Source: an uncultured Clostridia bacterium (GTDB lineage: Bacteria; Bacillota; Clostridia; Christensenellales; DTU072). From it: DNA of 64,000 nt. Both the position numbers and the translations under genes were made by a program. The notes under the pieces are model-generated. The model was given only the letters and a program-made list of their open reading frames with translations. It made no database searches and was not told where the DNA came from. The stretch lies in the NCBI GenBank assembly GCA_946621465.1, contig CAMOOO010000003.1:119389-183388 (forward strand), given 5' to 3'. Below are positions 1 through 64,000 of the stretch, piece after piece; the first letter of the stretch is position 1; each line of letters begins with the position of its first letter.

Positions 1-1
1 C

Positions 2-3000
2 TACTGGGTCTGCCCCGGATGCTCCCGTTATTTCTCCGATGAGAACGCCACCCGCGAGATCGTCGATAAAATAACCACCATTCCCATGGCGCCCCACGTT
101 ATGAAATATCATAGCGCGGTGCCGAATTCCTGTACCCAAGAAGGTAACATTGAATACTGGGGTTGTGAAAACTGCACCCTGAAATACAGCGATGCGGAAA
201 ACACGCACGAGGTCGTCGAAGTGACTATTCCCAAAGACAGTCACAACATGACCTACCACTACGCGGTCGATTCCACCTGTACTACGGAAGGCAACGTCGC
301 CTATTACGAATGCTCCAAGTGCCATCTGCATTATGAGGACACAGAGGGAGAAAATTTGCTTGAAAGCATCGCCGTTGCCAAGAAGGCGCACTCGATTAAA
401 CATCTCGACGACGAGGATGCTTTGAGTTGTATCGGTGTAGAGGCATACTATTATTGCGAAGACTGCGGAGCGACCTACAAAGACGCCGCCGGCACGGTAG
501 CTTATATAATCTCCGGAGAAACTTCTCATACAATGGTCCATACTCCGGCGGTAGAAGCCACCTGTACTTCGGCAGGTTCGAGAGAGTACTGGACTTGTAC
601 TTTGTGCCAATTCAAATATATGGACGAAAGAGGTACCGCTATCATTGAGACCGGCGACGAGATAATCGACGCTTACGGACACGCGGTCGAACACGTTTCG
701 GCACGGGCTGCTACCTGTACCGAAGACGGCATTGCCGAACATTATTACTGCCACCGTTGCGGACAATACTTTGTGGACGCTTCGGCAGAGACCGGAACGA
801 CGTTTAATGTTCTGAAGATCGAAAAGACCGGACATACCGCCGTTGCCGACGCGAGCGTCGCCGCGACTTGTACCAAAACCGGACTTACGGCAGGGTCGCA
901 TTGCTCCGTTTGCGGCGCTGTTATCACCGCGCAGGAGATAACGGAAAAAATACCGCACGACTACGTCGGTGGAAAATGCACCCAGTGCGAAGAGAACAAA
1001 ACGATTTCTATCAGCTTTTCTGCCGGTAGTCAGGAGCTGGAGGAACAGGATATAACGGCGAACGAGGCGTTTACCTTCCCTGTTCCGACAAAGAGCGGTA
1101 GTTATTTCGTCGGATGGGCGATCGGGACGACGGTCATTACCAACGACGAGGGAAAGAGTCTTGCCGTTTGGAGTTGGAGCTACGACGACTCGGTGGAAGT
1201 TACGGCAGTCTGGGAAGATGACACCGAAGACAGATCCTCTTGCGCTCGCGTCACCTACTATAACGTTTCCGGCGCGACCAACATCAATAACGTCTATCAG
1301 ATAAAGGGCTACGACGTTCTTCTTGCCGACCTGACGGATAGAGTAGGATTTACTTTTGTCAGATGGGAACATAACGACGCGGCAATAACCTATCTCCATC
1401 TGTCCGATGCCAACGTCGCGCTGTACGCCGTGTGGGAAAGAAAGGAATATACCATTTCCTTCGATTTCCAGGGCGGCAAAATGGAAAATCCCGATCTCAA
1501 CGAAGAATATGATGAACTGGAAGTGGATATCCCCTACGATACTTTGCTTGTTTGGGACGAGCTTGCCAGACCCACGAAGGCAGGAAGCACTTTCTTAGGG
1601 TGGTTCTTGAACGTTACGGATGAAACGCCGTATGCCGGAACGAATATGCCGGCGCAGAACATTAAACTGTACGCCAAATGGGAAGTTTATACCATTAAAA
1701 CTTTGGAATACACATCTCTGTACGAGATTAAAGAAAGCGACACGTTAAACGGCGATTTGTTTGGTATCCATATGGTGGACTCCGACGGAAACGAGACCCC
1801 GGTGAGCGTTACCGTTACCATTATCGAGGGCGCGAAAGAGGCGGGCAAAACCATTTCCGTAAGAATCGTAGTTCAAGGCAAATACAACAAAAAGAGAGTA
1901 ATTACGCTGACCGGAATCAAGGTATACGGCACGCCCACGTTGGTATTCGGCGAAGGCGAAAATGCATCTACCGAGCCGACGCTGACCCAATACAGTGAAA
2001 GCGACGAATTGGATGCGGCGTTCTTATCTGCGTCCGGTAAAGACAGCTTCTCAGGCGATACGCAGATCGTCGTTTACGGAGAGACGCAGATCATCGACGT
2101 AGAAAGCAAGAGTTATTCCGACCTTTCCGCTGCCGAGAAGGCGCAGACCGTTCCCGTCGAAGGGGGAGAAGCGCTCCTGTATAAAGAGGCTGCGGACGGA
2201 AGCGTTTTAATCAGAGAGGCTCTTCTGTACGGCGAAGAATGGGAGTACCTGTTGACTAAGGAGAATAAAAAGATCCACTCCGGTATTATAGATGATTGGG
2301 ACGTAAACAGTATCCCCGACGTCGACCTGGAAGAGGGTGGTACCGGAAAACTATACAAAGCCGATATCTACGGATACATTATGATCAGAAAACCCGCTTT
2401 GTATAAGAGTGAGGCGTTTGAAGAATATAGCGACATTATTTTGACCCACGAAGGAACGTGGGACCATTACGAAACGATAGTCATCCGTAGCGTCGACCTG
2501 GTCGGTAACTACGTAGAAAAGAAGATTGAAAACGTAAAGGTCTATTCCAAACCGGTTATCACCTTGGCTAACGAAGTTGTCGCCGTCAAAGCGGACACCG
2601 AAGTAACCGCAGAACTGTGGGGCGCTACCGCAAAAGACTCCTTTAATACCAGTCTGACGGTGGAATTTGCCTGCACCGGATCGAAAACGGTCGGAAACAA
2701 ACTGACGGTAACCTTCACGGCGGAAGACGGACACGGCAACGAAACGACGATAACGCGCGAAGTTAAAGTCCTGGGTACGCCCACGCTGGATCGTCCGACC
2801 AAGACCAGATTCTCCGAGTCGGAAGAGATCAATGCCGAAACGCTCGGATTGGTCGCTAAAGATTCCTGCGGCGACGAAATCGATATTGCCGATATAGAAG
2901 TCACCAAGAAAGATTCTTCAGCGCCGCAGGTAAAGGGCAGTTATTTGACTTATACCGTCGTTGCTACCGACGTCACCGGCAATTCTCTTACCAGAGATAT

Positions 3001-6000
3001 TACCGTTATGATTTATGACAAGCCGATCTTCACGGCGGACGATACTACGGTTGCTTTCCGCTACGGCTCGGATGCGGAGGACGCGGAGTCCTTTGGCGTA
3101 AGCTGCGTGGACGACTTCGGAAGACCGTTGATTGTCAGCGTCGTGCTTTTGTCCGGAAGTCTGGAACCGGGTACTACGCCGCAACTGAAATTCACCGCCT
3201 CCAACGTCGCCGGAATAGAAGACTATATCATCAGAGATTGTAAAGTTTATAGCCAATCGGATATTGAATTGACTTACAGACCGCTCGAAAGCAACGTCGT
3301 CCGTGTAGAGAGCGACGGTTCGGAATTCGGCGCGAGCGCGACGGGGTCCAATGCTTCCGAATGCGTCATTACCGTTTTGGACGTGAACGGAAACAAATTG
3401 GTCGGCGGAGTGGAGACCAGCATTATTTTGCGTGCGACTGACCCGGCAGGCAACTACAAAGACAGCGCCGTAATTGATAACATCTTCGTATACGACGTTC
3501 CCGTTGTGGAATTTGTCAGACACGATAAATTGTATTTGACGAGCGATGAAATGGCCGGTTATAACAACGGAACGCTTACGTTTGCCGCGATGTTCACCGC
3601 CAAAGACAGCTTTAACGAGGACGTCGATCTCAGCTTTACGGTAACAGGAACGACGGAGACGGAAATGACCGTTGAAGTAACTTCCGATCCTGACAACGCC
3701 GGAAACGTTTTCTCGCACGTCTACACCATTGCCATTCTTGCCGAAAATCAATCCATCCTCAAACTGAACGTCAACGGGAAAGTGGTAGAGGAAGAATACA
3801 GAGTAGTGAAAAACGGCAACGTTGACCTGCCCAACCTTTTCGAGGGATACACCTTTAACGGGTGGAAGTATCAAGGAACGGCCGTAACCGGTAGCGACGG
3901 TAAATTGACCAATTGGACGGAAGACGCCGACGTGTACACGTTGAATGCCGACGTTACTTCCAAACAATACACTGTGCACCTGTACGTCAACGATCAAGAG
4001 ATCGGTTCGGTCAAACTGACCTACGGTACCACCTTTAAATTGAATATTCCTTCGATGTCCACCGGACAATCCTTTGTCGGTTGGATGTTTAATAACGAAA
4101 GAATAACGGACGGCACCGGTACCAGCCTCGGCGTTTGGGAAACGGCCAACGAGGTGTACTTCGACGCCGATATCGTTACCACGCAATCGCTCGTTGAATT
4201 GTACTATGCAGACGGTACGTTGTGGACCACTCGTATGTTACTGTACGGCGAATCCTTCGATCTGCCCGTACCCAGCGAAGCCGGATACCTGTTCGAGGGT
4301 TGGTCGCTAGGTGACACCGTCATCACCGATAAGAGCGGAAAGAGCCTGGCGGTCTGGACCAGAACGGAAGCTAAATATACCCTCAGACCCAGACGTGATC
4401 TGGTGGAATACACCATTACCTATAACCTGAACGGCGGCTTGAACAACCCCAAGAACCCGTCCGCTTATTCGGTCAGAAACGTCGGTAGCGGTATTCAACT
4501 TTCCGACCCGGTCAAAGTTACGGACGTTTCGGAAACCTACACTATTAACTACACCAACGGTGGATACGACTACACCGCAACCTATACCATCTACGAATTC
4601 GACGGTTGGTATGCGGAAAGCACCTTCGTCAACCGCGTGCGCGTCATTACCATTGAAAAAGGAAACGTCGTTCTCTATGCAAAATGGGTGGAGACCGAGC
4701 GCACGGTGGAAGAAAACTATGCGTATATCTATAACAAAGAAAACGGAACGGTAGAATTCGGCAGCTATCCGCAGACGAAAGTGGAGAACAGCGATTTGAT
4801 CGACGCTCTGTCCTCTCATGCGGCGACGACGCCGTCTTCCAGCAATCCCAGCGTTCCGGGGTGGAGTTCTTACGGATTCTACATCAGTGGAGAAGTGACG
4901 CAGTATATCTGGTACTTCGACTACACGTACACTTCGGAAGAACATCCGGAATTCAACGGAAAATACAGAGGCGTGTACTTCGAGAACTATCGTCCGAACG
5001 ACATTACCGAGCTTTCGTCCATGTCGAAGAGCTATCAGGACGATAACGGATATCGCGTCGGAAAGATCCACTGGTTCAAGTATGAACCCATCGTGTGGAA
5101 CATTCTTTCCATTGAGGACGGTACGGCGTTTCTTTATACCGACATGATCCTTGATTCCCGTCAGATGAACGAGACGGACGGCGTAGCTTATGCCAACAGT
5201 TCAATCAGCGCATGGCTGAACAGCAGCGCCGGATTCTTTGGCGACGCAACGCTACTTGCCGAAGCTATCGTACCGACGGAGATTGCAACGGGAACGAATA
5301 AAAACGTGTTCCTTCTGTCCAAAGAGGACCTTTGCAACGTAGAGTACGGATTCAGCGCAAGCGAAGGCGCGACCGATCCGAGCAGACGTCAACAGGCGAC
5401 CGACTATGCCGCTTGCTTAGGTGCCTACATCAGCGGCTCCGGTAACTATTCAGGCAACAGCTCCTGGTGGCTGAGGACCGACTCCGGTACCGGTCACTAC
5501 TACATGGTCGGATATAACGGTTCCATTACCCACGATTCTTATAAGAAGACCTACCACGGCATCGTGCCGGCGATCAGAGTATCTTCCTCTTTGTTGTTCG
5601 AGTACGACAGTGTCAATAACGGATACGTAGTCGTAGGATACAACGGATTCGAGGACGTCATCGAGATCCCGAACGAATATTTGGGAGAGGACGTCATTGC
5701 TATCGGCGACTTTGCCTTTGCCAACAAGAACGTGCGTCACGTGACCCTCCCCGGCACGATCAGAACGATCGGAACCCACGCATTCTTCGGGTGTGAAAAC
5801 CTGCTCGGCATCACCCTCCCGGCGAGCTTGGAGTCCATTGACAACAAAGCCTTCTACGGATGCGTCCGGTTGACCACCATCGTCAACAAATCCAGTTTGG
5901 AAATTGTAAAGAACGAAACGAACGGGTACGTTGCCTTCTATGCCGAGTATATCTATGGTAGTTCTTATAACGTGACTATTTCCGAAGAGGGCATCATCGC

Positions 6001-6349
6001 CGTCAGCTCGACGAACGCGTTACTTATTTACGCTTTCGGGACGGAGGACTTAGTGGAGTTTACGGACGTTACCACGATCGGCAAATATGCCTTTATCGAC
6101 AGCGACAAAATAGCTTATCTTGACTTTGACGAGGACCTCGTCGCAATCGATGCTTCTTCTTTTGCAAACTGCACGGCGCTGACTTCCGTTACGATCGGAA
6201 TGACAAGCGGTTATAAGTGGTACTACACGACGAGCGTGGAAAATTGGCGTTCCAGAGCAAACGGAGACGAAGTGGATTTAAGCAGCGCGAGCGTTACTGC
6301 AAGCCTATTAAAACAAGGCGGCTATTTCTATAAGAAATTAGAAGAGTAA
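2..6349 (+). CDS. Giant cell-surface protein, 5'-truncated by the window edge. N-terminal Cys/His mini-module repeats, Listeria-Bacteroides-type repeats, Ig-like repeats, a WWLR-type domain, and C-terminal BspA-type leucine-rich repeats
   Basis: The frame stays open to position 2 (YWVCPGCSRYFSDENATREI precedes the first Met at 86), so the listed Met is not the true start. Repeated G[YF]xFxGW motifs are present (SYFVGWAIG, GFTFVRWEH, GYTFNGWKY, GYLFEGWSL, YEFDGWYAE). A 'SSWWLRTDS...GIVPAIRV' domain follows. The C-terminus carries AFxxCxxLxxItLP LRRs (AFFGCENLLGITLP, AFYGCVRLTTI). Confidence 0.8.
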   Translation, partial: YWVCPGCSRYFSDENATREIVDKITTIPMAPHVMKYHSAVPNSCTQEGNIEYWGCENCTLKYSDAENTHEVVEVTIPKDSHNMTYHYAVDSTCTTEGNVAYYECSKCHLHYEDTEGENLLESIAVAKKAHSIKHLDDEDALSCIGVEAYYYCEDCGATYKDAAGTVAYIISGETSHTMVHTPAVEATCTSAGSREYWTCTLCQFKYMDERGTAIIETGDEIIDAYGHAVEHVSARAATCTEDGIAEHYYCHRCGQYFVDASAETGTTFNVLKIEKTGHTAVADASVAATCTKTGLTAGSHCSVCGAVITAQEITEKIPHDYVGGKCTQCEENKTISISFSAGSQELEEQDITANEAFTFPVPTKSGSYFVGWAIGTTVITNDEGKSLAVWSWSYDDSVEVTAVWEDDTEDRSSCARVTYYNVSGATNINNVYQIKGYDVLLADLTDRVGFTFVRWEHNDAAITYLHLSDANVALYAVWERKEYTISFDFQGGKMENPDLNEEYDELEVDIPYDTLLVWDELARPTKAGSTFLGWFLNVTDETPYAGTNMPAQNIKLYAKWEVYTIKTLEYTSLYEIKESDTLNGDLFGIHMVDSDGNETPVSVTVTIIEGAKEAGKTISVRIVVQGKYNKKRVITLTGIKVYGTPTLVFGEGENASTEPTLTQYSESDELDAAFLSASGKDSFSGDTQIVVYGETQIIDVESKSYSDLSAAEKAQTVPVEGGEALLYKEAADGSVLIREALLYGEEWEYLLTKENKKIHSGIIDDWDVNSIPDVDLEEGGTGKLYKADIYGYIMIRKPALYKSEAFEEYSDIILTHEGTWDHYETIVIRSVDLVGNYVEKKIENVKVYSKPVITLANEVVAVKADTEVTAELWGATAKDSFNTSLTVEFACTGSKTVGNKLTVTFTAEDGHGNETTITREVKVLGTPTLDRPTKTRFSESEEINAETLGLVAKDSCGDEIDIADIEVTKKDSSAPQVKGSYLTYTVVATDVTGNSLTRDITVMIYDKPIFTADDTTVAFRYGSDAEDAESFGVSCVDDFGRPLIVSVVLLSGSLEPGTTPQLKFTASNVAGIEDYIIRDCKVYSQSDIELTYRPLESNVVRVESDGSEFGASATGSNASECVITVLDVNGNKLVGGVETSIILRATDPAGNYKDSAVIDNIFVYDVPVVEFVRHDKLYLTSDEMAGYNNGTLTFAAMFTAKDSFNEDVDLSFTVTGTTETEMTVEVTSDPDNAGNVFSHVYTIAILAENQSILKLNVNGKVVEEEYRVVKNGNVDLPNLFEGYTFNGWKYQGTAVTGSDGKLTNWTEDADVYTLNADVTSKQYTVHLYVNDQEIGSVKLTYGTTFKLNIPSMSTGQSFVGWMFNNERITDGTGTSLGVWETANEVYFDADIVTTQSLVELYYADGTLWTTRMLLYGESFDLPVPSEAGYLFEGWSLGDTVITDKSGKSLAVWTRTEAKYTLRPRRDLVEYTITYNLNGGLNNPKNPSAYSVRNVGSGIQLSDPVKVTDVSETYTINYTNGGYDYTATYTIYEFDGWYAESTFVNRVRVITIEKGNVVLYAKWVETERTVEENYAYIYNKENGTVEFGSYPQTKVENSDLIDALSSHAATTPSSSNPSVPGWSSYGFYISGEVTQYIWYFDYTYTSEEHPEFNGKYRGVYFENYRPNDITELSSMSKSYQDDNGYRVGKIHWFKYEPIVWNILSIEDGTAFLYTDMILDSRQMNETDGVAYANSSISAWLNSSAGFFGDATLLAEAIVPTEIATGTNKNVFLLSKEDLCNVEYGFSASEGATDPSRRQQATDYAACLGAYISGSGNYSGNSSWWLRTDSGTGHYYMVGYNGSITHDSYKKTYHGIVPAIRVSSSLLFEYDSVNNGYVVVGYNGFEDVIEIPNEYLGEDVIAIGDFAFANKNVRHVTLPGTIRTIGTHAFFGCENLLGITLPASLESIDNKAFYGCVRLTTIVNKSSLEIVKNETNGYVAFYAEYIYGSSYNVTISEEGIIAVSSTNALLIYAFGTEDLVEFTDVTTIGKYAFIDSDKIAYLDFDEDLVAIDASSFANCTALTSVTIGMTSGYKWYYTTSVENWRSRANGDEVDLSSASVTASLLKQGGYFYKKLEE

Positions 6350-6376
6350 CGGTAGCAAAAAAGAGTAAACCCTTAA

Positions 6377-6412
6377 GCGCACTCCGCTGAAAAAATCGGA
6401 GTGCGTTTTTTA
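6377..6412 (+). terminator. Rho-independent terminator of the giant surface-protein gene
   Basis: Inverted repeat gcgcactccg / cggagtgcg followed by a T-run (ttttttat). Confidence 0.75.
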
Positions 6413-6475
6413 TTGGAGAAAAGAGCATAATTCCTTATTATAATAGGGAAAATCGGGAAAAGTAGGGCGAAATAA

Positions 6476-6504
6476 TTGACCGATAATAAAAATTGTGATA
6501 CTAT
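6476..6504 (+). promoter_or_regulatory. Sigma-A-type promoter for the acyl-CoA synthetase leader
   Basis: TTGACC, 17 nt spacer, TACTAT, preceded by TGa (extended -10). The predicted +1 falls about 7 nt downstream, on the A of the ATG at 6511. Confidence 0.5.
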
Positions 6505-6510
6505 ATGACC

Positions 6511-6588
6511 ATGAAATTCGCAAGTATGGAAAAAGTGGTCCGTGTAGTCGTACGTGTAAATGTCGTAGTAGAGACGCCATTACATTGA
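6511..6588 (+). CDS. Putative leaderless Val-rich leader peptide (MKFASMEKVVRVVVRVNVVVETPLH)
   Basis: 25 codons with 9 Val in a 12-codon run. No Shine-Dalgarno sequence, but the ATG sits at the predicted transcription start. It lies just upstream of alternative hairpins and a terminator. An alternative ATG at 6505 would lie upstream of the predicted start. Confidence 0.3.
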   Translation: MKFASMEKVVRVVVRVNVVVETPLH

Positions 6589-6617
6589 CGCTGCTTGTGA
6601 AGTTCCTAAAACAATGA

Positions 6618-6648
6618 AAGGCACCTTAACAAGCAGGGTGCCTTTTTT
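6618..6648 (+). terminator. Leader terminator (putative attenuator) upstream of the acyl-CoA synthetase
   Basis: aaggcacc / ggtgcctt stem followed by tttttt, 45 nt before the RBS of the 6693 gene. The loop sequence acaagcag is complementary to ctgcttgt at 6591-6598. Confidence 0.55.
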
Positions 6649-6692
6649 AAGAGCATTATATATAAGGTAAGAAGGATCAAAGGAGAAAAGAA

Positions 6693-8336
6693 ATGAACTT
6701 TTTAAATAAGTTTCTGGACAGGATCGAGTATGACAGTTACGAGGATTTTGCGGAGAACTGTAAAATAAAAGTTCCGGAAAAGTTCAATTTTGCTTATGAT
6801 ATCATCGACGAGTACGCACGGCTTGCTCCGGAGAAGAAAGCCATTCTTTGGTGCAGCGACAAAGGGGAAGAAAAGGTAATAACCTTTAAAGAACTGTCCC
6901 TTTTGAGTAACAAAGTCGCCAACGTATTGACCTCGAAAGGACTCAAGAAGGGCGACATTGTCATGACCATGCTCAACCGTAGATGGGAGTACTGGGTGAC
7001 CATTATGGCTTGTCATAAAGCAGGTATCGTCATCGTTCCGGCGACCTTCCTTCTGACCGAAAAAGATATTGAATACCGTATTAAGGGCGCCGGCGTCAAG
7101 TGCCTTATTTCTATCAACGAGGACTCCGTTATAAAGAATATCAACGACACCAAGCCCACCCTCCCTGACGACTTCATTTATTACACAATCGGAGAAAGAG
7201 AGGGGTACGAAAACTTTTCCGAGGCGATCGAAAAAGCGAGCGACGTATGGGAAAAGGTGGAGACCGACCTCTACGATGAGAGCGTGGTCTACTTCACTTC
7301 CGGTACGACCGGCTATCCCAAAATGGTCGCGCATAACTTTCTTTACCCCCTCGGCTTTATCTACAACGCCGTTTATTGGCACAAAGTCATCGACGACGGA
7401 CTGCACTTTACCTCTTCGGAATCGGGCTGGGCAAAATGCAGCTGGGGTAAACTGTACGGACAGTGGATCGCCGGGACCTGCCTCTTTATCTACGACTATT
7501 TCCATAAATTTCAACCCACCGATTTGTTGGAACGCATCGAAAAGTACCGCATCGACACCTTCTGCGCTCCGCCCACGATTTATCGGTTTTTAATTAAAGA
7601 AGACCTTTCTAAGTACGACCTGTCTTCCCTTTCGCACTGCTCGACGGCAGGCGAAGCGCTTAACGCCGAAGTCTGGAAACAGTTCTACGCCGCGACCGGT
7701 CAGAAAATTTATGAAGGTTACGGACAGACGGAAACCAGTATTATCATGGGTACGTTCTATATGATGGATATCCGCGCCGGATCCATGGGTAGACCGTCGC
7801 CGCTGTATGACGTCCACCTTGTCGACGACGAAATGAACGACGTCGAACCGGGCGTAGTTGGGGAGATCGTAATCAAAATACACCAGCCGCAGTGCAGTCT
7901 GGTCTATAAATATCACAATAGTCCGGAATTGACGGAAGAGAGATTGGGAGCAGGGTATCACCACACCGGCGACCTTGCTTACTATGACGAAGATGGTTAT
8001 TACTGGTTTGTCGGAAGAACGGACGACGTTATTAAATCTTCCGGTTACCGTATCGGACCGTTCGAGGTCGAGAGTACGCTTATGGAGCATCCCGCCGTTT
8101 TGGAATGCGCTATCACCGGCGTGCCTGATCCGCAACGCGGTCAGGTGGTCAAAGCAACCATCGTTTTAGCCAAAGGGTACCAAGCCTCCGATGAATTGGC
8201 TAAGGAACTGCAAATTTACGTTAAAACGCATACCGCGCCCTATAAATATCCGCGTATCGTTGAGTTCGTCGACGAACTGCCCAAGACCATCAGCGGTAAA
8301 ATCAAGCGTAACGAAATCCGCAACGCGAATAAATAA
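6693..8336 (+). CDS. AMP-forming acyl-CoA synthetase (medium/short-chain acyl-CoA ligase family)
   Basis: AMP-binding motif YFTSGTTGYPKMV, YGQTET, GDLAYYDEDGYYWFVGRTDDVIKSSGYRIGPFEVES, and C-terminal PKTISGKIKRNEIR. RBS aaaggagaaaag. Confidence 0.85.
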   Translation: MNFLNKFLDRIEYDSYEDFAENCKIKVPEKFNFAYDIIDEYARLAPEKKAILWCSDKGEEKVITFKELSLLSNKVANVLTSKGLKKGDIVMTMLNRRWEYWVTIMACHKAGIVIVPATFLLTEKDIEYRIKGAGVKCLISINEDSVIKNINDTKPTLPDDFIYYTIGEREGYENFSEAIEKASDVWEKVETDLYDESVVYFTSGTTGYPKMVAHNFLYPLGFIYNAVYWHKVIDDGLHFTSSESGWAKCSWGKLYGQWIAGTCLFIYDYFHKFQPTDLLERIEKYRIDTFCAPPTIYRFLIKEDLSKYDLSSLSHCSTAGEALNAEVWKQFYAATGQKIYEGYGQTETSIIMGTFYMMDIRAGSMGRPSPLYDVHLVDDEMNDVEPGVVGEIVIKIHQPQCSLVYKYHNSPELTEERLGAGYHHTGDLAYYDEDGYYWFVGRTDDVIKSSGYRIGPFEVESTLMEHPAVLECAITGVPDPQRGQVVKATIVLAKGYQASDELAKELQIYVKTHTAPYKYPRIVEFVDELPKTISGKIKRNEIRNANK

Positions 8337-8361
8337 TTTTTAAAAATACTTAGAATAAAAT

Positions 8362-8408
8362 AGTACGAGGAGGAAACCCTTTTGTAAAATGGTTATCCTC
8401 CTCGTACT
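8362..8408. terminator. 13-bp perfect hairpin. It has a U-tract only when read on the minus strand
   Basis: agtacgaggagga / tcctcctcgtact. On the minus strand it is followed by attttattct. On the plus strand no T-run follows. Confidence 0.45.
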
Positions 8409-8620
8409 CGCCGATTCCGGCTGCGTCTCTGGTCGTAATCCTAGATTTCTTCCGACTTTGGCTACCGACAGCGCACTGTGCTGTCAGCTTAACGCGTCGT
8501 CCTCCCTCTTCCGAAAACATTTACTATAATAATCTGAATTCGGTTCCTCTGTTTATGATTGCAACTTTGAAGGGAATTGTTGGTCGAGGATTTCGATTTC
8601 TTACGTACTTTATCTAAAAA

Positions 8621-9946
8621 TTATTTTCCTACGCAGAAGTTTTTGAAAACGTTGTCGATGACAGCGTCGCTGACGTTCGTTCCGGTGATTTGTCCGAGGG
8701 TGTCCAGTGCGGAACGGATATCGGAGAGGGTGCATTCTACGGGTGCGCTTCCGAAGGTAGCCAAAGCGGCGGCAAGATACTTTTTGCACTCGGTCAGTGC
8801 GGCAATGTGCCGCTCGTTGGTCAGGATGCCTTGCGAATAGACGGCGTCGTAATTGAGAATGGACAGTATTTTATCCGTGACTGTCGTCACACCTTCGCCG
8901 GTGTTTGCGCAGATTTCTATTGCGCCCGGACGGGAATAGACTTTTTTATCCGATTTGTTGCCGATAAGAATGTGCTTCTTGTCCCCAATAAGGTCGAATA
9001 TCTCCCTTTCTTCCGGCGTTAGCGGTTGGGATAGGTCAACCATAAAGAGGATGAGGTCTGCCCCTTCTATGGCCTTTTTGGAGCGTTCTACTCCGATTTT
9101 TTCGATGACGTCTCCGCCGTCTCGAATGCCGGCGGTGTCAAGGAAGTTGAGTTTAATACCGCCTAGTTCAATGCTCTCGCAAAGAACGTCGCGCGTGGTG
9201 CCGGCGATGTCGCTGACAATGGCCCTATCCGATTGTACAAGGGCGTTTAATAAGGTGCTTTTTCCTACGTTCGGTAATCCGACGATGGCGATATTCGCAC
9301 CCAAACGAACGGTTTTGGCATAGGTCGTCGAGGCGAGCAGGGCATCCGCTTCTTTGAGGGCAAAACGCAGTGCTTCTTCCGCTTGCGGAAAGGTGTCTTC
9401 TTCCGTTTCTTCCGGATAGTCCAATTTTACTTCCAACATCGCCATGGCGGCAACGAGGCGTTTTTCACTCTCGTAGAGACCTTGTAATAGTTTTCCGTCG
9501 GCAAGCCTGTAAGCGTTATAAATTGCGCTTTCGCTCTCGGCGTTAATGACGTCGAGGAGTCCTTCTGCCTCGGCCAGTGTCAGCTTGCCGTTGAGAAATG
9601 CGCGCTTTGTGAATTCTCCTGCCTGAGCCGGGCGCGCTCCCTTTTCTCTTAGCAAACGCACGATGGCTTCGGTCACGGCGATGCCGCCGTGGCAGTGCAA
9701 TTCCGCCACGTCCTCTCCGGTATAGGAATGAGGGGCGGCAAAAAACACGGCGAATGCGCGCTCGGAAAAATTCTTCCCGTTGACCCTGCCCAGGTACATA
9801 TAGTTGGGTTGCGGCGAAGAGGGGAGTTTGGCAGAAGAAAAGACGCTTTGCACGATAGCAAAAGCGTCTTCACCGCTTACTTTAATAATATTGATAGCCG
9901 ATGCCGTAGCGATGGAAGTCGCAACGGCGACAATGGTGTCACTCAC
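8621..9946 (-). CDS. mnmE: tRNA modification GTPase MnmE (TrmE)
   Basis: G1 motif GLPNVGKSTLLN, DTAGIR, NKSD, C-terminal FCVGK, and position in the jag-yidC-rnpA-rpmH cluster. Confidence 0.93.
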   Translation of the reverse strand: MSDTIVAVATSIATASAINIIKVSGEDAFAIVQSVFSSAKLPSSPQPNYMYLGRVNGKNFSERAFAVFFAAPHSYTGEDVAELHCHGGIAVTEAIVRLLREKGARPAQAGEFTKRAFLNGKLTLAEAEGLLDVINAESESAIYNAYRLADGKLLQGLYESEKRLVAAMAMLEVKLDYPEETEEDTFPQAEEALRFALKEADALLASTTYAKTVRLGANIAIVGLPNVGKSTLLNALVQSDRAIVSDIAGTTRDVLCESIELGGIKLNFLDTAGIRDGGDVIEKIGVERSKKAIEGADLILFMVDLSQPLTPEEREIFDLIGDKKHILIGNKSDKKVYSRPGAIEICANTGEGVTTVTDKILSILNYDAVYSQGILTNERHIAALTECKKYLAAALATFGSAPVECTLSDIRSALDTLGQITGTNVSDAVIDNVFKNFCVGK

Positions 9947-9956
9947 AGTTGATTAC

Positions 9957-10757
9957 TTAAAAGAACTTTCTCTTTTCGTAGCCGTAGCTTTTGGTACGGG
10001 AGGGACCCTTTCTGCGGAAAGAAGAATCGGTACCGTAGCTCATCTGTCCGCTCTTGGGAACGATGATGACGTGACGCTCGCTTCCTTCGCCTTCGGAACG
10101 GGTCTCCGCTTCATAACTGTTTTGCAAAGCGGTATGGATGATGCGGCGTTCATAGCTGTTCATCGGTTCGAGAGCGATCTCTTTGTGCGTTTTGAAGGCT
10201 TGCGAAGCCAAACGACGAGCCATAGCGATCAGCGTCTTTTTTCTTCTTTCACGGTAGAAGTCCGCGTCAACGATAACGCTGATATGGGGTCCTTCGTTTT
10301 TCTGATTGATATAATGGCTGGTCAGGACCTGAATAGCCTCCAACGTTTCTCCCTTGTAACCGATGAAACGTTTAGCATCCTCGCTGCCGATGTAGAAGCA
10401 AAGTTCGTCATCGCGGATTTTCGCCTCGAATTTATCGGAAGCGCCGGCGGCTTTCATAAGTCCGGCAAAGAACTGTCTGCCTTCTTCCAATTTTTCTTTC
10501 AGTGTTTCATAGCTTACCTGTCCCTTTTCGGGAACGGCGGTTTCGGTCTCTTCGGTAGCCTCGGCGGTTTCGCTCAGTTCCGGTACTTCGGCGAGGTCCT
10601 CTTTGGGAGTGATACGGACGACGGCTTTGGAAAAAATGCCACCCGTTGCGATTACTTCGATATCTACTTGATCTTCTGTCAGGTTCAAACTCTCCAAACC
10701 TTTCTTTTTTGCGGCATCTACGTTGGACGCCTTGAATTCATAGGATTGTTTTTCCAT
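9957..10757 (-). CDS. jag: Jag/KhpB RNA-binding protein (Jag_N + KH + R3H)
   Basis: KH-like GYKGETLEAIQ, R3H-like NSYERRIIHTAL, and conserved position downstream of yidC. Confidence 0.88.
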   Translation of the reverse strand: MEKQSYEFKASNVDAAKKKGLESLNLTEDQVDIEVIATGGIFSKAVVRITPKEDLAEVPELSETAEATEETETAVPEKGQVSYETLKEKLEEGRQFFAGLMKAAGASDKFEAKIRDDELCFYIGSEDAKRFIGYKGETLEAIQVLTSHYINQKNEGPHISVIVDADFYRERRKKTLIAMARRLASQAFKTHKEIALEPMNSYERRIIHTALQNSYEAETRSEGEGSERHVIIVPKSGQMSYGTDSSFRRKGPSRTKSYGYEKRKFF

Positions 10758-10779
10758 ATTTATATCTCCTTAAATGTGG

Positions 10780-11874
10780 TTATTTTTTGTAAGTAGTGGA
10801 TAAAATACGGTCTTTCTCGGCTTCGTCCTTCTTTTTGGTGATGAGAGTATACGTCAAATTGAGAATGATGGAGAAAAACATATTTACGAACATATACAGC
10901 GTGAACGCTGCAGAGTAGAACAGAGCAAAGACGAACATCATTACCGGCATAATGTATTGCATCATTTTTGCCTGGGATTGTTGCGCCTTTTTTTGTTCTT
11001 CCGTCTGTCCCGGTGTGGTGACGGTGGCGTTTTGCTGTTGTTGCATCATCGGTTTATTGATGAATATGGATGCGACGTTCAGTAAGAGAACGAGGACGGG
11101 CAGAATGAGATACCCGTTCCAACCGGTGTATTCTCTGTTCAATCCGCCCATGACGTTGTTGTATTCGTCTTCGCGGACCTTTACCGAGCTGTTAGTCTTT
11201 CCGGCGGTCATTATGGGAGAATCCCAGTTATCGCCGGCAAAGATATTTTTGACCCAGAAGAAAGACTCTTTGTATTCGCTGTTATATAGATCTACGACGG
11301 CTTTCTGTCCGGCGGCTATGGCAGTTTTGTCGATGGTATCTCTTTGTTCGTCGGTCAGCTCCGCGTCATCTTCCAGCCCGAGTGCTTTTACCTCTTTGTC
11401 GTATTCTACTTCATAAACGGTCTTGTATTCGGCCTTCAGAGCGTTGTAGGTGGTGGCGTTGTGCGTTGCGACCGCGCCGTTGAAGCCGGCAAAGACGATA
11501 AAGAATACCACCATTGTGATAACGAGAGGCAGGCAGGAACCGAACATGGAGTATTTATATTTTTTATAAACCTCCCGTTGTTTCTGCGCAAGAAGTTCCC
11601 GATTGCTACCGCACTGTTTGGTGATCTTTTCCAGTTCCGGTTTCATTGCCTCCATTTTCTTGGCGTTTTTACGCATTACCGATTTTTGCCAGATATCGAG
11701 GGGGGAGACGAGAACTTTCAAAAACAGAGTAAACATAATAGTGGTCACGCTGAACGCACCCACTACCGTCCAATTATCCGACCAAGTTTTCACCCACGCG
11801 TACAGGTATTTGTAAATCAAATCGCCTATCGCGTTGCTGAGTGCATTGGCGGAGAGTAAATTCATAAAGTCCAT
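10780..11874 (-). CDS. yidC: YidC/Oxa1-family membrane protein insertase
   Basis: Multi-pass membrane protein located between yidD and jag. Lys-rich C-terminal tail typical of Gram-positive YidC/SpoIIIJ. Confidence 0.85.
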   Translation of the reverse strand: MDFMNLLSANALSNAIGDLIYKYLYAWVKTWSDNWTVVGAFSVTTIMFTLFLKVLVSPLDIWQKSVMRKNAKKMEAMKPELEKITKQCGSNRELLAQKQREVYKKYKYSMFGSCLPLVITMVVFFIVFAGFNGAVATHNATTYNALKAEYKTVYEVEYDKEVKALGLEDDAELTDEQRDTIDKTAIAAGQKAVVDLYNSEYKESFFWVKNIFAGDNWDSPIMTAGKTNSSVKVREDEYNNVMGGLNREYTGWNGYLILPVLVLLLNVASIFINKPMMQQQQNATVTTPGQTEEQKKAQQSQAKMMQYIMPVMMFVFALFYSAAFTLYMFVNMFFSIILNLTYTLITKKKDEAEKDRILSTTYKK

Positions 11875-12104
11875 TTGGCATTACCTCTGAGATTTTCTTT
11901 GACGGGATCATAACCGCCTTTGGAAAAATGATTACAACGCAAAATTCTGCCTGCACCCATCAGTATTCCCCGAATGACTCCGTATCGTTCAATGGCGTCG
12001 TACGTATACATGGAACAGGTGGGAGTGTATTTGCATCGGGCGGAAATAGAAGGGGAGATGAATTTTTTGTACAGTCGCAACAGAAAAAAGCAAAACCGTT
12101 TCAT
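11862..12104 (-). CDS. yidD: Membrane protein insertion efficiency factor YidD
   Basis: Signature CKYTPTCSMYTYDAIERYG. 80 aa. Overlaps yidC and rnpA in the usual arrangement. Confidence 0.9.
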   Translation of the reverse strand: MKRFCFFLLRLYKKFISPSISARCKYTPTCSMYTYDAIERYGVIRGILMGAGRILRCNHFSKGGYDPVKENLRGNAKWTL

Positions 12105-12442
12105 TCTTGAATTTCCGAATAAACCCCGAGTTTTTTCAGGGCGTAGATGAGTTCCGCGTTGATTTCATCGCTGGTAGCGTCGGCGCAAGCCGAACGGGCT
12201 ACGACAACAAAATTGTTTTTTGCGTCAACGTTGGGTATCAGTAGGCGAAATCGTTCGCCAATACGGCGTTTTACACGGCTCCGAACCACACTGTTACCTA
12301 CCTTTTTACCGACGACGATTCCTATTTTCAGGTTGTGCGCGGGAACTTTGTACACACTCAAACGGGTGGTTGAACGACAAACCCCGTGACGATAGATGTA
12401 AGCAAAGCTTCCTCGTTGCGTCAAACGGTAAATTTTTTGCAT
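12101..12442 (-). CDS. rnpA: Ribonuclease P protein component
   Basis: 113 aa basic protein with VGKKVGNSVVRSRVKRRIGERFR (RNR-type motif), immediately downstream of rpmH. Confidence 0.9.
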   Translation of the reverse strand: MQKIYRLTQRGSFAYIYRHGVCRSTTRLSVYKVPAHNLKIGIVVGKKVGNSVVRSRVKRRIGERFRLLIPNVDAKNNFVVVARSACADATSDEINAELIYALKKLGVYSEIQE

Positions 12443-12457
12443 GAGAAAGGACTCGTA

Positions 12458-12592
12458 TTATGCGGAAAGTTTAGCTCTGCCCTTTGCTCTTCTTCTTTTG
12501 AGGACGTTGCGGCCGTTCTTGGTCGACATTCTCTCACGGAATCCGTGCTCTTTGCTTCTTTGTCTCTTTTTGGGTTGATAGGTTCTTTTCAT
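12458..12592 (-). CDS. rpmH: 50S ribosomal protein L34
   Basis: Not in the ORF track (44 aa). My translation of the minus strand gives [44 protein letters not shown], a canonical L34 sequence. Confidence 0.95.
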
Positions 12593-12664
12593 AGTTAAAA
12601 TTCCTCGCGTGAATTATTATTTATATTACTTTCTTTTACAAAAGATATATATCAATATTATGTA

Positions 12665-12693
12665 ATTATATAGAACAATTTTATTTTTGTCAA
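12665..12693 (-). promoter_or_regulatory. Promoter of the rpmH-rnpA-yidD-yidC-jag-mnmE operon
   Basis: Minus strand reads TTGACA, 17 nt spacer, TATAAT. About 65 nt upstream of the rpmH start. Confidence 0.65.
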
Positions 12694-12733
12694 TAAAAAA
12701 CGACCGTTCTCTCCCATTGAGAAGACTAAAATA

Positions 12734-12762
12734 TTGCAAAAAGGGGTGTTTTGTGGTATAAT
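12734..12762 (+). promoter_or_regulatory. addBA promoter
   Basis: TTGCAA, 17 nt spacer, TATAAT with TGg extension. The ATG at 12770 lies at the expected +1, and there is no Shine-Dalgarno sequence in between. Confidence 0.6.
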
Positions 12763-12769
12763 GACGGGC

Positions 12770-15700
12770 ATGAGACTGTACTGTATCGACTCCAATACCA
12801 CCCTCGGAGGACATCGCGGACTGCTCGAGAGATTGAAAAAAAATCATCTCCCCGGTTCCAAACATATTTTTATCGTTCCCGATAGATATACCCTTGGCGT
12901 GGAAAAGGAAATTTGCGAGAGTTGCTTTCCCGACGGGACTTTTTCCGTCGATACGTTCAGTTTTACTCGTTTGGCGATAAAAGGTCTGGGGAACGTCGCT
13001 CTCGACTGTCTCACCAAAGAGGGTACGGTGCTTCTTTTGCACCGGGTGATCGGAGAATGTAACGACAGACTGGTCTATTATAAAAATATCCGCAGCGTTG
13101 GTTTCGCACGGGAACTGTTCGCCGCCATAGCCTCCCTTCGTTCAGGGGGTATCACGCCGGACGCTATAAGGGAGAAGCTGCCTGACTTTGAGAAGGGTAC
13201 CGCCGATAAATTGGCCGATATCGCGTTACTGTATGAAGAATACGAAAAGGCGCTCGTTGGCAGACTGGACACCGTAACCAGGGTGGAACTATTGGAAGAA
13301 AGGCTGGCGGAGATCCCGTGGATTGCCGAAAGTCACGTCTACGTTCTCGGTTTTAACGTCTATTCCGACTTGCAGATTCGTTTGATAAAAAAGATGTTGT
13401 TGGTCTGCCCCTCCGTTTCCATTTCCTTTTGCAGGGGCATGGGCGGAAGTAACGTCTTTTGTTTTCCGTCTGATCAGCGTAGCCTCCTTATCGACTGGTG
13501 CAAAGAAAAGGGCGTCCCCGTATTGTACGAACGCACCGAAGAACAACTGTTAGAGCCGTTTAAGACGCTCCATAAGGAGATGTTCGGCTTCGGAGAGCCG
13601 AAGGACGTCTTTACCCCCGAACAAAAACAAAAAGTCCGGGTGTTTTCGGCGGAAAACCCATATGAAGAAGTCAAATGCGCCTGTCGAGAAATTCGGCAGC
13701 TTGTTTTTTCGTCGGGATATAGATATAAGGATATCGCCGTCAGTTGCAACGATGAAAATTATCTACCCGTTTTGCGGACCATTTTCGCCCGTTTCGGCAT
13801 ACCCTGTTTCACCGATGAAAAATTCCCGGTAAAGAGGTCGTTTGCCGCCCGATTCCTGTTTTCGGCCTTGCAGGCGATCTGTTCGGAATACGCTCTTTCC
13901 GACGTTATCGAGTGTATCCGATCCCCCCTTTCCGGTATTTCGTTTGAGGAAGTCCGAGTGCTGGAAAACTACTGCATTAAGTATAACGTATCCTATTCCG
14001 GACTGCTTTCTCCCTTTACCTACGGGGAGTGCGAGGAGGCGGAATCGGTCCGTCAAAAGGCAATATCCGTCTTAAACCGCGTACCCCGTAGCGGGCGCAT
14101 AGAGGACTATTGCGACTTTATGACGTCCGTCGCTTGTTCGCCGGAAATGGAGAAAATAAAAGAGGAACATACCGAAGGAGCGTCCAACGCCCTTCTTGCC
14201 TACATGGACACCGAAGGTTTCCTTTCGGTGGCGGAAGAAATCAAAAAGCTGTGCGCCGGTATGGAAATGACCCCGGCGGCGTTTGCCGAATTATTGTCCT
14301 CTACGCTGGAAGGCATGAGCATAAGTTTATTGCCCCAATATATTGATTGCGTCTTTATCGGGAATACGTCGGACAGTCGATTTTCCGACGTAAAAGCCCT
14401 GTTCGTGTTGGGGGCAAACGATGGAAACTTCCCCGTGCAAACGGCCGATCCGCTGATTATCAGCTGTTTCGACAGCGAGATCATGCGCCAAAACGGACTG
14501 CACGTCTATCCTGCGCCGGCAGAAGCCAATCTGTTTGAGAAGTTCGCCGTGATCGATCTGTGTTCCAAACCGGAGCGTCTGTACGTCGGGTACGGACGAT
14601 CGGGCTTTTCGGGAGAGAAGAAAGAGCCGGGCGAGGGCGTTAAAGAAATACTACGGCGGCTTTTCATTAAAGAAAAACCTCTCTTTACCTATTACGACTT
14701 TACTGACGAAGAGCGGCTTTTGTACATTCTTTCCTGTCCGGAGAACGCCTACTATGAATACGTTTCCGGCAAAATACCTCCTGCGTACGCCGATGCCGTC
14801 AAAGGGTATCTTACGGCAAAGGGGTACGACCTGGAAGAAGTAAAAAGAGACGACCGGTGTCGACCGCTGGATGGGTATCGGAAAGAAGGGGACGGGTACG
14901 GTATTTCCGTCACCACCTTAGAACATTATTTCCGCTGTCCCTATTATCATTTTTTGAACGACGTATTAAAGGTCAGGCCGAAAGAGGAAGGACAGTTGCA
15001 GCTCAATGAAAAGGGCAGTTTGGTCCATGCGGTCTTAGAGGATTATTTCCGCACTAATGTAAGGGATCTGAAAACGGCAACCGATATTCCTGCGCGGATA
15101 AGCAACAGCATAAATAAGATCTTTTCCCGGGCGGAATACGTCCGCTTCTTTGTCGACGCCGTCTCCGCTTATGAAATGAACGGACTGAAAAAAGAATGCG
15201 CCGAGGTACTGAAAGCACTGACGGAGAACGCTATCAATTCCCAATTCGTCCCCACCTATTTCGAGGTGCGGTTCGGACAAAAGGAAAAGATCAAATTGAC
15301 GGTGAACGGAGAGAACTTTTATTTCAGCGGCGTAATCGACCGCGCCGACGTCAGCGGAAAGGATATCGTCATCATCGACTACAAAACGGGCGCGATCGAA
15401 CCGGAATACGAAAAGATATTCGACGGAGAAAAGATACAGCTATACGTCTACCTCAAACACTTTTTGGATAAAGGGTATTCTCCGGCAGGGACGTTCTATC
15501 AGCCCATCCACGGCGGATATTCGGCAAAAGGCAGGTCGTACGCGATGCAGGGGCAGATGCGATCCGATGCGGATACCTACCTTCGACTGGACCAAAGAAT
15601 GAAAAGTCCGGAGGACGGCACCTTTGAGAGCGACACCGTTTTCTTTCCTTGCAATTATAAAAACGGAGAAATCTCTTTCCCCAGGAATAAAAAGTATCTT

Positions 15701-15916
15701 TTGCGAGAAGACGACTTCAGAACAATATCCGATTATGTATTCAGGGCAGCCGAACAGGCAATTTCGGATATCCAAAACGGAGATATTGACAAAAATCCGA
15801 TAGAGGGGAAGTGCGAATACTGCCCCTACGTAAAGATGTGCGGAGAACAGACGGAGCGGAAAAGACCGTCGATTACCATAGAAGACTTCGGGAAGGGAGA
15901 GGAAGATGGAATTTAA
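12770..15916 (+). CDS. addB: ATP-dependent helicase/deoxyribonuclease subunit B (AddB)
   Basis: C-terminal RecB-type nuclease with Fe-S cysteines (YFRCPYYHFL ... IIDYKTG ... GKCEYCPYVKMCG), immediately upstream of and overlapping addA. The start is moved from the track's TTG at 12734 (which is the -35 hexamer) to the ATG at 12770 (MRLYCIDS...). Confidence 0.88.
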   Translation: MRLYCIDSNTTLGGHRGLLERLKKNHLPGSKHIFIVPDRYTLGVEKEICESCFPDGTFSVDTFSFTRLAIKGLGNVALDCLTKEGTVLLLHRVIGECNDRLVYYKNIRSVGFARELFAAIASLRSGGITPDAIREKLPDFEKGTADKLADIALLYEEYEKALVGRLDTVTRVELLEERLAEIPWIAESHVYVLGFNVYSDLQIRLIKKMLLVCPSVSISFCRGMGGSNVFCFPSDQRSLLIDWCKEKGVPVLYERTEEQLLEPFKTLHKEMFGFGEPKDVFTPEQKQKVRVFSAENPYEEVKCACREIRQLVFSSGYRYKDIAVSCNDENYLPVLRTIFARFGIPCFTDEKFPVKRSFAARFLFSALQAICSEYALSDVIECIRSPLSGISFEEVRVLENYCIKYNVSYSGLLSPFTYGECEEAESVRQKAISVLNRVPRSGRIEDYCDFMTSVACSPEMEKIKEEHTEGASNALLAYMDTEGFLSVAEEIKKLCAGMEMTPAAFAELLSSTLEGMSISLLPQYIDCVFIGNTSDSRFSDVKALFVLGANDGNFPVQTADPLIISCFDSEIMRQNGLHVYPAPAEANLFEKFAVIDLCSKPERLYVGYGRSGFSGEKKEPGEGVKEILRRLFIKEKPLFTYYDFTDEERLLYILSCPENAYYEYVSGKIPPAYADAVKGYLTAKGYDLEEVKRDDRCRPLDGYRKEGDGYGISVTTLEHYFRCPYYHFLNDVLKVRPKEEGQLQLNEKGSLVHAVLEDYFRTNVRDLKTATDIPARISNSINKIFSRAEYVRFFVDAVSAYEMNGLKKECAEVLKALTENAINSQFVPTYFEVRFGQKEKIKLTVNGENFYFSGVIDRADVSGKDIVIIDYKTGAIEPEYEKIFDGEKIQLYVYLKHFLDKGYSPAGTFYQPIHGGYSAKGRSYAMQGQMRSDADTYLRLDQRMKSPEDGTFESDTVFFPCNYKNGEISFPRNKKYLLREDDFRTISDYVFRAAEQAISDIQNGDIDKNPIEGKCEYCPYVKMCGEQTERKRPSITIEDFGKGEEDGI

Positions 15917-18900
15917 GTGGAGCGAGGAACAGAAGGCAGTCTTTGACACCCGCGGGAACGTCCTTGTTTCCGCTTCTGCAGGCAGTGGAAAAACCACCGT
16001 CATGATCGAGAAGATTCTTCGCCTTATCGAAGAAGGACAGGACCTTAGACGGATACTCGTGATGACCTTTTCCCGGGCGTCCGCCATGGACATGAAGACC
16101 AAACTGGTCGAGAAGATGTATAAGCGTCTGTCCTTCGGTGGTGAAACGGAACGCATCCGTAAGCAGCTGGAGAATATTCCCTTTGCCAATATCAGCACCA
16201 TCAACAGTTTTTGTTACACCCTCGCTAAGCGGTACTTTTCCGCAGCCGGTATCGACCCGTCCTGCTCCATCATGGACGATAAGGAGCAGGAGAGCCTGTT
16301 CGACGCCTGTCTGGACAGAACGATCAAAAAACAATTGGAAAAAAAATCGCCTGACCCGTCCTTTATCCGCGCCCTCGGATACTTTTCCGAAAAACGCAGT
16401 ATCGGCGGCATAAAGAGAGTTATTTGCTCTCTCCATACCTTTTTATCGGCGCAAGAAGACCCGGAAGAATTCCTCGGCAGAGCAAACGGCATGGAAAAGA
16501 CGGAGGAGTATTACCTCGAAAGAATGCGGCGGAAGCTATTCAGACTGCAAACGGAAGGAAGGGAGATCCTTCGGGAAAAGAGAGAACAAAACTACCCGGC
16601 GCGTGACGAAGTGTACAGAGACTGCATTTTGCGAATGGAGAATGCGACAAAGGGAGGAATAAGAGAGTTTTTCTCGGAGATATCCGGTATGGAAGTGCCG
16701 GCAAGAAATCCCCATTCAAGCGACTGCAAAAAAGGATTTCTTCTTTCCGAACTGTGCGACAGGTGCGGAGAATTTTTGGCAAAGATGCGCAAGCTGAAAA
16801 GCGAAACGGAAAGCGATCGGGCGTTGTATGAACAGGGGGATAGCGACGAAGAAATAAAAAAGGTCGTCATCAAACTGTACCAAGAGAACAAAGCAGAGTA
16901 CGAAGATAGAAAAAAACAGCGTTCGGTGATGGACTTTAACGATGCCGAACGGGCGGCTCTGAACATTCTCAAATGGGAAGAATACCGAGAGGAGATAAGA
17001 AAGAGTTTCGACTATATCTTCATCGACGAATACCAGGACACCAACTATCTGCAAGAGGCCCTTCTTGTCGGACTGAGCCGGGGGGATAATCTGTTCGTGG
17101 TAGGAGACGTCAAACAGGCGATCTATCATTTCCGCTACGCAGAACCGGAGATATTCGTCCACCGCAAAAAAAGATACGAGAACGTGAGCGAGGGGAACAG
17201 CAGACTACTCAACGACAATTACCGCTCCTGCAATCGGATATTGACTTTTACCAACGAGGTCTGCGCCGAAGTTATGACCGACCTCTTCGGCGGCGTGGAC
17301 TACCGTGCGGAAGCGATGCTGCATAGCGGCTTAGGGGAGGAAGGCGCGGAGGATGCCGTTCGCATCTATACCTATCCGGAAGAGGAAACCGTCCCGGTCC
17401 CCGTAGAAAACGTCTATCGCGTCAAGACGGGGAGCAAGATCGCCAAACGGGACAGAGAGGCGGCTTTTATTGCCGACGAGATAGCAAGGCAACATGCCCG
17501 GGGCAGAAAGTACGAGGAGTTCGCCGTTTTGTTCAAGAAGAGAAAGGGCATCCCCGGCGTTGCCAAAGAATTGAAAAAGAGGGGCATTCCTTACTTCGTA
17601 CAACAGGATAAAAAATCAACTTTGCCGGAAAGGGAAACCATAATCGACTGTTTGAGACTCCTTTTAAACGATTTTGACGATATTGCCATGATTAACGTCT
17701 TAACGGAGATGTTCGGATTCGGCGCAAAAGAACTTCTGGACGTGCGTTTGTCCTCGGAAAAGAGCTTTTCCGAGGCGGTACTGTGTTATCAGGGGCCGCA
17801 CGGAGAAAAACTGGCGGAATTCCGCGAGCAGATTGTCAAATGGAGATTCGACGCCGAGTACCTGACGGTGGCTGACCTGATGCGCGAGATAATAAAGAGC
17901 GGCTATGACGCCGTACTGATGAAGAAGGGCGTCATCGGACAAATAAACGCTTTTATACTTTTCGTAGAACAACAGGCGGATAAAATGAGCCTGGGAGAGT
18001 TCATCCGCTATTACGATACCGTTTACGACGGGAACATTACCCCTGCGCCCCCCTCGTCGGTTACGCTGATGACCCAGCACGGGAGCAAAGGATTGGAGTT
18101 CCCCGTTGTCTTCCTGCCCTATTCCACTGCGGCAAAAAGAACGAGAGGGCAAAGGGAGTCTATCGTCTGCGACAGAGATCTGGGGATCGCTTTGTATCGG
18201 TATTCGGACGATTTCAAGATGGAAAAAACCTTTTCGCTGTACGTTATGGCGATGAAGAAAAGGGCGGAAGAACAGGAAAGTGATCTGAGGCTGGCATACG
18301 TGGCGTTTACCAGGGCAAAAGAGAAATTGATCATTACCGGCATGGAGAAGAATTACAACGGGGAGGCAGAAGACGCCGCTTGCGTTATGGACTGGCTCCT
18401 GTATGCTAAGCAGCGGAACGGAGAGCTGGAAAAATACTTTTTACCTATGCCCGAGACGGAGGATAAAGAAGAGGTCCCATGCGCCGTTCAACCGGTACAA
18501 CTGGATCTGACGAAACTGGAAAAAACGTACCCGTTCGAGAAAAGCACCAAAACCTACGCTAAGACGAGCGTGTCGGGAATACTGCAACAGGAAGAGTCCA
18601 AAGGGGTACGGACGTTACCTGCGGAGAGCGCGCAAAAAGCGGAAGTAGGGAACGCCATGCACGCGGTGCTGCGGTTTATTGATTTTTCCGCACAGGGCAA
18701 AGAAGAAGTGGCTTTTGAGATAGACAGAATGGTGAAAGAGGGTCTGCTTACGGAGAGGGAGAGAGAACTTGCCGATTGTCAAAAGATCGCCGAGGTCCTT
18801 TCCGCGCCGGAGATGGCGCCGGCAAAGAGCAACCCACTGTATCGGGAATACCCCTTTATCGCCTACGTTCATCCCAAAGACAATCCCGTCGATAAAATTC

Positions 18901-19115
18901 TGGTCCAGGGCGTAATCGACCTGTTAGTCGCTCTGCCGGACGACACTTTCATGTTGGTGGATTACAAAATGAGCGGTTTGGGACCCGAAAAGCTCAAAAC
19001 CAAATACGCCGAGCAGATTGAACTTTACAGAGACGCCGTCCAAAACATCCTTCATAAACCGGTTTCCGTTGCCTTTTTGTACAACCTGAACCTGGGTTTC
19101 AGCGTCCGTTTATAG
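15906..19115 (+). CDS. addA: ATP-dependent helicase/nuclease subunit A (AddA, UvrD/Rep superfamily 1)
   Basis: Walker A SASAGSGKTTVM, FIDEYQDTN, LNDNYRS, TQHGSKGLEFPVVFL, and a C-terminal nuclease motif LVDYKMS. Confidence 0.92.
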   Translation: MEFKWSEEQKAVFDTRGNVLVSASAGSGKTTVMIEKILRLIEEGQDLRRILVMTFSRASAMDMKTKLVEKMYKRLSFGGETERIRKQLENIPFANISTINSFCYTLAKRYFSAAGIDPSCSIMDDKEQESLFDACLDRTIKKQLEKKSPDPSFIRALGYFSEKRSIGGIKRVICSLHTFLSAQEDPEEFLGRANGMEKTEEYYLERMRRKLFRLQTEGREILREKREQNYPARDEVYRDCILRMENATKGGIREFFSEISGMEVPARNPHSSDCKKGFLLSELCDRCGEFLAKMRKLKSETESDRALYEQGDSDEEIKKVVIKLYQENKAEYEDRKKQRSVMDFNDAERAALNILKWEEYREEIRKSFDYIFIDEYQDTNYLQEALLVGLSRGDNLFVVGDVKQAIYHFRYAEPEIFVHRKKRYENVSEGNSRLLNDNYRSCNRILTFTNEVCAEVMTDLFGGVDYRAEAMLHSGLGEEGAEDAVRIYTYPEEETVPVPVENVYRVKTGSKIAKRDREAAFIADEIARQHARGRKYEEFAVLFKKRKGIPGVAKELKKRGIPYFVQQDKKSTLPERETIIDCLRLLLNDFDDIAMINVLTEMFGFGAKELLDVRLSSEKSFSEAVLCYQGPHGEKLAEFREQIVKWRFDAEYLTVADLMREIIKSGYDAVLMKKGVIGQINAFILFVEQQADKMSLGEFIRYYDTVYDGNITPAPPSSVTLMTQHGSKGLEFPVVFLPYSTAAKRTRGQRESIVCDRDLGIALYRYSDDFKMEKTFSLYVMAMKKRAEEQESDLRLAYVAFTRAKEKLIITGMEKNYNGEAEDAACVMDWLLYAKQRNGELEKYFLPMPETEDKEEVPCAVQPVQLDLTKLEKTYPFEKSTKTYAKTSVSGILQQEESKGVRTLPAESAQKAEVGNAMHAVLRFIDFSAQGKEEVAFEIDRMVKEGLLTERERELADCQKIAEVLSAPEMAPAKSNPLYREYPFIAYVHPKDNPVDKILVQGVIDLLVALPDDTFMLVDYKMSGLGPEKLKTKYAEQIELYRDAVQNILHKPVSVAFLYNLNLGFSVRL

Positions 19116-19188
19116 CCTTTCTTGGGCGGAAAAGCCGCGAGAAACCTCCTTCTATACCTGTCGCACGCTATTATTTTTAAAAAACATA

Positions 19189-19216
19189 TTGCAAATTTTT
19201 TTTTTTATGCTATAAT
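19189..19216 (+). promoter_or_regulatory. Promoter of the 19251 membrane-protein gene
   Basis: TTGCAA, 16 nt spacer, TATAAT with TGc extension. RBS caggaga lies 10 nt before the ATG at 19251. Confidence 0.55.
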
Positions 19217-19250
19217 TAGTCTATACCTATGCCCAGGAGACAAAACGACT

Positions 19251-20498
19251 ATGGATTTTTTGAATGAGCTCCTCAAAAGTTTGACTGAGATTATCCCGAC
19301 ACTGAGCGTGTCCGTTAAACTCGGAATTATAGGCGGTATCCTCATGTTGATACTGTTTTTGATCTGCTTCGGAATTTCTCATGGAGGCAATATTGCGAAA
19401 TATACGAAGCTACTCATCGCCGGTTCCAAAAAATTTGCCGAGATCGGGACGATCACGGATGAGAACGTAGGTATCGTTTACGACGAATTGCAGAAACATC
19501 CCGAACCGGTCCACACCGGATGGCAGGTGTTTTTAGATCAGCGCGTGGGTGTTCCTTCCGATTACTTCCCGGCCAGGAACGTGCTTACCGCCAGAGAATA
19601 TAACGGTAAACGCACCCTCGGTAAATCCCTCTTCTTGATCTTAGGCACCATCGTTTGGGTTCTCATCGGACTGATCGGATACTACTATTACACTTCCTAT
19701 AGCGTCGAAGGGTTCGATTCCACACTCGTTACCGATATCATTCTTGCGCTTGAATTTTTGATTATCCCCATCGGGACGTTCATCATTTTCTCCCTCTCTC
19801 TTGACATCGTTTACGGGAAAAAGGCAAAACGGTTGGGACTTGCTTACGCCAGCTTTTGCGAAACGCTGGACGCTTGCGTCGTCGTAACCGACAAAGAAGA
19901 GGATGCTTTTGTCAGCGACAATTTAGCGGAAATCAACAAACGGGTAGAGGAATTGGTCGCCGGTCGTTTGGACGACGAGGTGATCGAAGTTATTTCCGTG
20001 CCGAAGGATTCCGAACCGGACGGGAGAGATATCCCCTCGGTCGAGGACGTTTTGCGGAGCATGGGCATCGTGGACGACGCCGTTCAACAGCCGGCAGCTA
20101 CCACCGAAGAAGCTCAGCCGGAAGTCGTTCAGCCGGAACAACCGGTGGAATTGACGCCGGAAGAACTGGAGAGACAGAGATTCCTCGAGAACGCTTTGGA
20201 GAACGAAGAGTTCGTTCGTTATGCGCTCGCCAATGCCGATCGTATTCATGAATGGGCGCGCGGCGCAGAATCCGATGCGCAACCGGCGGAGAAGTTCACC
20301 TTCGATTGGGTGGAAAAGATACTCCATATCACCGAGGACGCTATTCAGGATCCCAACGCCGATCCCGGCGATCTGGAAGATTTAGGGTCCCTGTTGGAGA
20401 CCGCTCTCAATTCCGTCGAAGACGAGACCTGCAAAGAGGCTTTGACCGACTACCTGGGGAAACTGGCGACAAAGTATTATTCCATTGTCGAAGGCTGA
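19251..20498 (+). CDS. Hypothetical membrane protein (3 predicted TM segments, ~200-aa acidic C-terminal tail)
   Basis: The start is moved to the ATG at 19251 (MDFLNELLKSL...), because the track's upstream extension covers the promoter. Hydrophobic segments: GIIGGILMLILFLICFGI, LFLILGTIVWVLIGLIGYYYY, IILALEFLIIPIGTFIIFSLSL. The tail is rich in E/D/P/Q. No family recognised. Confidence 0.6.
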   Translation: MDFLNELLKSLTEIIPTLSVSVKLGIIGGILMLILFLICFGISHGGNIAKYTKLLIAGSKKFAEIGTITDENVGIVYDELQKHPEPVHTGWQVFLDQRVGVPSDYFPARNVLTAREYNGKRTLGKSLFLILGTIVWVLIGLIGYYYYTSYSVEGFDSTLVTDIILALEFLIIPIGTFIIFSLSLDIVYGKKAKRLGLAYASFCETLDACVVVTDKEEDAFVSDNLAEINKRVEELVAGRLDDEVIEVISVPKDSEPDGRDIPSVEDVLRSMGIVDDAVQQPAATTEEAQPEVVQPEQPVELTPEELERQRFLENALENEEFVRYALANADRIHEWARGAESDAQPAEKFTFDWVEKILHITEDAIQDPNADPGDLEDLGSLLETALNSVEDETCKEALTDYLGKLATKYYSIVEG

Positions 20499-20608
20499 TA
20501 AAGACCGGAGCATACTATTTTACCCGAGTAATTCGGGAACTTACGTTGCGGAGTGAAAAAGCTCCGCATACTTATTGAAGAAGGTAATAAGTCGTCCGCA
20601 AACGGCGG

Positions 20609-22255
20609 ATGATGGCAGAGGATAACATGGCTAACAATTTTATAGAAGCAATCGTTGAAAACGATTTGGAAAACAACGTTCATGAAGAAATTTTAACGCG
20701 TTTTCCCCCGGAACCGAACGGGTATTTACATATCGGTCACGCAAAGAGTTTATGCATCAATTTCGGCATTAAAGAAAAATATCACGGTAAGTGCAATCTA
20801 AGATACGACGATACCAATCCGACCAAAGAAGACGTCGAATACGTAGAGAGTATCAAAGAGGACATCCGTTGGCTTGGCTTTGAGTGGGATAAAGAATGCT
20901 ACGCGAGCGACTACTTTGAGGAAACCTATCAGCTTGCGTTGAAGTTGATTAAGCAAGGGGATGCCTACGTTTGCGATTTGTCCGCGGAGGAAATTAAAGC
21001 AACGCGCGGTAGTTTGACCGAGCCGGGAACGGAGAGTCCTTACCGCAATCGTAGCGTGGAAGAAAACCTCAAATTGTTTACCGAGATGCGCGAAGGGAAA
21101 TATCCGGACGGGAGTAAAGTTCTCCGCGCCAAAATTGATATGTCCAGCAGCAACCTAAATATGCGTGATCCCGTTATATACCGCATTTTGCGCGCGACGC
21201 ACCACCACACGGGCGACGCGTGGCTGATTTATCCGATGTACGATTTCGCTCATCCCATCGAGGACGCTTTGGAGGGCATCACGCACTCCATCTGCACGTT
21301 GGAATTCGAGGATCATCGTCCGTTGTACGACTGGGTGACGGAGCATTGCGGCTTTGTCAATCCCCCTCATCAATATGAATTCGCAAGATTGAACATAAAG
21401 AACACCATCATGAGCAAACGGTATCTCAAAAAACTGGTCGATACCGGAGTGGTCGAAGGATGGGACGATCCCCGTATGCCCACGATCAGCGGAATGCGTA
21501 TGCGCGGCTATCCGGCGGAAGCGATACGAGAGTTTTGTTCGGTGGTCGGCGTGGCAAAGGCCAATAGCGAAGTCGATCCCGCCGTGCTGGAACACTGTGT
21601 CCGTGACGTTTTGAACGACTCGGCAGATCGCGTTATGGCGGTGGAAGATCCCCTTCTTATCGTCATAGAAAACGCGGGAGAAAGGGAGACCATTACTTTA
21701 GTAAACAATCCCAATCATCCGGAAAACGGAACGCATGAAATACCGTTTGAGAAAGAGATATACATCGAAAGGTCTGACTTTGCCGTCGTTCCTCCGCCCA
21801 AGTATCATCGATTGGTTCCCGGCGGTATGGTACGACTGAAAGGAGCTTATATTTTGCGCTATCTGTCTCATGAAGAAGATGAGAACGGAAAGGTGCTTTT
21901 TGTGCGCTGTGAGCTTATTCCCGATTCCAAAGAGGGTGGCGTCAACGCAGGGATAAAAGTAAAGGGCGTGGTACAGTGGGTGCCGAAGTCCTGCGCCGTT
22001 TCGGCGACGCTGAATAAGTACGAGAGTCTGCTTTTGGACGAGGTGGACGGAAACAAGCAATTCGACGACAGAATCAATCCCGAATCCCTTAAAACGGTAG
22101 AAGGCGCATTGGTCGAACCGTGGGTCATGGACAAAAACGTCGGCGACAGATTCCAGTTTATGCGTTCCGCCTATTATAAATTGGCGAAAAAACAGGACGG
22201 AAAACTGCTGTTTTATCGCATAGTTGGTCTAAAAGACAGCTTTAATAAGCAGTAA
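20609..22255 (+). CDS. glnS: Glutamine--tRNA ligase (GlnRS)
   Basis: RFPPEPNGYLHIGHAKS (HIGH motif), IMSKRYL (KMSKS-like), and class-I GlxRS length with an anticodon-binding C-terminus. An alternative start at ATG 20627 has the better RBS (agagga). Confidence 0.9.
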   Translation: MMAEDNMANNFIEAIVENDLENNVHEEILTRFPPEPNGYLHIGHAKSLCINFGIKEKYHGKCNLRYDDTNPTKEDVEYVESIKEDIRWLGFEWDKECYASDYFEETYQLALKLIKQGDAYVCDLSAEEIKATRGSLTEPGTESPYRNRSVEENLKLFTEMREGKYPDGSKVLRAKIDMSSSNLNMRDPVIYRILRATHHHTGDAWLIYPMYDFAHPIEDALEGITHSICTLEFEDHRPLYDWVTEHCGFVNPPHQYEFARLNIKNTIMSKRYLKKLVDTGVVEGWDDPRMPTISGMRMRGYPAEAIREFCSVVGVAKANSEVDPAVLEHCVRDVLNDSADRVMAVEDPLLIVIENAGERETITLVNNPNHPENGTHEIPFEKEIYIERSDFAVVPPPKYHRLVPGGMVRLKGAYILRYLSHEEDENGKVLFVRCELIPDSKEGGVNAGIKVKGVVQWVPKSCAVSATLNKYESLLLDEVDGNKQFDDRINPESLKTVEGALVEPWVMDKNVGDRFQFMRSAYYKLAKKQDGKLLFYRIVGLKDSFNKQ

Positions 22256-22300
22256 AAGGGGTTTAGCGGAAATAATTACATTTTTTTTTCAGAAAAACCC

Positions 22301-22329
22301 TTGAAAAAAAATTGTTTTGCATATATAAT
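22301..22329 (+). promoter_or_regulatory. Promoter at the head of the paralog array
   Basis: TTGAAA, 17 nt spacer, TATAAT. About 60 nt of 5' UTR, then RBS gaggag before the ATG at 22399. Confidence 0.65.
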
Positions 22330-22398
22330 GTAGTAGACGTGGTTTACTATGGGTATAGTTCATGGTAACGCAGCCGAGAATTTAACGAGGAGTGCAAG

Positions 22399-23994
22399 AT
22401 GGCTAGGAAAAGAAGCGAAACCGATTTGCCGGTCCGGACCGCCGAGTTCAATGCGAGCGTCGGTCAGGAACAGCTTTCGTATATTTGCGCTTATTGCGGC
22501 AAAGTAAATCCTATTGCCGCCGGTAAATGTCTGCGCTGCGGAAAGAGACGTCCCAGGAGCGAATATCTCAACGCGCTGAATCGTACGAGACAAACGAACG
22601 ATTTCCGTGAGACTTTGTCGTCCGAAATGGCTCAGGCGGAGTTTGACAGAAAAGAAGCGCAAGATATGCAGCTCGCCCGTTTGGTAGAAGAACGGGTCGC
22701 CGATGAAAAAGCGCAGATTCAGGCGCTCGAAACGGCAAAAAGAGAACAGGACCGTGAAGCCGTACAGCGTCTTGCCGCAAGAGACGCGGCTTTGCGCGTT
22801 ATAGAAGCGGAACGCAGAGCGGATGATGCAGAGCGTCGTGCGCAAGAAGCCGTCGACGGTAAAAACCGTGAGACGGAAGAAATGCTCCGTATAGAACGGG
22901 AAAAGGCCATGTATGCCGCCGCGCAAAAAGTGGTATCCGAGCGTATGGGTATCGAACAGGCTGCGGAAGAAAGAATCAATATCGCCCGTTCCGAAATGCA
23001 AAAAGAAGCGAACAAAGCGCTTGCCGATTCTGTAGAGGCCATCGAAAAAGACGCCGCCAGAAGAGCCGTTATGAAGATTATTTCCGCCGAACAGAGTACG
23101 GAAGACCGTATTCGTTTGGAGAGAGCGGCTGCGAGCAGAAGAACGGAAGATAAGATAAAGGAAGAAAGAGAGCGTATACGCGAGTACGAGAGTGCCAGAT
23201 ACGAAGCGGAAAAAGAGGGCATTCAGCGTGCAGTAGAAGAAAGGATACGCGCGGAGAGAGAGATTTTCGGTAAAGGGGACGGTGTGCAAAGCGGCGCGCC
23301 GGGTACGCCTGTCTTCGGTGGATCTCCTTATATGGGAATGCCTCAACAGAATCCGGTGACCATTCAACCTCTCGCCATTGTTCCTTATTTAAATAGTCAA
23401 CAACCGGTATATCAATATGATCCCAATCAATCGAGAACGATGTATCGTTTCGTTCCCGATCCCGTATGCGAACAGGAAGAAGAAGTAAACGACAGTCCGT
23501 TGGTATTCACGCCCAAGAAGAAGGAGAAGAAAGGCGGAAAGCGTTTCCTCGGTTTCTTGCAGATGATTTTATCCGCGCTGATACTCTTCCTCGCCGTATT
23601 CACACCGCAATTTATGACCGATTATCTGGGTGGAGGTGGAGAACCGTTCCTTCAATTGAAGAGCTTGCTCGAGTTTGACAGTTTGAGCTTCCCGTCTATG
23701 CTTTATCCCATCTTCTGGACGCTGGTCATCGTTATGGCTGTAGCATCGTTCATTCAGGGATTGGTGCGTTTGATACGCGGAAAGATAGCAAAAGCCGGGT
23801 GGATACTGGGACTACTGTTGTTCCTGTTTACCGTCGTTGTTTATCTGTTGCCTGCATTCTTTTTAGATAACGTTGTTTATTTCGGTGCCGGTACGACGTT
23901 CGGTAACGTAACGATGTTGTCTATCATCTGCATGGTAGCGTCGTTTATCATTGCGTTCGCATCGATCATCGCCGCTTTCGCAAGAAAGAAATAA
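22399..23994 (+). CDS. Array member 1: zinc ribbon, long E/R/A-rich helix, VPY motif, C-terminal 4-TM module. Function unknown
   Basis: CAYCGKVNPIAAGKCLRC (CxxC-x10-CxxC). A charged helical segment of about 215 aa. TIQPLAIVPYLNSQQPVYQYD. Four hydrophobic segments and a KK tail. Preceded by a promoter and an RBS. Confidence 0.75.
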   Translation: MARKRSETDLPVRTAEFNASVGQEQLSYICAYCGKVNPIAAGKCLRCGKRRPRSEYLNALNRTRQTNDFRETLSSEMAQAEFDRKEAQDMQLARLVEERVADEKAQIQALETAKREQDREAVQRLAARDAALRVIEAERRADDAERRAQEAVDGKNRETEEMLRIEREKAMYAAAQKVVSERMGIEQAAEERINIARSEMQKEANKALADSVEAIEKDAARRAVMKIISAEQSTEDRIRLERAAASRRTEDKIKEERERIREYESARYEAEKEGIQRAVEERIRAEREIFGKGDGVQSGAPGTPVFGGSPYMGMPQQNPVTIQPLAIVPYLNSQQPVYQYDPNQSRTMYRFVPDPVCEQEEEVNDSPLVFTPKKKEKKGGKRFLGFLQMILSALILFLAVFTPQFMTDYLGGGGEPFLQLKSLLEFDSLSFPSMLYPIFWTLVIVMAVASFIQGLVRLIRGKIAKAGWILGLLLFLFTVVVYLLPAFFLDNVVYFGAGTTFGNVTMLSIICMVASFIIAFASIIAAFARKK

Positions 23995-24071
23995 ACGACG
24001 TATGACGGCATAATATGAAGTGTAAAGGAGACGTTTTTTCGCGGCTCCTTTATTTATAATCGGAGGTAAAA

Positions 24072-25004
24072 ATGCATACTTCTAAATATAAAAAGGCAGG
24101 AAAAACGCCAAAAAACGGTGATGAAACCTTTTTAATGACGATGGGAGAAGCTCACATGGGTATGACCGGCAATATGAGCGGAACCGGTATGCAATCGACC
24201 TCTTATCGAGACTTTTCCGACCTGGATTTTATTCGCAATCTCGATCGGGTTTCCAGCGATTATTACGCAGACTATATGCAGGGGAGAGGGGAGAATAAAA
24301 CGGTCGGTGTGGACAGTTTCGTTTCCCGTCTGTCGGTGGAGGGATGCAAAGGCAGACCCTATCCGTTGCTACCGCCCAGGCGCGTTTTAAAAACCGGCTA
24401 TTTTTATCGGCGGCTTGCGCTTATTATTGCCATTCTCGTGCTTACCTTAGCCGAGTTATTTTATATCGTCGGTTCTTTCGTGGGACCGGAACAGGTCCGT
24501 TTGTCCATGCCTTTTATAGGCAATCTTACTTATGCGGACCCCATTCTGACGCTATTCGGACTTCCATCCGTTTGCCCCGATTTCTTCACTGTGGAAGATC
24601 TGTCCGTGCCTGCCTATCTGGTAGCCGGGTGTTTGATCGTATATGCCGTCGCATCGTTGGCGTCGCTGATTCTGTCTTTCCGCGCTCTTGCGGCGGACAG
24701 AATGAAAGACGGAATGTATCGAAAGTATCGCTTCGGCGCGCTGTGCATAATTCGCTTTGCGACAATCGGACTTACCATGCTCTGCATGTATCTTTTGGGG
24801 AGAAACTTCCTTACGGAAGACAACTTCGGGATCGTCTTTTTGGCGGTGCCGCCCTTCCTGTCCTTCTTCTGCTCCTGCTTTGCCTATAAAAAGGCAACTC
24901 TTTCCGTTCCCGAACCGCTGATCGGCGCGGACGGATTTTTGCCCGATTCGGTCGATTTTGAGCAGTTTGTGGAAAGAAACCAAAAGAAACCGTTCATTTC
25001 CTGA
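24072..25004 (+). CDS. Array member 2: low-complexity N-terminus plus 4-TM module. Function unknown
   Basis: RBS ggaggt. TM1 LALIIAILVLTLAELFYIVG. TM2-TM3 loop MYRKYRFGAL. C-terminal KK. Same layout as the other array members. Confidence 0.7.
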   Translation: MHTSKYKKAGKTPKNGDETFLMTMGEAHMGMTGNMSGTGMQSTSYRDFSDLDFIRNLDRVSSDYYADYMQGRGENKTVGVDSFVSRLSVEGCKGRPYPLLPPRRVLKTGYFYRRLALIIAILVLTLAELFYIVGSFVGPEQVRLSMPFIGNLTYADPILTLFGLPSVCPDFFTVEDLSVPAYLVAGCLIVYAVASLASLILSFRALAADRMKDGMYRKYRFGALCIIRFATIGLTMLCMYLLGRNFLTEDNFGIVFLAVPPFLSFFCSCFAYKKATLSVPEPLIGADGFLPDSVDFEQFVERNQKKPFIS

Positions 25005-25077
25005 CTTTAATTATTTTATTTAAATAAATATTTTCTAAAAAAAAATTTTTTTATAGTAAAAAATATTAAATTTGCTA

Positions 25078-25106
25078 TTGAAATTTCCCGCGGCTTATGG
25101 TACAAT
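25078..25106 (+). promoter_or_regulatory. Internal promoter of the array (ahead of the 25168 gene)
   Basis: TTGAAA, 17 nt spacer, TACAAT inside a 163-nt AT-rich gap. A second TATAAT lies at 25119-25124. Confidence 0.55.
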
Positions 25107-25167
25107 ACCATTGTGTAGTATAATATTTATATTATAAAGTTATACTCGCAAGTAAAAAAGGTGGTAC

Positions 25168-26295
25168 ATGGCAAAGTACGCAAAGAAGAAACAAGCGCAA
25201 AAGAAAGCGGAAAAAGAGCGTCGTAAAACATTGTCTGCTCGTCAGACGTATGCTTTAGAGAACGCTCACTTGCGCGCTGTGGAGGGCGGCAGCTCCCCTA
25301 TGAACGGTAAGAAATCGGTCAGCTATAACAACACGACCGATCAGCTTGTCGGAGGAAAGATCAAGGGAACGGAAGTCGACGCCGCATTTGCATCGGATAT
25401 CCAAAAGATGAAATTCTGCCGTAAACCGGTAGGTTTTGTCATGTGGTTACTGTATCTTATTCTGCTTGTCGTCGTTGCCATGCCTTTCGTTTTGTCCAAA
25501 GTGGAACTGGATCTGGGGCTTGACCTCAACCAATACGTTGCCCTTTGCATGGAAACGGAACCGCAAGAAGCAGATGAAGAAGAGCTTGAAGAAGGCGAAG
25601 AAAATGCCGAAGGGGAGGAAGAAGCCGCCAGCGACGCCGCATCGGTAGGAAGAATTCTTTCCGCCGACGAGGACGCCACCGAAGTTAGTGACGAGGAACT
25701 GACCGAGGAAGATGAGGAAGAGGAGGAAGAATCCGCCGTATTCGACGGGACGCTGTATAGTTTGAGCGATCCGCTGTTTGGATGGATCAAATTCATCGCC
25801 TCGAAATTCAATCTCTCTTTGGAACTGGGAGAATCTCCCTGGTACGATACCCAGGTTGCCAAAACGGAAGCTGGTATGAGCGACACCATTTCTTCCATTC
25901 TGATTTTGGCGTTCCCGCCCTTCATCGTTATCTACGTTATACTGACGTTGGTACTCATGGTACAAACGTTTATTTGCTTTGCGTCGGGAGACAGACGCAT
26001 TTTCCGTTTCACGAGCATAGAAGATTTCTTTTTGCTTTTGAGCGGAGCGATAATTATGCTCGGAGCGTTCGCTACCACGACAGAGGTAGACGGAGCGTTG
26101 GATTTTTCCCAAATCGCCAACTTTATACTGGGTGGCGTTACGGGAGCAGGAGGCTTTACGGCGGGGTACGGGATGCTGATTATGCTGATCGTTCCCGTAG
26201 TCGCATTTGTCCTTTCCTTCTTCTTGCTGGAGAAGAAACTACGTGGTAGAGAGATAACGCAGCCCATCGTTGTCTATCACTACAAAGAGAAATAA
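25168..26295 (+). CDS. Array member 3: basic N-terminus plus 4-TM module with a ~120-aa loop 1 containing a strongly acidic stretch. Function unknown
   Basis: RBS aaaggtgg. TM1 FVMWLLYLILLVVVAMPFVL. An E/D-rich stretch (EPQEADEEELEEGEENAEGEEEA...EEDEEEEEE). TM2-TM3 loop DRRIFRFTSI. Confidence 0.7.
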   Translation: MAKYAKKKQAQKKAEKERRKTLSARQTYALENAHLRAVEGGSSPMNGKKSVSYNNTTDQLVGGKIKGTEVDAAFASDIQKMKFCRKPVGFVMWLLYLILLVVVAMPFVLSKVELDLGLDLNQYVALCMETEPQEADEEELEEGEENAEGEEEAASDAASVGRILSADEDATEVSDEELTEEDEEEEEESAVFDGTLYSLSDPLFGWIKFIASKFNLSLELGESPWYDTQVAKTEAGMSDTISSILILAFPPFIVIYVILTLVLMVQTFICFASGDRRIFRFTSIEDFFLLLSGAIIMLGAFATTTEVDGALDFSQIANFILGGVTGAGGFTAGYGMLIMLIVPVVAFVLSFFLLEKKLRGREITQPIVVYHYKEK

Positions 26296-26323
26296 GTAAG
26301 AAAGATATCGTTACGCGGAGGTT

Positions 26324-26701
26324 ATGATGTCCAAGAGATCTGAAAGAAAGAAACGGGAAGAAGAAGCTCGTCGTCAGCAGGAGATGATGCGTCGTCAGAT
26401 GATAATGATGCAACGCGCGTCTATGCAACAGCAGCCGATGATGAACAATATGAATTACGGCAATATGAGTTATGGACCTATGAGTGGCAGTAATGCCAAT
26501 CCGTGTGCGATGCCCTCTCGCTTCATTCAGTTGACTCCGATTATTCAACCGATAGCGATGGTTCCTTATTCAACACAAAATCAACCGCTGATGATGTATG
26601 GCGATCAAGGTAGCTTTAACGGTATGGGCGGTTATGGAGATTTCGGCGGCGGCTTTGGCGGTGGCTACGGCGGCGGCTTCGGAGAAGACGATTTCTTTTA
26701 A
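26324..26701 (+). CDS. Soluble mini-protein: basic then Met/Gln-rich N-terminus, VPY motif, Gly/Phe/Tyr-rich tail ending EDDFF
   Basis: RBS ggagg 5 nt upstream. FIQLTPIIQPIAMVPYSTQNQPLMMYGD. GMGGYGDFGGGFGGGYGGGFGEDDFF. No TM segment. Confidence 0.65.
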   Translation: MMSKRSERKKREEEARRQQEMMRRQMIMMQRASMQQQPMMNNMNYGNMSYGPMSGSNANPCAMPSRFIQLTPIIQPIAMVPYSTQNQPLMMYGDQGSFNGMGGYGDFGGGFGGGYGGGFGEDDFF

Positions 26702-26714
26702 GAGGAGATAGAGA

Positions 26715-27542
26715 ATGAAAAAGAAGGAAGAGAAAAAGGCGACTTTTTCTCCGGCGTCAACAGGTAGGATGCGTGGATTCTCCATCTACAACTCGGAAGG
26801 CAATATCTACTATAAAAGAGAAGTCGAACGGGTGGCAATGGAACTTCGCCAAGAACTGTATCCTGCTCCGAAGCAAGAAGAGACCGTGACGACTCCGGCT
26901 CCTGTTGCTGTAAAGAATAAAAATAAGATTGGATATGCGTTTCCTCTCGTTGCCATTCTTATTCTCGCCGTTTTATCTATCGTCATTATGGTCCTGTCCT
27001 GTTTCGGATTGGAAGGGATAAAGGACTTTGCACCTTTTTATACGTTGACAAATACCGGAAAGGCGACTTCCGTATCTATCCTGGACGGGATTATGGCGAT
27101 GCTGGGGAGTTCTCAGCTGAACTATTCCGTCAACGAGGATGGAGCTACGGGGATCATGTTGATCGTCTTTGCCGTAGCGGGGGGACTGTACGGATTGCTG
27201 ACCGTCGTGCAGATGATAAAAGCGATCGTCGCTCTCGCGTACTTAAAGAAGAAACCGCAAAAAAGGATTCGTTTCGGCGTAATCGCCTTTTTGTCGGTGA
27301 TTTCTTTGGTAATCGTTCTGATTTCGATGATCTGCTTAAAAGGTCAATTCGGATTCGGCGATTTGTGTAGCTTACTTTTCCCGGTGGTCCTGGGTGACTA
27401 CGGACTGCCCAGAGTGGAAGAGGGATACACGTTGTATAGCGGATTCGGTCTGTACTTCCTGATCGTTGCGCCGCTACTTAGTATGATTTTTTCTTCTTGC
27501 ATCTACAAGAAGGGAAAAGTAGGAGAAAAAGATGTTGCGTAG
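26715..27542 (+). CDS. Array member 4: short N-terminus plus 4-TM module. Function unknown
   Basis: RBS gaggag. TM1 FPLVAILILAVLSIVIMVLSCF. TM2-TM3 loop KKKPQKRIRFGVI. Tail YKKGK. Confidence 0.7.
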   Translation: MKKKEEKKATFSPASTGRMRGFSIYNSEGNIYYKREVERVAMELRQELYPAPKQEETVTTPAPVAVKNKNKIGYAFPLVAILILAVLSIVIMVLSCFGLEGIKDFAPFYTLTNTGKATSVSILDGIMAMLGSSQLNYSVNEDGATGIMLIVFAVAGGLYGLLTVVQMIKAIVALAYLKKKPQKRIRFGVIAFLSVISLVIVLISMICLKGQFGFGDLCSLLFPVVLGDYGLPRVEEGYTLYSGFGLYFLIVAPLLSMIFSSCIYKKGKVGEKDVA

Positions 27543-27762
27543 AGTGAAAAGAAACGTCAACCGACAGAGACCTTCCGTATTTATCGGCAAGGTGGGCGGA
27601 CCGTACCCGGCGCCCCCTCCGGCGAGCAACATCAACCTTCCGTCGATGGGTCAGGACCAGGGTGCGCCCTATTATAACGGCGACTACATGGACAGAGGAC
27701 TGGACGACTACAACGCATTGCATTATTACGGACTGGATGGTCTGGATAATATAGACTTTTAG
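27532..27762 (+). CDS. Soluble mini-protein, Pro/Gly/Tyr/Asp-rich, ending LDNIDF
   Basis: The ATG overlaps the end of the 26715 gene by 11 nt and has RBS aggaga. 76 aa, no TM segment. The acidic-aromatic C-terminus resembles that of the 26324 product. Confidence 0.5.
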   Translation: MLRRVKRNVNRQRPSVFIGKVGGPYPAPPPASNINLPSMGQDQGAPYYNGDYMDRGLDDYNALHYYGLDGLDNIDF

Positions 27763-27770
27763 GAGGAAGA

Positions 27771-28424
27771 GTGGAAGACAAGAACGTCGGCGATACGCTG
27801 AACCTGCAGAAAGAGGAATCGAGAGATTTCGGATTCGTAGGGTACAGAGAGTATAAAGAGAGTGAGTTTTATAAGAGATACGAAAGGGCTCGCTCCGCCG
27901 TGCCGCAGGAAACGCTGAACGAATTGGACGGAAAGCCCACGCCTAAACCGCGCAAAAAAATCGGCGTCGGGTCCTCGGTGTTCGTTTTGCTATTGAGCTG
28001 CTTTTACGTTGCGTTATGCGTTATCGGCTACGTTCTATCCAACTTTTTAACACTGAACGTCTTTTTATCCAGCTTATTCGGAGTCTTTGACGGAAAAAAT
28101 ATCGTTACCGCGTTCATCGGATTTTTGGACGGTGACCTCGGTGACATCGTAGATATGATCGGGTTCTTTGCCATGGCGGTGGCATGCGTGCTGGCACTAT
28201 TCGCCTTTATCGGCGGCATCGTCTGCGCGGCGACGGGGAAAGGATTCGGTAAAGTAATCAGATTCGGTTGCTTTATGACGTTCTTAACGACGGTGGTATC
28301 CATTGTCTGCGAGATCATACGTCGTTTGGATATAACAATCGGTATTTCGGTACTCGTTATTCTGTCCGGGATCATTGCGATACTGGCACTGACGGCGCCG
28401 AGAAAGGAAAAGGAGAAAGACTAA
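27771..28424 (+). CDS. Array member 5: 4-TM module protein (GTG start). Function unknown
   Basis: AGGAGG 4 nt before the GTG. TM1 SSVFVLLLSCFYVALCVIGYVL. TM2-TM3 loop GKGFGKVIRFGCF. Tail PRKEKEKD. Confidence 0.65.
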   Translation: MEDKNVGDTLNLQKEESRDFGFVGYREYKESEFYKRYERARSAVPQETLNELDGKPTPKPRKKIGVGSSVFVLLLSCFYVALCVIGYVLSNFLTLNVFLSSLFGVFDGKNIVTAFIGFLDGDLGDIVDMIGFFAMAVACVLALFAFIGGIVCAATGKGFGKVIRFGCFMTFLTTVVSIVCEIIRRLDITIGISVLVILSGIIAILALTAPRKEKEKD

Positions 28425-29335
28425 TGGTCGGACACATCAACTGGTGGCTCAGTGACGGCGGCAAAAAAAGACCTGCCAAAAAGTCACACGCCGAACCAAA
28501 ACAGAATCCGAATGCAAGCGTGCAGTCGACACCCGTCGTACAGCCGTTTGTCGTCGTGCCTTATTCCACTCCGATGCAACCCATCTATCATTATAACGAC
28601 GGGACCATTCCCATCGGCGACATCGACTCCAATTACGTACGCGCTCACGGGATGCCCGATCAGATGATGCAGATGAATCCGATGATGCAACAAAACCCCA
28701 TGATGCAGCCCAATCCGATGATGCCGCAAAACCCCATGATGGCAGGACAAATGGGCGGCATGGATGATCTATATTATAATATGGATGAAGAGAGCCAAAA
28801 AATAACGAAGAAAAACACCGGCAAAAAGCGTAAAGGCGGCGGCGTAGGCGCGGTGCCGCTGATCGTTATGTTGCTCCTGGCTTTGTTCGCCACCTTGACG
28901 TTATTTATCGGATCGATCGTTAGCCTTCTTGGGATGGATATGTCCTCGGCTTTTGCCGTTTCCGGTTCGGAGGAAGCGACGCTGTTTTCTTCGTTCGGAA
29001 CAACGATCGGCATATTTACCGGAGAGACGGCGCTTACGGGTGAGTTCGTTATTTCGCAATTACTGTTGACCATATCCACGGTGCTGTTTGGTATCGTATT
29101 TTTGTCGGCGCTCGTTTCGATCACGCGCAAAAAGTTATCTACTTTTGTCCGGGTCGTAGCACTAATCGCCGTTTCGTTGATTGTTGTGGCACTTATTTTG
29201 TGCCTGGTTACCGAGAGTATTGAACTCGGGCTTGCCGCGTACGCATTGACCGGCATCGCTGTGCTGACTTTCCTGATTTCCCTTATCGGAAAGAAAAACA
29301 GAAGCAGAAAGAAAAATAGGGGAAGAAGAAAATGA
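28424..29335 (+). CDS. Array member 6: VPY motif, (x-x-N-P-M-M)x4 repeat, 4-TM module. Function unknown
   Basis: The start is moved to the ATG in the TAATG overlap with the preceding stop (RBS aaaggagaaag). VVQPFVVVPYSTPMQPIYHYND. MMQMNPMMQQNPMMQPNPMMPQNPMM. Four TM segments and a KKNRSRKKNRGRRK tail. Confidence 0.7.
   Translation: MVGHINWWLSDGGKKRPAKKSHAEPKQNPNASVQSTPVVQPFVVVPYSTPMQPIYHYNDGTIPIGDIDSNYVRAHGMPDQMMQMNPMMQQNPMMQPNPMMPQNPMMAGQMGGMDDLYYNMDEESQKITKKNTGKKRKGGGVGAVPLIVMLLLALFATLTLFIGSIVSLLGMDMSSAFAVSGSEEATLFSSFGTTIGIFTGETALTGEFVISQLLLTISTVLFGIVFLSALVSITRKKLSTFVRVVALIAVSLIVVALILCLVTESIELGLAAYALTGIAVLTFLISLIGKKNRSRKKNRGRRK
28670..28741 (+). repeat. Four tandem 18-bp (hexapeptide) repeats inside the 28424 gene
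   Basis: cagatgaatccgatgatg / caacaaaaccccatgatg / cagcccaatccgatgatg / ccgcaaaaccccatgatg, giving QMNPMM QQNPMM QPNPMM PQNPMM. Confidence 0.85.
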
Positions 29336-29838
29336 ATAAAGTAAAGAAAAAAGCATTGAGAACGGGTGTGGACGAGAACTTCGTCCGTCTCGAGTACAGT
29401 TGTCCGAAGTGTGGCAATTCCATTTCCATTGCCGCTAAGCGTTGCCCTTTCTGTCGTAACAAACGTCCGGACAATGCCTATGAACGCTCTTTGCAACAAC
29501 AAGAAGAAGCATTCATGACGTCTATGCCCCAAAGAAAGGCTCCGCAACCGGGGACTTTCAGTCAAAGACCTTTGCCAAAGGACGCGTGCTACGCGCAGGC
29601 ATATGCTCCGGCAGGATGTATGGTGTATTCGGCACCCTCTCCGTCCGCTTGCTATTCCAGCCCGGATGCCGAACGTATGTATATACCGAAGTTTTATTCT
29701 ACCGACGAGTACGGCAGAGTATTTGAGATGCCCGTGAGCTATAAGCCTCTCGGTATCGGCGGTCCGGTGCCAGTACCGACGCCTTCGCAGACGGTACAAA
29801 CGTCCCCGATCGACGTACCCGTCAACTTTAAAGTGTAA
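29332..29838 (+). CDS. Soluble mini-protein: zinc ribbon paralogous to that of the 22399 gene, plus a low-complexity tail
   Basis: ATGA start/stop overlap with the preceding gene. CPKCGNSISIAAKRCPFCRNKRPDNAY aligns with CAYCGKVNPIAAGKCLRCGKRRPRSEY. No TM segment. Confidence 0.65.
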   Translation: MNKVKKKALRTGVDENFVRLEYSCPKCGNSISIAAKRCPFCRNKRPDNAYERSLQQQEEAFMTSMPQRKAPQPGTFSQRPLPKDACYAQAYAPAGCMVYSAPSPSACYSSPDAERMYIPKFYSTDEYGRVFEMPVSYKPLGIGGPVPVPTPSQTVQTSPIDVPVNFKV

Positions 29839-29859
29839 TTTAACAAGGGAGAAGAAAAA

Positions 29860-30768
29860 ATGAACAACGACTCCAACAACAATACTTTACGCCGCGGCGT
29901 GGTGAATGGTCAAGCCGGAACCTGGGTCCCGGTCGATCAAGGGAGAGTTCCCGATACCGTAAGTACCGACCCCAATAACCCGAGCGTGGGAACGGACAAA
30001 AATTTCTATTATGCCGATCCGTTCGTCGTACCCGGGCAAGGTTCTCCTTATGCGGCTATGCCCTATGCCAACAATAATGCGTACAGTCAACAATACGGCG
30101 CGCCCCATCCGATCTCGGCGAATACCAATAATGCCATTCCGACGCCGTCGTCCATCGTGCAGTTGCCGCCAATCGTGCAACCCATTTCTTTGGTGCCGTA
30201 CGCGTCGCAAAATCAGCCGCTCGTTCAATACGATCCCAACGTCCGTCCCGAAGTTCCCGAGACCAAAACTCCGGAGCCGGTATACAGACGCAGACCCTAT
30301 CCCGGGATCAGTATTTTGGTTATCATCTTCTCCATCGTTGCTTTGCTGTTCGGCTGTTTGGTCCCGGTAGGTAAAACCACTTTCAATACCGTTATCAACC
30401 TCGTTCAGCAGGGTCAGATCTCCGAGCTGATCGGCGGTAATACCGATATGCTCATCCCCGTCGTGGTCGGTGTGCTGTACGCTCTTTCCTTTGTGTTCAT
30501 CATCATCGTATGTATCGACGCCATCGTTAAATTGTCTAAACAAAAAGTCATAGCAAAATTCAACGTCTTTAATCTGCTTGCTTTGATCTTCTTAGCGGCA
30601 GGGGTCGCGCTGACGATGCTCCTTCTGAGCGGTAGCGTGGTCGATTGTATCAGTGCCATCGTTATGGCAATGGTTGTTTTGATGATCATGTTGATCGTGG
30701 GCTTTGCGAACAGGGAGATTATGGAAGTAGACTACGTCGCTTCTAAGCAGACGTTTATAGTAAAATAA
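29860..30768 (+). CDS. Array member 7: Asn/Pro/Tyr-rich N-terminus, VPY motif, 4-TM module. Function unknown
   Basis: RBS agggag. IVQLPPIVQPISLVPYASQNQPLVQYD. TM1 ISILVIIFSIVALLFGCLV. TM2-TM3 loop KLSKQKVIAKF. Confidence 0.7.
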   Translation: MNNDSNNNTLRRGVVNGQAGTWVPVDQGRVPDTVSTDPNNPSVGTDKNFYYADPFVVPGQGSPYAAMPYANNNAYSQQYGAPHPISANTNNAIPTPSSIVQLPPIVQPISLVPYASQNQPLVQYDPNVRPEVPETKTPEPVYRRRPYPGISILVIIFSIVALLFGCLVPVGKTTFNTVINLVQQGQISELIGGNTDMLIPVVVGVLYALSFVFIIIVCIDAIVKLSKQKVIAKFNVFNLLALIFLAAGVALTMLLLSGSVVDCISAIVMAMVVLMIMLIVGFANREIMEVDYVASKQTFIVK

Positions 30769-30796
30769 GTTATGAATTAATACAATAAGAGGAAAC

Positions 30797-30834
30797 GGGT
30801 TGTGTCAGAAAAATGATGATACGACCCTTTTTTC
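30797..30834 (+). terminator. Terminator closing the paralog array
   Basis: gggttgtg / tacgaccc stem (contains G-U pairs) followed by ttttttc. Confidence 0.55.
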
Positions 30835-30849
30835 TAAAAGGAGCAAAAT

Positions 30850-31065
30850 ATGTTGGAAAAGATAAAAAGTATGATTGCCGAAACGCTCATGATCGACGAA
30901 AGTGAGATCACCGAGGATACCCGTTTTATAGAAGATTTGCACGCTGATAGCTTGGATATCGTCCAGATGATCATCGCTATGGAAAGGGAATTCGGCAAGA
31001 AATTCAGCGACGAAGAAATCACCAAGATAAAGTCGGTCGGAGACGTCATTTCATATTTAAAATAG
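30850..31065 (+). CDS. Acyl carrier protein (stand-alone)
   Basis: 71 aa. The phosphopantetheine-attachment motif DLHADSLDIVQMIIAMEREFG matches the DSLD consensus. RBS aaaaggag. Confidence 0.85.
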   Translation: MLEKIKSMIAETLMIDESEITEDTRFIEDLHADSLDIVQMIIAMEREFGKKFSDEEITKIKSVGDVISYLK

Positions 31066-31074
31066 GGGGAAAAG

Positions 31075-33951
31075 ATGCATAGCATAAAACGAATAAGAGG
31101 GGTCGTTTTTCTCTTAGTTATAACGGCGCTCATGGCGACTTTGTGCGCTTGCTCCTTGCTTAGCGGAGGGACGACGAGTTCCTCTACCGGAAGTACGGGT
31201 AGTACGACGCGCAGTTATAACGTAAAGTTGCATGATATAGACGGTTTTCTTGTCTACGACTTTATAGATAAAAATACGAAAATCATCAAAAAACCGGAAA
31301 TAGAACCAACTAAAGAAGGGTACGTTTTCGTACGGTGGTGTTCGGATGAAGAATGCACGACGGAGTTGCCGTACGGCACCGTTATTTCTTCCGACCTCGA
31401 TATCTACGCGCAATGGGACGTACAGAACGTGACGGTTACTCTCTATAATACCTTAGATAGAACCAGCTCAACCCTTTTGACGGAGTATAACGAAAAAGTG
31501 ACTCTGCCCGACAGACAGGCAGCCGGGTATACCTTCCTCGGATGGTTTACCGATGAAGGCGGGACCGTTGAATTCGACAAAACGAAAAAACTGACCGAAG
31601 ATATCACCCTTTGTACCGGTTGGTCGGTCATTCAGTACGTCATTCACTATCATACCGACGGTGGCGCCGTTGATACGGACGCGCCGACGGAGTATACCAT
31701 GTTCAGAGAAACCACCTTGCCGACTTCTTGTGAAAAGACCGGATACTCCTTCGTCGGTTGGTACGATAACGAGCAAAAGACGGGAAGCGCCTGCGTGAAA
31801 ATCGCAAGAGGACAACAGGGAGAAAAGAATTTTTACGCAAAATACGTCTGCGTCCTTGCCGAAGTGGAGGCGAAGTATCCCGACGGAAATTCGGTCATTG
31901 TAAATATAAACGACATCACAATTCGGGTGAGATACGACGGTGGGACCATTAGTTTAACGGATTATCTGACCTTCAGTGATAACGCTACCTATTCCATATC
32001 GAAAAACGGGAGCTCCGTTTCCGCTATCGTTTTGCAGGAGAATACGGGAGATACCACCATTACCCACGAGTATGACCTGAGCGTTACTTCGGAAGACGGG
32101 TCGACGGTCAAAACATATCACCTGCACGTTCAACAGTTTACTTCGTACAACCTTACCGTTAACTATTACAGTAACGGCGTTCTTTATTCTTCCGACAACA
32201 CCAAAAAAGCAGGCGGACAGGCATTCAGAGTCAGTGATCCTACGCCGGAAGCCGGATACCTGTTTGATTGTTGGGTTTTGGGGAGTTTGTCCGGAGAAGA
32301 ATACGATTTCGACAGCATTTTGACCCAAGATATCAATTTATATGCCCGTTACTCCACCATTGAATACAGTATCAGCTATTCTTTGGGATATTCGATAAAC
32401 GGAGTCAATCCCGCTACGTACACCGTTGAGGACGCGGTTACCCTTCAACCGGCTATACCAACGAACGAAGAATACGTTTTCGAGGGTTGGTACGACAGCG
32501 CCCTTTATAATAATAAGGTTACGGGAATAACCGAAGGAACCATCGGAGAGAAAACATTTTATGCGAGATTTTCGCTGAGAAACCGCATTTTAAAGGATTT
32601 TTCGCAGCAGCTTACCGGTACGCCGGCGGACGGATATTATACCGTTTCTTTGGCAGAACTGGACGATTATTTCCGCTACGCGATGTATAATCGTCTGACT
32701 GATTTACGGGTAAAGGTTACCGGTGGAACGCCCGGCGCGGTGATTTCGCCCTATTTGGAGTCCATTCCGGAGATTTCCAGAACGGTGGACGGCGGCTCTA
32801 TCAGTAACCGTAGTACTTATCCCGACTTGACGGCCGATTCCGAAGGGGTATGGGATATGAGTTCGGACTACAAAATAACGTTGCAATATTACGATTACGT
32901 TCCTAGCTATCAGTCTCAAGGTTCCGATTATCCCCAAGTTTTGCCCAAAGGCACCCATTTTTCGGCGCTGGGCAGAGACGGCGGCTTTGATGACTTTGCT
33001 ATCGATCACGTTGCCGACGGAATGCCGGTAACAGATAGCGAGCAGCTCGTCTATGCGGTGGAACACGGTTACCGCCCGATCCCCACTCCCAGTAGTGCGG
33101 CGGAAGCTATTTATGACCTGGCAAAAGGCATTTTACGCGACTACGTGGACGACGACATGACCGACTATGAAAAAGCGCTTGCTATCTACGAATATATCAT
33201 TCAAGAAGTCTCCTACGACCACGCTGTTTTCAATGCTGTCTCTCGTGGAGATATAACAAATGCCGACGCCAGTAAATATGCCTGCTTCTATTTAGAGGGG
33301 GTATTTGAGAACAAGATCGCCGTATGCGACGGGTATAGTAAAGCATTCATGCTTTTGTGCCGCATAGAAGGTATCCGCGTTGTTCAAATAGAAGGCGTTT
33401 CCGTCGCCGATAGCACCGGTCACGCCTGGAATAAAATTTGCTTATCCGTCGATGATAACGGTAGAGCATGGTACGTCGTTGACGCGACCAGCGGCGACAC
33501 TTTGACAAGATTCAGCGTCAATGACGCAAGAGAAGTTATGACGCACTCCTATTTCCTGTACACCGACGCCGTTATGGAAACCAGATATACCGAGGATACG
33601 GGGGAATACGATTACGAAGCGGAAACGACCCACGACTACTATGGTAACGACACCTTTACGCAGGATGAGGTTGAGTATACCTACGCTATTTCTTCCGACG
33701 AACAAATGGCGGCGTACCTGAAACATCTATTGGACGTTACGACGAACAGTCAATCGCAGATCAGTCTCGATCTCCACATCTGTTTGGAGAACAACGAGTA
33801 CGACCCCTTTACTTACGGAGAGAACGAAAAACCGAATGGAATCAGAATGTCTATTTTGCAGATGGTCGGAAGTAGGATCAATAATTACAGCATCACCTGG
33901 GTACAGGCGAGCGGAACCAATTATTTCACGTTCCTCTGCACAAGAGAATAA
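31075..33951 (+). CDS. Lipoprotein with Listeria-Bacteroides-type repeats and a C-terminal transglutaminase-like Cys protease domain
   Basis: Lipobox ATLCAC. GYVFVRWCS, GYTFLGWFT, GYSFVGWYD, YVFEGWYD repeats. C/H/D core CDGYSKAFMLLC ... GHAWNKI ... VVDATSGD. Confidence 0.8.
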   Translation: MHSIKRIRGVVFLLVITALMATLCACSLLSGGTTSSSTGSTGSTTRSYNVKLHDIDGFLVYDFIDKNTKIIKKPEIEPTKEGYVFVRWCSDEECTTELPYGTVISSDLDIYAQWDVQNVTVTLYNTLDRTSSTLLTEYNEKVTLPDRQAAGYTFLGWFTDEGGTVEFDKTKKLTEDITLCTGWSVIQYVIHYHTDGGAVDTDAPTEYTMFRETTLPTSCEKTGYSFVGWYDNEQKTGSACVKIARGQQGEKNFYAKYVCVLAEVEAKYPDGNSVIVNINDITIRVRYDGGTISLTDYLTFSDNATYSISKNGSSVSAIVLQENTGDTTITHEYDLSVTSEDGSTVKTYHLHVQQFTSYNLTVNYYSNGVLYSSDNTKKAGGQAFRVSDPTPEAGYLFDCWVLGSLSGEEYDFDSILTQDINLYARYSTIEYSISYSLGYSINGVNPATYTVEDAVTLQPAIPTNEEYVFEGWYDSALYNNKVTGITEGTIGEKTFYARFSLRNRILKDFSQQLTGTPADGYYTVSLAELDDYFRYAMYNRLTDLRVKVTGGTPGAVISPYLESIPEISRTVDGGSISNRSTYPDLTADSEGVWDMSSDYKITLQYYDYVPSYQSQGSDYPQVLPKGTHFSALGRDGGFDDFAIDHVADGMPVTDSEQLVYAVEHGYRPIPTPSSAAEAIYDLAKGILRDYVDDDMTDYEKALAIYEYIIQEVSYDHAVFNAVSRGDITNADASKYACFYLEGVFENKIAVCDGYSKAFMLLCRIEGIRVVQIEGVSVADSTGHAWNKICLSVDDNGRAWYVVDATSGDTLTRFSVNDAREVMTHSYFLYTDAVMETRYTEDTGEYDYEAETTHDYYGNDTFTQDEVEYTYAISSDEQMAAYLKHLLDVTTNSQSQISLDLHICLENNEYDPFTYGENEKPNGIRMSILQMVGSRINNYSITWVQASGTNYFTFLCTRE

Positions 33952-33953
33952 TA

Positions 33954-34694
33954 ATGAAATATAAAAAAAAGATAATCCCATTCAATATGAAAAAGACGGA
34001 CAACCTCGCGGTTATCCTCTTTTTTGCAACCTTTTTGGCGTTTGGGATCATCAATTTGGTCGATAAAAGGACCCCTTTACTCAGCACCGGATCGGTGTGG
34101 TTCGATAGTTTGATCGCATTCGGAATGTTTATTGTCGGAATGTTTTTGCACGAAGGTATCCACGCCTTAGTCGGTATTGTTTTGGGCAAAATCGGTATAA
34201 AAGGAGTAAAATTCGGCTTTGATATCGCCGCAGGAAACTTGTATACACACTTTATTGAGCCTATATCGGCGCGCGCCTACTCGGTTGCACTGATCATGCC
34301 GGCGATCCTTACCGGACTGGTCCCGATCGCCCTGACGACGGCGTTTGCGGGACCCATCCTCGTTGCGCCGGCCTGTTTGCTCCTCGCAGGGTGCGCCGGG
34401 GATATCGTGATGTTCTTTTCCACGCTGAAATGCCCAAAAAACGCGCTTATTGCCGATCATCCGACGGCCCTTGCATATTATCTGTGCTACCCGGAAAACG
34501 CCCTTCCCGAGGACTTTATCGAAGCGACGGAAGAAGAGGAAAAAGAAGCTCTCAAAAATTCCATCGGTCAGCCGTTTTATAGCGAAAAAGCCAAGAAAAA
34601 GAGCGTTTTATTGAAATGTCTGGGCATTTTGGCTTTTATCGCACTGTACGTGCTGATGATGTATCTTATTTCGATATTAATGAAAAATATATAA
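33954..34694 (+). CDS. Membrane protein with an HExxH motif (DUF3267-like putative zincin peptidase)
   Basis: FLHEGIHALVG between hydrophobic segments. About 5 TM segments. The family name comes from memory of the DUF3267 architecture and was not searched. Confidence 0.5.
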   Translation: MKYKKKIIPFNMKKTDNLAVILFFATFLAFGIINLVDKRTPLLSTGSVWFDSLIAFGMFIVGMFLHEGIHALVGIVLGKIGIKGVKFGFDIAAGNLYTHFIEPISARAYSVALIMPAILTGLVPIALTTAFAGPILVAPACLLLAGCAGDIVMFFSTLKCPKNALIADHPTALAYYLCYPENALPEDFIEATEEEEKEALKNSIGQPFYSEKAKKKSVLLKCLGILAFIALYVLMMYLISILMKNI

Positions 34695-34712
34695 ACTTAC
34701 GGAGGATTAATA

Positions 34713-36374
34713 ATGACTTGTCCAACATGTAAAATTTCCAGATCATTGAAAAAGAACCAACAGGTATCGAACATTTACCGTACCGAGCCATTCGATAACG
34801 GACTATGTAAAACGCCGCCGATGGGCTGGAACAGCTGGAACTATTTTAAGCAGGATATCAATGAAGAAATGCTGCTGAAAATGGCAAAAGCGATCAAAGA
34901 AACAGGGCTTTTGGACGCCGGCTATAACTACCTCAACCTCGACGACTATTGGGAAGCCGACAGACGTGACGAAGAAGGCAGATTGGTCTGCGACAGCGTG
35001 CGTTTTCCGCTCGGCATGAAGAGCTTTGTCGAAAAGTGCAACGATATCGGTTTTAAGGTGGGTTTGTACTCCTGCAACGGTTCGATGACCTGCCAGAGCT
35101 TGCCGGCGAGCCAAGGAAAAGAATTCCACGATGCCCTTCAACTTGTCAGATGGGGCGTAGAGTATCTTAAATATGATTTCTGTTATAATAAGCGTTCCAG
35201 CAGCATGGGTCCGCAGATTTTGGGCATCAGTTTGACCAAAAAAGGCACGGGCAAAGAAGAATATATAGAAGCGAATAAAGCTACCCTTATCGGTCGTGCA
35301 AAACTGCGTAAAGGCGGCAACAACCACCATCCCTGGATGCCCGATGCCGGACAAAAAGTGGAATATATCGACGGATTGGACGCCAACAGAGGGGCGGCGA
35401 ATTTCTGGTTCCAGACGGATGACGAAGGGGACTACATTCTGAGTATCTATACCCGTTATCCCTTTAAATATGCCAACATGAAAAAGGAATTTATGGCGGC
35501 TATTATCGTCAATAACGATCGTCCCATTTTCTTGGAACCCGGACCGTTTAAACTTCCTTGCGCTGTTGCGCCCTTCCGTTTTGATATCAAAATCACACGC
35601 GGAAACAACTTAATTAAAATCTTTAACCCCATCGGAACGGAAGCCGATAGCGTCATGATCAACTACATGACTATGAGCGATGCACTCCTCAGAGCTAAAA
35701 AGAGAGTGGAAGAAGAAACCGGAAAGCCGCAAAAGGACGTCGCGTACTCCCTTTGCTGTTGGGGACACGGTAAACCGTGGGAATGGGGCCCAACCGTATC
35801 CAATCTGTGGCGTACGACGGGAGACATTCAGTGGACGTGGAAAAGTATCATGGACCTCTATGAGAAAAACGTTCCCCTCTACCCCTATGCCTCTCCCGGA
35901 CACTGGAACGATCCGGATATGTTGGAAGTAGGTAACGGAAACCTTACTATCTCCGAAAACAGAGCGCACTTTGCTCTGTGGTGCATGATGGCATCCCCCT
36001 TGCTCCTCGGTAACGATATCGTCAATATGAAGAAAGAACACCTCGCTATCTTAAAGAATAAACGCGTTATCGCCATCGACCAGGATGCTCTTGGTAAGCA
36101 AGCAAAACGTATCGAATCGAACGCTAAATACGACGTCCTCGTTCGTCCTCTCGCTGATGGTTCGATCGCTCTATGCATTCTCAATAAGAGCAAACGCCGT
36201 CTCCATTTTAAATATGATTTAAGCGTTTTAGAGGGTGAATCCTACGTAAAAGGCTACACCAAAAAGTCCTATAAAGTCCAGGAACTATGGAGCGGACTGA
36301 CGTCCGAAGAAGAGAAGTCTTCTATCAATTTCGAGATCGAGTCTCATGATGCTATTATCTGGAAATTGATGTAA
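34713..36374 (+). CDS. GH27-family alpha-galactosidase (or alpha-N-acetylgalactosaminidase), apparently cytoplasmic
   Basis: PPMGWNSWNYF, GVEYLKYDFC, DPDMLEVGN, and C-terminal beta-sandwich-like length. No signal peptide seen. Confidence 0.8.
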   Translation: MTCPTCKISRSLKKNQQVSNIYRTEPFDNGLCKTPPMGWNSWNYFKQDINEEMLLKMAKAIKETGLLDAGYNYLNLDDYWEADRRDEEGRLVCDSVRFPLGMKSFVEKCNDIGFKVGLYSCNGSMTCQSLPASQGKEFHDALQLVRWGVEYLKYDFCYNKRSSSMGPQILGISLTKKGTGKEEYIEANKATLIGRAKLRKGGNNHHPWMPDAGQKVEYIDGLDANRGAANFWFQTDDEGDYILSIYTRYPFKYANMKKEFMAAIIVNNDRPIFLEPGPFKLPCAVAPFRFDIKITRGNNLIKIFNPIGTEADSVMINYMTMSDALLRAKKRVEEETGKPQKDVAYSLCCWGHGKPWEWGPTVSNLWRTTGDIQWTWKSIMDLYEKNVPLYPYASPGHWNDPDMLEVGNGNLTISENRAHFALWCMMASPLLLGNDIVNMKKEHLAILKNKRVIAIDQDALGKQAKRIESNAKYDVLVRPLADGSIALCILNKSKRRLHFKYDLSVLEGESYVKGYTKKSYKVQELWSGLTSEEEKSSINFEIESHDAIIWKLM

Positions 36375-36380
36375 AAGGGG

Positions 36381-36448
36381 CGACCTGTTTTAACGTTTTT
36401 ATCCCCGTTTGCGCATTTTGCAAACGGGGATTTTTTATAAAACAGGTC
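36381..36448 (+). terminator. Nested double-hairpin terminator after the GH27 gene
   Basis: Inner stem ccccgtttgc / gcaaacgggg followed by atttttt. Outer stem cgacctgtttta / taaaacaggtcg encloses it. Confidence 0.8.
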
Positions 36449-36735
36449 GTAAAAAGCGTGTTTTCTTCCGTTTACCATGCATTTTATATTTAAAATATTT
36501 TCTCTCTTTTTTTTCGTTTTTCATAGTTTTTGTTTTAAAAAACCGATCTTCCATTTTTGCCCCTGTTTTTCCCCTTTTTCATCCGTTACGGCAACAGTTT
36601 TCCTTCAATCCTTAAAACAGTCTTATTTATTTGGCGATTATTTCTTTTCCGGTGTCATTTTTGCCGTTTGCGCTCAAATTTATGATACATTTTTTTGCCC
36701 TTTGTACTATATTTAGCCCAAAAAGCGACATGGTA

Positions 36736-36764
36736 TTGACAGAAGCCATGCGCGTACGTACTAT
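36736..36764 (+). promoter_or_regulatory. Promoter ahead of the 36903 locus
   Basis: TTGACA, 17 nt spacer, TACTAT. Followed by about 130 nt containing three small hairpins (gagtag/ctactc, cgcgta/tacgcg, ccctttacgcc/ggcgcaaaggg). Confidence 0.5.
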
Positions 36765-36902
36765 AATAATAGAGTAGCAGTCTACTCAGCTTTTTTATTC
36801 TCACGCGTATGTGTACGCGATGTGTGACTTAAAGCTAGCAGGAGAGTAAATCCCTTTACGCCTCAGTGGCGCAAAGGGCGCAAAGAAAAAAGCAAAGGAA
36901 AA

Positions 36903-37345
36903 ATGAAACAAAGTAGCAGTTTAACTAAATCGATTCTTATCGCTTTGATAGTGGCACTCATCGTGCTTACTGCTGTCTTTGCTTATGTCACAAATGCGAA
37001 CTTCATTCCCAGGTCCGACGTCCCGGCTTTAGTATCGACCACGAACGTTGCTACTCTCGGCGGAAGTACGTCCGGCCAAACTCTCAATAACAATACAACC
37101 TACAAGGTCACGTCCAGTATCACTTGTTCCAACAGTAATGCAGGCGGTAATGGTTTGACCGTAGCCGGCAGTTCCACCGTAGTTATCACGGTATCATCAT
37201 CTTAAAGAACGCCGAGGAGATAGAAGGTATCGGCTTTATTAAGGACGACAACGGACCGGGCTTTATGACCATCCTTATGTTCATTATCGGCGGCGTAGTG
37301 CTGCTGGCACTTATTTTGTTACCCATCCTGGCAAGAAGAAGATAG
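36903..37345 (+). pseudogene. Collapsed, frameshifted surface-protein remnant: N-terminal signal anchor plus C-terminal TM anchor
   Basis: The frame-0 ORF (100 aa, MKQSSSLTKSILIALIVALIVLTAVF...STVVITVSSS*) stops at 37205. A second frame continues ...HGIIILKNAEEIEGIGFIKDDNGPGFMTILMFIIGGVVLLALILLPILARRR* to 37345. That is a hydrophobic C-terminal anchor with a basic tail, like the one on the 45491 protein. Confidence 0.4.
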
Positions 37346-37380
37346 CCTATTTCGCAAGCAGGAACGGACGTTTTATTGAC

Positions 37381-37412
37381 AAAGGGGGGTTGACAAACCC
37401 CTCTTTTTGTTT
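37381..37412 (+). terminator. Terminator after the 36903 locus
   Basis: aaagggggg / cccctcttt stem (one G-U pair) followed by a T-rich tail. The loop is the TTGACA -35 box of the next promoter. Confidence 0.55.
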
Positions 37413-37419
37413 ATATAAT
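37390..37419 (+). promoter_or_regulatory. Promoter of the sugar-oxidation operon
   Basis: TTGACA, 18 nt spacer, TATAAT. Confidence 0.6.
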
Positions 37420-37484
37420 GAATAGGTAAATTTCTATTATATAGTTTACATATTTTTATTTTTTAACAAGGAGAATTGATTACT

Positions 37485-38573
37485 ATGTGTCGTAAGAAGA
37501 AATATGACGGTGAAAGGGTTAAGATCGCCATTGTCGGTTGCGGAGGAATGGGCGGATATCATTTGGGTAGAATGAGCTCCTGCGGAATGTTCGACGTTAT
37601 CGGTATTTTGGATATTGATCCGGCGGTCAAGGCAAAAGCCGACAAAAGAGGCATTCCGTTCTTTGGCGCGGACGAACTTGATAAACTGTTTGCGCTCCCG
37701 GGTTTACAGGCGATTTTGATCGCTACCCCCAACGACGTGCATAAAAAATACGCTATCGCCGCCGCCGAACACGGTTTAGCCGTGCTTTGTGAAAAACCGG
37801 TCACTCTTTGCTGCGCCGATTTGCAGGAGATGTTGGACGCTGCCGAAAAGAACCATACTCTCTTTTCCGTTCACCAAAACCGCCGTTGGGACCACGACTA
37901 CCTTTGCATGAAGAAGATCGTGGAGAACAACATGATCGGTTCCGTCTATAAAATCGAATCGAAAGTGGTCGGATGTAACGGTATCCCCGGTTCCTGGAGG
38001 AAGGTCAAGAGCCAGGGCGGCGGTATGATCTTCGACTGGGGCGTACACCTCATGGACCAGATTCTTTTATTCAACCAAAGCCCCATCACGTCGGTCAAAT
38101 GTAAAACTTCTTACGTATACCAGGAAGAAGTGGATGACGGTTTTGAAACGGAGATTACTTTTGCCGACGGCATGGACGTCACTATCACGATAGAAACCAA
38201 CTGTTTCGTAAAGGTTCCGCGTTGGGTAATCTACGGTATGAACGGCACCGCCGTTATCAATACCTTTAACGACAAGGACGGCAAAGTCATTTCGGTAATT
38301 TCCCGCGAGGATAAGAAGTTGAAGGGAGTTCAGGCCGGGAACGGATTTACCAAGACCATGGCCGATCGTTCCAAGAGTACGATGAAAGTATCCCGTCTGC
38401 CTAAGATCAACGACGACGGATTGGATCTGTACAGGAACTTCTGCCGATGTGTACTTGACAAAACCCCCGAGAAATCCATCATCACCGGAAAGCAACTCAT
38501 GCGCGTTCTGAAACTGATCGAATACAGCTTTGAATCGGCAGAGAAGAACGAAGTTATCAAAACTAATTTTTAA
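37485..38573 (+). CDS. Gfo/Idh/MocA-family NAD(P)-dependent oxidoreductase
   Basis: Rossmann motif KIAIVGCGGMGGYH and LCEKPV. The start is moved to the ATG at 37485, 9 nt after aaggaga. Confidence 0.85.
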   Translation: MCRKKKYDGERVKIAIVGCGGMGGYHLGRMSSCGMFDVIGILDIDPAVKAKADKRGIPFFGADELDKLFALPGLQAILIATPNDVHKKYAIAAAEHGLAVLCEKPVTLCCADLQEMLDAAEKNHTLFSVHQNRRWDHDYLCMKKIVENNMIGSVYKIESKVVGCNGIPGSWRKVKSQGGGMIFDWGVHLMDQILLFNQSPITSVKCKTSYVYQEEVDDGFETEITFADGMDVTITIETNCFVKVPRWVIYGMNGTAVINTFNDKDGKVISVISREDKKLKGVQAGNGFTKTMADRSKSTMKVSRLPKINDDGLDLYRNFCRCVLDKTPEKSIITGKQLMRVLKLIEYSFESAEKNEVIKTNF

Positions 38574-38593
38574 AGGCAAAGGAGAGAAGAAAT

Positions 38594-39676
38594 ATGGATA
38601 AATTGAGAGTGGGTATCGTCGGATTCGGAGGAATCTTTAACGGCGCTCACAAATCGACGTGGAAAAACTCTACCAAAGCGCACATCGTAGCGATCTGCGA
38701 TATCAATCCCGAAAAACTGAAAAAAGCGAAAGGGGAATTCGGTTCCGGAGTGCAATACTTTACCGACTACAAAGAGATGATCGACACCGTTAAACCGGAC
38801 GTCGTGGACATCTGCACGCCCAACTACGTTCATTCCCCCATTGCCTGCTATGCGCTGGATCACGGTTGTCATACCTTCTGCGAAAAGCCCGACTCGATCA
38901 GCGTCGAAGACGTCATCAAAATGAAAGAGGCGCAGGACAGAAGCGGAAAGGTGCTGATGGTCATGCGTAACAATCGACACTTGGGGTCCTCTCAATTATT
39001 AAAAGAGATGATCGCCGCCGGCGAACTAGGAGAGATTTATACCGGCAGATGCGGCTGGATTCGTAAAAGAGGGATCCCGGGGAAGGGCGGTTGGTTCACC
39101 ACAAAGGCACAATCGGGCGGCGGTCCGCTCATTGACTTGGGTGTACATATGATCGACCTTGCTATCTATATGATGGGTAATCCCAGACCGGTTTCCGTTG
39201 TCGGCTCGACCTACTGCAAGTTTGCTAACGATGATAGCGAAAGCGATAGCGTCCACAGCAATTTCGGCGAAAAAGTCGAGGGCGGTACCTTTGACGTTGA
39301 GGATTTGGCTACCGGGTTTATTAAATTCGAGAACGGCGCATCGTTGCAGATCGAATTCAGCTGGGCTTCCAACATCGAGCGCGAGACCCGGTTTGTGGAA
39401 CTGCGCGGCACCAAGAAGGGTGCTAAGTGGCAAGATAGCTTCTTTACGCTGTACGACGGCAAACCCAATAAGAAGTTCAAGGACTGGATGTTGAAACTAA
39501 AACAACTGGGATACGGCGATAAACTGAACGGTCACGGGGGCAATCTGAAACATTTCCTCGACGTTATTCTGAACGGAGCTAAGCCCGATTACGTTATCGA
39601 TCAGGGGATTGATATGATAAAGATCCTCTGCGCCATTTATGAATCGGCAAAAACGGGTAAAGAAGTACAATTATAA
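38594..39676 (+). CDS. Gfo/Idh/MocA-family NAD(P)-dependent oxidoreductase (second copy)
   Basis: RVGIVGFGGIFNGAH and FCEKPD. RBS aaaggagag. Confidence 0.85.
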   Translation: MDKLRVGIVGFGGIFNGAHKSTWKNSTKAHIVAICDINPEKLKKAKGEFGSGVQYFTDYKEMIDTVKPDVVDICTPNYVHSPIACYALDHGCHTFCEKPDSISVEDVIKMKEAQDRSGKVLMVMRNNRHLGSSQLLKEMIAAGELGEIYTGRCGWIRKRGIPGKGGWFTTKAQSGGGPLIDLGVHMIDLAIYMMGNPRPVSVVGSTYCKFANDDSESDSVHSNFGEKVEGGTFDVEDLATGFIKFENGASLQIEFSWASNIERETRFVELRGTKKGAKWQDSFFTLYDGKPNKKFKDWMLKLKQLGYGDKLNGHGGNLKHFLDVILNGAKPDYVIDQGIDMIKILCAIYESAKTGKEVQL

Positions 39677-39690
39677 AAAAGGAGCAACCA

Positions 39691-40491
39691 ATGAAAGTAG
39701 TTATTTTTAACGAGTATACCAAAAATCAATTGCAACCGATCGGCAAAAAAGCGTATAAAAACGGTTTGCACAAGGAGATTGCTACTATCTTTGAAGGAAC
39801 GGAAGTGCAAGTTAAGTTTCTTTCTACGTTAAAAGATCTTTTGGAGCATACCGAAAACGACATCACGGCGCAGTCCCTTGCCGACGTAGACGTCCTCATC
39901 TGGTGGGCGCACTGCAATCACCAGGACGTTCCGGACGAAGTCGTCGACGCTATTATAAAGAGAGTACACGAGGGTATGGGAATTATTTTCTTGCACTCGG
40001 CGCATTTCTCGAAAGTCATCCAAAAACTTCTCGGCACTCCCTGCTCGCTGACCTGGCGTGAATGCGGAGAGGCGGAGAGAATTTGGACGGCGGACCGCGA
40101 CCACCCCATCAGCCAAGGTATCGAACAGGGCTTCCGTCTCCCCCACGAAGAGATGTACGGAGAGCATTTCAATATCCCCAAACCGGACGACGTCATCTTT
40201 ATCGGATGGTATCAGGGCGGCGACGTATTCCGCAGCGGTGTGACTTTCACAAGAGGCGAAGGGCGTATCTTCTATTTCCAACCCGGACACGAAACCTTCC
40301 CCACCTACAAAAACCCCAACATCCGCAAAATCATCTTCAACGCCACTTTGTGGTGCGGTAAAGAAGAAGACAAGATTCAAAAAGTCAATAAAAAATACAA
40401 AGACGCCCCCAACGTCCATCCGTGCGAGCAGGTGCATAAATTGTTCCATGCTGTAGGAAGAGTCAAACAGGGCAAGGAGGTAGATGAATGA
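39691..40491 (+). CDS. ThuA-like (trehalose-utilisation-type) domain protein
   Basis: About 260 aa with VLIWWAHCNHQDV ... GIIFLHSAHFSK ... FYFQPGHETFP, matching my memory of ThuA-domain proteins. Sits between Gfo/Idh/MocA and TIM-barrel genes, as is typical. Confidence 0.65.
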   Translation: MKVVIFNEYTKNQLQPIGKKAYKNGLHKEIATIFEGTEVQVKFLSTLKDLLEHTENDITAQSLADVDVLIWWAHCNHQDVPDEVVDAIIKRVHEGMGIIFLHSAHFSKVIQKLLGTPCSLTWRECGEAERIWTADRDHPISQGIEQGFRLPHEEMYGEHFNIPKPDDVIFIGWYQGGDVFRSGVTFTRGEGRIFYFQPGHETFPTYKNPNIRKIIFNATLWCGKEEDKIQKVNKKYKDAPNVHPCEQVHKLFHAVGRVKQGKEVDE

Positions 40492-41453
40492 AACTGAGTG
40501 TTTTTAATCCTATATTATGCGATAGGTCGCTGGAAGAAGCTATTGTTTATCTGAAAGGTCTTGGCGTAAACGCCATGGAAGTCGGTTGCGGCGGGTTCCC
40601 CGGAACTGCTCACGTCAATGCCAAAGAGGTGGTAAAAGACGAGAAAAAGGTGCAAGCGATAAAAGACCTTTTCGCCAAGTACGACATGGAAATATGCGCG
40701 CTTTCCACCCACGGAAACGCCTTGCATCCCAATAAAGAAATCGCAAAAGGATTCCAAGAAGATTTCGAGGCCGTTTGTAAACTTGCCGGGATGCTGGGGG
40801 TAGAGACCGTTATTACTTTCTCCGGCTGCCCCGGCGACTGGGACGGCGCAAAATACCCCAACTGGGTCACCTGCCCGTGGCCGGACGACTTTTTGGAAAT
40901 TCTGGACTACCAGTGGAAAAAGCTGATCGACTATTGGAAGGAAGCCACCGCCTATGCGGCTTCTTGCGGCGTAAAAAAGATCGCGCTGGAAATGCACCCG
41001 GGCTTCTGCGTATACAATCCGCTGACGCTCATGAAATTGCGTAATGCGGTAGGGGATATGATCGGCGCCAACGTTGACCCGTCCCACCTTATTTGGCAGG
41101 GTATCGACGTTGCGGAGGCCATTCGCTATCTGGGCAAAGCCGTCTATCATTTCCATGCAAAAGATACCCGTATTGATAACCGTAATACGGCGATCAGCGG
41201 CGTGCTGGATACGAGGCACTATTCGGACGAAATCAATCGTGCGTGGGTGTTCCGTACCGTGGGATACGGCAGTAACGATACCGTGTGGAAAGATATCTTC
41301 TCCATGCTGAACCTCATCGGTTATAACGGGCCGGTCAGTATCGAGCATGAGGACAGCGTCATGATCCCGACGGAAGGACTGGAAAAAGCGGTCAGATATC
41401 TCCAGGGACTCATGATCAACAATCCCAAACCGGGGACTATGTCCTGGGCATAA
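40488..41453 (+). CDS. Sugar phosphate isomerase/epimerase (xylose-isomerase-like TIM barrel)
   Basis: ATGA overlap with the ThuA-like gene. IALEMHPG and SIEHED motifs are typical of the AP-endonuclease-2 / xylose isomerase-like fold. Confidence 0.75.
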   Translation: MKLSVFNPILCDRSLEEAIVYLKGLGVNAMEVGCGGFPGTAHVNAKEVVKDEKKVQAIKDLFAKYDMEICALSTHGNALHPNKEIAKGFQEDFEAVCKLAGMLGVETVITFSGCPGDWDGAKYPNWVTCPWPDDFLEILDYQWKKLIDYWKEATAYAASCGVKKIALEMHPGFCVYNPLTLMKLRNAVGDMIGANVDPSHLIWQGIDVAEAIRYLGKAVYHFHAKDTRIDNRNTAISGVLDTRHYSDEINRAWVFRTVGYGSNDTVWKDIFSMLNLIGYNGPVSIEHEDSVMIPTEGLEKAVRYLQGLMINNPKPGTMSWA

Positions 41454-41480
41454 AAACGGTACAAAATTTCAGGATAATAA

Positions 41481-41515
41481 AAAAGCGTCTTTTACCATTT
41501 AAAAGACGCTTTTTT
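41481..41515. terminator. Bidirectional terminator between the sugar operon and tRNA-Gln
   Basis: 13-bp perfect stem aaaagcgtctttt / aaaagacgctttt with A/T runs on both sides. Confidence 0.8.
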
Positions 41516-41517
41516 AA

Positions 41518-41591
41518 TGGCAGGAGTAGTAAGAATCGAACTTACGCCGAAGGAGTCAGAGGCCTTCGTGCTACCATTACACCATACTCCA
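41518..41591 (-). tRNA. tRNA-Gln (anticodon CUG), CCA encoded
   Basis: Hand-folded cloverleaf. Acceptor UGGAGUA/UACUCCU. D stem GUGU/GCAC. Anticodon loop CUCUGAC. T arm GUAAG-UUCGAUU-CUUAC. Discriminator G. 74 nt. Confidence 0.8.
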
Positions 41592-41660
41592 GTACGGTAT
41601 GTATTGTATACTATTCTTTGGGAAAATGCAACTGTTTTTCGCAAAAAACATCGGATGGAT

Positions 41661-41689
41661 TTTACTTTCTTTCCCGATTGTGCTATCAT
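41661..41689 (+). promoter_or_regulatory. mutY promoter (extended -10)
   Basis: TGcTATCAT with a weak -35 (TTTACT). The ATG at 41696 is 7 nt after the hexamer, with no Shine-Dalgarno sequence. Confidence 0.45.
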
Positions 41690-41695
41690 TTTTTT

Positions 41696-42727
41696 ATGGA
41701 CGTTATTTCAAAAGAACTTTTTTCCGTTCTACTTAGCTGGTATGAAGAAAACAAACGCACCTTGCCCTGGCGAGGAACGCCTACGCCTTATGAAGTATGG
41801 GTGTCGGAGATCATGCTCCAGCAAACGCGCGTAGAAACGGTCAAACCCTATTTTACGCGGTGGATGAAAACCTTTCCTACCGTCGAAACGCTTGCGAGCG
41901 CGGAGGAAGAAACCGTCCTTAAACTTTGGGAGGGCCTGGGGTACTACAGCCGCGCAAGGAACTTGTGGAAGGCGGCAAAAATCGTTATGAACGACTACGG
42001 CGGAGAATTGCCCTGCGATAGAGAGTCGCTCCGTAAACTTCCCGGGATAGGCGCCTATACGGCAGGGGCCATTCTCTCCATAGCCTTTGGCGTTGCCGAA
42101 CCGGCGGTGGACGGAAACGTCCTTCGGGTGATCTCCAGATTGACGGCGGAACCCTTTGACATTGCCAAGGACGAAACCAAGAACGCGGTGGCGGACAGAC
42201 TCCGTCCGCTGATGCCCGAAGGGAAAACGTCGGAGTTTACGCAGGCGCTGTTTGAGATCGGCGCGCTGGTATGTTTGCCCGACCGCGACTACCGTTGCGA
42301 GGCCTGTCCGCTGACATCTTTTTGTCAGGCGTATGCGGATAATTGTCAGGATAGGTTCCCGGTTAAACCGGTAAAGGCACCTAAAAAGGTGGAAAAGCGC
42401 ACAGTTTTTGTTTTGCATTACGAAGGAAAGTACGGACTGAGACGGCGCGCGGATAAGGGGCTATTGGCAGGGCTGTACGAGCTGCCGAACGCGGACTTAT
42501 TTTTAAGCGAAGAAGAGGTAAAGGCTCGTTACAAAGGAAGGGTCATCGCCCTTGCTCCGGCAAAGCATATCTTTACACATATCGTTTGGGAGATGGAAGG
42601 GTACTTTGTCGAGCTGGAAGAATTGCCCGACGAGCCGGGACTGTTCTTTGCGACTGCGGAGGAGATAAAGACTGTCTACTCCCTGCCGTCCGCTTTCAAA
42701 GCCTATAAGAGGGAATTAAAAAAATAA
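41696..42727 (+). CDS. mutY: A/G-specific adenine DNA glycosylase MutY
   Basis: WYEENKRTLPWRGTPTPYEVWVSEIMLQQTRVETV, HhH LPGIGAYTAGAI, Fe-S cysteines CLPDRDYRCEACPLTSFC, and a NUDIX-like C-terminus. The start is moved to the ATG at 41696. Confidence 0.9.
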   Translation: MDVISKELFSVLLSWYEENKRTLPWRGTPTPYEVWVSEIMLQQTRVETVKPYFTRWMKTFPTVETLASAEEETVLKLWEGLGYYSRARNLWKAAKIVMNDYGGELPCDRESLRKLPGIGAYTAGAILSIAFGVAEPAVDGNVLRVISRLTAEPFDIAKDETKNAVADRLRPLMPEGKTSEFTQALFEIGALVCLPDRDYRCEACPLTSFCQAYADNCQDRFPVKPVKAPKKVEKRTVFVLHYEGKYGLRRRADKGLLAGLYELPNADLFLSEEEVKARYKGRVIALAPAKHIFTHIVWEMEGYFVELEELPDEPGLFFATAEEIKTVYSLPSAFKAYKRELKK

Positions 42728-42766
42728 TATTTTCGGGCGCAACGGAGCCGCGAAGAAAAACGGTAA

Positions 42767-42795
42767 TTGACAGTCTCTCCAAAACTCGATAGAAT
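42767..42795 (+). promoter_or_regulatory. Promoter of the 42874 metallophosphoesterase gene
   Basis: TTGACA, 17 nt spacer, TAGAAT. Confidence 0.6.
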
Positions 42796-42873
42796 AATAG
42801 TATGTTTACTGCAAGAGGCATGCGGCGAATGCCGCGCCCTTAGGTAAAGTCAGGCATGTATAAGAGGATCATT

Positions 42874-44217
42874 ATGAAAAAGAAATCGGCAGCGAAGACA
42901 ATCGGCAAGGGAGTCGCATGGTTTTTGATTGCAATAATCGGCATTCTCACCCTTCTATCCGTCATCACCCTCAGTTGGGGAATAGCGCAGCGCAACAAGG
43001 GCGATATTATGGACCTGCCGACCACCCCGGATGACTTTGTTCCCACCGTTCGGCTGATAGCCTTTACCGATTCTCATAACAAAAACGACCGCGTCGCCGA
43101 CGTCGTTGACACCGCCTACTTGTTGTTCGACGAAGACCCCGTTTACGCGGGAGTGGACGGCTTTTTCGGGCTGGGAGACTTTTCCAGCGTAGGGGGAGAG
43201 GGTGATTTCAAAAACTTTGCCGAGACTCTTTCCAAGCACGTTCGACCGGAGACCAAATGTATCAATATTCTAGGTAATCACGAGATGAAAAATAAGGAGC
43301 AGTGCTACGACCTGTTCCGTAAATATTTCGGGTACGAACCCAATACCGTTACGGTAATCAACGGCTTTTCGTGCATAGCCTTTTCCGGCGAGCGCTCGCT
43401 GACCGAATGGACCTTTACGCCGTCCAGTCTCAAATGGGCGTCCGATCAATTGAAGACAGCCGAACAAAATTCGGGCGATAAACCCGTTTTCGTTTTTCAA
43501 CATCCGCACAACTTCGGCACCGTCTACGGCTCTACCATATGGTGCAATTTCCAGACCAATATCCTTTGGAACGGACATAATAAAGTGGTTAATTTTTCCG
43601 GACACTCTCACTTTCCGATGAACGACCCGAGGAGTATCAACCAGTCCTCGTATACCTCTGTCGGTGTGGGCGGTACGTCGGCTTTTGAATTGGAAAAAAA
43701 CTGCATCGTGGGACTTCATCCGGAAGGGTACGATACGGCGGCTCAATTCTGCGTTATCGAGGCAAACGACGTTGGCAGCGTCCGTATACGCGGCTTCGAT
43801 CTGCCTTCCGATACCTTCTTTTGCGACTACTTTATTTCTAACGTCAACGACCCCGGTTGCTACGCCTATACCTATAAAAACATGAGTGCGCACGATTCCG
43901 CCCCCGTCTTTGCCGACGATGCTACGGCTACCGCCTATAAAAAGGACGACGAGTGGGTGCTTGCATTCGACGAGGCAAAGAGCAACTTTATCGTTCATGA
44001 ATATAAAGTCGCCGTCTACGATGAAAAGGGAAGGAGGGTCTTTTCCGTCGATTATATCAACCCCTATTACGTTATAGACGGCGACAACGTCGCTGAAGTC
44101 CGCCTCGGAAAGAATACCCTTAAAAGCGGAAAAACCTACCGTATGAAAGTAACGGCAAGAAGTGCCTACCACCTGAAATCCGAGAAAAAGGAGATTTCGT
44201 TCGTTGCAGTGGGATAA
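42874..44217 (+). CDS. Membrane-anchored calcineurin-like metallophosphoesterase
   Basis: N-terminal TM WFLIAIIGILTLLSVITL. MPE motifs AFTDSHN, GLGDFSS, LGNHE, SGHSHFP. The start is chosen at the ATG at 42874 (RBS aagagga). The ATG at 42856 is also possible. Confidence 0.8.
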   Translation: MKKKSAAKTIGKGVAWFLIAIIGILTLLSVITLSWGIAQRNKGDIMDLPTTPDDFVPTVRLIAFTDSHNKNDRVADVVDTAYLLFDEDPVYAGVDGFFGLGDFSSVGGEGDFKNFAETLSKHVRPETKCINILGNHEMKNKEQCYDLFRKYFGYEPNTVTVINGFSCIAFSGERSLTEWTFTPSSLKWASDQLKTAEQNSGDKPVFVFQHPHNFGTVYGSTIWCNFQTNILWNGHNKVVNFSGHSHFPMNDPRSINQSSYTSVGVGGTSAFELEKNCIVGLHPEGYDTAAQFCVIEANDVGSVRIRGFDLPSDTFFCDYFISNVNDPGCYAYTYKNMSAHDSAPVFADDATATAYKKDDEWVLAFDEAKSNFIVHEYKVAVYDEKGRRVFSVDYINPYYVIDGDNVAEVRLGKNTLKSGKTYRMKVTARSAYHLKSEKKEISFVAVG

Positions 44218-44243
44218 AGAAAGGACGAATATGATATAAAAAG

Positions 44244-44280
44244 ACAGCGGAGCCTTACTTAGCTCCGCTGTTACTTTTTT
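44244..44280. terminator. Bidirectional terminator between convergent genes
   Basis: acagcggagc / gctccgctgt followed by tactttttt. An A-run lies upstream. Confidence 0.75.
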
Positions 44281-44291
44281 GTAAGGGCTTG

Positions 44292-44567
44292 TTACAGAAT
44301 GGCATATATTTCCATCTTTTTATCATAGCGTAGCGCGTTCATTTTTGGGGCTTCTTGTCCGGTGGACGAACGTTTAGCGTGGAGATCGAGGCATTCTTTA
44401 TTCTCCCAAATCTCGACGAATTTAATCTCTTCGTCAGACGGTTCAAGCACGTCGAAACGAACGCACCCTTTGTCTTTGAGGGAGAGGGCGGCGTGTTCTT
44501 TGGCTACGGCAATAAAAGTCTCTTGGTTTTCTTTTTTTACAAAGCTACTGAATAATACGGTTATCAT
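44292..44567 (-). CDS. Antibiotic-biosynthesis-monooxygenase (ABM) domain protein
   Basis: 91 aa of ferredoxin-like ABM size, with a pattern (VLFSSFVKKENQETFIA...FVEIWENKECLDLH) like YgiN-type quinol monooxygenases. Confidence 0.65.
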   Translation of the reverse strand: MITVLFSSFVKKENQETFIAVAKEHAALSLKDKGCVRFDVLEPSDEEIKFVEIWENKECLDLHAKRSSTGQEAPKMNALRYDKKMEIYAIL

Positions 44568-44647
44568 TTTTTTATCTCCTTAATAAATAATTCATTGTTT
44601 AATTAGCTACTACTCCCACAGCTCCCTGTTGCGCCGCTCTATTTCTC

Positions 44648-45442
44648 CTAATTGTTATTCCATTTTGCATATAAGTCCAAAGTTTCTTCTTGACTTGACG
44701 GATATTGTCTATTCCACTCATTAATACAATCCTGTTCTGTATACCAGCCTCGAAAAAGGACTTTATCTGTCTCGGTGAACTCGGTGAAAATAGGCTCTAT
44801 ATATAAATTATTTTCATTATAGCTATCAATAAAAAATAAAAAGTCATCATGTTGATTGTAATGGAAATTAATATTTGCGACAAATATATTTTCTTTATAA
44901 CCCATATTATCAATCATTTCGGAAAAAGTAAGATAATTACTTTCCGACAAAACGATAGCGGGAAGTTCTCCTGTAGGATATTCTCGTCTTCTTGGTAGAG
45001 TATGCCAAATCAAACAGTTCTCCACCCCATCTATAACAACGATTTGTTCGCATTGAGAAAAGCCGGTCACATAAGATTTTTTTGAAACATTCAATGGTGA
45101 TAATAAATATATCTTTTTAGCCGTCGAAACATCTACTGTATGTGTTTTTACATAACTATATCCTATTGAAGTAGTATAATAACTGCAGCCTATCTGATCG
45201 ACGGTATATCCGTTCAGTTTTTCAGGGAAAACAAGTATCTCTTGTTCTTTTCCTTTATCGGTCAATCCAATGACAGCCGTCGTATCACTATCTTTGCTGA
45301 CACTGACGCATTTAAAAAATTCGGTGTCAAAATAGTACCGTTCGTCATTCGTCCCTGTACAACCATACAGGGACGCCAAAACCGCCGTGCAGAGTATCAG
45401 CAAAACCATGATCGGTATTATTCTTTTAAAAAGCCGTTTCAT
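44648..45442 (-). CDS. Lipoprotein of unknown function with one C-terminal Listeria-Bacteroides-type repeat
   Basis: Lipobox ASLYGC. C-terminal FRGWYTEQDCINEW...LDLYAKW. Confidence 0.65.
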   Translation of the reverse strand: MKRLFKRIIPIMVLLILCTAVLASLYGCTGTNDERYYFDTEFFKCVSVSKDSDTTAVIGLTDKGKEQEILVFPEKLNGYTVDQIGCSYYTTSIGYSYVKTHTVDVSTAKKIYLLSPLNVSKKSYVTGFSQCEQIVVIDGVENCLIWHTLPRRREYPTGELPAIVLSESNYLTFSEMIDNMGYKENIFVANINFHYNQHDDFLFFIDSYNENNLYIEPIFTEFTETDKVLFRGWYTEQDCINEWNRQYPSSQEETLDLYAKWNNN

Positions 45443-45490
45443 TTTACTCCTCTGTTATTTATGATTCGGCTGTCGCAACCGTTCAGTACG

Positions 45491-48400
45491 TTATACTTTT
45501 CTTTTTCCGCGAACGATAGGGATGACGCACAGGGTGGCTATGACGAGCGCGGCAAGGATGATCGAGCCGAACAGAATATATCCGGCAAGGGAACTTGAGT
45601 CTGCATCTATGCTTTCTTCGTGGGCGAGCGTGACGTTGTCAACGGGGATGATCTCGCCGTTCAGAATGGTATAGGTCATGATAGTCAGTTCGTTTTTACT
45701 GACGGTGATCCGGGCAAAGACGGGCGTTTCGGTCAGTTCCAGATTGTTGTCGGCGGTAAAGTATTTTTCCAGACCTTCCGGCGCACTTTCGCGGTCTGCC
45801 AGGTCCACGGCGTCGCTGTAGATGTAGTCGTAGAATTTATCTCCCATGGTGCCGAGGTTGAGATAAAGGACGCCTTCCGGATCGTAGATTTTTCCGTTTT
45901 TAAAAGAGGTCGCTTTCTTACCATCGCCGCCGATAAATTCGCTGACCGAATAAGTGTGGTCATGACCTTGCAAAACGAGGTCGACGCCGTACTCATTGAA
46001 GATGGGGGTCAGCTGCGCGCGCAGAGCGACGACGTCGTCGTCAAAGGCGTGACTGCCGGCGGTGTAGGGGCCTTTATGAAGGAGAACGATAGTCCACGTC
46101 GTGGCGGCGTTCTCTTGGTTTTTGGCAAGGTCATTTTTCAGCCAGCGCGTTTGTGCGCTATTCAGGTTCCCGTTCTCGTCCAGGTCGTTGGTGTTGAGGA
46201 TGACGAAGTGCGCGTAGTTATAGTCGTAGCTGTAGTAATATCCCGTTTCTCCGGTAACGGAGGCGTCATCGGGCAGAGCAATCACACTGTCGAGCGCGTT
46301 GGCTTTCTTTTCGTGGTTCCCGGCGGTGGTAACGAAGGTATTATTGGCGTACACTACTTGATGATCGTTTAGTAGCCAGGTGTATTGAAGAATGTTCTCT
46401 CCGTTGTCGACGTTATCTCCTGCGCTCATAACGAAAGCGACTTCTCCGGTAGTGAATGCCTTTTCCATGAAGAATTTGCTTTCGACGTAGTTTTCTTCTA
46501 CCGAGCCCTGGATATCGCTGATCGCCATAAAGGTGAACGTACCGTCCGACGCCGTTGCGAAGCGGAAGGTTTCTGTCCAGGCGCCATCTTTGCCCACTTG
46601 ATAATAGTAGGTGGTGCCTTGCGCAAGACCGGTCAAAGTGACGGTGTAACGGTTATAGTTTTTGTAGGCGTGGTTCAGATTGATGAAGATGATACCAAGG
46701 TCAATTGTCGGCATGACCTGATTGACGTTCTCGCCGTTTGCCCGGACGGTAACGGCATCCGACATATCCTTATTGGTGGAATAGCGGATGTAGCTGTCGG
46801 GCAGGGAATAGGCGTATTGTCCGCGTGCGTCTTTACTGAAGACGTCAACCTGTTCGGCGGTGAACCAAACGATCTTCTTTTCGGTGTAGATATCCTCGTT
46901 GAAGGAGACGGAGATCATGTTTGCGAGGAGTCCGTTTTCCGCAGAGGGGGTGACGGTCAATTTATCGTTGCCGGACGCGTCCCTATAATAGGTGTGTCCG
47001 TTATAGGCGGTTGTTCCGCTGTCGTCTTTGATGGTGAGGGTGTGTTTATAATAGCGGACAGGATAGCGCGTGTATCTGTCTCCGCCTTCGATCCAGGCAG
47101 ACCCGTCTTCCGTTTGGTCTACGTTGAGGTCGATAAGGATGTTTGCTCCGTAGGTGCCTAAGTTTTTGCAGAATGCGTCGGTGACGTATTTATTAACCAA
47201 TTCGCTGTCGATGATGCTGCGGAGCGTTTCGCCACCGGTGATTTGACCCAGATACTCCTGCGCCATGTCGATGTATTTAGCGAAAGAGAAAGAGGAGAGA
47301 ACGGGGCGAATGGCGTTGGCAACGAAAGAAACGGTATCGTCTTCGATATGATTGATATCGGTAATCAAAAGATCGGAAAGGACCCCGTTGATATCGGATA
47401 AGATCAGGCGTAAAGAACTGTAACCGTGTTCATCGGTGTTGTGGAGGATGATCCGATTTTGCATCAGTATTTTGACAATGGCGTCGATCATCTTCGGGAA
47501 TCCGCTCTTTATACCGGCAGCCGTCGTGTGAAGGGCGTCGGTGATGTCGAAGCCTGCTTGCGAAAGGGGGGCAGTGGATTCGTCAAAACGAATGGGGGTG
47601 TCGAGGAGAACTTCCAACTGCGGGAGCAAAAGTTCTTCTAATAGGTTGACTACTCCGCGAACGAACCGTCCGTCTTTTAACATCTCGATCAGCGGCGCGA
47701 TCTCGCTGTCTAATACGCTTGTATGCGCTCCGGCGAGGTGTCCGCCGTAGATAACGAGGAAGGCTTTTGCCAGCGTCAGATTTTTTCTTTGCGAACCGGA
47801 AAAGTCGTATTGCATGAGGAACTCGGCGAGGTCTTCGGTAAAGTCGCCCAGGTTGTATCCGGCAAGAGGAGTGGTACCCAATTGATAGGTATTTCCGCTA
47901 AAGGAGATCGGGAGCAGGTCAATGGTGTCCAGGTCGTCTACGATGGCGTCGGCAACGGCTTTTAAGAAGGGGAAGTCCAGTTTTTCGGTCAGACCCTTCA
48001 AGAGCTTAAAGATGTTTTGACCGACGTATTCTCCGGCGATGCCGTGTTCGAGAGAACTCGCCATATTGTACATTTGGGCGGCGAGGTAATCGGCGATACC
48101 CAGTTCTTCGTTCGTTATATTATCGACGGTAATCGACCGTTGCAAAGAGCGGTAGCCGGTCAGATCGTTTGCCGGCATGAGCGATGACTCGTAGCCGCGG
48201 AAAAGTGTTACCGGGCATTCCACAAGGGGATCGGTGACTTCTTCGGTGAGTTTATAGACGCCGTAAACAAAGGGGGAGTAATTTAGACTATGGGTCAGCG
48301 AACGGAAGTCCTCCGTGTAGTTGCCGGCGGCATCGGTGGAGATGATCAGATCCATCGTTCTCCACGAACAGCCGTAGGATGCAAGCGATCCCGTTTCTAC

Positions 48401-49651
48401 GTCGTAAAAAACGTTTCCTTTTTGGGTGACGTAGGTGGCGATGTCGGAGGCGTGTTGGTGACCGCTGAAAGCGTATCTGATACCGGCATCGGCGAGGGTG
48501 TATGAGGCTTGCTCCCAGTTATCGTAGGAAAAGAGGCTTATGACCTCGTCTTCGGAATCGAAGTGGGGGAGGAAGTTGGCGTGGCCCAAAGTAAAGACCA
48601 CTTTGTTATTTGCGATGTCCGCTTTTAAAGAAGAAAGCGCCCAGCGAAGTTGATCTTCGGATACCATGCCTCCCGTCGACTCGTGCCAGCCGCTACAAGA
48701 ATAGATAGCACCGCTCGGGTCGGACGTTTGCCAATCGGGGTATTTGTAGGCACGGGTATTGGAATCGAGGGTCAGTACGTCGAATCCGTCCATGCGCGCA
48801 ATGTAGGAGCAGGCGCCGAAGCGTGCGTCCGGGTTGTAGATATTGTAGTCGTGGTCGCTCTCCTCAAAGGCTTTGATCACACTTTCGGAAGGCGTCCTGA
48901 CTTCCAATCCCGTCCCGTCGCGAGAGGTAGTGGAGTCGTACCAGTAGTTGCTCTCGAAAAAGTATTCTATCGAGCAGCCGTCCACCATGCCGCAGGTGGC
49001 CAGGTGCTGACCGTTTTTGCGGTTGGGACAGGAGCAGAACCCGAAGTCCGAATAGAGGTCCATGAATTGCTTGCTGGTGATAGAAGGTACGGAGCGGGAA
49101 TCGAAATCGGACAATAGAGCCAGTCTTTCTTCGTAATCGGCGCAAGCGTCAAGCTCCTCGTCAGCAGGCATAAAGCTCTTTGCACGGCAGTTATAGATAT
49201 CGTGGTTGCCGGGGGAGAGGAAGATCTGGAAACCGGAGAAATCGTAATCGGTACGACTGCGCATCCTTTCGGTAAAGGCTTTGTATAAATTGCTTAGCCA
49301 AACGTGGTTAGCGTACTCGCCGTTACTTGTTATGTCCCCGGTGATAAAAATATACATCGGCGCATCGGCGTCCATGTTATAAATATCATCGAAGACCGCT
49401 TCGGAAATGGTAGTCGTTTCTTCCAGTAGCTTAGTCACTTTCGATTCGGCTTGATAGGAGCCGGAATAGACGTTGCAGTATTCCTCGATCATGACGTGCA
49501 TGTCGGAAACGTGGGCGACGCGGATGGTCTTTTCCGTCGGGGCGGCAACGGCCTGTTTCCCCGATAATCCCATTCCGGCGATCAATGCCACAATAATGAA
49601 AAAAATCATTGTTATGGCGAGGCAAGAAATTTTACGATGTGTAGTACTCAC
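45491..49651 (-). CDS. 1386-aa secreted/anchored protein with two metallophosphoesterase domains (the second of purple-acid-phosphatase type) and a C-terminal TM anchor
   Basis: Signal-like N-terminus. Domain 1: VAHVSDMHV, TGDITSNG, PGNHD, SGHQHAS. Domain 2: a PAP-N-like segment ending GTTYYYQVG, then FMAISDIQG, SAGDNVDNG, TAGNHE, LLHKGPY, QGHDHTY. C-terminal GYILFGSIILAALVIATLCVIPIVRGKRKV. Confidence 0.8.
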   Translation of the reverse strand: MSTTHRKISCLAITMIFFIIVALIAGMGLSGKQAVAAPTEKTIRVAHVSDMHVMIEEYCNVYSGSYQAESKVTKLLEETTTISEAVFDDIYNMDADAPMYIFITGDITSNGEYANHVWLSNLYKAFTERMRSRTDYDFSGFQIFLSPGNHDIYNCRAKSFMPADEELDACADYEERLALLSDFDSRSVPSITSKQFMDLYSDFGFCSCPNRKNGQHLATCGMVDGCSIEYFFESNYWYDSTTSRDGTGLEVRTPSESVIKAFEESDHDYNIYNPDARFGACSYIARMDGFDVLTLDSNTRAYKYPDWQTSDPSGAIYSCSGWHESTGGMVSEDQLRWALSSLKADIANNKVVFTLGHANFLPHFDSEDEVISLFSYDNWEQASYTLADAGIRYAFSGHQHASDIATYVTQKGNVFYDVETGSLASYGCSWRTMDLIISTDAAGNYTEDFRSLTHSLNYSPFVYGVYKLTEEVTDPLVECPVTLFRGYESSLMPANDLTGYRSLQRSITVDNITNEELGIADYLAAQMYNMASSLEHGIAGEYVGQNIFKLLKGLTEKLDFPFLKAVADAIVDDLDTIDLLPISFSGNTYQLGTTPLAGYNLGDFTEDLAEFLMQYDFSGSQRKNLTLAKAFLVIYGGHLAGAHTSVLDSEIAPLIEMLKDGRFVRGVVNLLEELLLPQLEVLLDTPIRFDESTAPLSQAGFDITDALHTTAAGIKSGFPKMIDAIVKILMQNRIILHNTDEHGYSSLRLILSDINGVLSDLLITDINHIEDDTVSFVANAIRPVLSSFSFAKYIDMAQEYLGQITGGETLRSIIDSELVNKYVTDAFCKNLGTYGANILIDLNVDQTEDGSAWIEGGDRYTRYPVRYYKHTLTIKDDSGTTAYNGHTYYRDASGNDKLTVTPSAENGLLANMISVSFNEDIYTEKKIVWFTAEQVDVFSKDARGQYAYSLPDSYIRYSTNKDMSDAVTVRANGENVNQVMPTIDLGIIFINLNHAYKNYNRYTVTLTGLAQGTTYYYQVGKDGAWTETFRFATASDGTFTFMAISDIQGSVEENYVESKFFMEKAFTTGEVAFVMSAGDNVDNGENILQYTWLLNDHQVVYANNTFVTTAGNHEKKANALDSVIALPDDASVTGETGYYYSYDYNYAHFVILNTNDLDENGNLNSAQTRWLKNDLAKNQENAATTWTIVLLHKGPYTAGSHAFDDDVVALRAQLTPIFNEYGVDLVLQGHDHTYSVSEFIGGDGKKATSFKNGKIYDPEGVLYLNLGTMGDKFYDYIYSDAVDLADRESAPEGLEKYFTADNNLELTETPVFARITVSKNELTIMTYTILNGEIIPVDNVTLAHEESIDADSSSLAGYILFGSIILAALVIATLCVIPIVRGKRKV

Positions 49652-49704
49652 TGTTATCTCTCCTTATGCGTATAATAAATATGAAATAGATTTTCTACTA
49701 AAGT

Positions 49705-49733
49705 ATTTTAACACGCACGCGCGAATGTGTCAA
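49705..49733 (-). promoter_or_regulatory. Promoter of the 45491 operon
   Basis: Minus strand reads TTGACA, 17 nt spacer, TAAAAT. Confidence 0.6.
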
Positions 49734-49782
49734 TATTTGATTTGTCTTAGCCGGCAAGGGGATAGGGGTCGGAACTAAAAAA

Positions 49783-49817
49783 ATTCTCCCCGAAAAAGAT
49801 CGGGAAGAATTCTTTTT
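49783..49817. terminator. Terminator downstream of pncB (bidirectional shape)
   Basis: attctccccga / atcgggaagaat stem with one mismatch. Flanked by an A-run upstream and a T-run downstream. Confidence 0.7.
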
Positions 49818-49847
49818 AATCGTCTGTTTTCTGCCTCGAAAAGGATA

Positions 49848-51275
49848 CTATTTCTTTTCTGCGTGGGAGAAAGTAAGGAACTTTTTGAGGTTATAAAGTC
49901 TGTCGGAGAGGTCGACCTTGTATTCCGAAGGATTGATAAGGCGGACGAACTCTTCCCAGAACTCACTGCGCGCCAGTTGCGAGTAGGCGGCGATCTCTTT
50001 GACCGAAGGAGAAGTATAGACCTGTTTACCGTCACGGAAGACCTCTACCATGAGATTGCGCATGGTGTACTTTGTCAGCGTCATTTTCTTCCAGGTCTCC
50101 ACGGGGTGGAAAATGGTAAGAGGTTTGGTGGTGTCAAAGGTCTCGTTGCGCAGACAAATCAGGTCGGCGACCGCCATTTTTTCCTCGTCGTAAATACGGT
50201 AAGTGGTTTTGATGCCCGGATTGGTTATCTTTTCTGCGGTATCCGAAAGTTTAATTTTGGCCTCCCATTCTCCGTCAACCTGGAGAGCGGACATTTTGTA
50301 TACGCCGCCAAGAGCCGGTACGTCGGCGGAGGTGATCAGCTTGGTTCCGATGCCGTAGGAATCTATCTTGGCGTTCTGCTGATGGAGGGCGGAGAGGATG
50401 TATTCGTCCAGGTCGCCCGAAACGCAAATCTTGCAATCGGAGTGTCCGGCGTCGTCGAGCATTTTGCGCGCCTTTTTAGTCAGATAAGCGAGGTCACCGC
50501 TGTCCAAACGGATGCCGATGGGCTTAAGTCCCTGCGCCTTCATCTCGTCGAAAACCTTTATGGCGTTGGGTACGCCGCTGTGAAGGGTGTCGTAGGTGTC
50601 GACCAAAAGAAGGGTATTGGTCGGGTAGATACGGGCGTACGCGCGGAATGCTTCCAATTCCGAGTCGAAACTCATTACCCAGCTATGGGCGTGCGTTCCC
50701 GAACAGGGGACGTCGAACATCTGGGCGGCGAGGACGTTGGAGGTGGATCCGCAGCCGCCTATGATCGCGGCACGCGCACCGTAGATACCTGCGTCCGGAC
50801 CTTGCGCACGGCGCAGACCGAATTCCATTACCACGCCTTTGGCTTCTTTGCTGATTTTCATCGCCTTGGTCGCGATCAGCGTCTGATGATTGATGATGTT
50901 AAGGATCGCCGTTTCAACGAGTTGCGCTTGAAAAAGGGGCGCGGTAACGGTAAGCAGCGGCTCGAACGGGAAGACGATCTCTCCCTCTTTTACCGCGTGT
51001 ATGGATCCGGTAAAACGGAAATCTTTCAGCTTCTCGAAGAATTTTTCTCCGAAGAGATTAAGAGAGCGCAGATAGGCGATGTCGTCTTCGGTAAAGTGCA
51101 GGTTATTGATGTAGTCTATGACCTGTTCCAGTCCGGCGCAAACGGCGTACTCGAGATGCTCCTTCGGACGGTAAAATACGTCGAAATTCGCCATGGTGCT
51201 GTCTTTATCCGTTTCCAGATAGGCGTTCATCATGGTCAGTTGATACAGGTCGGTTAATAATGTCAGATTTCTCAT
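49848..51275 (-). CDS. pncB: Nicotinate phosphoribosyltransferase
   Basis: N-terminus LLTDLYQLTMMNAY, 475 aa, and the internal motifs GSTSN and HSWV are typical of NAPRTase. Confidence 0.88.
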   Translation of the reverse strand: MRNLTLLTDLYQLTMMNAYLETDKDSTMANFDVFYRPKEHLEYAVCAGLEQVIDYINNLHFTEDDIAYLRSLNLFGEKFFEKLKDFRFTGSIHAVKEGEIVFPFEPLLTVTAPLFQAQLVETAILNIINHQTLIATKAMKISKEAKGVVMEFGLRRAQGPDAGIYGARAAIIGGCGSTSNVLAAQMFDVPCSGTHAHSWVMSFDSELEAFRAYARIYPTNTLLLVDTYDTLHSGVPNAIKVFDEMKAQGLKPIGIRLDSGDLAYLTKKARKMLDDAGHSDCKICVSGDLDEYILSALHQQNAKIDSYGIGTKLITSADVPALGGVYKMSALQVDGEWEAKIKLSDTAEKITNPGIKTTYRIYDEEKMAVADLICLRNETFDTTKPLTIFHPVETWKKMTLTKYTMRNLMVEVFRDGKQVYTSPSVKEIAAYSQLARSEFWEEFVRLINPSEYKVDLSDRLYNLKKFLTFSHAEKK

Positions 51276-51304
51276 TGGTTTTTAGTCCTCTTTGTTTTAT
51301 GCTA

Positions 51305-52552
51305 TCAATATTTGATTTGAATGGCGCCGGCGCTGCGGATGGTGGTCGGGAAAACGTTCTCTTTTCCGAATATCTTTTCCATACGCTGGACGTATGCGTC
51401 TTTATCTTTTGCTCTGACAAAGGTCAGTATGGTACCGGCAAAGCCGCCACCGTGGATACGTTTGGCTACGACCGCAGGATCACGGGAGACGACGGCGAGG
51501 GCGAACGGAACGCTCTGTTCGGTATCTCCGGCAGGATAGCAGTTTTGGAGCAAAGTGTAGCTGCTTAGGCCGCTCTTATTGATAACGTCGAGGAACTTTT
51601 CCTCTTCCGATTGAGCAAGGTACTTACAGGCCTCTTCCACCCGTTTGGTTTCGTCATAGAAGTGCATAGCGCGTAAAACCGCTCTTCCGCCGAACTTATT
51701 GCGGAGAGGCAGAATATTCTCGATAAAGTCTTTTTCGTCCACCTCGATGAGGGTCTCTTTGCCAAAGTATCTGGCAACTTCGTTCATTTCTTTACGAATG
51801 GCGGCGTATTCTCCGGTCAGATTGCAGTGGTCGCCGCCGCAATTGATAATGACCAGCCACAGGTTGCTGAAATGCCATTCGGCAGCGTAGGAATCGGGGA
51901 AGGGCTTTTTAAAGTCCATCATGCTGATGCCGCCCCTTGCTATTGTCAATTGGTCGAGCAGTCCCGACGGCTTTCCGAAATAGACGTTTTCGGCGTATTG
52001 TCCGATGATGGCGCATTCGGTAAAGGAAATTTTGTCTTCGTTGTATAAGGCGTTAAAGATTTCGCACAGTAAGAGTTCGAAGGCGGCGCTGGAACTGATA
52101 CCGGCACCTTTAAGAATGTCGCTTTGCATACGGGCAAAGAATCCGCCTACTTTGTAGCCTCTGTCTTTGAAGCCGCGAATAATACCTTTCAGGAGCGCTT
52201 CGGAAGTGCCGTACTTCTTTTCGTCGATTTCCAGATCGGTCAAAGAGGTGGAGAAGGGAGAAAAGCCCTCGCTCTCAATCAGGACTTCCGCCTTGTCCCA
52301 CGGTTGAACGGCGCAGGCGATGTCGATAGAGACGCTTCCGCCGATGGCTTTGCCGTGGTTATGGTCGGTATGGTTGCCCACGATCTCTGTTCGTCCGGGA
52401 GAGGAGAATAAAAAAACGTCCCCGTTCATGCCCTCGGTCAGGGAGGAATACCGCTCGCAAACGTCGTCGAGTCCGGCGGTATACAGAGTGCTTGCGACCT
52501 CTTTGAAGGAGGCGTTATTCAGTAGTGTTTCTTTTTTTAAAAGTCTTGCCAT
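51305..52552 (-). CDS. galK: Galactokinase-family GHMP sugar-1-kinase
   Basis: PGRTEIVGNHTDHNHG (galactokinase signature variant) and the GHMP motif KGAGISSSAAFELL. Divergent from galT. The start is moved to the ATG at 52552 (MARLLKKE..., RBS aagga). Confidence 0.75.
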   Translation of the reverse strand: MARLLKKETLLNNASFKEVASTLYTAGLDDVCERYSSLTEGMNGDVFLFSSPGRTEIVGNHTDHNHGKAIGGSVSIDIACAVQPWDKAEVLIESEGFSPFSTSLTDLEIDEKKYGTSEALLKGIIRGFKDRGYKVGGFFARMQSDILKGAGISSSAAFELLLCEIFNALYNEDKISFTECAIIGQYAENVYFGKPSGLLDQLTIARGGISMMDFKKPFPDSYAAEWHFSNLWLVIINCGGDHCNLTGEYAAIRKEMNEVARYFGKETLIEVDEKDFIENILPLRNKFGGRAVLRAMHFYDETKRVEEACKYLAQSEEEKFLDVINKSGLSSYTLLQNCYPAGDTEQSVPFALAVVSRDPAVVAKRIHGGGFAGTILTFVRAKDKDAYVQRMEKIFGKENVFPTTIRSAGAIQIKY

Positions 52553-52575
52553 AAGCTGTATCCTTGTGTTATAAT
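52546..52575 (+). promoter_or_regulatory. galT promoter, back-to-back with the galK promoter
   Basis: TTGCCA, 18 nt spacer, TATAAT with TGt extension. The -35 box overlaps the galK start codon. Confidence 0.55.
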
Positions 52576-52589
52576 ATATGTTATTAAAG

Positions 52590-52618
52590 AGTATATCACA
52601 TAGAAATCGCATTCGCAA
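52590..52618 (-). promoter_or_regulatory. galK-pncB promoter
   Basis: Minus strand reads TTGCGA, 17 nt spacer, TATACT with TGa extension. Confidence 0.55.
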
Positions 52619-52649
52619 GAGAAAAGGGCGATTTTGTACGGAGGTTATT

Positions 52650-54011
52650 ATGGAAAACGTCAATCGACGCATCGAGGATCTGCTGGCATACGGTCAAAAG
52701 GAACTTTATTTAAGTCCGGAAGGCAAAGTTTATGCCCGCAATCGCCTGCTGGAATTATTGCAAACGGAACCGACGTACGAGGAATATATAGACGAAAAAC
52801 CGAACATCAACGACGTTTTACAAGAGCTGACCGATTACGCGGTGGAAAACGGTATCGTAGACGAAGAAGTCGCCGATAAGTTCCCCGATATCCTTATGAA
52901 CTACATCTTGCCGAGCCAAGACGACGTTATGAAGACCTATTCGGCGATCCACTTCGAGAGAGGTCGTCGGGCGGCGGAAACCTATTATTGGAACATTGCC
53001 ACCAAAGGCAAGTTCGTAAAAAAGGTAAAGCCGGGGACCTTCGGTTGGCACGTCACCAGCGATAACGGCGATTTCGGCGTCATGGTTTTGTCCGAGACCA
53101 GACCGGAACTTGAGGAGCGTTTCTATCCCAAATGCCCCTACTGTTTGGAGAACATCGGCTTTTGCGGCTTGCCGGGAGAAGAGGTGTGCTATTCCAAACG
53201 GGTCATACCTTTTGAGATCGGCAGCGAAAAATGGTACTTTTCTTATTTCCAGAAACAATACTTCCCCAACGAATTCGTCGTCGCGTCCGAAAAACATCGT
53301 CCGGCGGGCGACGGGCGTTCCATTGCCGTAATGGCGGACATTGCCGAAAAGGTGCCTTCCGGGTTCGTTATGACCGACTTCGAAAAGCAAATCCACGAGC
53401 ATTTCTGCGGCGGGGACAGAGTTCCGGAAATTTTTAAACGTCCGATAAAAAAGGTGCTTTTTGACGGTGACTATCACGTTTCCATCGTCGACTGGTGCTT
53501 CTCCACGTTGCGGATCAAATGCTACCTCAAAAAGGATTTTATTCGTACCGTACCCAGAGTGATTAAATTCTGGAGAAATTTTGCCGAGGGGAATATCGTC
53601 TATCCGGCGGTGTACTGTACGGAAGAAGGTTTTTTTGCGGACCTTGTGTGCCTGCAATCGGGTACGCCCAATATGCTCTTTGACAAGCCCGATCCGATGG
53701 CAACGTTCGGTATTTTTATCTTCCAACCGGAACTGAAAGGTATTTTGTTGCAGTTGATCGACGAACTGGGCGAGAAAAAGGTGGACTTTGAAAAGATCCA
53801 TAAATCGCCGGAACTGGGTAAATACCTGGATTGGGTGGTCCAGATCGCCGCGGCGAGAGGAGCAAACCTCGCCAGGGACAAAGCGACCAATTCTCTTTGC
53901 TCCATTATCGGCGAGACCTGTATCAATGCAACGAAGTCTTTCTCGGTGAGCGACGAACAATTGGAAATGATTTACAATGAAACGCTAAAAGATTTCAGCG
54001 TTAATCAATAG
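52650..54011 (+). CDS. galT: Galactose-1-phosphate uridylyltransferase, family 2 (UDP-glucose--hexose-1-phosphate uridylyltransferase)
   Basis: YPKCPYCLENIGF... and ...IHEHFCGG align with the Gram-positive GalT-2 motifs (YPQCQLCLENEG, HDHYQGG) as I remember them. The start is moved to the ATG at 52650 after ggagg. Confidence 0.75.
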   Translation: MENVNRRIEDLLAYGQKELYLSPEGKVYARNRLLELLQTEPTYEEYIDEKPNINDVLQELTDYAVENGIVDEEVADKFPDILMNYILPSQDDVMKTYSAIHFERGRRAAETYYWNIATKGKFVKKVKPGTFGWHVTSDNGDFGVMVLSETRPELEERFYPKCPYCLENIGFCGLPGEEVCYSKRVIPFEIGSEKWYFSYFQKQYFPNEFVVASEKHRPAGDGRSIAVMADIAEKVPSGFVMTDFEKQIHEHFCGGDRVPEIFKRPIKKVLFDGDYHVSIVDWCFSTLRIKCYLKKDFIRTVPRVIKFWRNFAEGNIVYPAVYCTEEGFFADLVCLQSGTPNMLFDKPDPMATFGIFIFQPELKGILLQLIDELGEKKVDFEKIHKSPELGKYLDWVVQIAAARGANLARDKATNSLCSIIGETCINATKSFSVSDEQLEMIYNETLKDFSVNQ

Positions 54012-54035
54012 TTTTTTGCTATACTTTATCAGGCT

Positions 54036-57000
54036 ATGAAAAAAAAGTTCGCGGTGCTGGTTTTCATTCTACTGTGCATCCTGGTCGCTTGTAACGGAAC
54101 GACCACCTCTTTGACCGCGAAAAAAAACTCCTTTTATCTGTCTCTGAACGGTACCGTCGACATAAACGATTATATCGAACAGGAAGGGAATGGGAAACTA
54201 TACTACGCAGTTGAGAATACCGATGTACTGAAACTGGACGGCTCTAAGGTCACCGGTATTGCGGAAGGGAAGGGCGTTATCGTGGTGGAAAGCGACGGTT
54301 ATTACGTCCGTATCGCCGTAGAAGTTGTGGACAACAGGAGGGTATTTGTTTCCTTGCAAGACGCCACTGCCGTTTACGACGGAACGGCGCATTACCCGGA
54401 GATAGTCGGCTCGTTGCCGGAGGGGTCCGGCGTGAAGTATTATTGCAACGACGCTCCGTTCGAGGGGGCGACGGACGCGGGAGAATATACCGTTACCGTC
54501 GAGGCGTCCGTACCGGAGCCTTTTTACGTGGAGTACGGGAAGAAGACGGCGACGCTTACGGTGGAGAAAAAGTCCGTCGATCTGTCAGGACTGACTTTTG
54601 CTACGACCACCTACACCTACGACGGCAGCGAGAAAAAACTGGAGATTACGGGGACGCTTCCCGAGGGCGTGTCCGTATCCTATCGTAATAACGTCGGAAC
54701 GGACGCCGGCACCTATGCGGCGGAAGCCATTTTTTCCGTTCCCGAAAACAATTACAATCCCGTCAATCCCTGGAAAGCCGATTTGATTATCAGAAAGAAG
54801 TATATAGATTTAGCCGACTACGGGTTTGGTTCGACCACCGTCACTTACGACGGCGCTCCGCACGCTCTGCTTTTTTCCTCATTGCCGGAAGGAACGACCT
54901 GTCGGTATTACAGACTGGACGGAGAGGAAAAAGTCTATCTGCCCGAGGGGTACGGCTACGTCGATAGCGGAGAGTACTACGTTTACGCCACGTTGTCCAC
55001 GTCTGCCGCATTTGAAAAGAATCACGCCTTTGTCTCCGGCGAAACCTTACTCGTTTTTTCTTCGGAGGGCGAACGGGCGGTATCGCTTGTCGACGCCTCC
55101 GCACGATTGCTCATCAGAAAGGGTAGCTTTTATTCCGACTACACGTGGAGCTTGAAAAAAGGGGAAGAGAGCGTTCTTTCCGTACCGTACGGCAAGCAAC
55201 TTAAGATAGGAGAAGAGGGCGAATACACCTTGCGACTGGAGGGGAGCAGTCACGGACTGAACGGAGAATTCCCGCAGGGTGCGCAGATCGAATACAGCAG
55301 GCTAACGACAAACGCCTACGGTAACGTAGACAGCGGCATCTATATGGTTACCGCCATCTTTATTATGCCCGAGGGCGCAACGCGGAATTATCTCGCACTT
55401 CCCGAAAAAAGCTATTCTTTGACCATTACGCGCGGACAGTTTTCAATGGAGGACGTTCTTTTTACCTACGACACGTCGGAGGCTGTTTTCGACCCGGATG
55501 CGTACTATAACGATTTTGCTATCGACGTAACCAACGCTCCGTGGTTTTCTTCCGCGCTGTCCGTTGAATACACCTACAAACGGGACGGGAATCTGATCGG
55601 GGTATTGGCGGAAAATAAAATCCATTCCGCAGGTGTCTACGAGATCATTGCGACCTTTACGGTGGAAAGCCCGGATAAGAAGAACTATTACACGCCGGCG
55701 CCGAAGTCTGTATTTTTGACCGTCAAACCGGTCACGGTGGAAATGGAACTGACTTTTGACTCAGTCACCGTCACCTATGACCGACTGCCTCACGAAATAA
55801 AAGTTTTGGGAGAGTTGCCGGAAGGGGTGAGGATGAGCTATTCTTGCGGCGAACTGAATAACCTTAACGAAGTCATCTTTACCAACGCCGGAGAGTACGT
55901 AGCGAGAGCGATCTTTACCTACGGTGACGAAAGGTTGGGGACTTATCGCATGTGGGAGAACGTCAATTACGTTCTGAAAAATAAAGGCGAAGTCATTACC
56001 TACCTTTCCGCAGACCTTATCATTAATAAAGCAACGATAGACGTTACGCAGGTTGATTTGAGTAATTATACGCAACTGACTCACCCCACCTATTCGCCTG
56101 CGCTTACCGCTAGGGATATCGGTATCGCCAACGACCCGGATGGATACGTTCGGTTTAAAAATGCCGATGAAAAGATTAAACTACTCGGCACCGTCCGTGA
56201 ACGCGTTGCTTACTGCAGTGTGGACGTCCTTTATAACTGCGACGTTAACAACTATATTGATTATCCGTTCACCATTCGCGCAGAGATCGACCAGGCGGAG
56301 ATTCCGCTTGCGAGCGTCACCGTTCCCGATCAGTTCGTGGGCTATACGGGGAGCATTGCCGTTCCCGTCGTAAATTACGCCGGGGCGGAAGAACTGCTAT
56401 CGGCATCCGTTGCGGCGCAGACTAACCTTCTTTCCCTGGGCAAACACGTCTGCACGGTGACGTTAACGCCAAAGGACCCCGTCGGCTACTACACGAGCGG
56501 AGATAACGTCTATAATGACGTCAACGTTTACATATACAATCTCGCGCTGTTCGAGTACGCTCCCGGGACTTGCTCTCTGGTCTTATTCAGAGGTACGGGC
56601 AACGAGTTGTCCGTTCTTGACGGAACGACGGGAATACGCGCCGGGGCATTCCGGAACTCCTCTTTTATTACGTCGTTGACTTTGCCCGACTCCATTACGG
56701 AAATAGCGGAAGGGGGACTGAACGGACTGACCCAGCTGTCCACGCTGTCGCTTTCTCACGTATTAAATCTATCCGGTATATTCAGCGTCGTACCCGAGAC
56801 CCTTACGCACGTTGTTATTCGCAGTGATGACGTCGTACCTTCGCTGGCTTTCAAAGGGCAACTGACACTGCAAAAGGTGACCTACCTTAGCGAAGTCAGT
56901 TCCGTTGAGCCGTACGCGTTCGACGGGTGCAGCTATCTAAAGGAGATCGTTTTTGCGAACGTGCCTACCTATAAGCAGGCGTCCCTCTCCGGTTGTCGCT

Positions 57001-57980
57001 CCCTTTTAAGCCTGACCGTAAAAGATTTTCCGTCGGCAGGTTATTTCTTCGATACCGCCACTTTGGATAACTATAAGTTGCAAAAGGTTACCCTAACGGA
57101 AGGAAACCGGATAGGGGACGAAGCCTTTAAGGGCTTACTATACTTGCAGGAAGTCATCCTTCCTGCTACTTTGGAAACTATCGGCAAGAGGGCGTTTTAC
57201 GCGACCTCGGCCACGATCGATCTTTCGGCAACTTCGATGACGACCATCGGCGAAAACTCCTTCGAGGGATTCAACGGCACGCTCACTTTCCCTGTCTCTC
57301 TCCAAACGCTGGAAGCGTTCGCCTTTTATCGTTGCGGTTCGGAGCGTCTTGTGTTCCCGATAGGTACCGTAACTATCGGACAAAACGCTTTTTCCGGATG
57401 TACGGCGGAGATCGTTTTCCATGCCGATTCGCTTATCAGCGAGATCGGAGAAAAAGCCTTTTATCAATACGCCGGCAGTTCCTTCTCCATTCCTGCCTCG
57501 GTGACGAGGATCGGCGTTTCCGCCTTTGAAAAGAGCGACCTTCTTACCTTGACCGTACCGCAAGGGACGGTGCTGTCGGAGAACTGTTTTAAAGACTGCG
57601 CCAGGCTGACCGAAGTCGTCCTTTCTTGCGAAGACGTCCCGGACAGTGCGTTCTACGGATGCGTCAAACTGACGGCAGTGACCTTTAATTCCACCGCCAC
57701 CATTGGCGAGAGCGCGTTTGCCGGATGTGGCATTACTTCGATCACTTTCCCGGAGGCCCTTACCTATATCGGGTCCTATGCCTTTTCCGGTTGTCCCGTG
57801 TCTACGGTGACCTTTACCGGCGAGGACGTGCCGGAGACTTCCGGTATGGACGTGTTTGACGCAAACAAACCTATTACGATATACGTGCCACTGATCGTGC
57901 TTTCACGGTATCGTAGCTACGTGACCGCGATTGGTTTAGACCTCGACAATATGTGCGTTTTGCGCGGGGTAGACTACTGA
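54036..57980 (+). CDS. Large surface lipoprotein: Ig-like N-terminal domain, MBG-type repeats, C-terminal BspA-type LRRs
   Basis: Lipobox ILVAC. Repeated YDG...LPEG...Y...AG.Y units (YDGTAHYPEIVGSLPEGSGVKYY..AGEYTV, YDGSEKKLEITGTLPEGVSVSY..AGTYAA, YDGAPHALLFSSLPEGTTCRYY, YDRLPHEIKVLGELPEGVRMSY..AGEYVA). LRRs such as AFxGCxxLxxV. Confidence 0.8.
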   Translation: MKKKFAVLVFILLCILVACNGTTTSLTAKKNSFYLSLNGTVDINDYIEQEGNGKLYYAVENTDVLKLDGSKVTGIAEGKGVIVVESDGYYVRIAVEVVDNRRVFVSLQDATAVYDGTAHYPEIVGSLPEGSGVKYYCNDAPFEGATDAGEYTVTVEASVPEPFYVEYGKKTATLTVEKKSVDLSGLTFATTTYTYDGSEKKLEITGTLPEGVSVSYRNNVGTDAGTYAAEAIFSVPENNYNPVNPWKADLIIRKKYIDLADYGFGSTTVTYDGAPHALLFSSLPEGTTCRYYRLDGEEKVYLPEGYGYVDSGEYYVYATLSTSAAFEKNHAFVSGETLLVFSSEGERAVSLVDASARLLIRKGSFYSDYTWSLKKGEESVLSVPYGKQLKIGEEGEYTLRLEGSSHGLNGEFPQGAQIEYSRLTTNAYGNVDSGIYMVTAIFIMPEGATRNYLALPEKSYSLTITRGQFSMEDVLFTYDTSEAVFDPDAYYNDFAIDVTNAPWFSSALSVEYTYKRDGNLIGVLAENKIHSAGVYEIIATFTVESPDKKNYYTPAPKSVFLTVKPVTVEMELTFDSVTVTYDRLPHEIKVLGELPEGVRMSYSCGELNNLNEVIFTNAGEYVARAIFTYGDERLGTYRMWENVNYVLKNKGEVITYLSADLIINKATIDVTQVDLSNYTQLTHPTYSPALTARDIGIANDPDGYVRFKNADEKIKLLGTVRERVAYCSVDVLYNCDVNNYIDYPFTIRAEIDQAEIPLASVTVPDQFVGYTGSIAVPVVNYAGAEELLSASVAAQTNLLSLGKHVCTVTLTPKDPVGYYTSGDNVYNDVNVYIYNLALFEYAPGTCSLVLFRGTGNELSVLDGTTGIRAGAFRNSSFITSLTLPDSITEIAEGGLNGLTQLSTLSLSHVLNLSGIFSVVPETLTHVVIRSDDVVPSLAFKGQLTLQKVTYLSEVSSVEPYAFDGCSYLKEIVFANVPTYKQASLSGCRSLLSLTVKDFPSAGYFFDTATLDNYKLQKVTLTEGNRIGDEAFKGLLYLQEVILPATLETIGKRAFYATSATIDLSATSMTTIGENSFEGFNGTLTFPVSLQTLEAFAFYRCGSERLVFPIGTVTIGQNAFSGCTAEIVFHADSLISEIGEKAFYQYAGSSFSIPASVTRIGVSAFEKSDLLTLTVPQGTVLSENCFKDCARLTEVVLSCEDVPDSAFYGCVKLTAVTFNSTATIGESAFAGCGITSITFPEALTYIGSYAFSGCPVSTVTFTGEDVPETSGMDVFDANKPITIYVPLIVLSRYRSYVTAIGLDLDNMCVLRGVDY

Positions 57981-58001
57981 TTGTTTAAGTGAGTAAAACA
58001 A

Positions 58002-58037
58002 AAACCGACCGGGTTCGTCCGGTCGGTTTCTTTGTTT
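58002..58037. terminator. Bidirectional terminator between convergent genes
   Basis: aaaccgaccgg / ccggtcggttt followed by ctttgttt. An A-run lies upstream. Confidence 0.75.
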
Positions 58038-58050
58038 ATAATAAGTATTT

Positions 58051-59094
58051 TTACCACTTGTTGTGGACCTTTTCGGCAAAGCCCAGTTTATTATTGATTT
58101 CCAGAATGGTGCCGTCGTCCAAAGAAACCTTTCCGGTGAAATAGCCGAATACCTGATGGGGGATCATGGCAAAGAATTTCAGATCGAACGGTTCGTACCT
58201 GTCGATGAGGGGAACGAAGTCCATATAGAATCTACCGTCGTTAGAGGTGAAGGTCCACGGACTTGTGTAATCGTCCTCACCGTCCTTTTGGGGAATGTTA
58301 AAGGTGATCTCGTCCAGTTTGTGGCTTTTGCCGTCGTAGAAGAGCATATTTTCGGTTGCGGCGGTGTTGTTGCCGAATCCGTATCCGATGTTCCACCCGA
58401 AGGTTTTTCCGTCGTCCAGTCTTGTTTGTAGGCTGCCCCAATACCAGGTGTTATCGTAGGTCCATACTCCTCTGCCCCAGTCGAGGGTGCCGAGAGAGGT
58501 CTCTCTGTCGAGCGGGAATACCTTATCGCCCAAGCTGAACTGACCTTCTGCACGCATGCAGTTGATTTTTTCGTTGAAATAGAAACGGCCGGGTTTGGTG
58601 AAGGGGGTGGCGATGACCATGCCTTCATCCGGGAATTCAGTCAGGGTAATGTTAAAGATAAGGTCCTCTTTGTTTTTACCGAATTTGGGATAGATACCGA
58701 AGAGGTGTCTGGATTTTCCGTCGTTGGTAAAGGTCATTTCCACTTTGCCGTTCTTGTAGTGGATATCGCCGCTTTCCGTCGTGCGCGGCAGGTGCATTTT
58801 TCCCATGGGGAAAAGCAGGACCGAGCTTTTTGTGATTTGGGTAGGCACGGTAAAGTCGAGATAGGTTGCGGACAGCGCGCCGATATATCCCATGTCGGCG
58901 ACGGTCAGGCAGATGGCGTGTTTTTCATTGCCGACGTAATAATAATCCCATTCTTTTAAGAGCGCTTTCGGCGCGGTGATATTCTCGCGATTGTATTCGT
59001 AGAGCATTTTTTTGGCATAGCCGGGTTCTAAAATGTTGCCGTTTTCATCCAAAAGTTTGGTTGGTTTGGTTATTTCATGCTGTATCATTGGCAA
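58051..59094 (-). CDS. Hypothetical protein, possibly DUF2804 family
   Basis: 347 aa, soluble, no signal peptide. KEWDYYYV plus the beta-rich composition resemble DUF2804 proteins as I recall them. Not verified. Confidence 0.45.
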   Translation of the reverse strand: MPMIQHEITKPTKLLDENGNILEPGYAKKMLYEYNRENITAPKALLKEWDYYYVGNEKHAICLTVADMGYIGALSATYLDFTVPTQITKSSVLLFPMGKMHLPRTTESGDIHYKNGKVEMTFTNDGKSRHLFGIYPKFGKNKEDLIFNITLTEFPDEGMVIATPFTKPGRFYFNEKINCMRAEGQFSLGDKVFPLDRETSLGTLDWGRGVWTYDNTWYWGSLQTRLDDGKTFGWNIGYGFGNNTAATENMLFYDGKSHKLDEITFNIPQKDGEDDYTSPWTFTSNDGRFYMDFVPLIDRYEPFDLKFFAMIPHQVFGYFTGKVSLDDGTILEINNKLGFAEKVHNKW

Positions 59095-59283
59095 AACCCC
59101 CTGAATAGTACTTTATTATCATTATAGCACGGCGAAGCGTTCTGTCAATTGGCAAAATAGAGCGCGCATATAAAAAATGCTTCTTTCGGAAATTTTACCT
59201 GAAAAAGGACGCCCTTTCGTATTGCAAAATAATGAACATATGATATAATTGTTTATATTTGTTCCATAAATAAGGAGTTTATT

Positions 59284-61500
59284 TTGAGTAAGAACAACCA
59301 TTCCGGCACTGATAGTTCCAAAAGTAAAAAAGTCGTTCTTTTTACCCTTTTGGGAATTTTGATCGCCATACTACTTTACCTTCTCGTATGTTGCGGAATT
59401 ACTTTTGTTCCGATGATAAAAATGCTCGTCGTAAACAAAACGGCGTGCGGCGAACTGAGCAGGTTTCCGGACAGCGTTGTGGAGCTGGAAGGCGGAGCCA
59501 ATTTGTACGTCTATCTGAACGAAGGGAAGAGGGATAAATACGTCGTTATCTGCCCGGGTGGCGGCTACGTCGATCTCTCTATGAGTGCAGAAGGTTTTTG
59601 CGTTGCCGAAGAGTTCAACAAAATGGGCTATACGGCGTTCGTTTTGGGGTATCACGTCGGAAAGGAGATCACCGACTATCAACAACCGCTGGACGACCTT
59701 GCCGAGGCGATCGTACATATTGATACCAATGCCGATGAGTATAACGTTTACAAAGGCTTGTACGTTCTTTGCGGTTTTTCCGCAGGGGGCAACTTAGTGG
59801 GAATGTTCGGAACGCAGGAATTCGGCTACCCGAACTACGACAGCGTAAAAAAACCGAATGCCATCGTCATGGGATACCCGTGGGTCAATCCCGAGGCGGA
59901 ATTCAGCGTAAACCTCGTCGAGACCATATACGAATATACCATTGTCGACCGAGGGGCAAAGGCATTTTTGATCGGGGACGCCAACGTCGATCAGATGCAG
60001 GTGCAACACTGGGTGACCGCTGATTATCCGAGGACTTTTATTATGCACGGGGACAGCGATTCCGTCATTTCCGCGGAAACGCAGAGCGAGGTTTTGTGTC
60101 AGGCTTTTGACGAATACGGCGTGGAGTACGTCTATAAAAAATGCGAGGGCGTTAACCACGGATGCGGCATTGCTCTGGGGACTTCTGCCGAGGGCTGGCT
60201 GGAAGAAGCCATGGACTTTGTTGATGAAAAGTGGTACGAGGATGAATTCGAGCCATATTACCGTACCAGTATCGCGTCGGTAAAGGAAAAGGCAGGCGGA
60301 TTCCTCACCGGCGTATGCCACCCGAACGATAAGCTGGACGAGGTTGTCGAATTGGGTGCAGACTGGGTCCGCGTCGATCTCAGCGTACCCGTCTTTGACG
60401 CAGACGGAAACGAGGTGTATTACGACTTTGGTAACGGACAGGTCTATTATATGTACAGAGACTACTATCGTCCGATGTTCGAGCAGTATAAAAAAGCGGG
60501 GTTGAAAGTTTTTGCCGTTACCCCCTATCCGCGTGAGTTTCTTGCTTGGGGAATAGACCCGAGAGAGGAGAAGGGAAAGATCGCCGTGATGAAAAACATC
60601 CGCTTCTTTGCCGAGGACCTGGGCGATATCGTGGCGGCATGGCAGATCACCAACGAAATGACCGAGCCGCAGTTCCGCGCGCCCCTTACGGCGGAAGAGG
60701 CAGCAGACTATATCGGCTTGGTGGCAAGGGCTATCTATCGCTACCGCGGCGACGCTATCATCGGATACAATCTTTCCGCGACGGAGTTTGCCACCTTCTT
60801 GCCGCTTATGAATAAATACAATAAGTACTTTGATTATATCGGAATAGACCTCTATTTGGGATGCTTCGAGTCAATGACTTATAGTTTCGGTTTTGCGACG
60901 GCAAAGGCATGGATACTTTCCGTTCAGGTAGCGACCAACCACATGCCCATTATCTTTACCGAGTTCGGCTATCTGAGCGCCGGAGAAAGAAAGACGACGG
61001 AAGAAAAGCTGGCGATACTCCATAGATACGGCGCGGTGGGAGATACGGTAGAAGAGGCGGAAGCCTACGCAAAAGCCCACATAAGGGACTTTATCGAAAA
61101 CGAGTACTTCCCCGAAAGACTGAGAGAACGCTTGGAAACGATCAGCGCAACGGATGAAGAGATCGCCGATAACTTATTCGGCACGCCCGGTATGCCCACT
61201 GATTATTCCGGACACCTTTATTCCGAACTCGGAGAAGGGATTTTATTAAAGGGCTATCCCCACACGCCGGAAGGGCAGGCAAAATATTTTACCGACTTTA
61301 TCGACAACGTCATTTTGGAAGAAGAGGACGTTTGCGGCGCCTTCCTCTATTGTTTTTGCGACAGTCCCTACTGCTACGTTTGCGGTCAATCCGATTGCCC
61401 GGTGGAAACGGGTTGGGGACTTCTGGACGGAGAAGGCAACAAAAAGCCTTCGTTCTATTCCATTCAAGAAGCCTTTGCAAAATGTAAGGAAGTTAAATAA
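59284..61500 (+). CDS. Fusion protein: N-terminal TM, alpha/beta-hydrolase esterase, and a clan GH-A-like TIM-barrel glycosidase domain
   Basis: TTG start after aaggag. TM VLFTLLGILIAILLYLLVCCGI. GxSxG motif GFSAGGNL and HGDSD. Then WQITNEM (acid/base NE) and IIFTEFGY (nucleophile E). Confidence 0.7.
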   Translation: MSKNNHSGTDSSKSKKVVLFTLLGILIAILLYLLVCCGITFVPMIKMLVVNKTACGELSRFPDSVVELEGGANLYVYLNEGKRDKYVVICPGGGYVDLSMSAEGFCVAEEFNKMGYTAFVLGYHVGKEITDYQQPLDDLAEAIVHIDTNADEYNVYKGLYVLCGFSAGGNLVGMFGTQEFGYPNYDSVKKPNAIVMGYPWVNPEAEFSVNLVETIYEYTIVDRGAKAFLIGDANVDQMQVQHWVTADYPRTFIMHGDSDSVISAETQSEVLCQAFDEYGVEYVYKKCEGVNHGCGIALGTSAEGWLEEAMDFVDEKWYEDEFEPYYRTSIASVKEKAGGFLTGVCHPNDKLDEVVELGADWVRVDLSVPVFDADGNEVYYDFGNGQVYYMYRDYYRPMFEQYKKAGLKVFAVTPYPREFLAWGIDPREEKGKIAVMKNIRFFAEDLGDIVAAWQITNEMTEPQFRAPLTAEEAADYIGLVARAIYRYRGDAIIGYNLSATEFATFLPLMNKYNKYFDYIGIDLYLGCFESMTYSFGFATAKAWILSVQVATNHMPIIFTEFGYLSAGERKTTEEKLAILHRYGAVGDTVEEAEAYAKAHIRDFIENEYFPERLRERLETISATDEEIADNLFGTPGMPTDYSGHLYSELGEGILLKGYPHTPEGQAKYFTDFIDNVILEEEDVCGAFLYCFCDSPYCYVCGQSDCPVETGWGLLDGEGNKKPSFYSIQEAFAKCKEVK

Positions 61501-61525
61501 GGGTTTTAGCATATAAGGAGGAAGT

Positions 61526-62332
61526 ATGTGTTTCAGACGCTTTCCAAAGCAACCGGAATTTTTTCCGGATCGTTACGAGGATAAAAAATTCACCTTTTAT
61601 TCGGCGGAAGAGATAGAACTGAGTCCCGATAAAAAGGTGACTTATGCCTATTCTTTTGTCATTGATAAGGATGCGCCCATCTTCTTTATCGCGCCCGGTG
61701 GCGGCTATGCCAACGTGTGTATCGGGTACGAAGGGGTGTTTATTGCCGAAGAACTCAATCGTCACGGTATCAACGCTTTTGTCCTTAATTATCGCGTGGG
61801 CAGACCGGCGTCCGACGCCCCACATCCGCAAGAGGATATGGCGTCCCTTATTAAATACGTCTTTTCACACAAAAAAGAATTCGGGATAACGAGAGAAAGG
61901 TACTCCGTCCTCGGGTTCTCCGCAGGCGGACACTTAGCTGCCTCTTTTTGCACCGAGAACGTCGGATATGCCGCCTTCGGCTTGCCGAAGCCCGATTTAG
62001 CCGTGCTGTGTTATGCCGTAATCACCATGGGAAAAGGCACTCACGAGGGGACGATGAAGAACCTCACCGGGGGCAACGCCGATCTCAGAGAAGCCTATTC
62101 CGTGGAAAAGCACGCGGACGGGTATCCGCCGACCTTTTTATGGCACTGCAAGGACGATAGATGCGTCCCTGTGTCCAATCCGATCAAAATGTACGATGAA
62201 CTGACGGCGAGGAACATTCCGGCAAAACTGGTCCTCTACAAAAGAGGGGGACACGGGCTGGGATTGGCTCGTAAGACGGAAGCGGAAAATTGGATGAAAG
62301 AAATGCTTTCTTTTGCTAAGGATTTTATTTAA
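61526..62332 (+). CDS. Alpha/beta-hydrolase esterase, paralogous to the N-terminal half of the 59284 gene
   Basis: APGGGYANV matches CPGGGYVDL. GFSAGGHL matches GFSAGGNL. Also NAFVLNYRVG and a C-terminal GGHG. Confidence 0.8.
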   Translation: MCFRRFPKQPEFFPDRYEDKKFTFYSAEEIELSPDKKVTYAYSFVIDKDAPIFFIAPGGGYANVCIGYEGVFIAEELNRHGINAFVLNYRVGRPASDAPHPQEDMASLIKYVFSHKKEFGITRERYSVLGFSAGGHLAASFCTENVGYAAFGLPKPDLAVLCYAVITMGKGTHEGTMKNLTGGNADLREAYSVEKHADGYPPTFLWHCKDDRCVPVSNPIKMYDELTARNIPAKLVLYKRGGHGLGLARKTEAENWMKEMLSFAKDFI

Positions 62333-63861
62333 GCAATTGAACCGAAATGGAAACCGGTGGACGCCTTATAGTCGTAGGGTGCTTCCGGGTAGGTCACGTA
62401 GGGGTTTTCTACGTGTTTAACGTCGTCTTTGACGCAGAAATAATCGTGAGAGAGATATTCGACGTTGGCGTGCTGGGACAAATCGTTCCCCCACGTAGTG
62501 TCGATCAGGTACCAGTTGGTGCCGATTTTGGCTTTGTTCCAGGCGTGGCCCTGGTCATTGACGGTCCCGGAGATCTTTATACAGGGGATACCCTCGATCG
62601 TCGCCATGCACATATAGGCTTTGCTCAGTCCGTCGCAAATGGCGACTCTTTTTCTTTCGTCAATGGTCTTATTGTTTTGTACGCCGAAGACCCCTTCCAG
62701 ATAGAGACATTTATAGCGGAATAATTTTTGAGAGTCCTCTTTATTCATCAGTTCATCGGTGAACGTATAGTCGTAGATAACGGTGTTTACGATATAGTCG
62801 TAGATGTAGTGGAGCTTATTGTAAACGGAGTCGTTATCGGTGTTGATGGTGGCAAGGATTGAGCGCATTTTGGTGTAAATGAGGTCGGCGTTGCTTCCGG
62901 CTACGGGTACCGGTCGGTATCCTTTTTTGAGTGCAAAGTACAGCTGATCGCTCGTGGATACCGATATGGTTTTTTCCACCTGGTCTATGGGGAAGGAACG
63001 GGTATTGATCACGCCCGTCGTATAATGCGCCCGATCGGTCGGCTTGGTGCTGTTGACGTATTTTTCCGCCGTGTCCGTCTCCAGGTCCGGGGTATTCAGA
63101 TAGTAGAATTTAATATACAGTTTGGTCGTCCTTTGATCGTCTTCCAAAGAAAAAGAATAGGCGTAGGAAGCGGAATCCTCGTAAGCGTCAATTGCGCTAT
63201 ACACTTCGTTTTCCAAACACTCTTCGGTGGAAAGGCCGTCGTATTCGGCAAAGCTGGTGAAGTCGTAGGACATAAGACAGGTCGTTTCGATAAGGTAGGT
63301 GGTCTCTCCGTCTTCCGTCTCCGTTTTGGCGTCGTCGCGGAAAACAATCAGGTAGCTGAAGAAGTCGAACCACTCCGCGCGAGTAGCTATATAGCGATCG
63401 ATTTCCGAAAAGCCGGCGTTGACCGTTACGGTATAGGTATTATATTGATCTTTGGTTATGGGAGAATAATCGTAGGTAAAATGAGTGGTGGTGAGACTTT
63501 TCATTTTAGCAAGGTCCAGATGCAGATTATCACCATAACCGTACCCGGCGCTCGTCAGGTCTATATAGCCTTCTTCTTCGGGCGTCAGCTCCGTTGCAAT
63601 ACCGTCCTTTACCACCGTCAAAAGGTAGTCGGAAGAGGAATTGCTGTCCCAGATTGCGAGCATTCTGCCGTCGCGGAAGGTGACGGAAAGGTCGTTCTGA
63701 TTGCCGTATACGATGATTCTGTTTTCGGAAAGACGGTCGGAAAAATTAAAGATAAGTCCGCCCACAGTGCTTAAGAAAGTGAGGCAGGACGTTGCAATAA
63801 GACAGAAAACAACAGATAAAGACAACAAGAGGACGAAATTTTTATTAATTCTCTTTCTCAC
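62329..63861 (-). CDS. Secreted/anchored transglutaminase-like domain protein, paralog of the C-terminal part of the 31075 gene
   Basis: GTG start after ggagg. N-terminal hydrophobic FVLLLSLSVVFCLIATSCL. Core CDGLSKAYMCMATIEGIPC...GHAWNKA...LIDTTWGND. Confidence 0.75.
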   Translation of the reverse strand: MRKRINKNFVLLLSLSVVFCLIATSCLTFLSTVGGLIFNFSDRLSENRIIVYGNQNDLSVTFRDGRMLAIWDSNSSSDYLLTVVKDGIATELTPEEEGYIDLTSAGYGYGDNLHLDLAKMKSLTTTHFTYDYSPITKDQYNTYTVTVNAGFSEIDRYIATRAEWFDFFSYLIVFRDDAKTETEDGETTYLIETTCLMSYDFTSFAEYDGLSTEECLENEVYSAIDAYEDSASYAYSFSLEDDQRTTKLYIKFYYLNTPDLETDTAEKYVNSTKPTDRAHYTTGVINTRSFPIDQVEKTISVSTSDQLYFALKKGYRPVPVAGSNADLIYTKMRSILATINTDNDSVYNKLHYIYDYIVNTVIYDYTFTDELMNKEDSQKLFRYKCLYLEGVFGVQNNKTIDERKRVAICDGLSKAYMCMATIEGIPCIKISGTVNDQGHAWNKAKIGTNWYLIDTTWGNDLSQHANVEYLSHDYFCVKDDVKHVENPYVTYPEAPYDYKASTGFHFGSIA

Positions 63862-63950
63862 TGCAACCTCCGAACCCTACGTTATATCATGCAACAAAAG
63901 TCTTAAACTATTTTTAAATATATGTATTTTTTTTAAATTAGAATAATAAT

Positions 63951-63981
63951 AAAAGCGCGCCGTAAATAGCGCGCTTTTTTA
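63951..63981. terminator. Hairpin terminator at the window edge
   Basis: aaaagcgcgc / gcgcgctttt with T-runs in both orientations. It probably ends a gene lying beyond the 3' edge of the window. Confidence 0.6.
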
Positions 63982-64000
63982 TCAACTTTTTTCTTTTTCT

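Follow-up and report, generated by a model that had tools for sequence, protein, structure and literature searches.

What would a short open reading frame (ORF) with a run of valine codons, followed by alternative RNA hairpins, be doing directly in front of a single acyl-CoA synthetase gene? The question is raised by a locus in the window, meaning the whole 64-kb stretch of clostridial DNA that was analysed. The reading favoured here, with a probability of about 0.8, is that the leader is a ribosome-mediated transcription attenuator that reads the charging of tRNA-Val and controls a branched short-chain acyl-CoA synthetase. A valine-sensing leader-peptide attenuator before the ligase was the core proposal of an earlier note on this DNA, and it is now supported by a conserved ORF, terminator, antiterminator and promoter, and by the absence of room for a second promoter.

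From the features collected in Table 1 we infer a course of events that runs from transcription start and translation of the ORF, through stalling, to termination at 6648, and that sets the direction of the response to valine. Transcription would begin at or beside A6511, and the leader ORF would be translated as the RNA emerges. When Val-tRNA is scarce, the ribosome would stall on the nine valine codons, where it would cover region 1 or separate region 1 from region 2, and the freed region 2 would pair with region 3 as soon as the latter is transcribed. With region 3 sequestered, the terminator could not close, and the polymerase would continue past the U-tract (6643-6648) into the ligase gene, which would then be expressed. 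With ample Val-tRNA, translation would proceed to the stop codon and the ribosome would cover region 2, and after its release, or without translation, region 1 would pair with region 2. Region 3 would be free in both cases, so that the terminator would form and the transcript would end at about 6648.

Table 1. Features of the leader and the gene behind it, in window coordinates.
Feature	Position	Strand	Sequence, content or basis
Intrinsic terminator ending the upstream gene for a 2087-aa surface protein	6377-6411	+	GCGCACTCCG / CGGAGTGCG + T6; partial PyrR/aspC-like terminator alignments
Promoter, sigma-70-type	6476-6504	+	-35 TTGACC 6476-6481, 17-nt spacer, TACTAT 6499-6504
Leader ORF, 25 codons	6511-6588	+	encodes MKFASMEKVVRVVVRVNVVVETPLH*; stop codon 6586-6588
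Region 1, candidate anti-antiterminator	6517-6526	+	TTCGCAAGTA, codons 3-6; pairs with arm 1 at 6592-6601
Regulatory codon run	6535-6570	+	9 Val in 12 codons (codons 9-20): GTG, 3 GTC, 5 GTA
Region 2 / arm 1, antiterminator 5' arm	6591-6602	+	CTGCTTGTGAAG; starts 2 nt past the stop codon
Attenuator terminator	6616-6648	+	RNAfold: 12-bp stem 6616-6627/6635-6646, 7-nt loop, U-tract to 6648, -16.0 kcal/mol
Region 3 / arm 2, antiterminator 3' arm	6625-6636	+	CTTAACAAGCAG
Shine-Dalgarno GGAG of the synthetase gene	6682-6685	+	sequence
AMP-forming short/medium-chain acyl-CoA synthetase, 547 aa	6693-8336	+	Pfam AMP-binding + AMP-binding_C

The ligase gene appears to be monocistronic, the next genes being the convergent mnmE-jag-yidC. 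The best PDB match of its product is 3ETC (MacsMa), with E=6e-192 over residues 3-545 against 27-576 and roughly half of the residues identical by eye, and its top NCBIfam model is MbcS (NF047394, an equivalog model) at 474.7 bits, under the cutoff of 850. The kinship is one of full-length homology to 3ETC with a score short of the MbcS equivalog cutoff. MacsMa prefers 2-methylbutyrate (PMC10455477), and MbcS acts selectively on 2-methylbutyrate and isobutyrate and handles isovalerate poorly (PMC10026030); alpha-branched C4/C5 acids are the favoured substrates of both enzymes. When isobutyrate and 2-methylbutyrate are supplied externally, MbcS supports BCFA synthesis from them (PMC10026030, PMC11167679). 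These substrate preferences match leaders that are rich in Val and Ile and not in Leu. We know of no leader peptide in front of either MacsMa or MbcS. Genes for BCAA, VOR (2-oxoisovalerate:ferredoxin oxidoreductase) or fatty-acid metabolism are absent from the window, so that the metabolic role is read from homology alone.

With less certainty than the attenuation itself, it is suggested that the substrate of the ligase is isobutyrate, and probably 2-methylbutyrate as well, drawn from the gut or rumen, and, with the same reserve, that the acyl-CoA passes by ferredoxin-dependent reductive carboxylation to 2-oxoisovalerate and on to valine, or else replaces valine-derived BCFA primers. Salvage of isobutyrate to valine is plausible in view of the relatives of the enzyme. 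Many rumen anaerobes need branched-chain volatile fatty acids and turn them into branched-chain amino acids, and for these organisms the conversion of branched acids to amino acids by reductive carboxylation is well established; to our knowledge, the activating enzyme of the route is poorly assigned. The full proposal, in which these Christensenellales-like Clostridia of gut and rumen treat external isobutyrate (and 2-methylbutyrate) as a source of valine (and isoleucine), uncharged tRNA-Val induces the ATP-dependent ligase and its product is reductively carboxylated, is put forward tentatively, as possible rather than probable. It is doubtful that, under the same attenuator, the ligase supplies isobutyryl-CoA and 2-methylbutyryl-CoA as primers for BCFA synthesis and not as valine precursors. 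Valine shortage would then stand for a shortage of the primers derived from it, the NCBIfam model with the highest score describes an enzyme that supports BCFA synthesis in S. aureus, and the membranes of Christensenella are rich in iso-branched fatty acids. However, what Val-tRNA charging most directly reflects is the demand of protein synthesis for valine, and the rumen precedent just mentioned leads to amino acids.

The attenuator that would serve either fate of the acyl-CoA would depend on two RNA structures that exclude each other. The antiterminator arms and the T-tailed terminator lie where the earlier note had placed them, and RNAfold gives the hairpin. A simple terminator scan did not list this hairpin, probably because the A:U base of its stem takes up part of the T-run. 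The two arms are complementary at 11 of 12 positions, the mismatch being G6599/A6628, and their pairing beats 1000 spacer shuffles in the window (p<0.001) and shuffled spacers in 15 of the 16 orthologous loci described below (p<=0.006). Region 3 spans the terminator loop (7 nt) in full, together with the top 3 nt of the 5' arm of the stem and 2 nt of its 3' arm; mutual exclusion of antiterminator and terminator comes from this 3+2 nt overlap together with sequestration of the loop, and on geometric grounds a pseudoknot would have a linker of just 1 nt left. Region 1 was absent from the earlier note and would complete the classical 1:2 / 2:3 / 3:4 layout. Its duplex with arm 1 is worth -12.3 kcal/mol in the window, where arm 1 is 97% paired with ORF nt 7-15 before arm 2 has been transcribed. 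Across the loci arm 1 is at this stage 46-100% paired with the ORF or 5' UTR, mostly with ORF nt 7-15, and its main partner lies in the 5' end of the ORF in about 12 of 16; the region 1:2 duplex clearly beats shuffles in the apparently leaderless clade only.

Whether the upstream pairing can compete with the terminator, a point on which the earlier note had made its proposal depend, is answered differently by two kinds of fold. At full-length equilibrium with ribosome masks it mostly does not: in 11 of 16 leaders the terminator is the prevailing structure, with a probability in the window of 0.94 against 0.00 for the antiterminator. Since the terminator wins at equilibrium, a switch here has to work by kinetics, in the manner of the E. 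coli trp attenuator. Equilibrium folds are uninformative for a co-transcriptional switch and were replaced by folds of truncated transcripts, and with ribosome footprints imposed the upstream pairing does compete. In the window, placing the ribosome on any Val codon gives an antiterminator probability of 1.00, and placing it at the stop gives 0.00; in nearly all loci the RNA downstream of a ribosome on any Val codon folds into the antiterminator with a probability of about 1.

The claim that a ribosome at the stop codon masks the upstream arm stands for the window and six relatives, in which the spacing from stop to arm 1 is 0-4 nt. It fails as a universal rule, given that the spacing is 9-16 nt in the other nine loci and the antiterminator there has a probability of about 0.8-1.0 with the ribosome at the stop. 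In three of these long-spacing loci (L004, L005 and L122) the naked RNA favours the antiterminator too, and the OFF state would, in the folding model, depend on kinetically trapped region 1:2 pairing, which is weak in some (z=+1.1 in L005). By a hand count, arm 1 lies about 17-23 nt past the last Val codon, a distance more constant than the spacing from the stop. Read-through to a second in-frame stop past arm 1 was also considered and set aside; it fits L122 and L005 and is inconsistent elsewhere.

The long-spacing loci, which default to the antiterminator and leave it unmasked by a ribosome at the stop, raise the possibility that the logic is reversed: stalling on valine would favour termination, free translation would give read-through and abundant valine would induce the ligase. 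This is very unlikely on three grounds. First, a ribosome on a Val codon yields the antiterminator almost everywhere, as described above. Second, in the window clade a ribosome at the stop abolishes it. Third, it would be futile, with valine in excess, to activate the products of its fermentation through an AMP-forming ligase.

The arrangement proposed to answer valine shortage can be followed beyond the window. The comparison covers 16 distinct loci, namely the window, L001-L006, L034, L039-L042 and L120-L123, all from uncultured Clostridia/Christensenellales and with ligase orthologues of 68-95% identity; JAEDHK01, JAZRZM01 and DCGI01 are examples of genomes or MAGs with the leader. In all 16 a promoter, a short ORF, arm 1, arm 2 within a terminator and a T-run lie directly 5' of the ligase gene, and the leader stays with the ligase while the neighbouring genes vary by locus (metH, thiF, surface protein). 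It is absent from homologues of <=67% identity (L036, L037, L124, L125, L043-L118) and from the 68%-identical L119, and a motif regex run over 763 kb found it solely before the ligase, apart from one chance-like match in L077. The distance from the T-run to the ligase ATG is 17-45 nt, too short for the ligase to have a promoter of its own, and its expression would therefore depend entirely on read-through. Judged from sequence, the arrangement is not due to chance, because the shuffles are beaten, because the Val-run mini-ORF is the only intergenic one in the window and because the arrangement recurs at 15 other loci.

Aligning the orthologous leaders, as the earlier note had proposed, shows covariation of the arm pairings. 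The antiterminator helix is paired in 95.6% of cells over the 16 loci, against 30-55% in slid controls, and RNAalifold independently predicts the same helix. Four of its ten pairs are changed on both sides, two of them from U-A to C-G in separate subclades; this amounts to two or three independent covariation events only. The arms are unusually conserved in primary sequence (GCUUGUAAG / CUUACAAGC). Terminator stems differ by subclade (GGCACC, GGCGCC, GGTATC, AAATCGATTTTC and others) with the pairing kept, and all 16 loci have a predicted terminator hairpin of -9.4 to -20.1 kcal/mol followed by T5-T8. The spacing of the arms varies from about 21 to 32 nt, which makes a DNA operator (an inverted repeat) an unlikely reading. 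A T-box riboswitch or other curated RNA leader was rejected: searches of Rfam 15, with the leader at a permissive E-value and with the window and 12 orthologous loci at the gathering score, gave no match, the best sub-threshold hit reaching 22 bits (E=0.4).

The same alignment bears on translation of the ORF. The nine Val codons in 12 reported by the earlier note are there, and in a scan the ORF is the sole intergenic Val-run mini-ORF of the 64 kb, with mini-ORFs carrying runs of other amino acids absent from the intergenic DNA of the window. A Val or Val+Ile run is kept in 14 of 16 loci; it is lost in L123 (70% identity) and weak in L121. Every one of the 16 loci has a start codon, placed by a Shine-Dalgarno (SD) sequence or at the +1 position, and an in-frame stop 5' of arm 1. 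Of the codons that differ among orthologous leaders, 51 of 101 encode the same amino acid in the ORF frame, compared with 11 of 116 and 9 of 118 in the other frames, and this enrichment in the ORF frame alone is a signature of translation. The leader peptides diverge yet keep the run (MKIASTVKVLHVAVKVVVVKPTAL, MNKTFLQAVVVVVTVVVG, MTKQSNSGFNVNVVVDVVLVVVAV, and MKINSVNTIIVSIVAVIPAVVTVCG with Ile+Val), and it is the coding for Val/Ile alone that is conserved, not the nucleotide sequence of the run. The N-terminal MKFASMEK is kept as amino acids in the closest clade. In one metagenome annotation the leader ORF of L034 is annotated as a gene.

These observations also weigh on a switch controlled by a protein or ligand, of the TRAP, PyrR or riboswitch kind, which would use the GUN-rich stretch for binding and in which the ORF would be incidental. 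The GUA/GUC repeat has a period of 3 nt that a multimeric RNA-binding protein could read, and the unusual conservation of the arms in primary sequence could be taken the same way. Such a switch is nevertheless highly improbable: an incidental ORF is hard to square with a start and in-frame stop 5' of arm 1 at all 16 loci, with a synonymous excess confined to its frame and with a run conserved as coding, and the Rfam searches gave nothing of this kind. TRAP needs 9-11 (G/U)AG triplets 2-3 nt apart that overlap the antiterminator (PMC3064811). The window has about four, and GTC-rich orthologues have fewer, and TRAP-type attenuation is rejected because these are too few. It is also highly improbable that the mini-ORF is a gene in its own right, with a terminator of its own and a small hydrophobic peptide as its functional product, and that the ligase is independent or expressed by leaky read-through, without any sensing; the conserved MKFASMEK and the annotated ORF of L034 speak for it, whereas the peptide is not conserved across subclades outside the Val run, the gap before the ligase has no room for a promoter, the conserved helix that competes with the terminator would have no role and the element always accompanies the ligase while neighbouring genes change.

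Attenuation by a translated, valine-coding leader peptide has its best-known counterparts in enterobacteria, in trpL, in ilvL of ilvGMEDA and in ivbL of ilvBN. The present leader shares with them a short ORF in which codons for the sensed amino acid form a run, four predicted RNA regions that could pair as 1:2, 2:3 or 3:4 and a terminator before the structural gene, a terminator that is stabler than the antiterminator so that the choice is kinetic and, in the window clade, a stop codon just 5' of region 2. It differs from them in its host, a Christensenellales-like lineage of Clostridia, in a run that is nearly all Val (Val+Ile in one subclade) and not mixed Ile/Val/Leu, in its target, which is one salvage-type ligase and not an amino-acid biosynthesis operon, in being apparently leaderless in six loci and in its region 3, which is mainly the terminator loop plus 3 bp and not a whole terminator arm; it has no sequence similarity to them and no Rfam match.

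Peptide-mediated attenuation, which the earlier note held to be uncommon in Firmicutes, is already documented there: the ilv-leu operon of S. aureus, for BCAA biosynthesis, has a leucine-rich attenuator peptide that acts with CodY (PMC5794164). As described, this is a Firmicute leader-peptide attenuator that answers a branched-chain amino acid, but with Leu codons, a BCAA operon and CodY where the present leader has a Val run and a ligase. In Corynebacterium ilvBNC, an uORF with Ile/Val/Leu codons and alternative hairpins (a three-hairpin attenuator) likewise control read-through (PMC10272879, PMC11857589; for actinobacterial leader peptides, PMC1262725); unlike the leader described here, that system is actinobacterial, serves an acetohydroxyacid synthase operon and belongs to a different RNA family (the ilvB-II motif). 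The polycysteine leaderless short ORFs of mycobacteria, which mediate cysteine-responsive attenuation of downstream genes (bioRxiv 10.1101/834739), resemble its predicted form in having a leaderless short ORF at the 5' end with a codon run for one amino acid, and differ in sensing cysteine and in belonging to Actinobacteria. The literature search found no Val leader in Clostridia or Christensenella and none tied to an acyl-CoA synthetase.

The mechanism appears classical and the family new, in the sense that it has neither a match in Rfam 15 nor a description in the literature searched. Its carriers are uncultured Clostridia from the guts of humans, chickens and ruminants, among which little RNA regulation is known, and what it would control is one acyl-CoA ligase gene rather than an operon for amino-acid biosynthesis. 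An attenuator of this kind would reveal the purpose for which the cell uses the gene, and it yields a testable prediction, that the ligase serves the supply of valine. If the full proposal above holds, the activating enzyme of the route from branched-chain volatile fatty acids to amino acids would be named, a leaderless leader peptide would be found in a Firmicutes-type lineage and an antiterminator would be seen to act by sequestering the loop of the terminator.

The leaderless start is predicted from the promoter. In the window the -10 element is extended (TGaTACTAT 6496-6504, with the TG at 6496-6497) and a promoter scan recovers the promoter too, although the match is weak by itself, such sites numbering 7 against 3.5 expected in 3 kb. 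TTGAC[C/A] and TGnTAnnAT, 17-18 nt apart, recur in all 16 orthologous leaders. The promoter proposed earlier and the ATG at +1 are both found as described: the ATG at 6511 begins 7 nt past the -10 hexamer, at the predicted +1, so that the leader mRNA would be leaderless. A second in-frame ATG at 6505 is just 1 nt past the -10 hexamer and should therefore stay untranscribed. For the window clade the prediction is supported by six close loci (the window, L001, L002, L039, L003 and L006), in which exactly 6 nt separate the -10 hexamer from the ATG and there is no SD. In the other ten loci the leader ORF has a 5' UTR and an SD at the proper distance, and the family therefore offers a natural comparison of start types, with apparently leaderless and SD-led forms of one leader ORF. 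On its 5' side the leader transcription unit is limited by the intrinsic terminator of the upstream surface-protein gene.

The leader upstream of the ligase gene contains every element that the earlier note had listed, and it is probably a Val-responsive, ribosome-mediated attenuator (rough probability 0.8, judged from sequence). The proposal of a valine-sensing attenuator in front of the ligase holds overall, with the amendments that a fourth region had been overlooked, that the switch would be kinetic and that masking of arm 1 at the stop codon is not universal. Taken by itself the promoter match is weak, with 7 sites found by the consensus scan against 3.5 expected per 3 kb. A second in-frame ATG at 6505 lies just 1 nt beyond the -10 hexamer and should therefore be absent from the transcript. 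The Val run comprises 9 Val within codons 9-20 (6535-6570). A simple terminator scan of the window did not flag the attenuator hairpin, probably because the A:U base of the stem uses up part of the T-run. Given that the upstream gene has its own terminator and that the ligase gene is followed by the convergent mnmE-jag-yidC genes, the transcription unit appears to consist of the leader and one gene.

Features of the leader and ligase in the window, and leader peptides of comparison loci (L numbers) encoding relatives of the ligase
Feature	Position	Description
Terminator of upstream 2087-aa gene	6377-6411	strong
Promoter	-35 6476-6481; TG 6496-6497; -10 6499-6504	TTGACC, spacer 17 nt, TACTAT; also found by consensus scan
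Leader ORF	6511-6588	MKFASMEKVVRVVVRVNVVVETPLH and stop; 25 codons; ATG 6511, 7 nt past -10 hexamer
Antiterminator arms 1 and 2 (regions 2 and 3)	6591-6602 and 6625-6636	CTGCTTGTGAAG and CTTAACAAGCAG; 11/12 positions reverse-complementary
Attenuator terminator	6616-6627 / 6635-6646	12-bp hairpin, 7-nt loop, U-tract to 6648, -16 kcal/mol
Ligase	6693-8336	AMP-forming acyl-CoA synthetase
L001 peptide		MKFASMEKIVRVVVVVGVVETTSY
L003 peptide		MKIASTVKVLHVAVKVVVVKPTAL
L006 peptide		MNFAGMEKVVRIVVVNVVVSMSI
L004 peptide		MHVTRLYTLVEVVTVVGVRV
L005 peptide		VTAKLFNVIVETVVVGVVVG
L042 peptide		MKLTSREVAVVTVVVVGVER
L034 peptide		MTKQSNSGFNVNVVVDVVLVVVAV
L122 peptide		MNKTFLQAVVVVVTVVVG
L041 peptide		MKRSNVKNIVVSIVVVVVLAVVTVCG
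L040 / L120 peptides		MKINSVNTIIVSIVAVIPAVVTVCG and MKSSNVKNIIVSVVAIIPAVVTVCG; Ile+Val

Loci of relatives were gathered from contigs of genomes and metagenomes and by looking up exact proteins; they are gut and rumen sequences of uncultured Clostridia and of Christensenella/Christensenellales MAGs. One arrangement, directly 5' of the ligase, is common to 16 distinct loci (the window, L001-L006, L034, L039-L042 and L120-L123; L035 is a near-identical copy of L034), with ligases 68-95% identical to that of the window. It consists of a promoter (-35 TTGAC[C/A] and extended -10 TGnTAnnAT, 17-18 nt apart), a leader ORF of 18-26 codons, arm 1 (GC[U/C]UG[U/C][A/G]AG) and arm 2 (CU[U/C][A/G]CA[A/G]GC), the latter forming the hairpin top and loop and followed by T5-T8. 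The genes flanking leader and ligase vary by locus (metH, thiF, a surface protein), indicating that the leader travels with the ligase. It is absent from ligase homologues at or below 67% identity and from the 68%-identical L119, the motif was not found elsewhere in 763 kb of collected sequence except for one chance-like match, and the 64-kb window holds no other intergenic mini-ORF with an amino-acid run. In L119 (2200-2500) tandem heptamer blocks, (AAAAGTG)n then (GTTACTC)n, stand in the leader's place just 5' of the ligase; this contig has Ns and the blocks are possibly an assembly artefact. A cupin-domain regulator gene lies directly upstream of the ligase in some leader-less homologues: in L007, L008, L009, L102 and L106 (52-57% identical), an upstream gene with a cupin-like end (GDSIYF..S..PHGM...FLAII and stop) finishes only a few nt upstream of the ligase, and attenuation may here be replaced by a protein-based regulator or by co-transcription.

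Alignment of the leaders of orthologous ligases, as the earlier note had advised, indicates that the peptides diverge and the Val (or Ile+Val) run is kept with two exceptions, and that the pairings covary through few independent events. The exceptions share a sample: L121 has a weak run of just 5 Val, and in L123, with a 70%-identical ligase and a GC-rich host, the run has decayed to 3 Val and 2 Ile (MTFQADAIRVLSETLPVISGRV). L123 retains, at 1760-2040 with the ligase at 2040, its promoter, a 22-codon ORF behind an SD, arms that can still be recognised and a strong terminator, and the attenuator may be degenerating or shifting specificity in this lineage. Within codons 1-14 of the six closest loci, the ORF frame has 51 synonymous codon changes and 50 non-synonymous ones, compared with 11/105 and 9/109 in the other two frames. 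In six loci (the window, L001, L002, L039, L003 and L006) exactly 6 nt separate the -10 hexamer from the ATG, leaving no space for an SD, whereas the remaining ten carry the same ORF with an SD and a 5' UTR of 9-34 nt; this supports both translation of the ORF and, from the predicted start site, leaderless initiation in the window's clade. Among the Val codons of the 16 leaders (n=127), GTA (53) and GTC (51) outnumber GTT (13) and GTG (10), and window genes use GTA as a minor Val codon (5/36 in the ligase, 34/177 in the 2087-aa gene). This bias could reflect sensitivity tuned to one tRNA-Val isoacceptor or a constraint of RNA structure.

The best NCBIfam model for the ligase is MbcS (474.7 bits, under the equivalog cutoff of 850), and the best solved structure is 3ETC, Macs of Methanosarcina acetivorans (E=6e-192, full length, about half of the residues identical by eye). 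Valine and isoleucine have isobutyrate and 2-methylbutyrate, respectively, as their carbon skeletons. MacsMa prefers 2-methylbutyrate (PMC10455477), and MbcS selectively activates 2-methylbutyrate and isobutyrate and acts poorly on isovalerate and butyrate (PMC10026030). This preference of the ligase's relatives is fitted by the leaders of the 16 loci, which are rich in Val, contain Ile at times and never contain Leu. At somewhat under even odds, the acyl-CoA made by the ligase could feed reductive carboxylation from isobutyrate to valine, as the earlier note had suggested; such carboxylation of branched short-chain acids to amino acids is a rumen route. An isovalerate/leucine version of the route is mentioned in PMC7356843. 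The ligase could instead supply primers for branched-chain fatty acids, as MbcS does. No genes for branched-chain amino acids, 2-oxoisovalerate:ferredoxin oxidoreductase or fatty acids occur in the 64-kb window.

The antiterminator helix (2:3) is 95.6% paired in the alignment of 16 sequences, against 30-55% in slid-register controls, and RNAalifold gives the same helix unprompted. Its duplex (-12 to -17 kcal/mol) is better than 1000 spacer shuffles in every locus, at p<=0.006 in 15 of the 16. Changes on both sides affect 4/10 pairs, with U-A replaced by C-G at one position in L121/L123 and another in L040/L041/L120. In the window, G6599 and A6628 are matched 1-nt insertions relative to all orthologues, one per arm, resulting in a G/A mismatch; G6599 can form a pair with C6519 in region 1, at which the TTC of the window corresponds to TTT in relatives. 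The terminator stems (3:4) are unrelated between subclades (GGCACC, GGCGCC, GACACC, GGTATC, AAATCGATTTTC, AAATCGGTTTTC) and pair in all 16 loci (-9.4 to -20.1 kcal/mol). Region 3 covers the top 3 nt of the terminator 5' arm, the loop and 2 nt of the 3' arm, so the lower 9 bp do not overlap with the antiterminator; by our reasoning the two should nevertheless be unable to coexist, because in the pseudoknot an 11-bp helix would have to be bridged by a linker of 1 nt. The overlooked region 1 (TTCGCAAGTA, 6517-6526, codons 3-6) can pair with 6592-6601 at -12.3 kcal/mol, and in a window transcript ending directly before arm 2, ORF nt 7-15 keep arm 1 97% paired. Across all 16 loci arm 1 reaches 46-100% pairing with the ORF or 5' UTR before arm 2, its main partner being the ORF 5' end in about 12, Ile/Val codons in L040/L120 and the 5' UTR in L005; against shuffles, only the leaderless clade shows clear significance for the 1:2 pairing. 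No Rfam family matched the leader at gathering score in the window or in 12 orthologous loci.

As to whether the upstream pairing can compete with the terminator, the full-length equilibrium fold of the window, taken alone, would refute it (terminator 0.94, antiterminator 0.00), and transcripts cut after arm 2 allow it. Since the terminator wins at equilibrium, the outcome would be set by what forms before region 4 emerges, and on this model the switch must be kinetic, not thermodynamic. In the E. coli trp attenuator, 3:4 is likewise far more stable than 2:3. When the window transcript ends directly after arm 2, P(antiterminator) is 1.00 for a ribosome footprint placed on any Val codon, in agreement with the claim that a stalled ribosome frees arm 1, and 0.00 for a ribosome at the stop codon; a further set of truncated folds looked similar. 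Without a ribosome and before arm 2 is made, region 2 is held by region 1. These folds support classical attenuation logic, in which stalling on Val codons would lead through the antiterminator to read-through into the ligase, and free translation or no translation would lead to the terminator. Masking of arm 1 at the stop holds for the window and 6 relatives (spacing 0-4 nt) but not for 9 loci (9-16 nt), where the OFF state would have to rest on region 1:2 re-forming after ribosome release, a pairing that is unconvincing in L005. Counted by hand, the last Val codon lies about 17-23 nt from arm 1, a spacing that varies rather little. In the 16 loci the ligase starts just 17-45 nt after the T-run, which leaves it without a promoter of its own and dependent on read-through. 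Three rival readings, in which the leader binds a protein or ligand, the ORF is a micropeptide gene in its own right, or the logic is reversed, are made less likely by the synonymous pattern specific to the ORF frame, the lack of space for a promoter and the footprint folds.

The ribosome-mediated attenuator would work in the same way as leader-peptide attenuators of the trp/ilv type, whose defining sequence features it has, with region 1 as a candidate. Among the closest documented cases are the leucine-rich attenuator peptide of S. aureus ilv (PMC5794164), a Firmicute precedent that qualifies the earlier view of such attenuation as uncommon in Firmicutes, the Corynebacterium ilvBNC uORF (PMC10272879, PMC11857589) and actinobacterial leader peptides (PMC1262725); the leaderless aspect resembles mycobacterial polycysteine short ORFs (bioRxiv 10.1101/834739). 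This leader was not found described in a literature search and is a new family inside a well-known class. Its main value is a functional prediction for a branched short-chain acyl-CoA ligase of gut and rumen Clostridia.

Elsewhere in the window, a long perfect hairpin (GTACGAGGAGGA ... TCCTCCTCGTAC, 8364-8410) lies between the convergent ligase and mnmE; its - strand has a T-rich tail and its + strand no T-run, and it may be a terminator for the - strand genes or a bidirectional one. The mnmE-jag-yidC cluster (8621-11874, - strand), which typically adjoins the replication origin in many bacteria, is followed by addB/addA (12734-19115) and glnS (20609-22255). No T-box or riboswitch was detected by Rfam across the 64-kb window, the sole gathering-level match being a single tRNA gene (41521-41591, - strand). 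Repeats of the BspA-type LRR_5 and Listeria-Bacteroides (Flg_new) kinds occur in three very large predicted surface proteins (86-6349, 31075-33951 and 54036-57980), one of which has a transglutaminase-like core as well.
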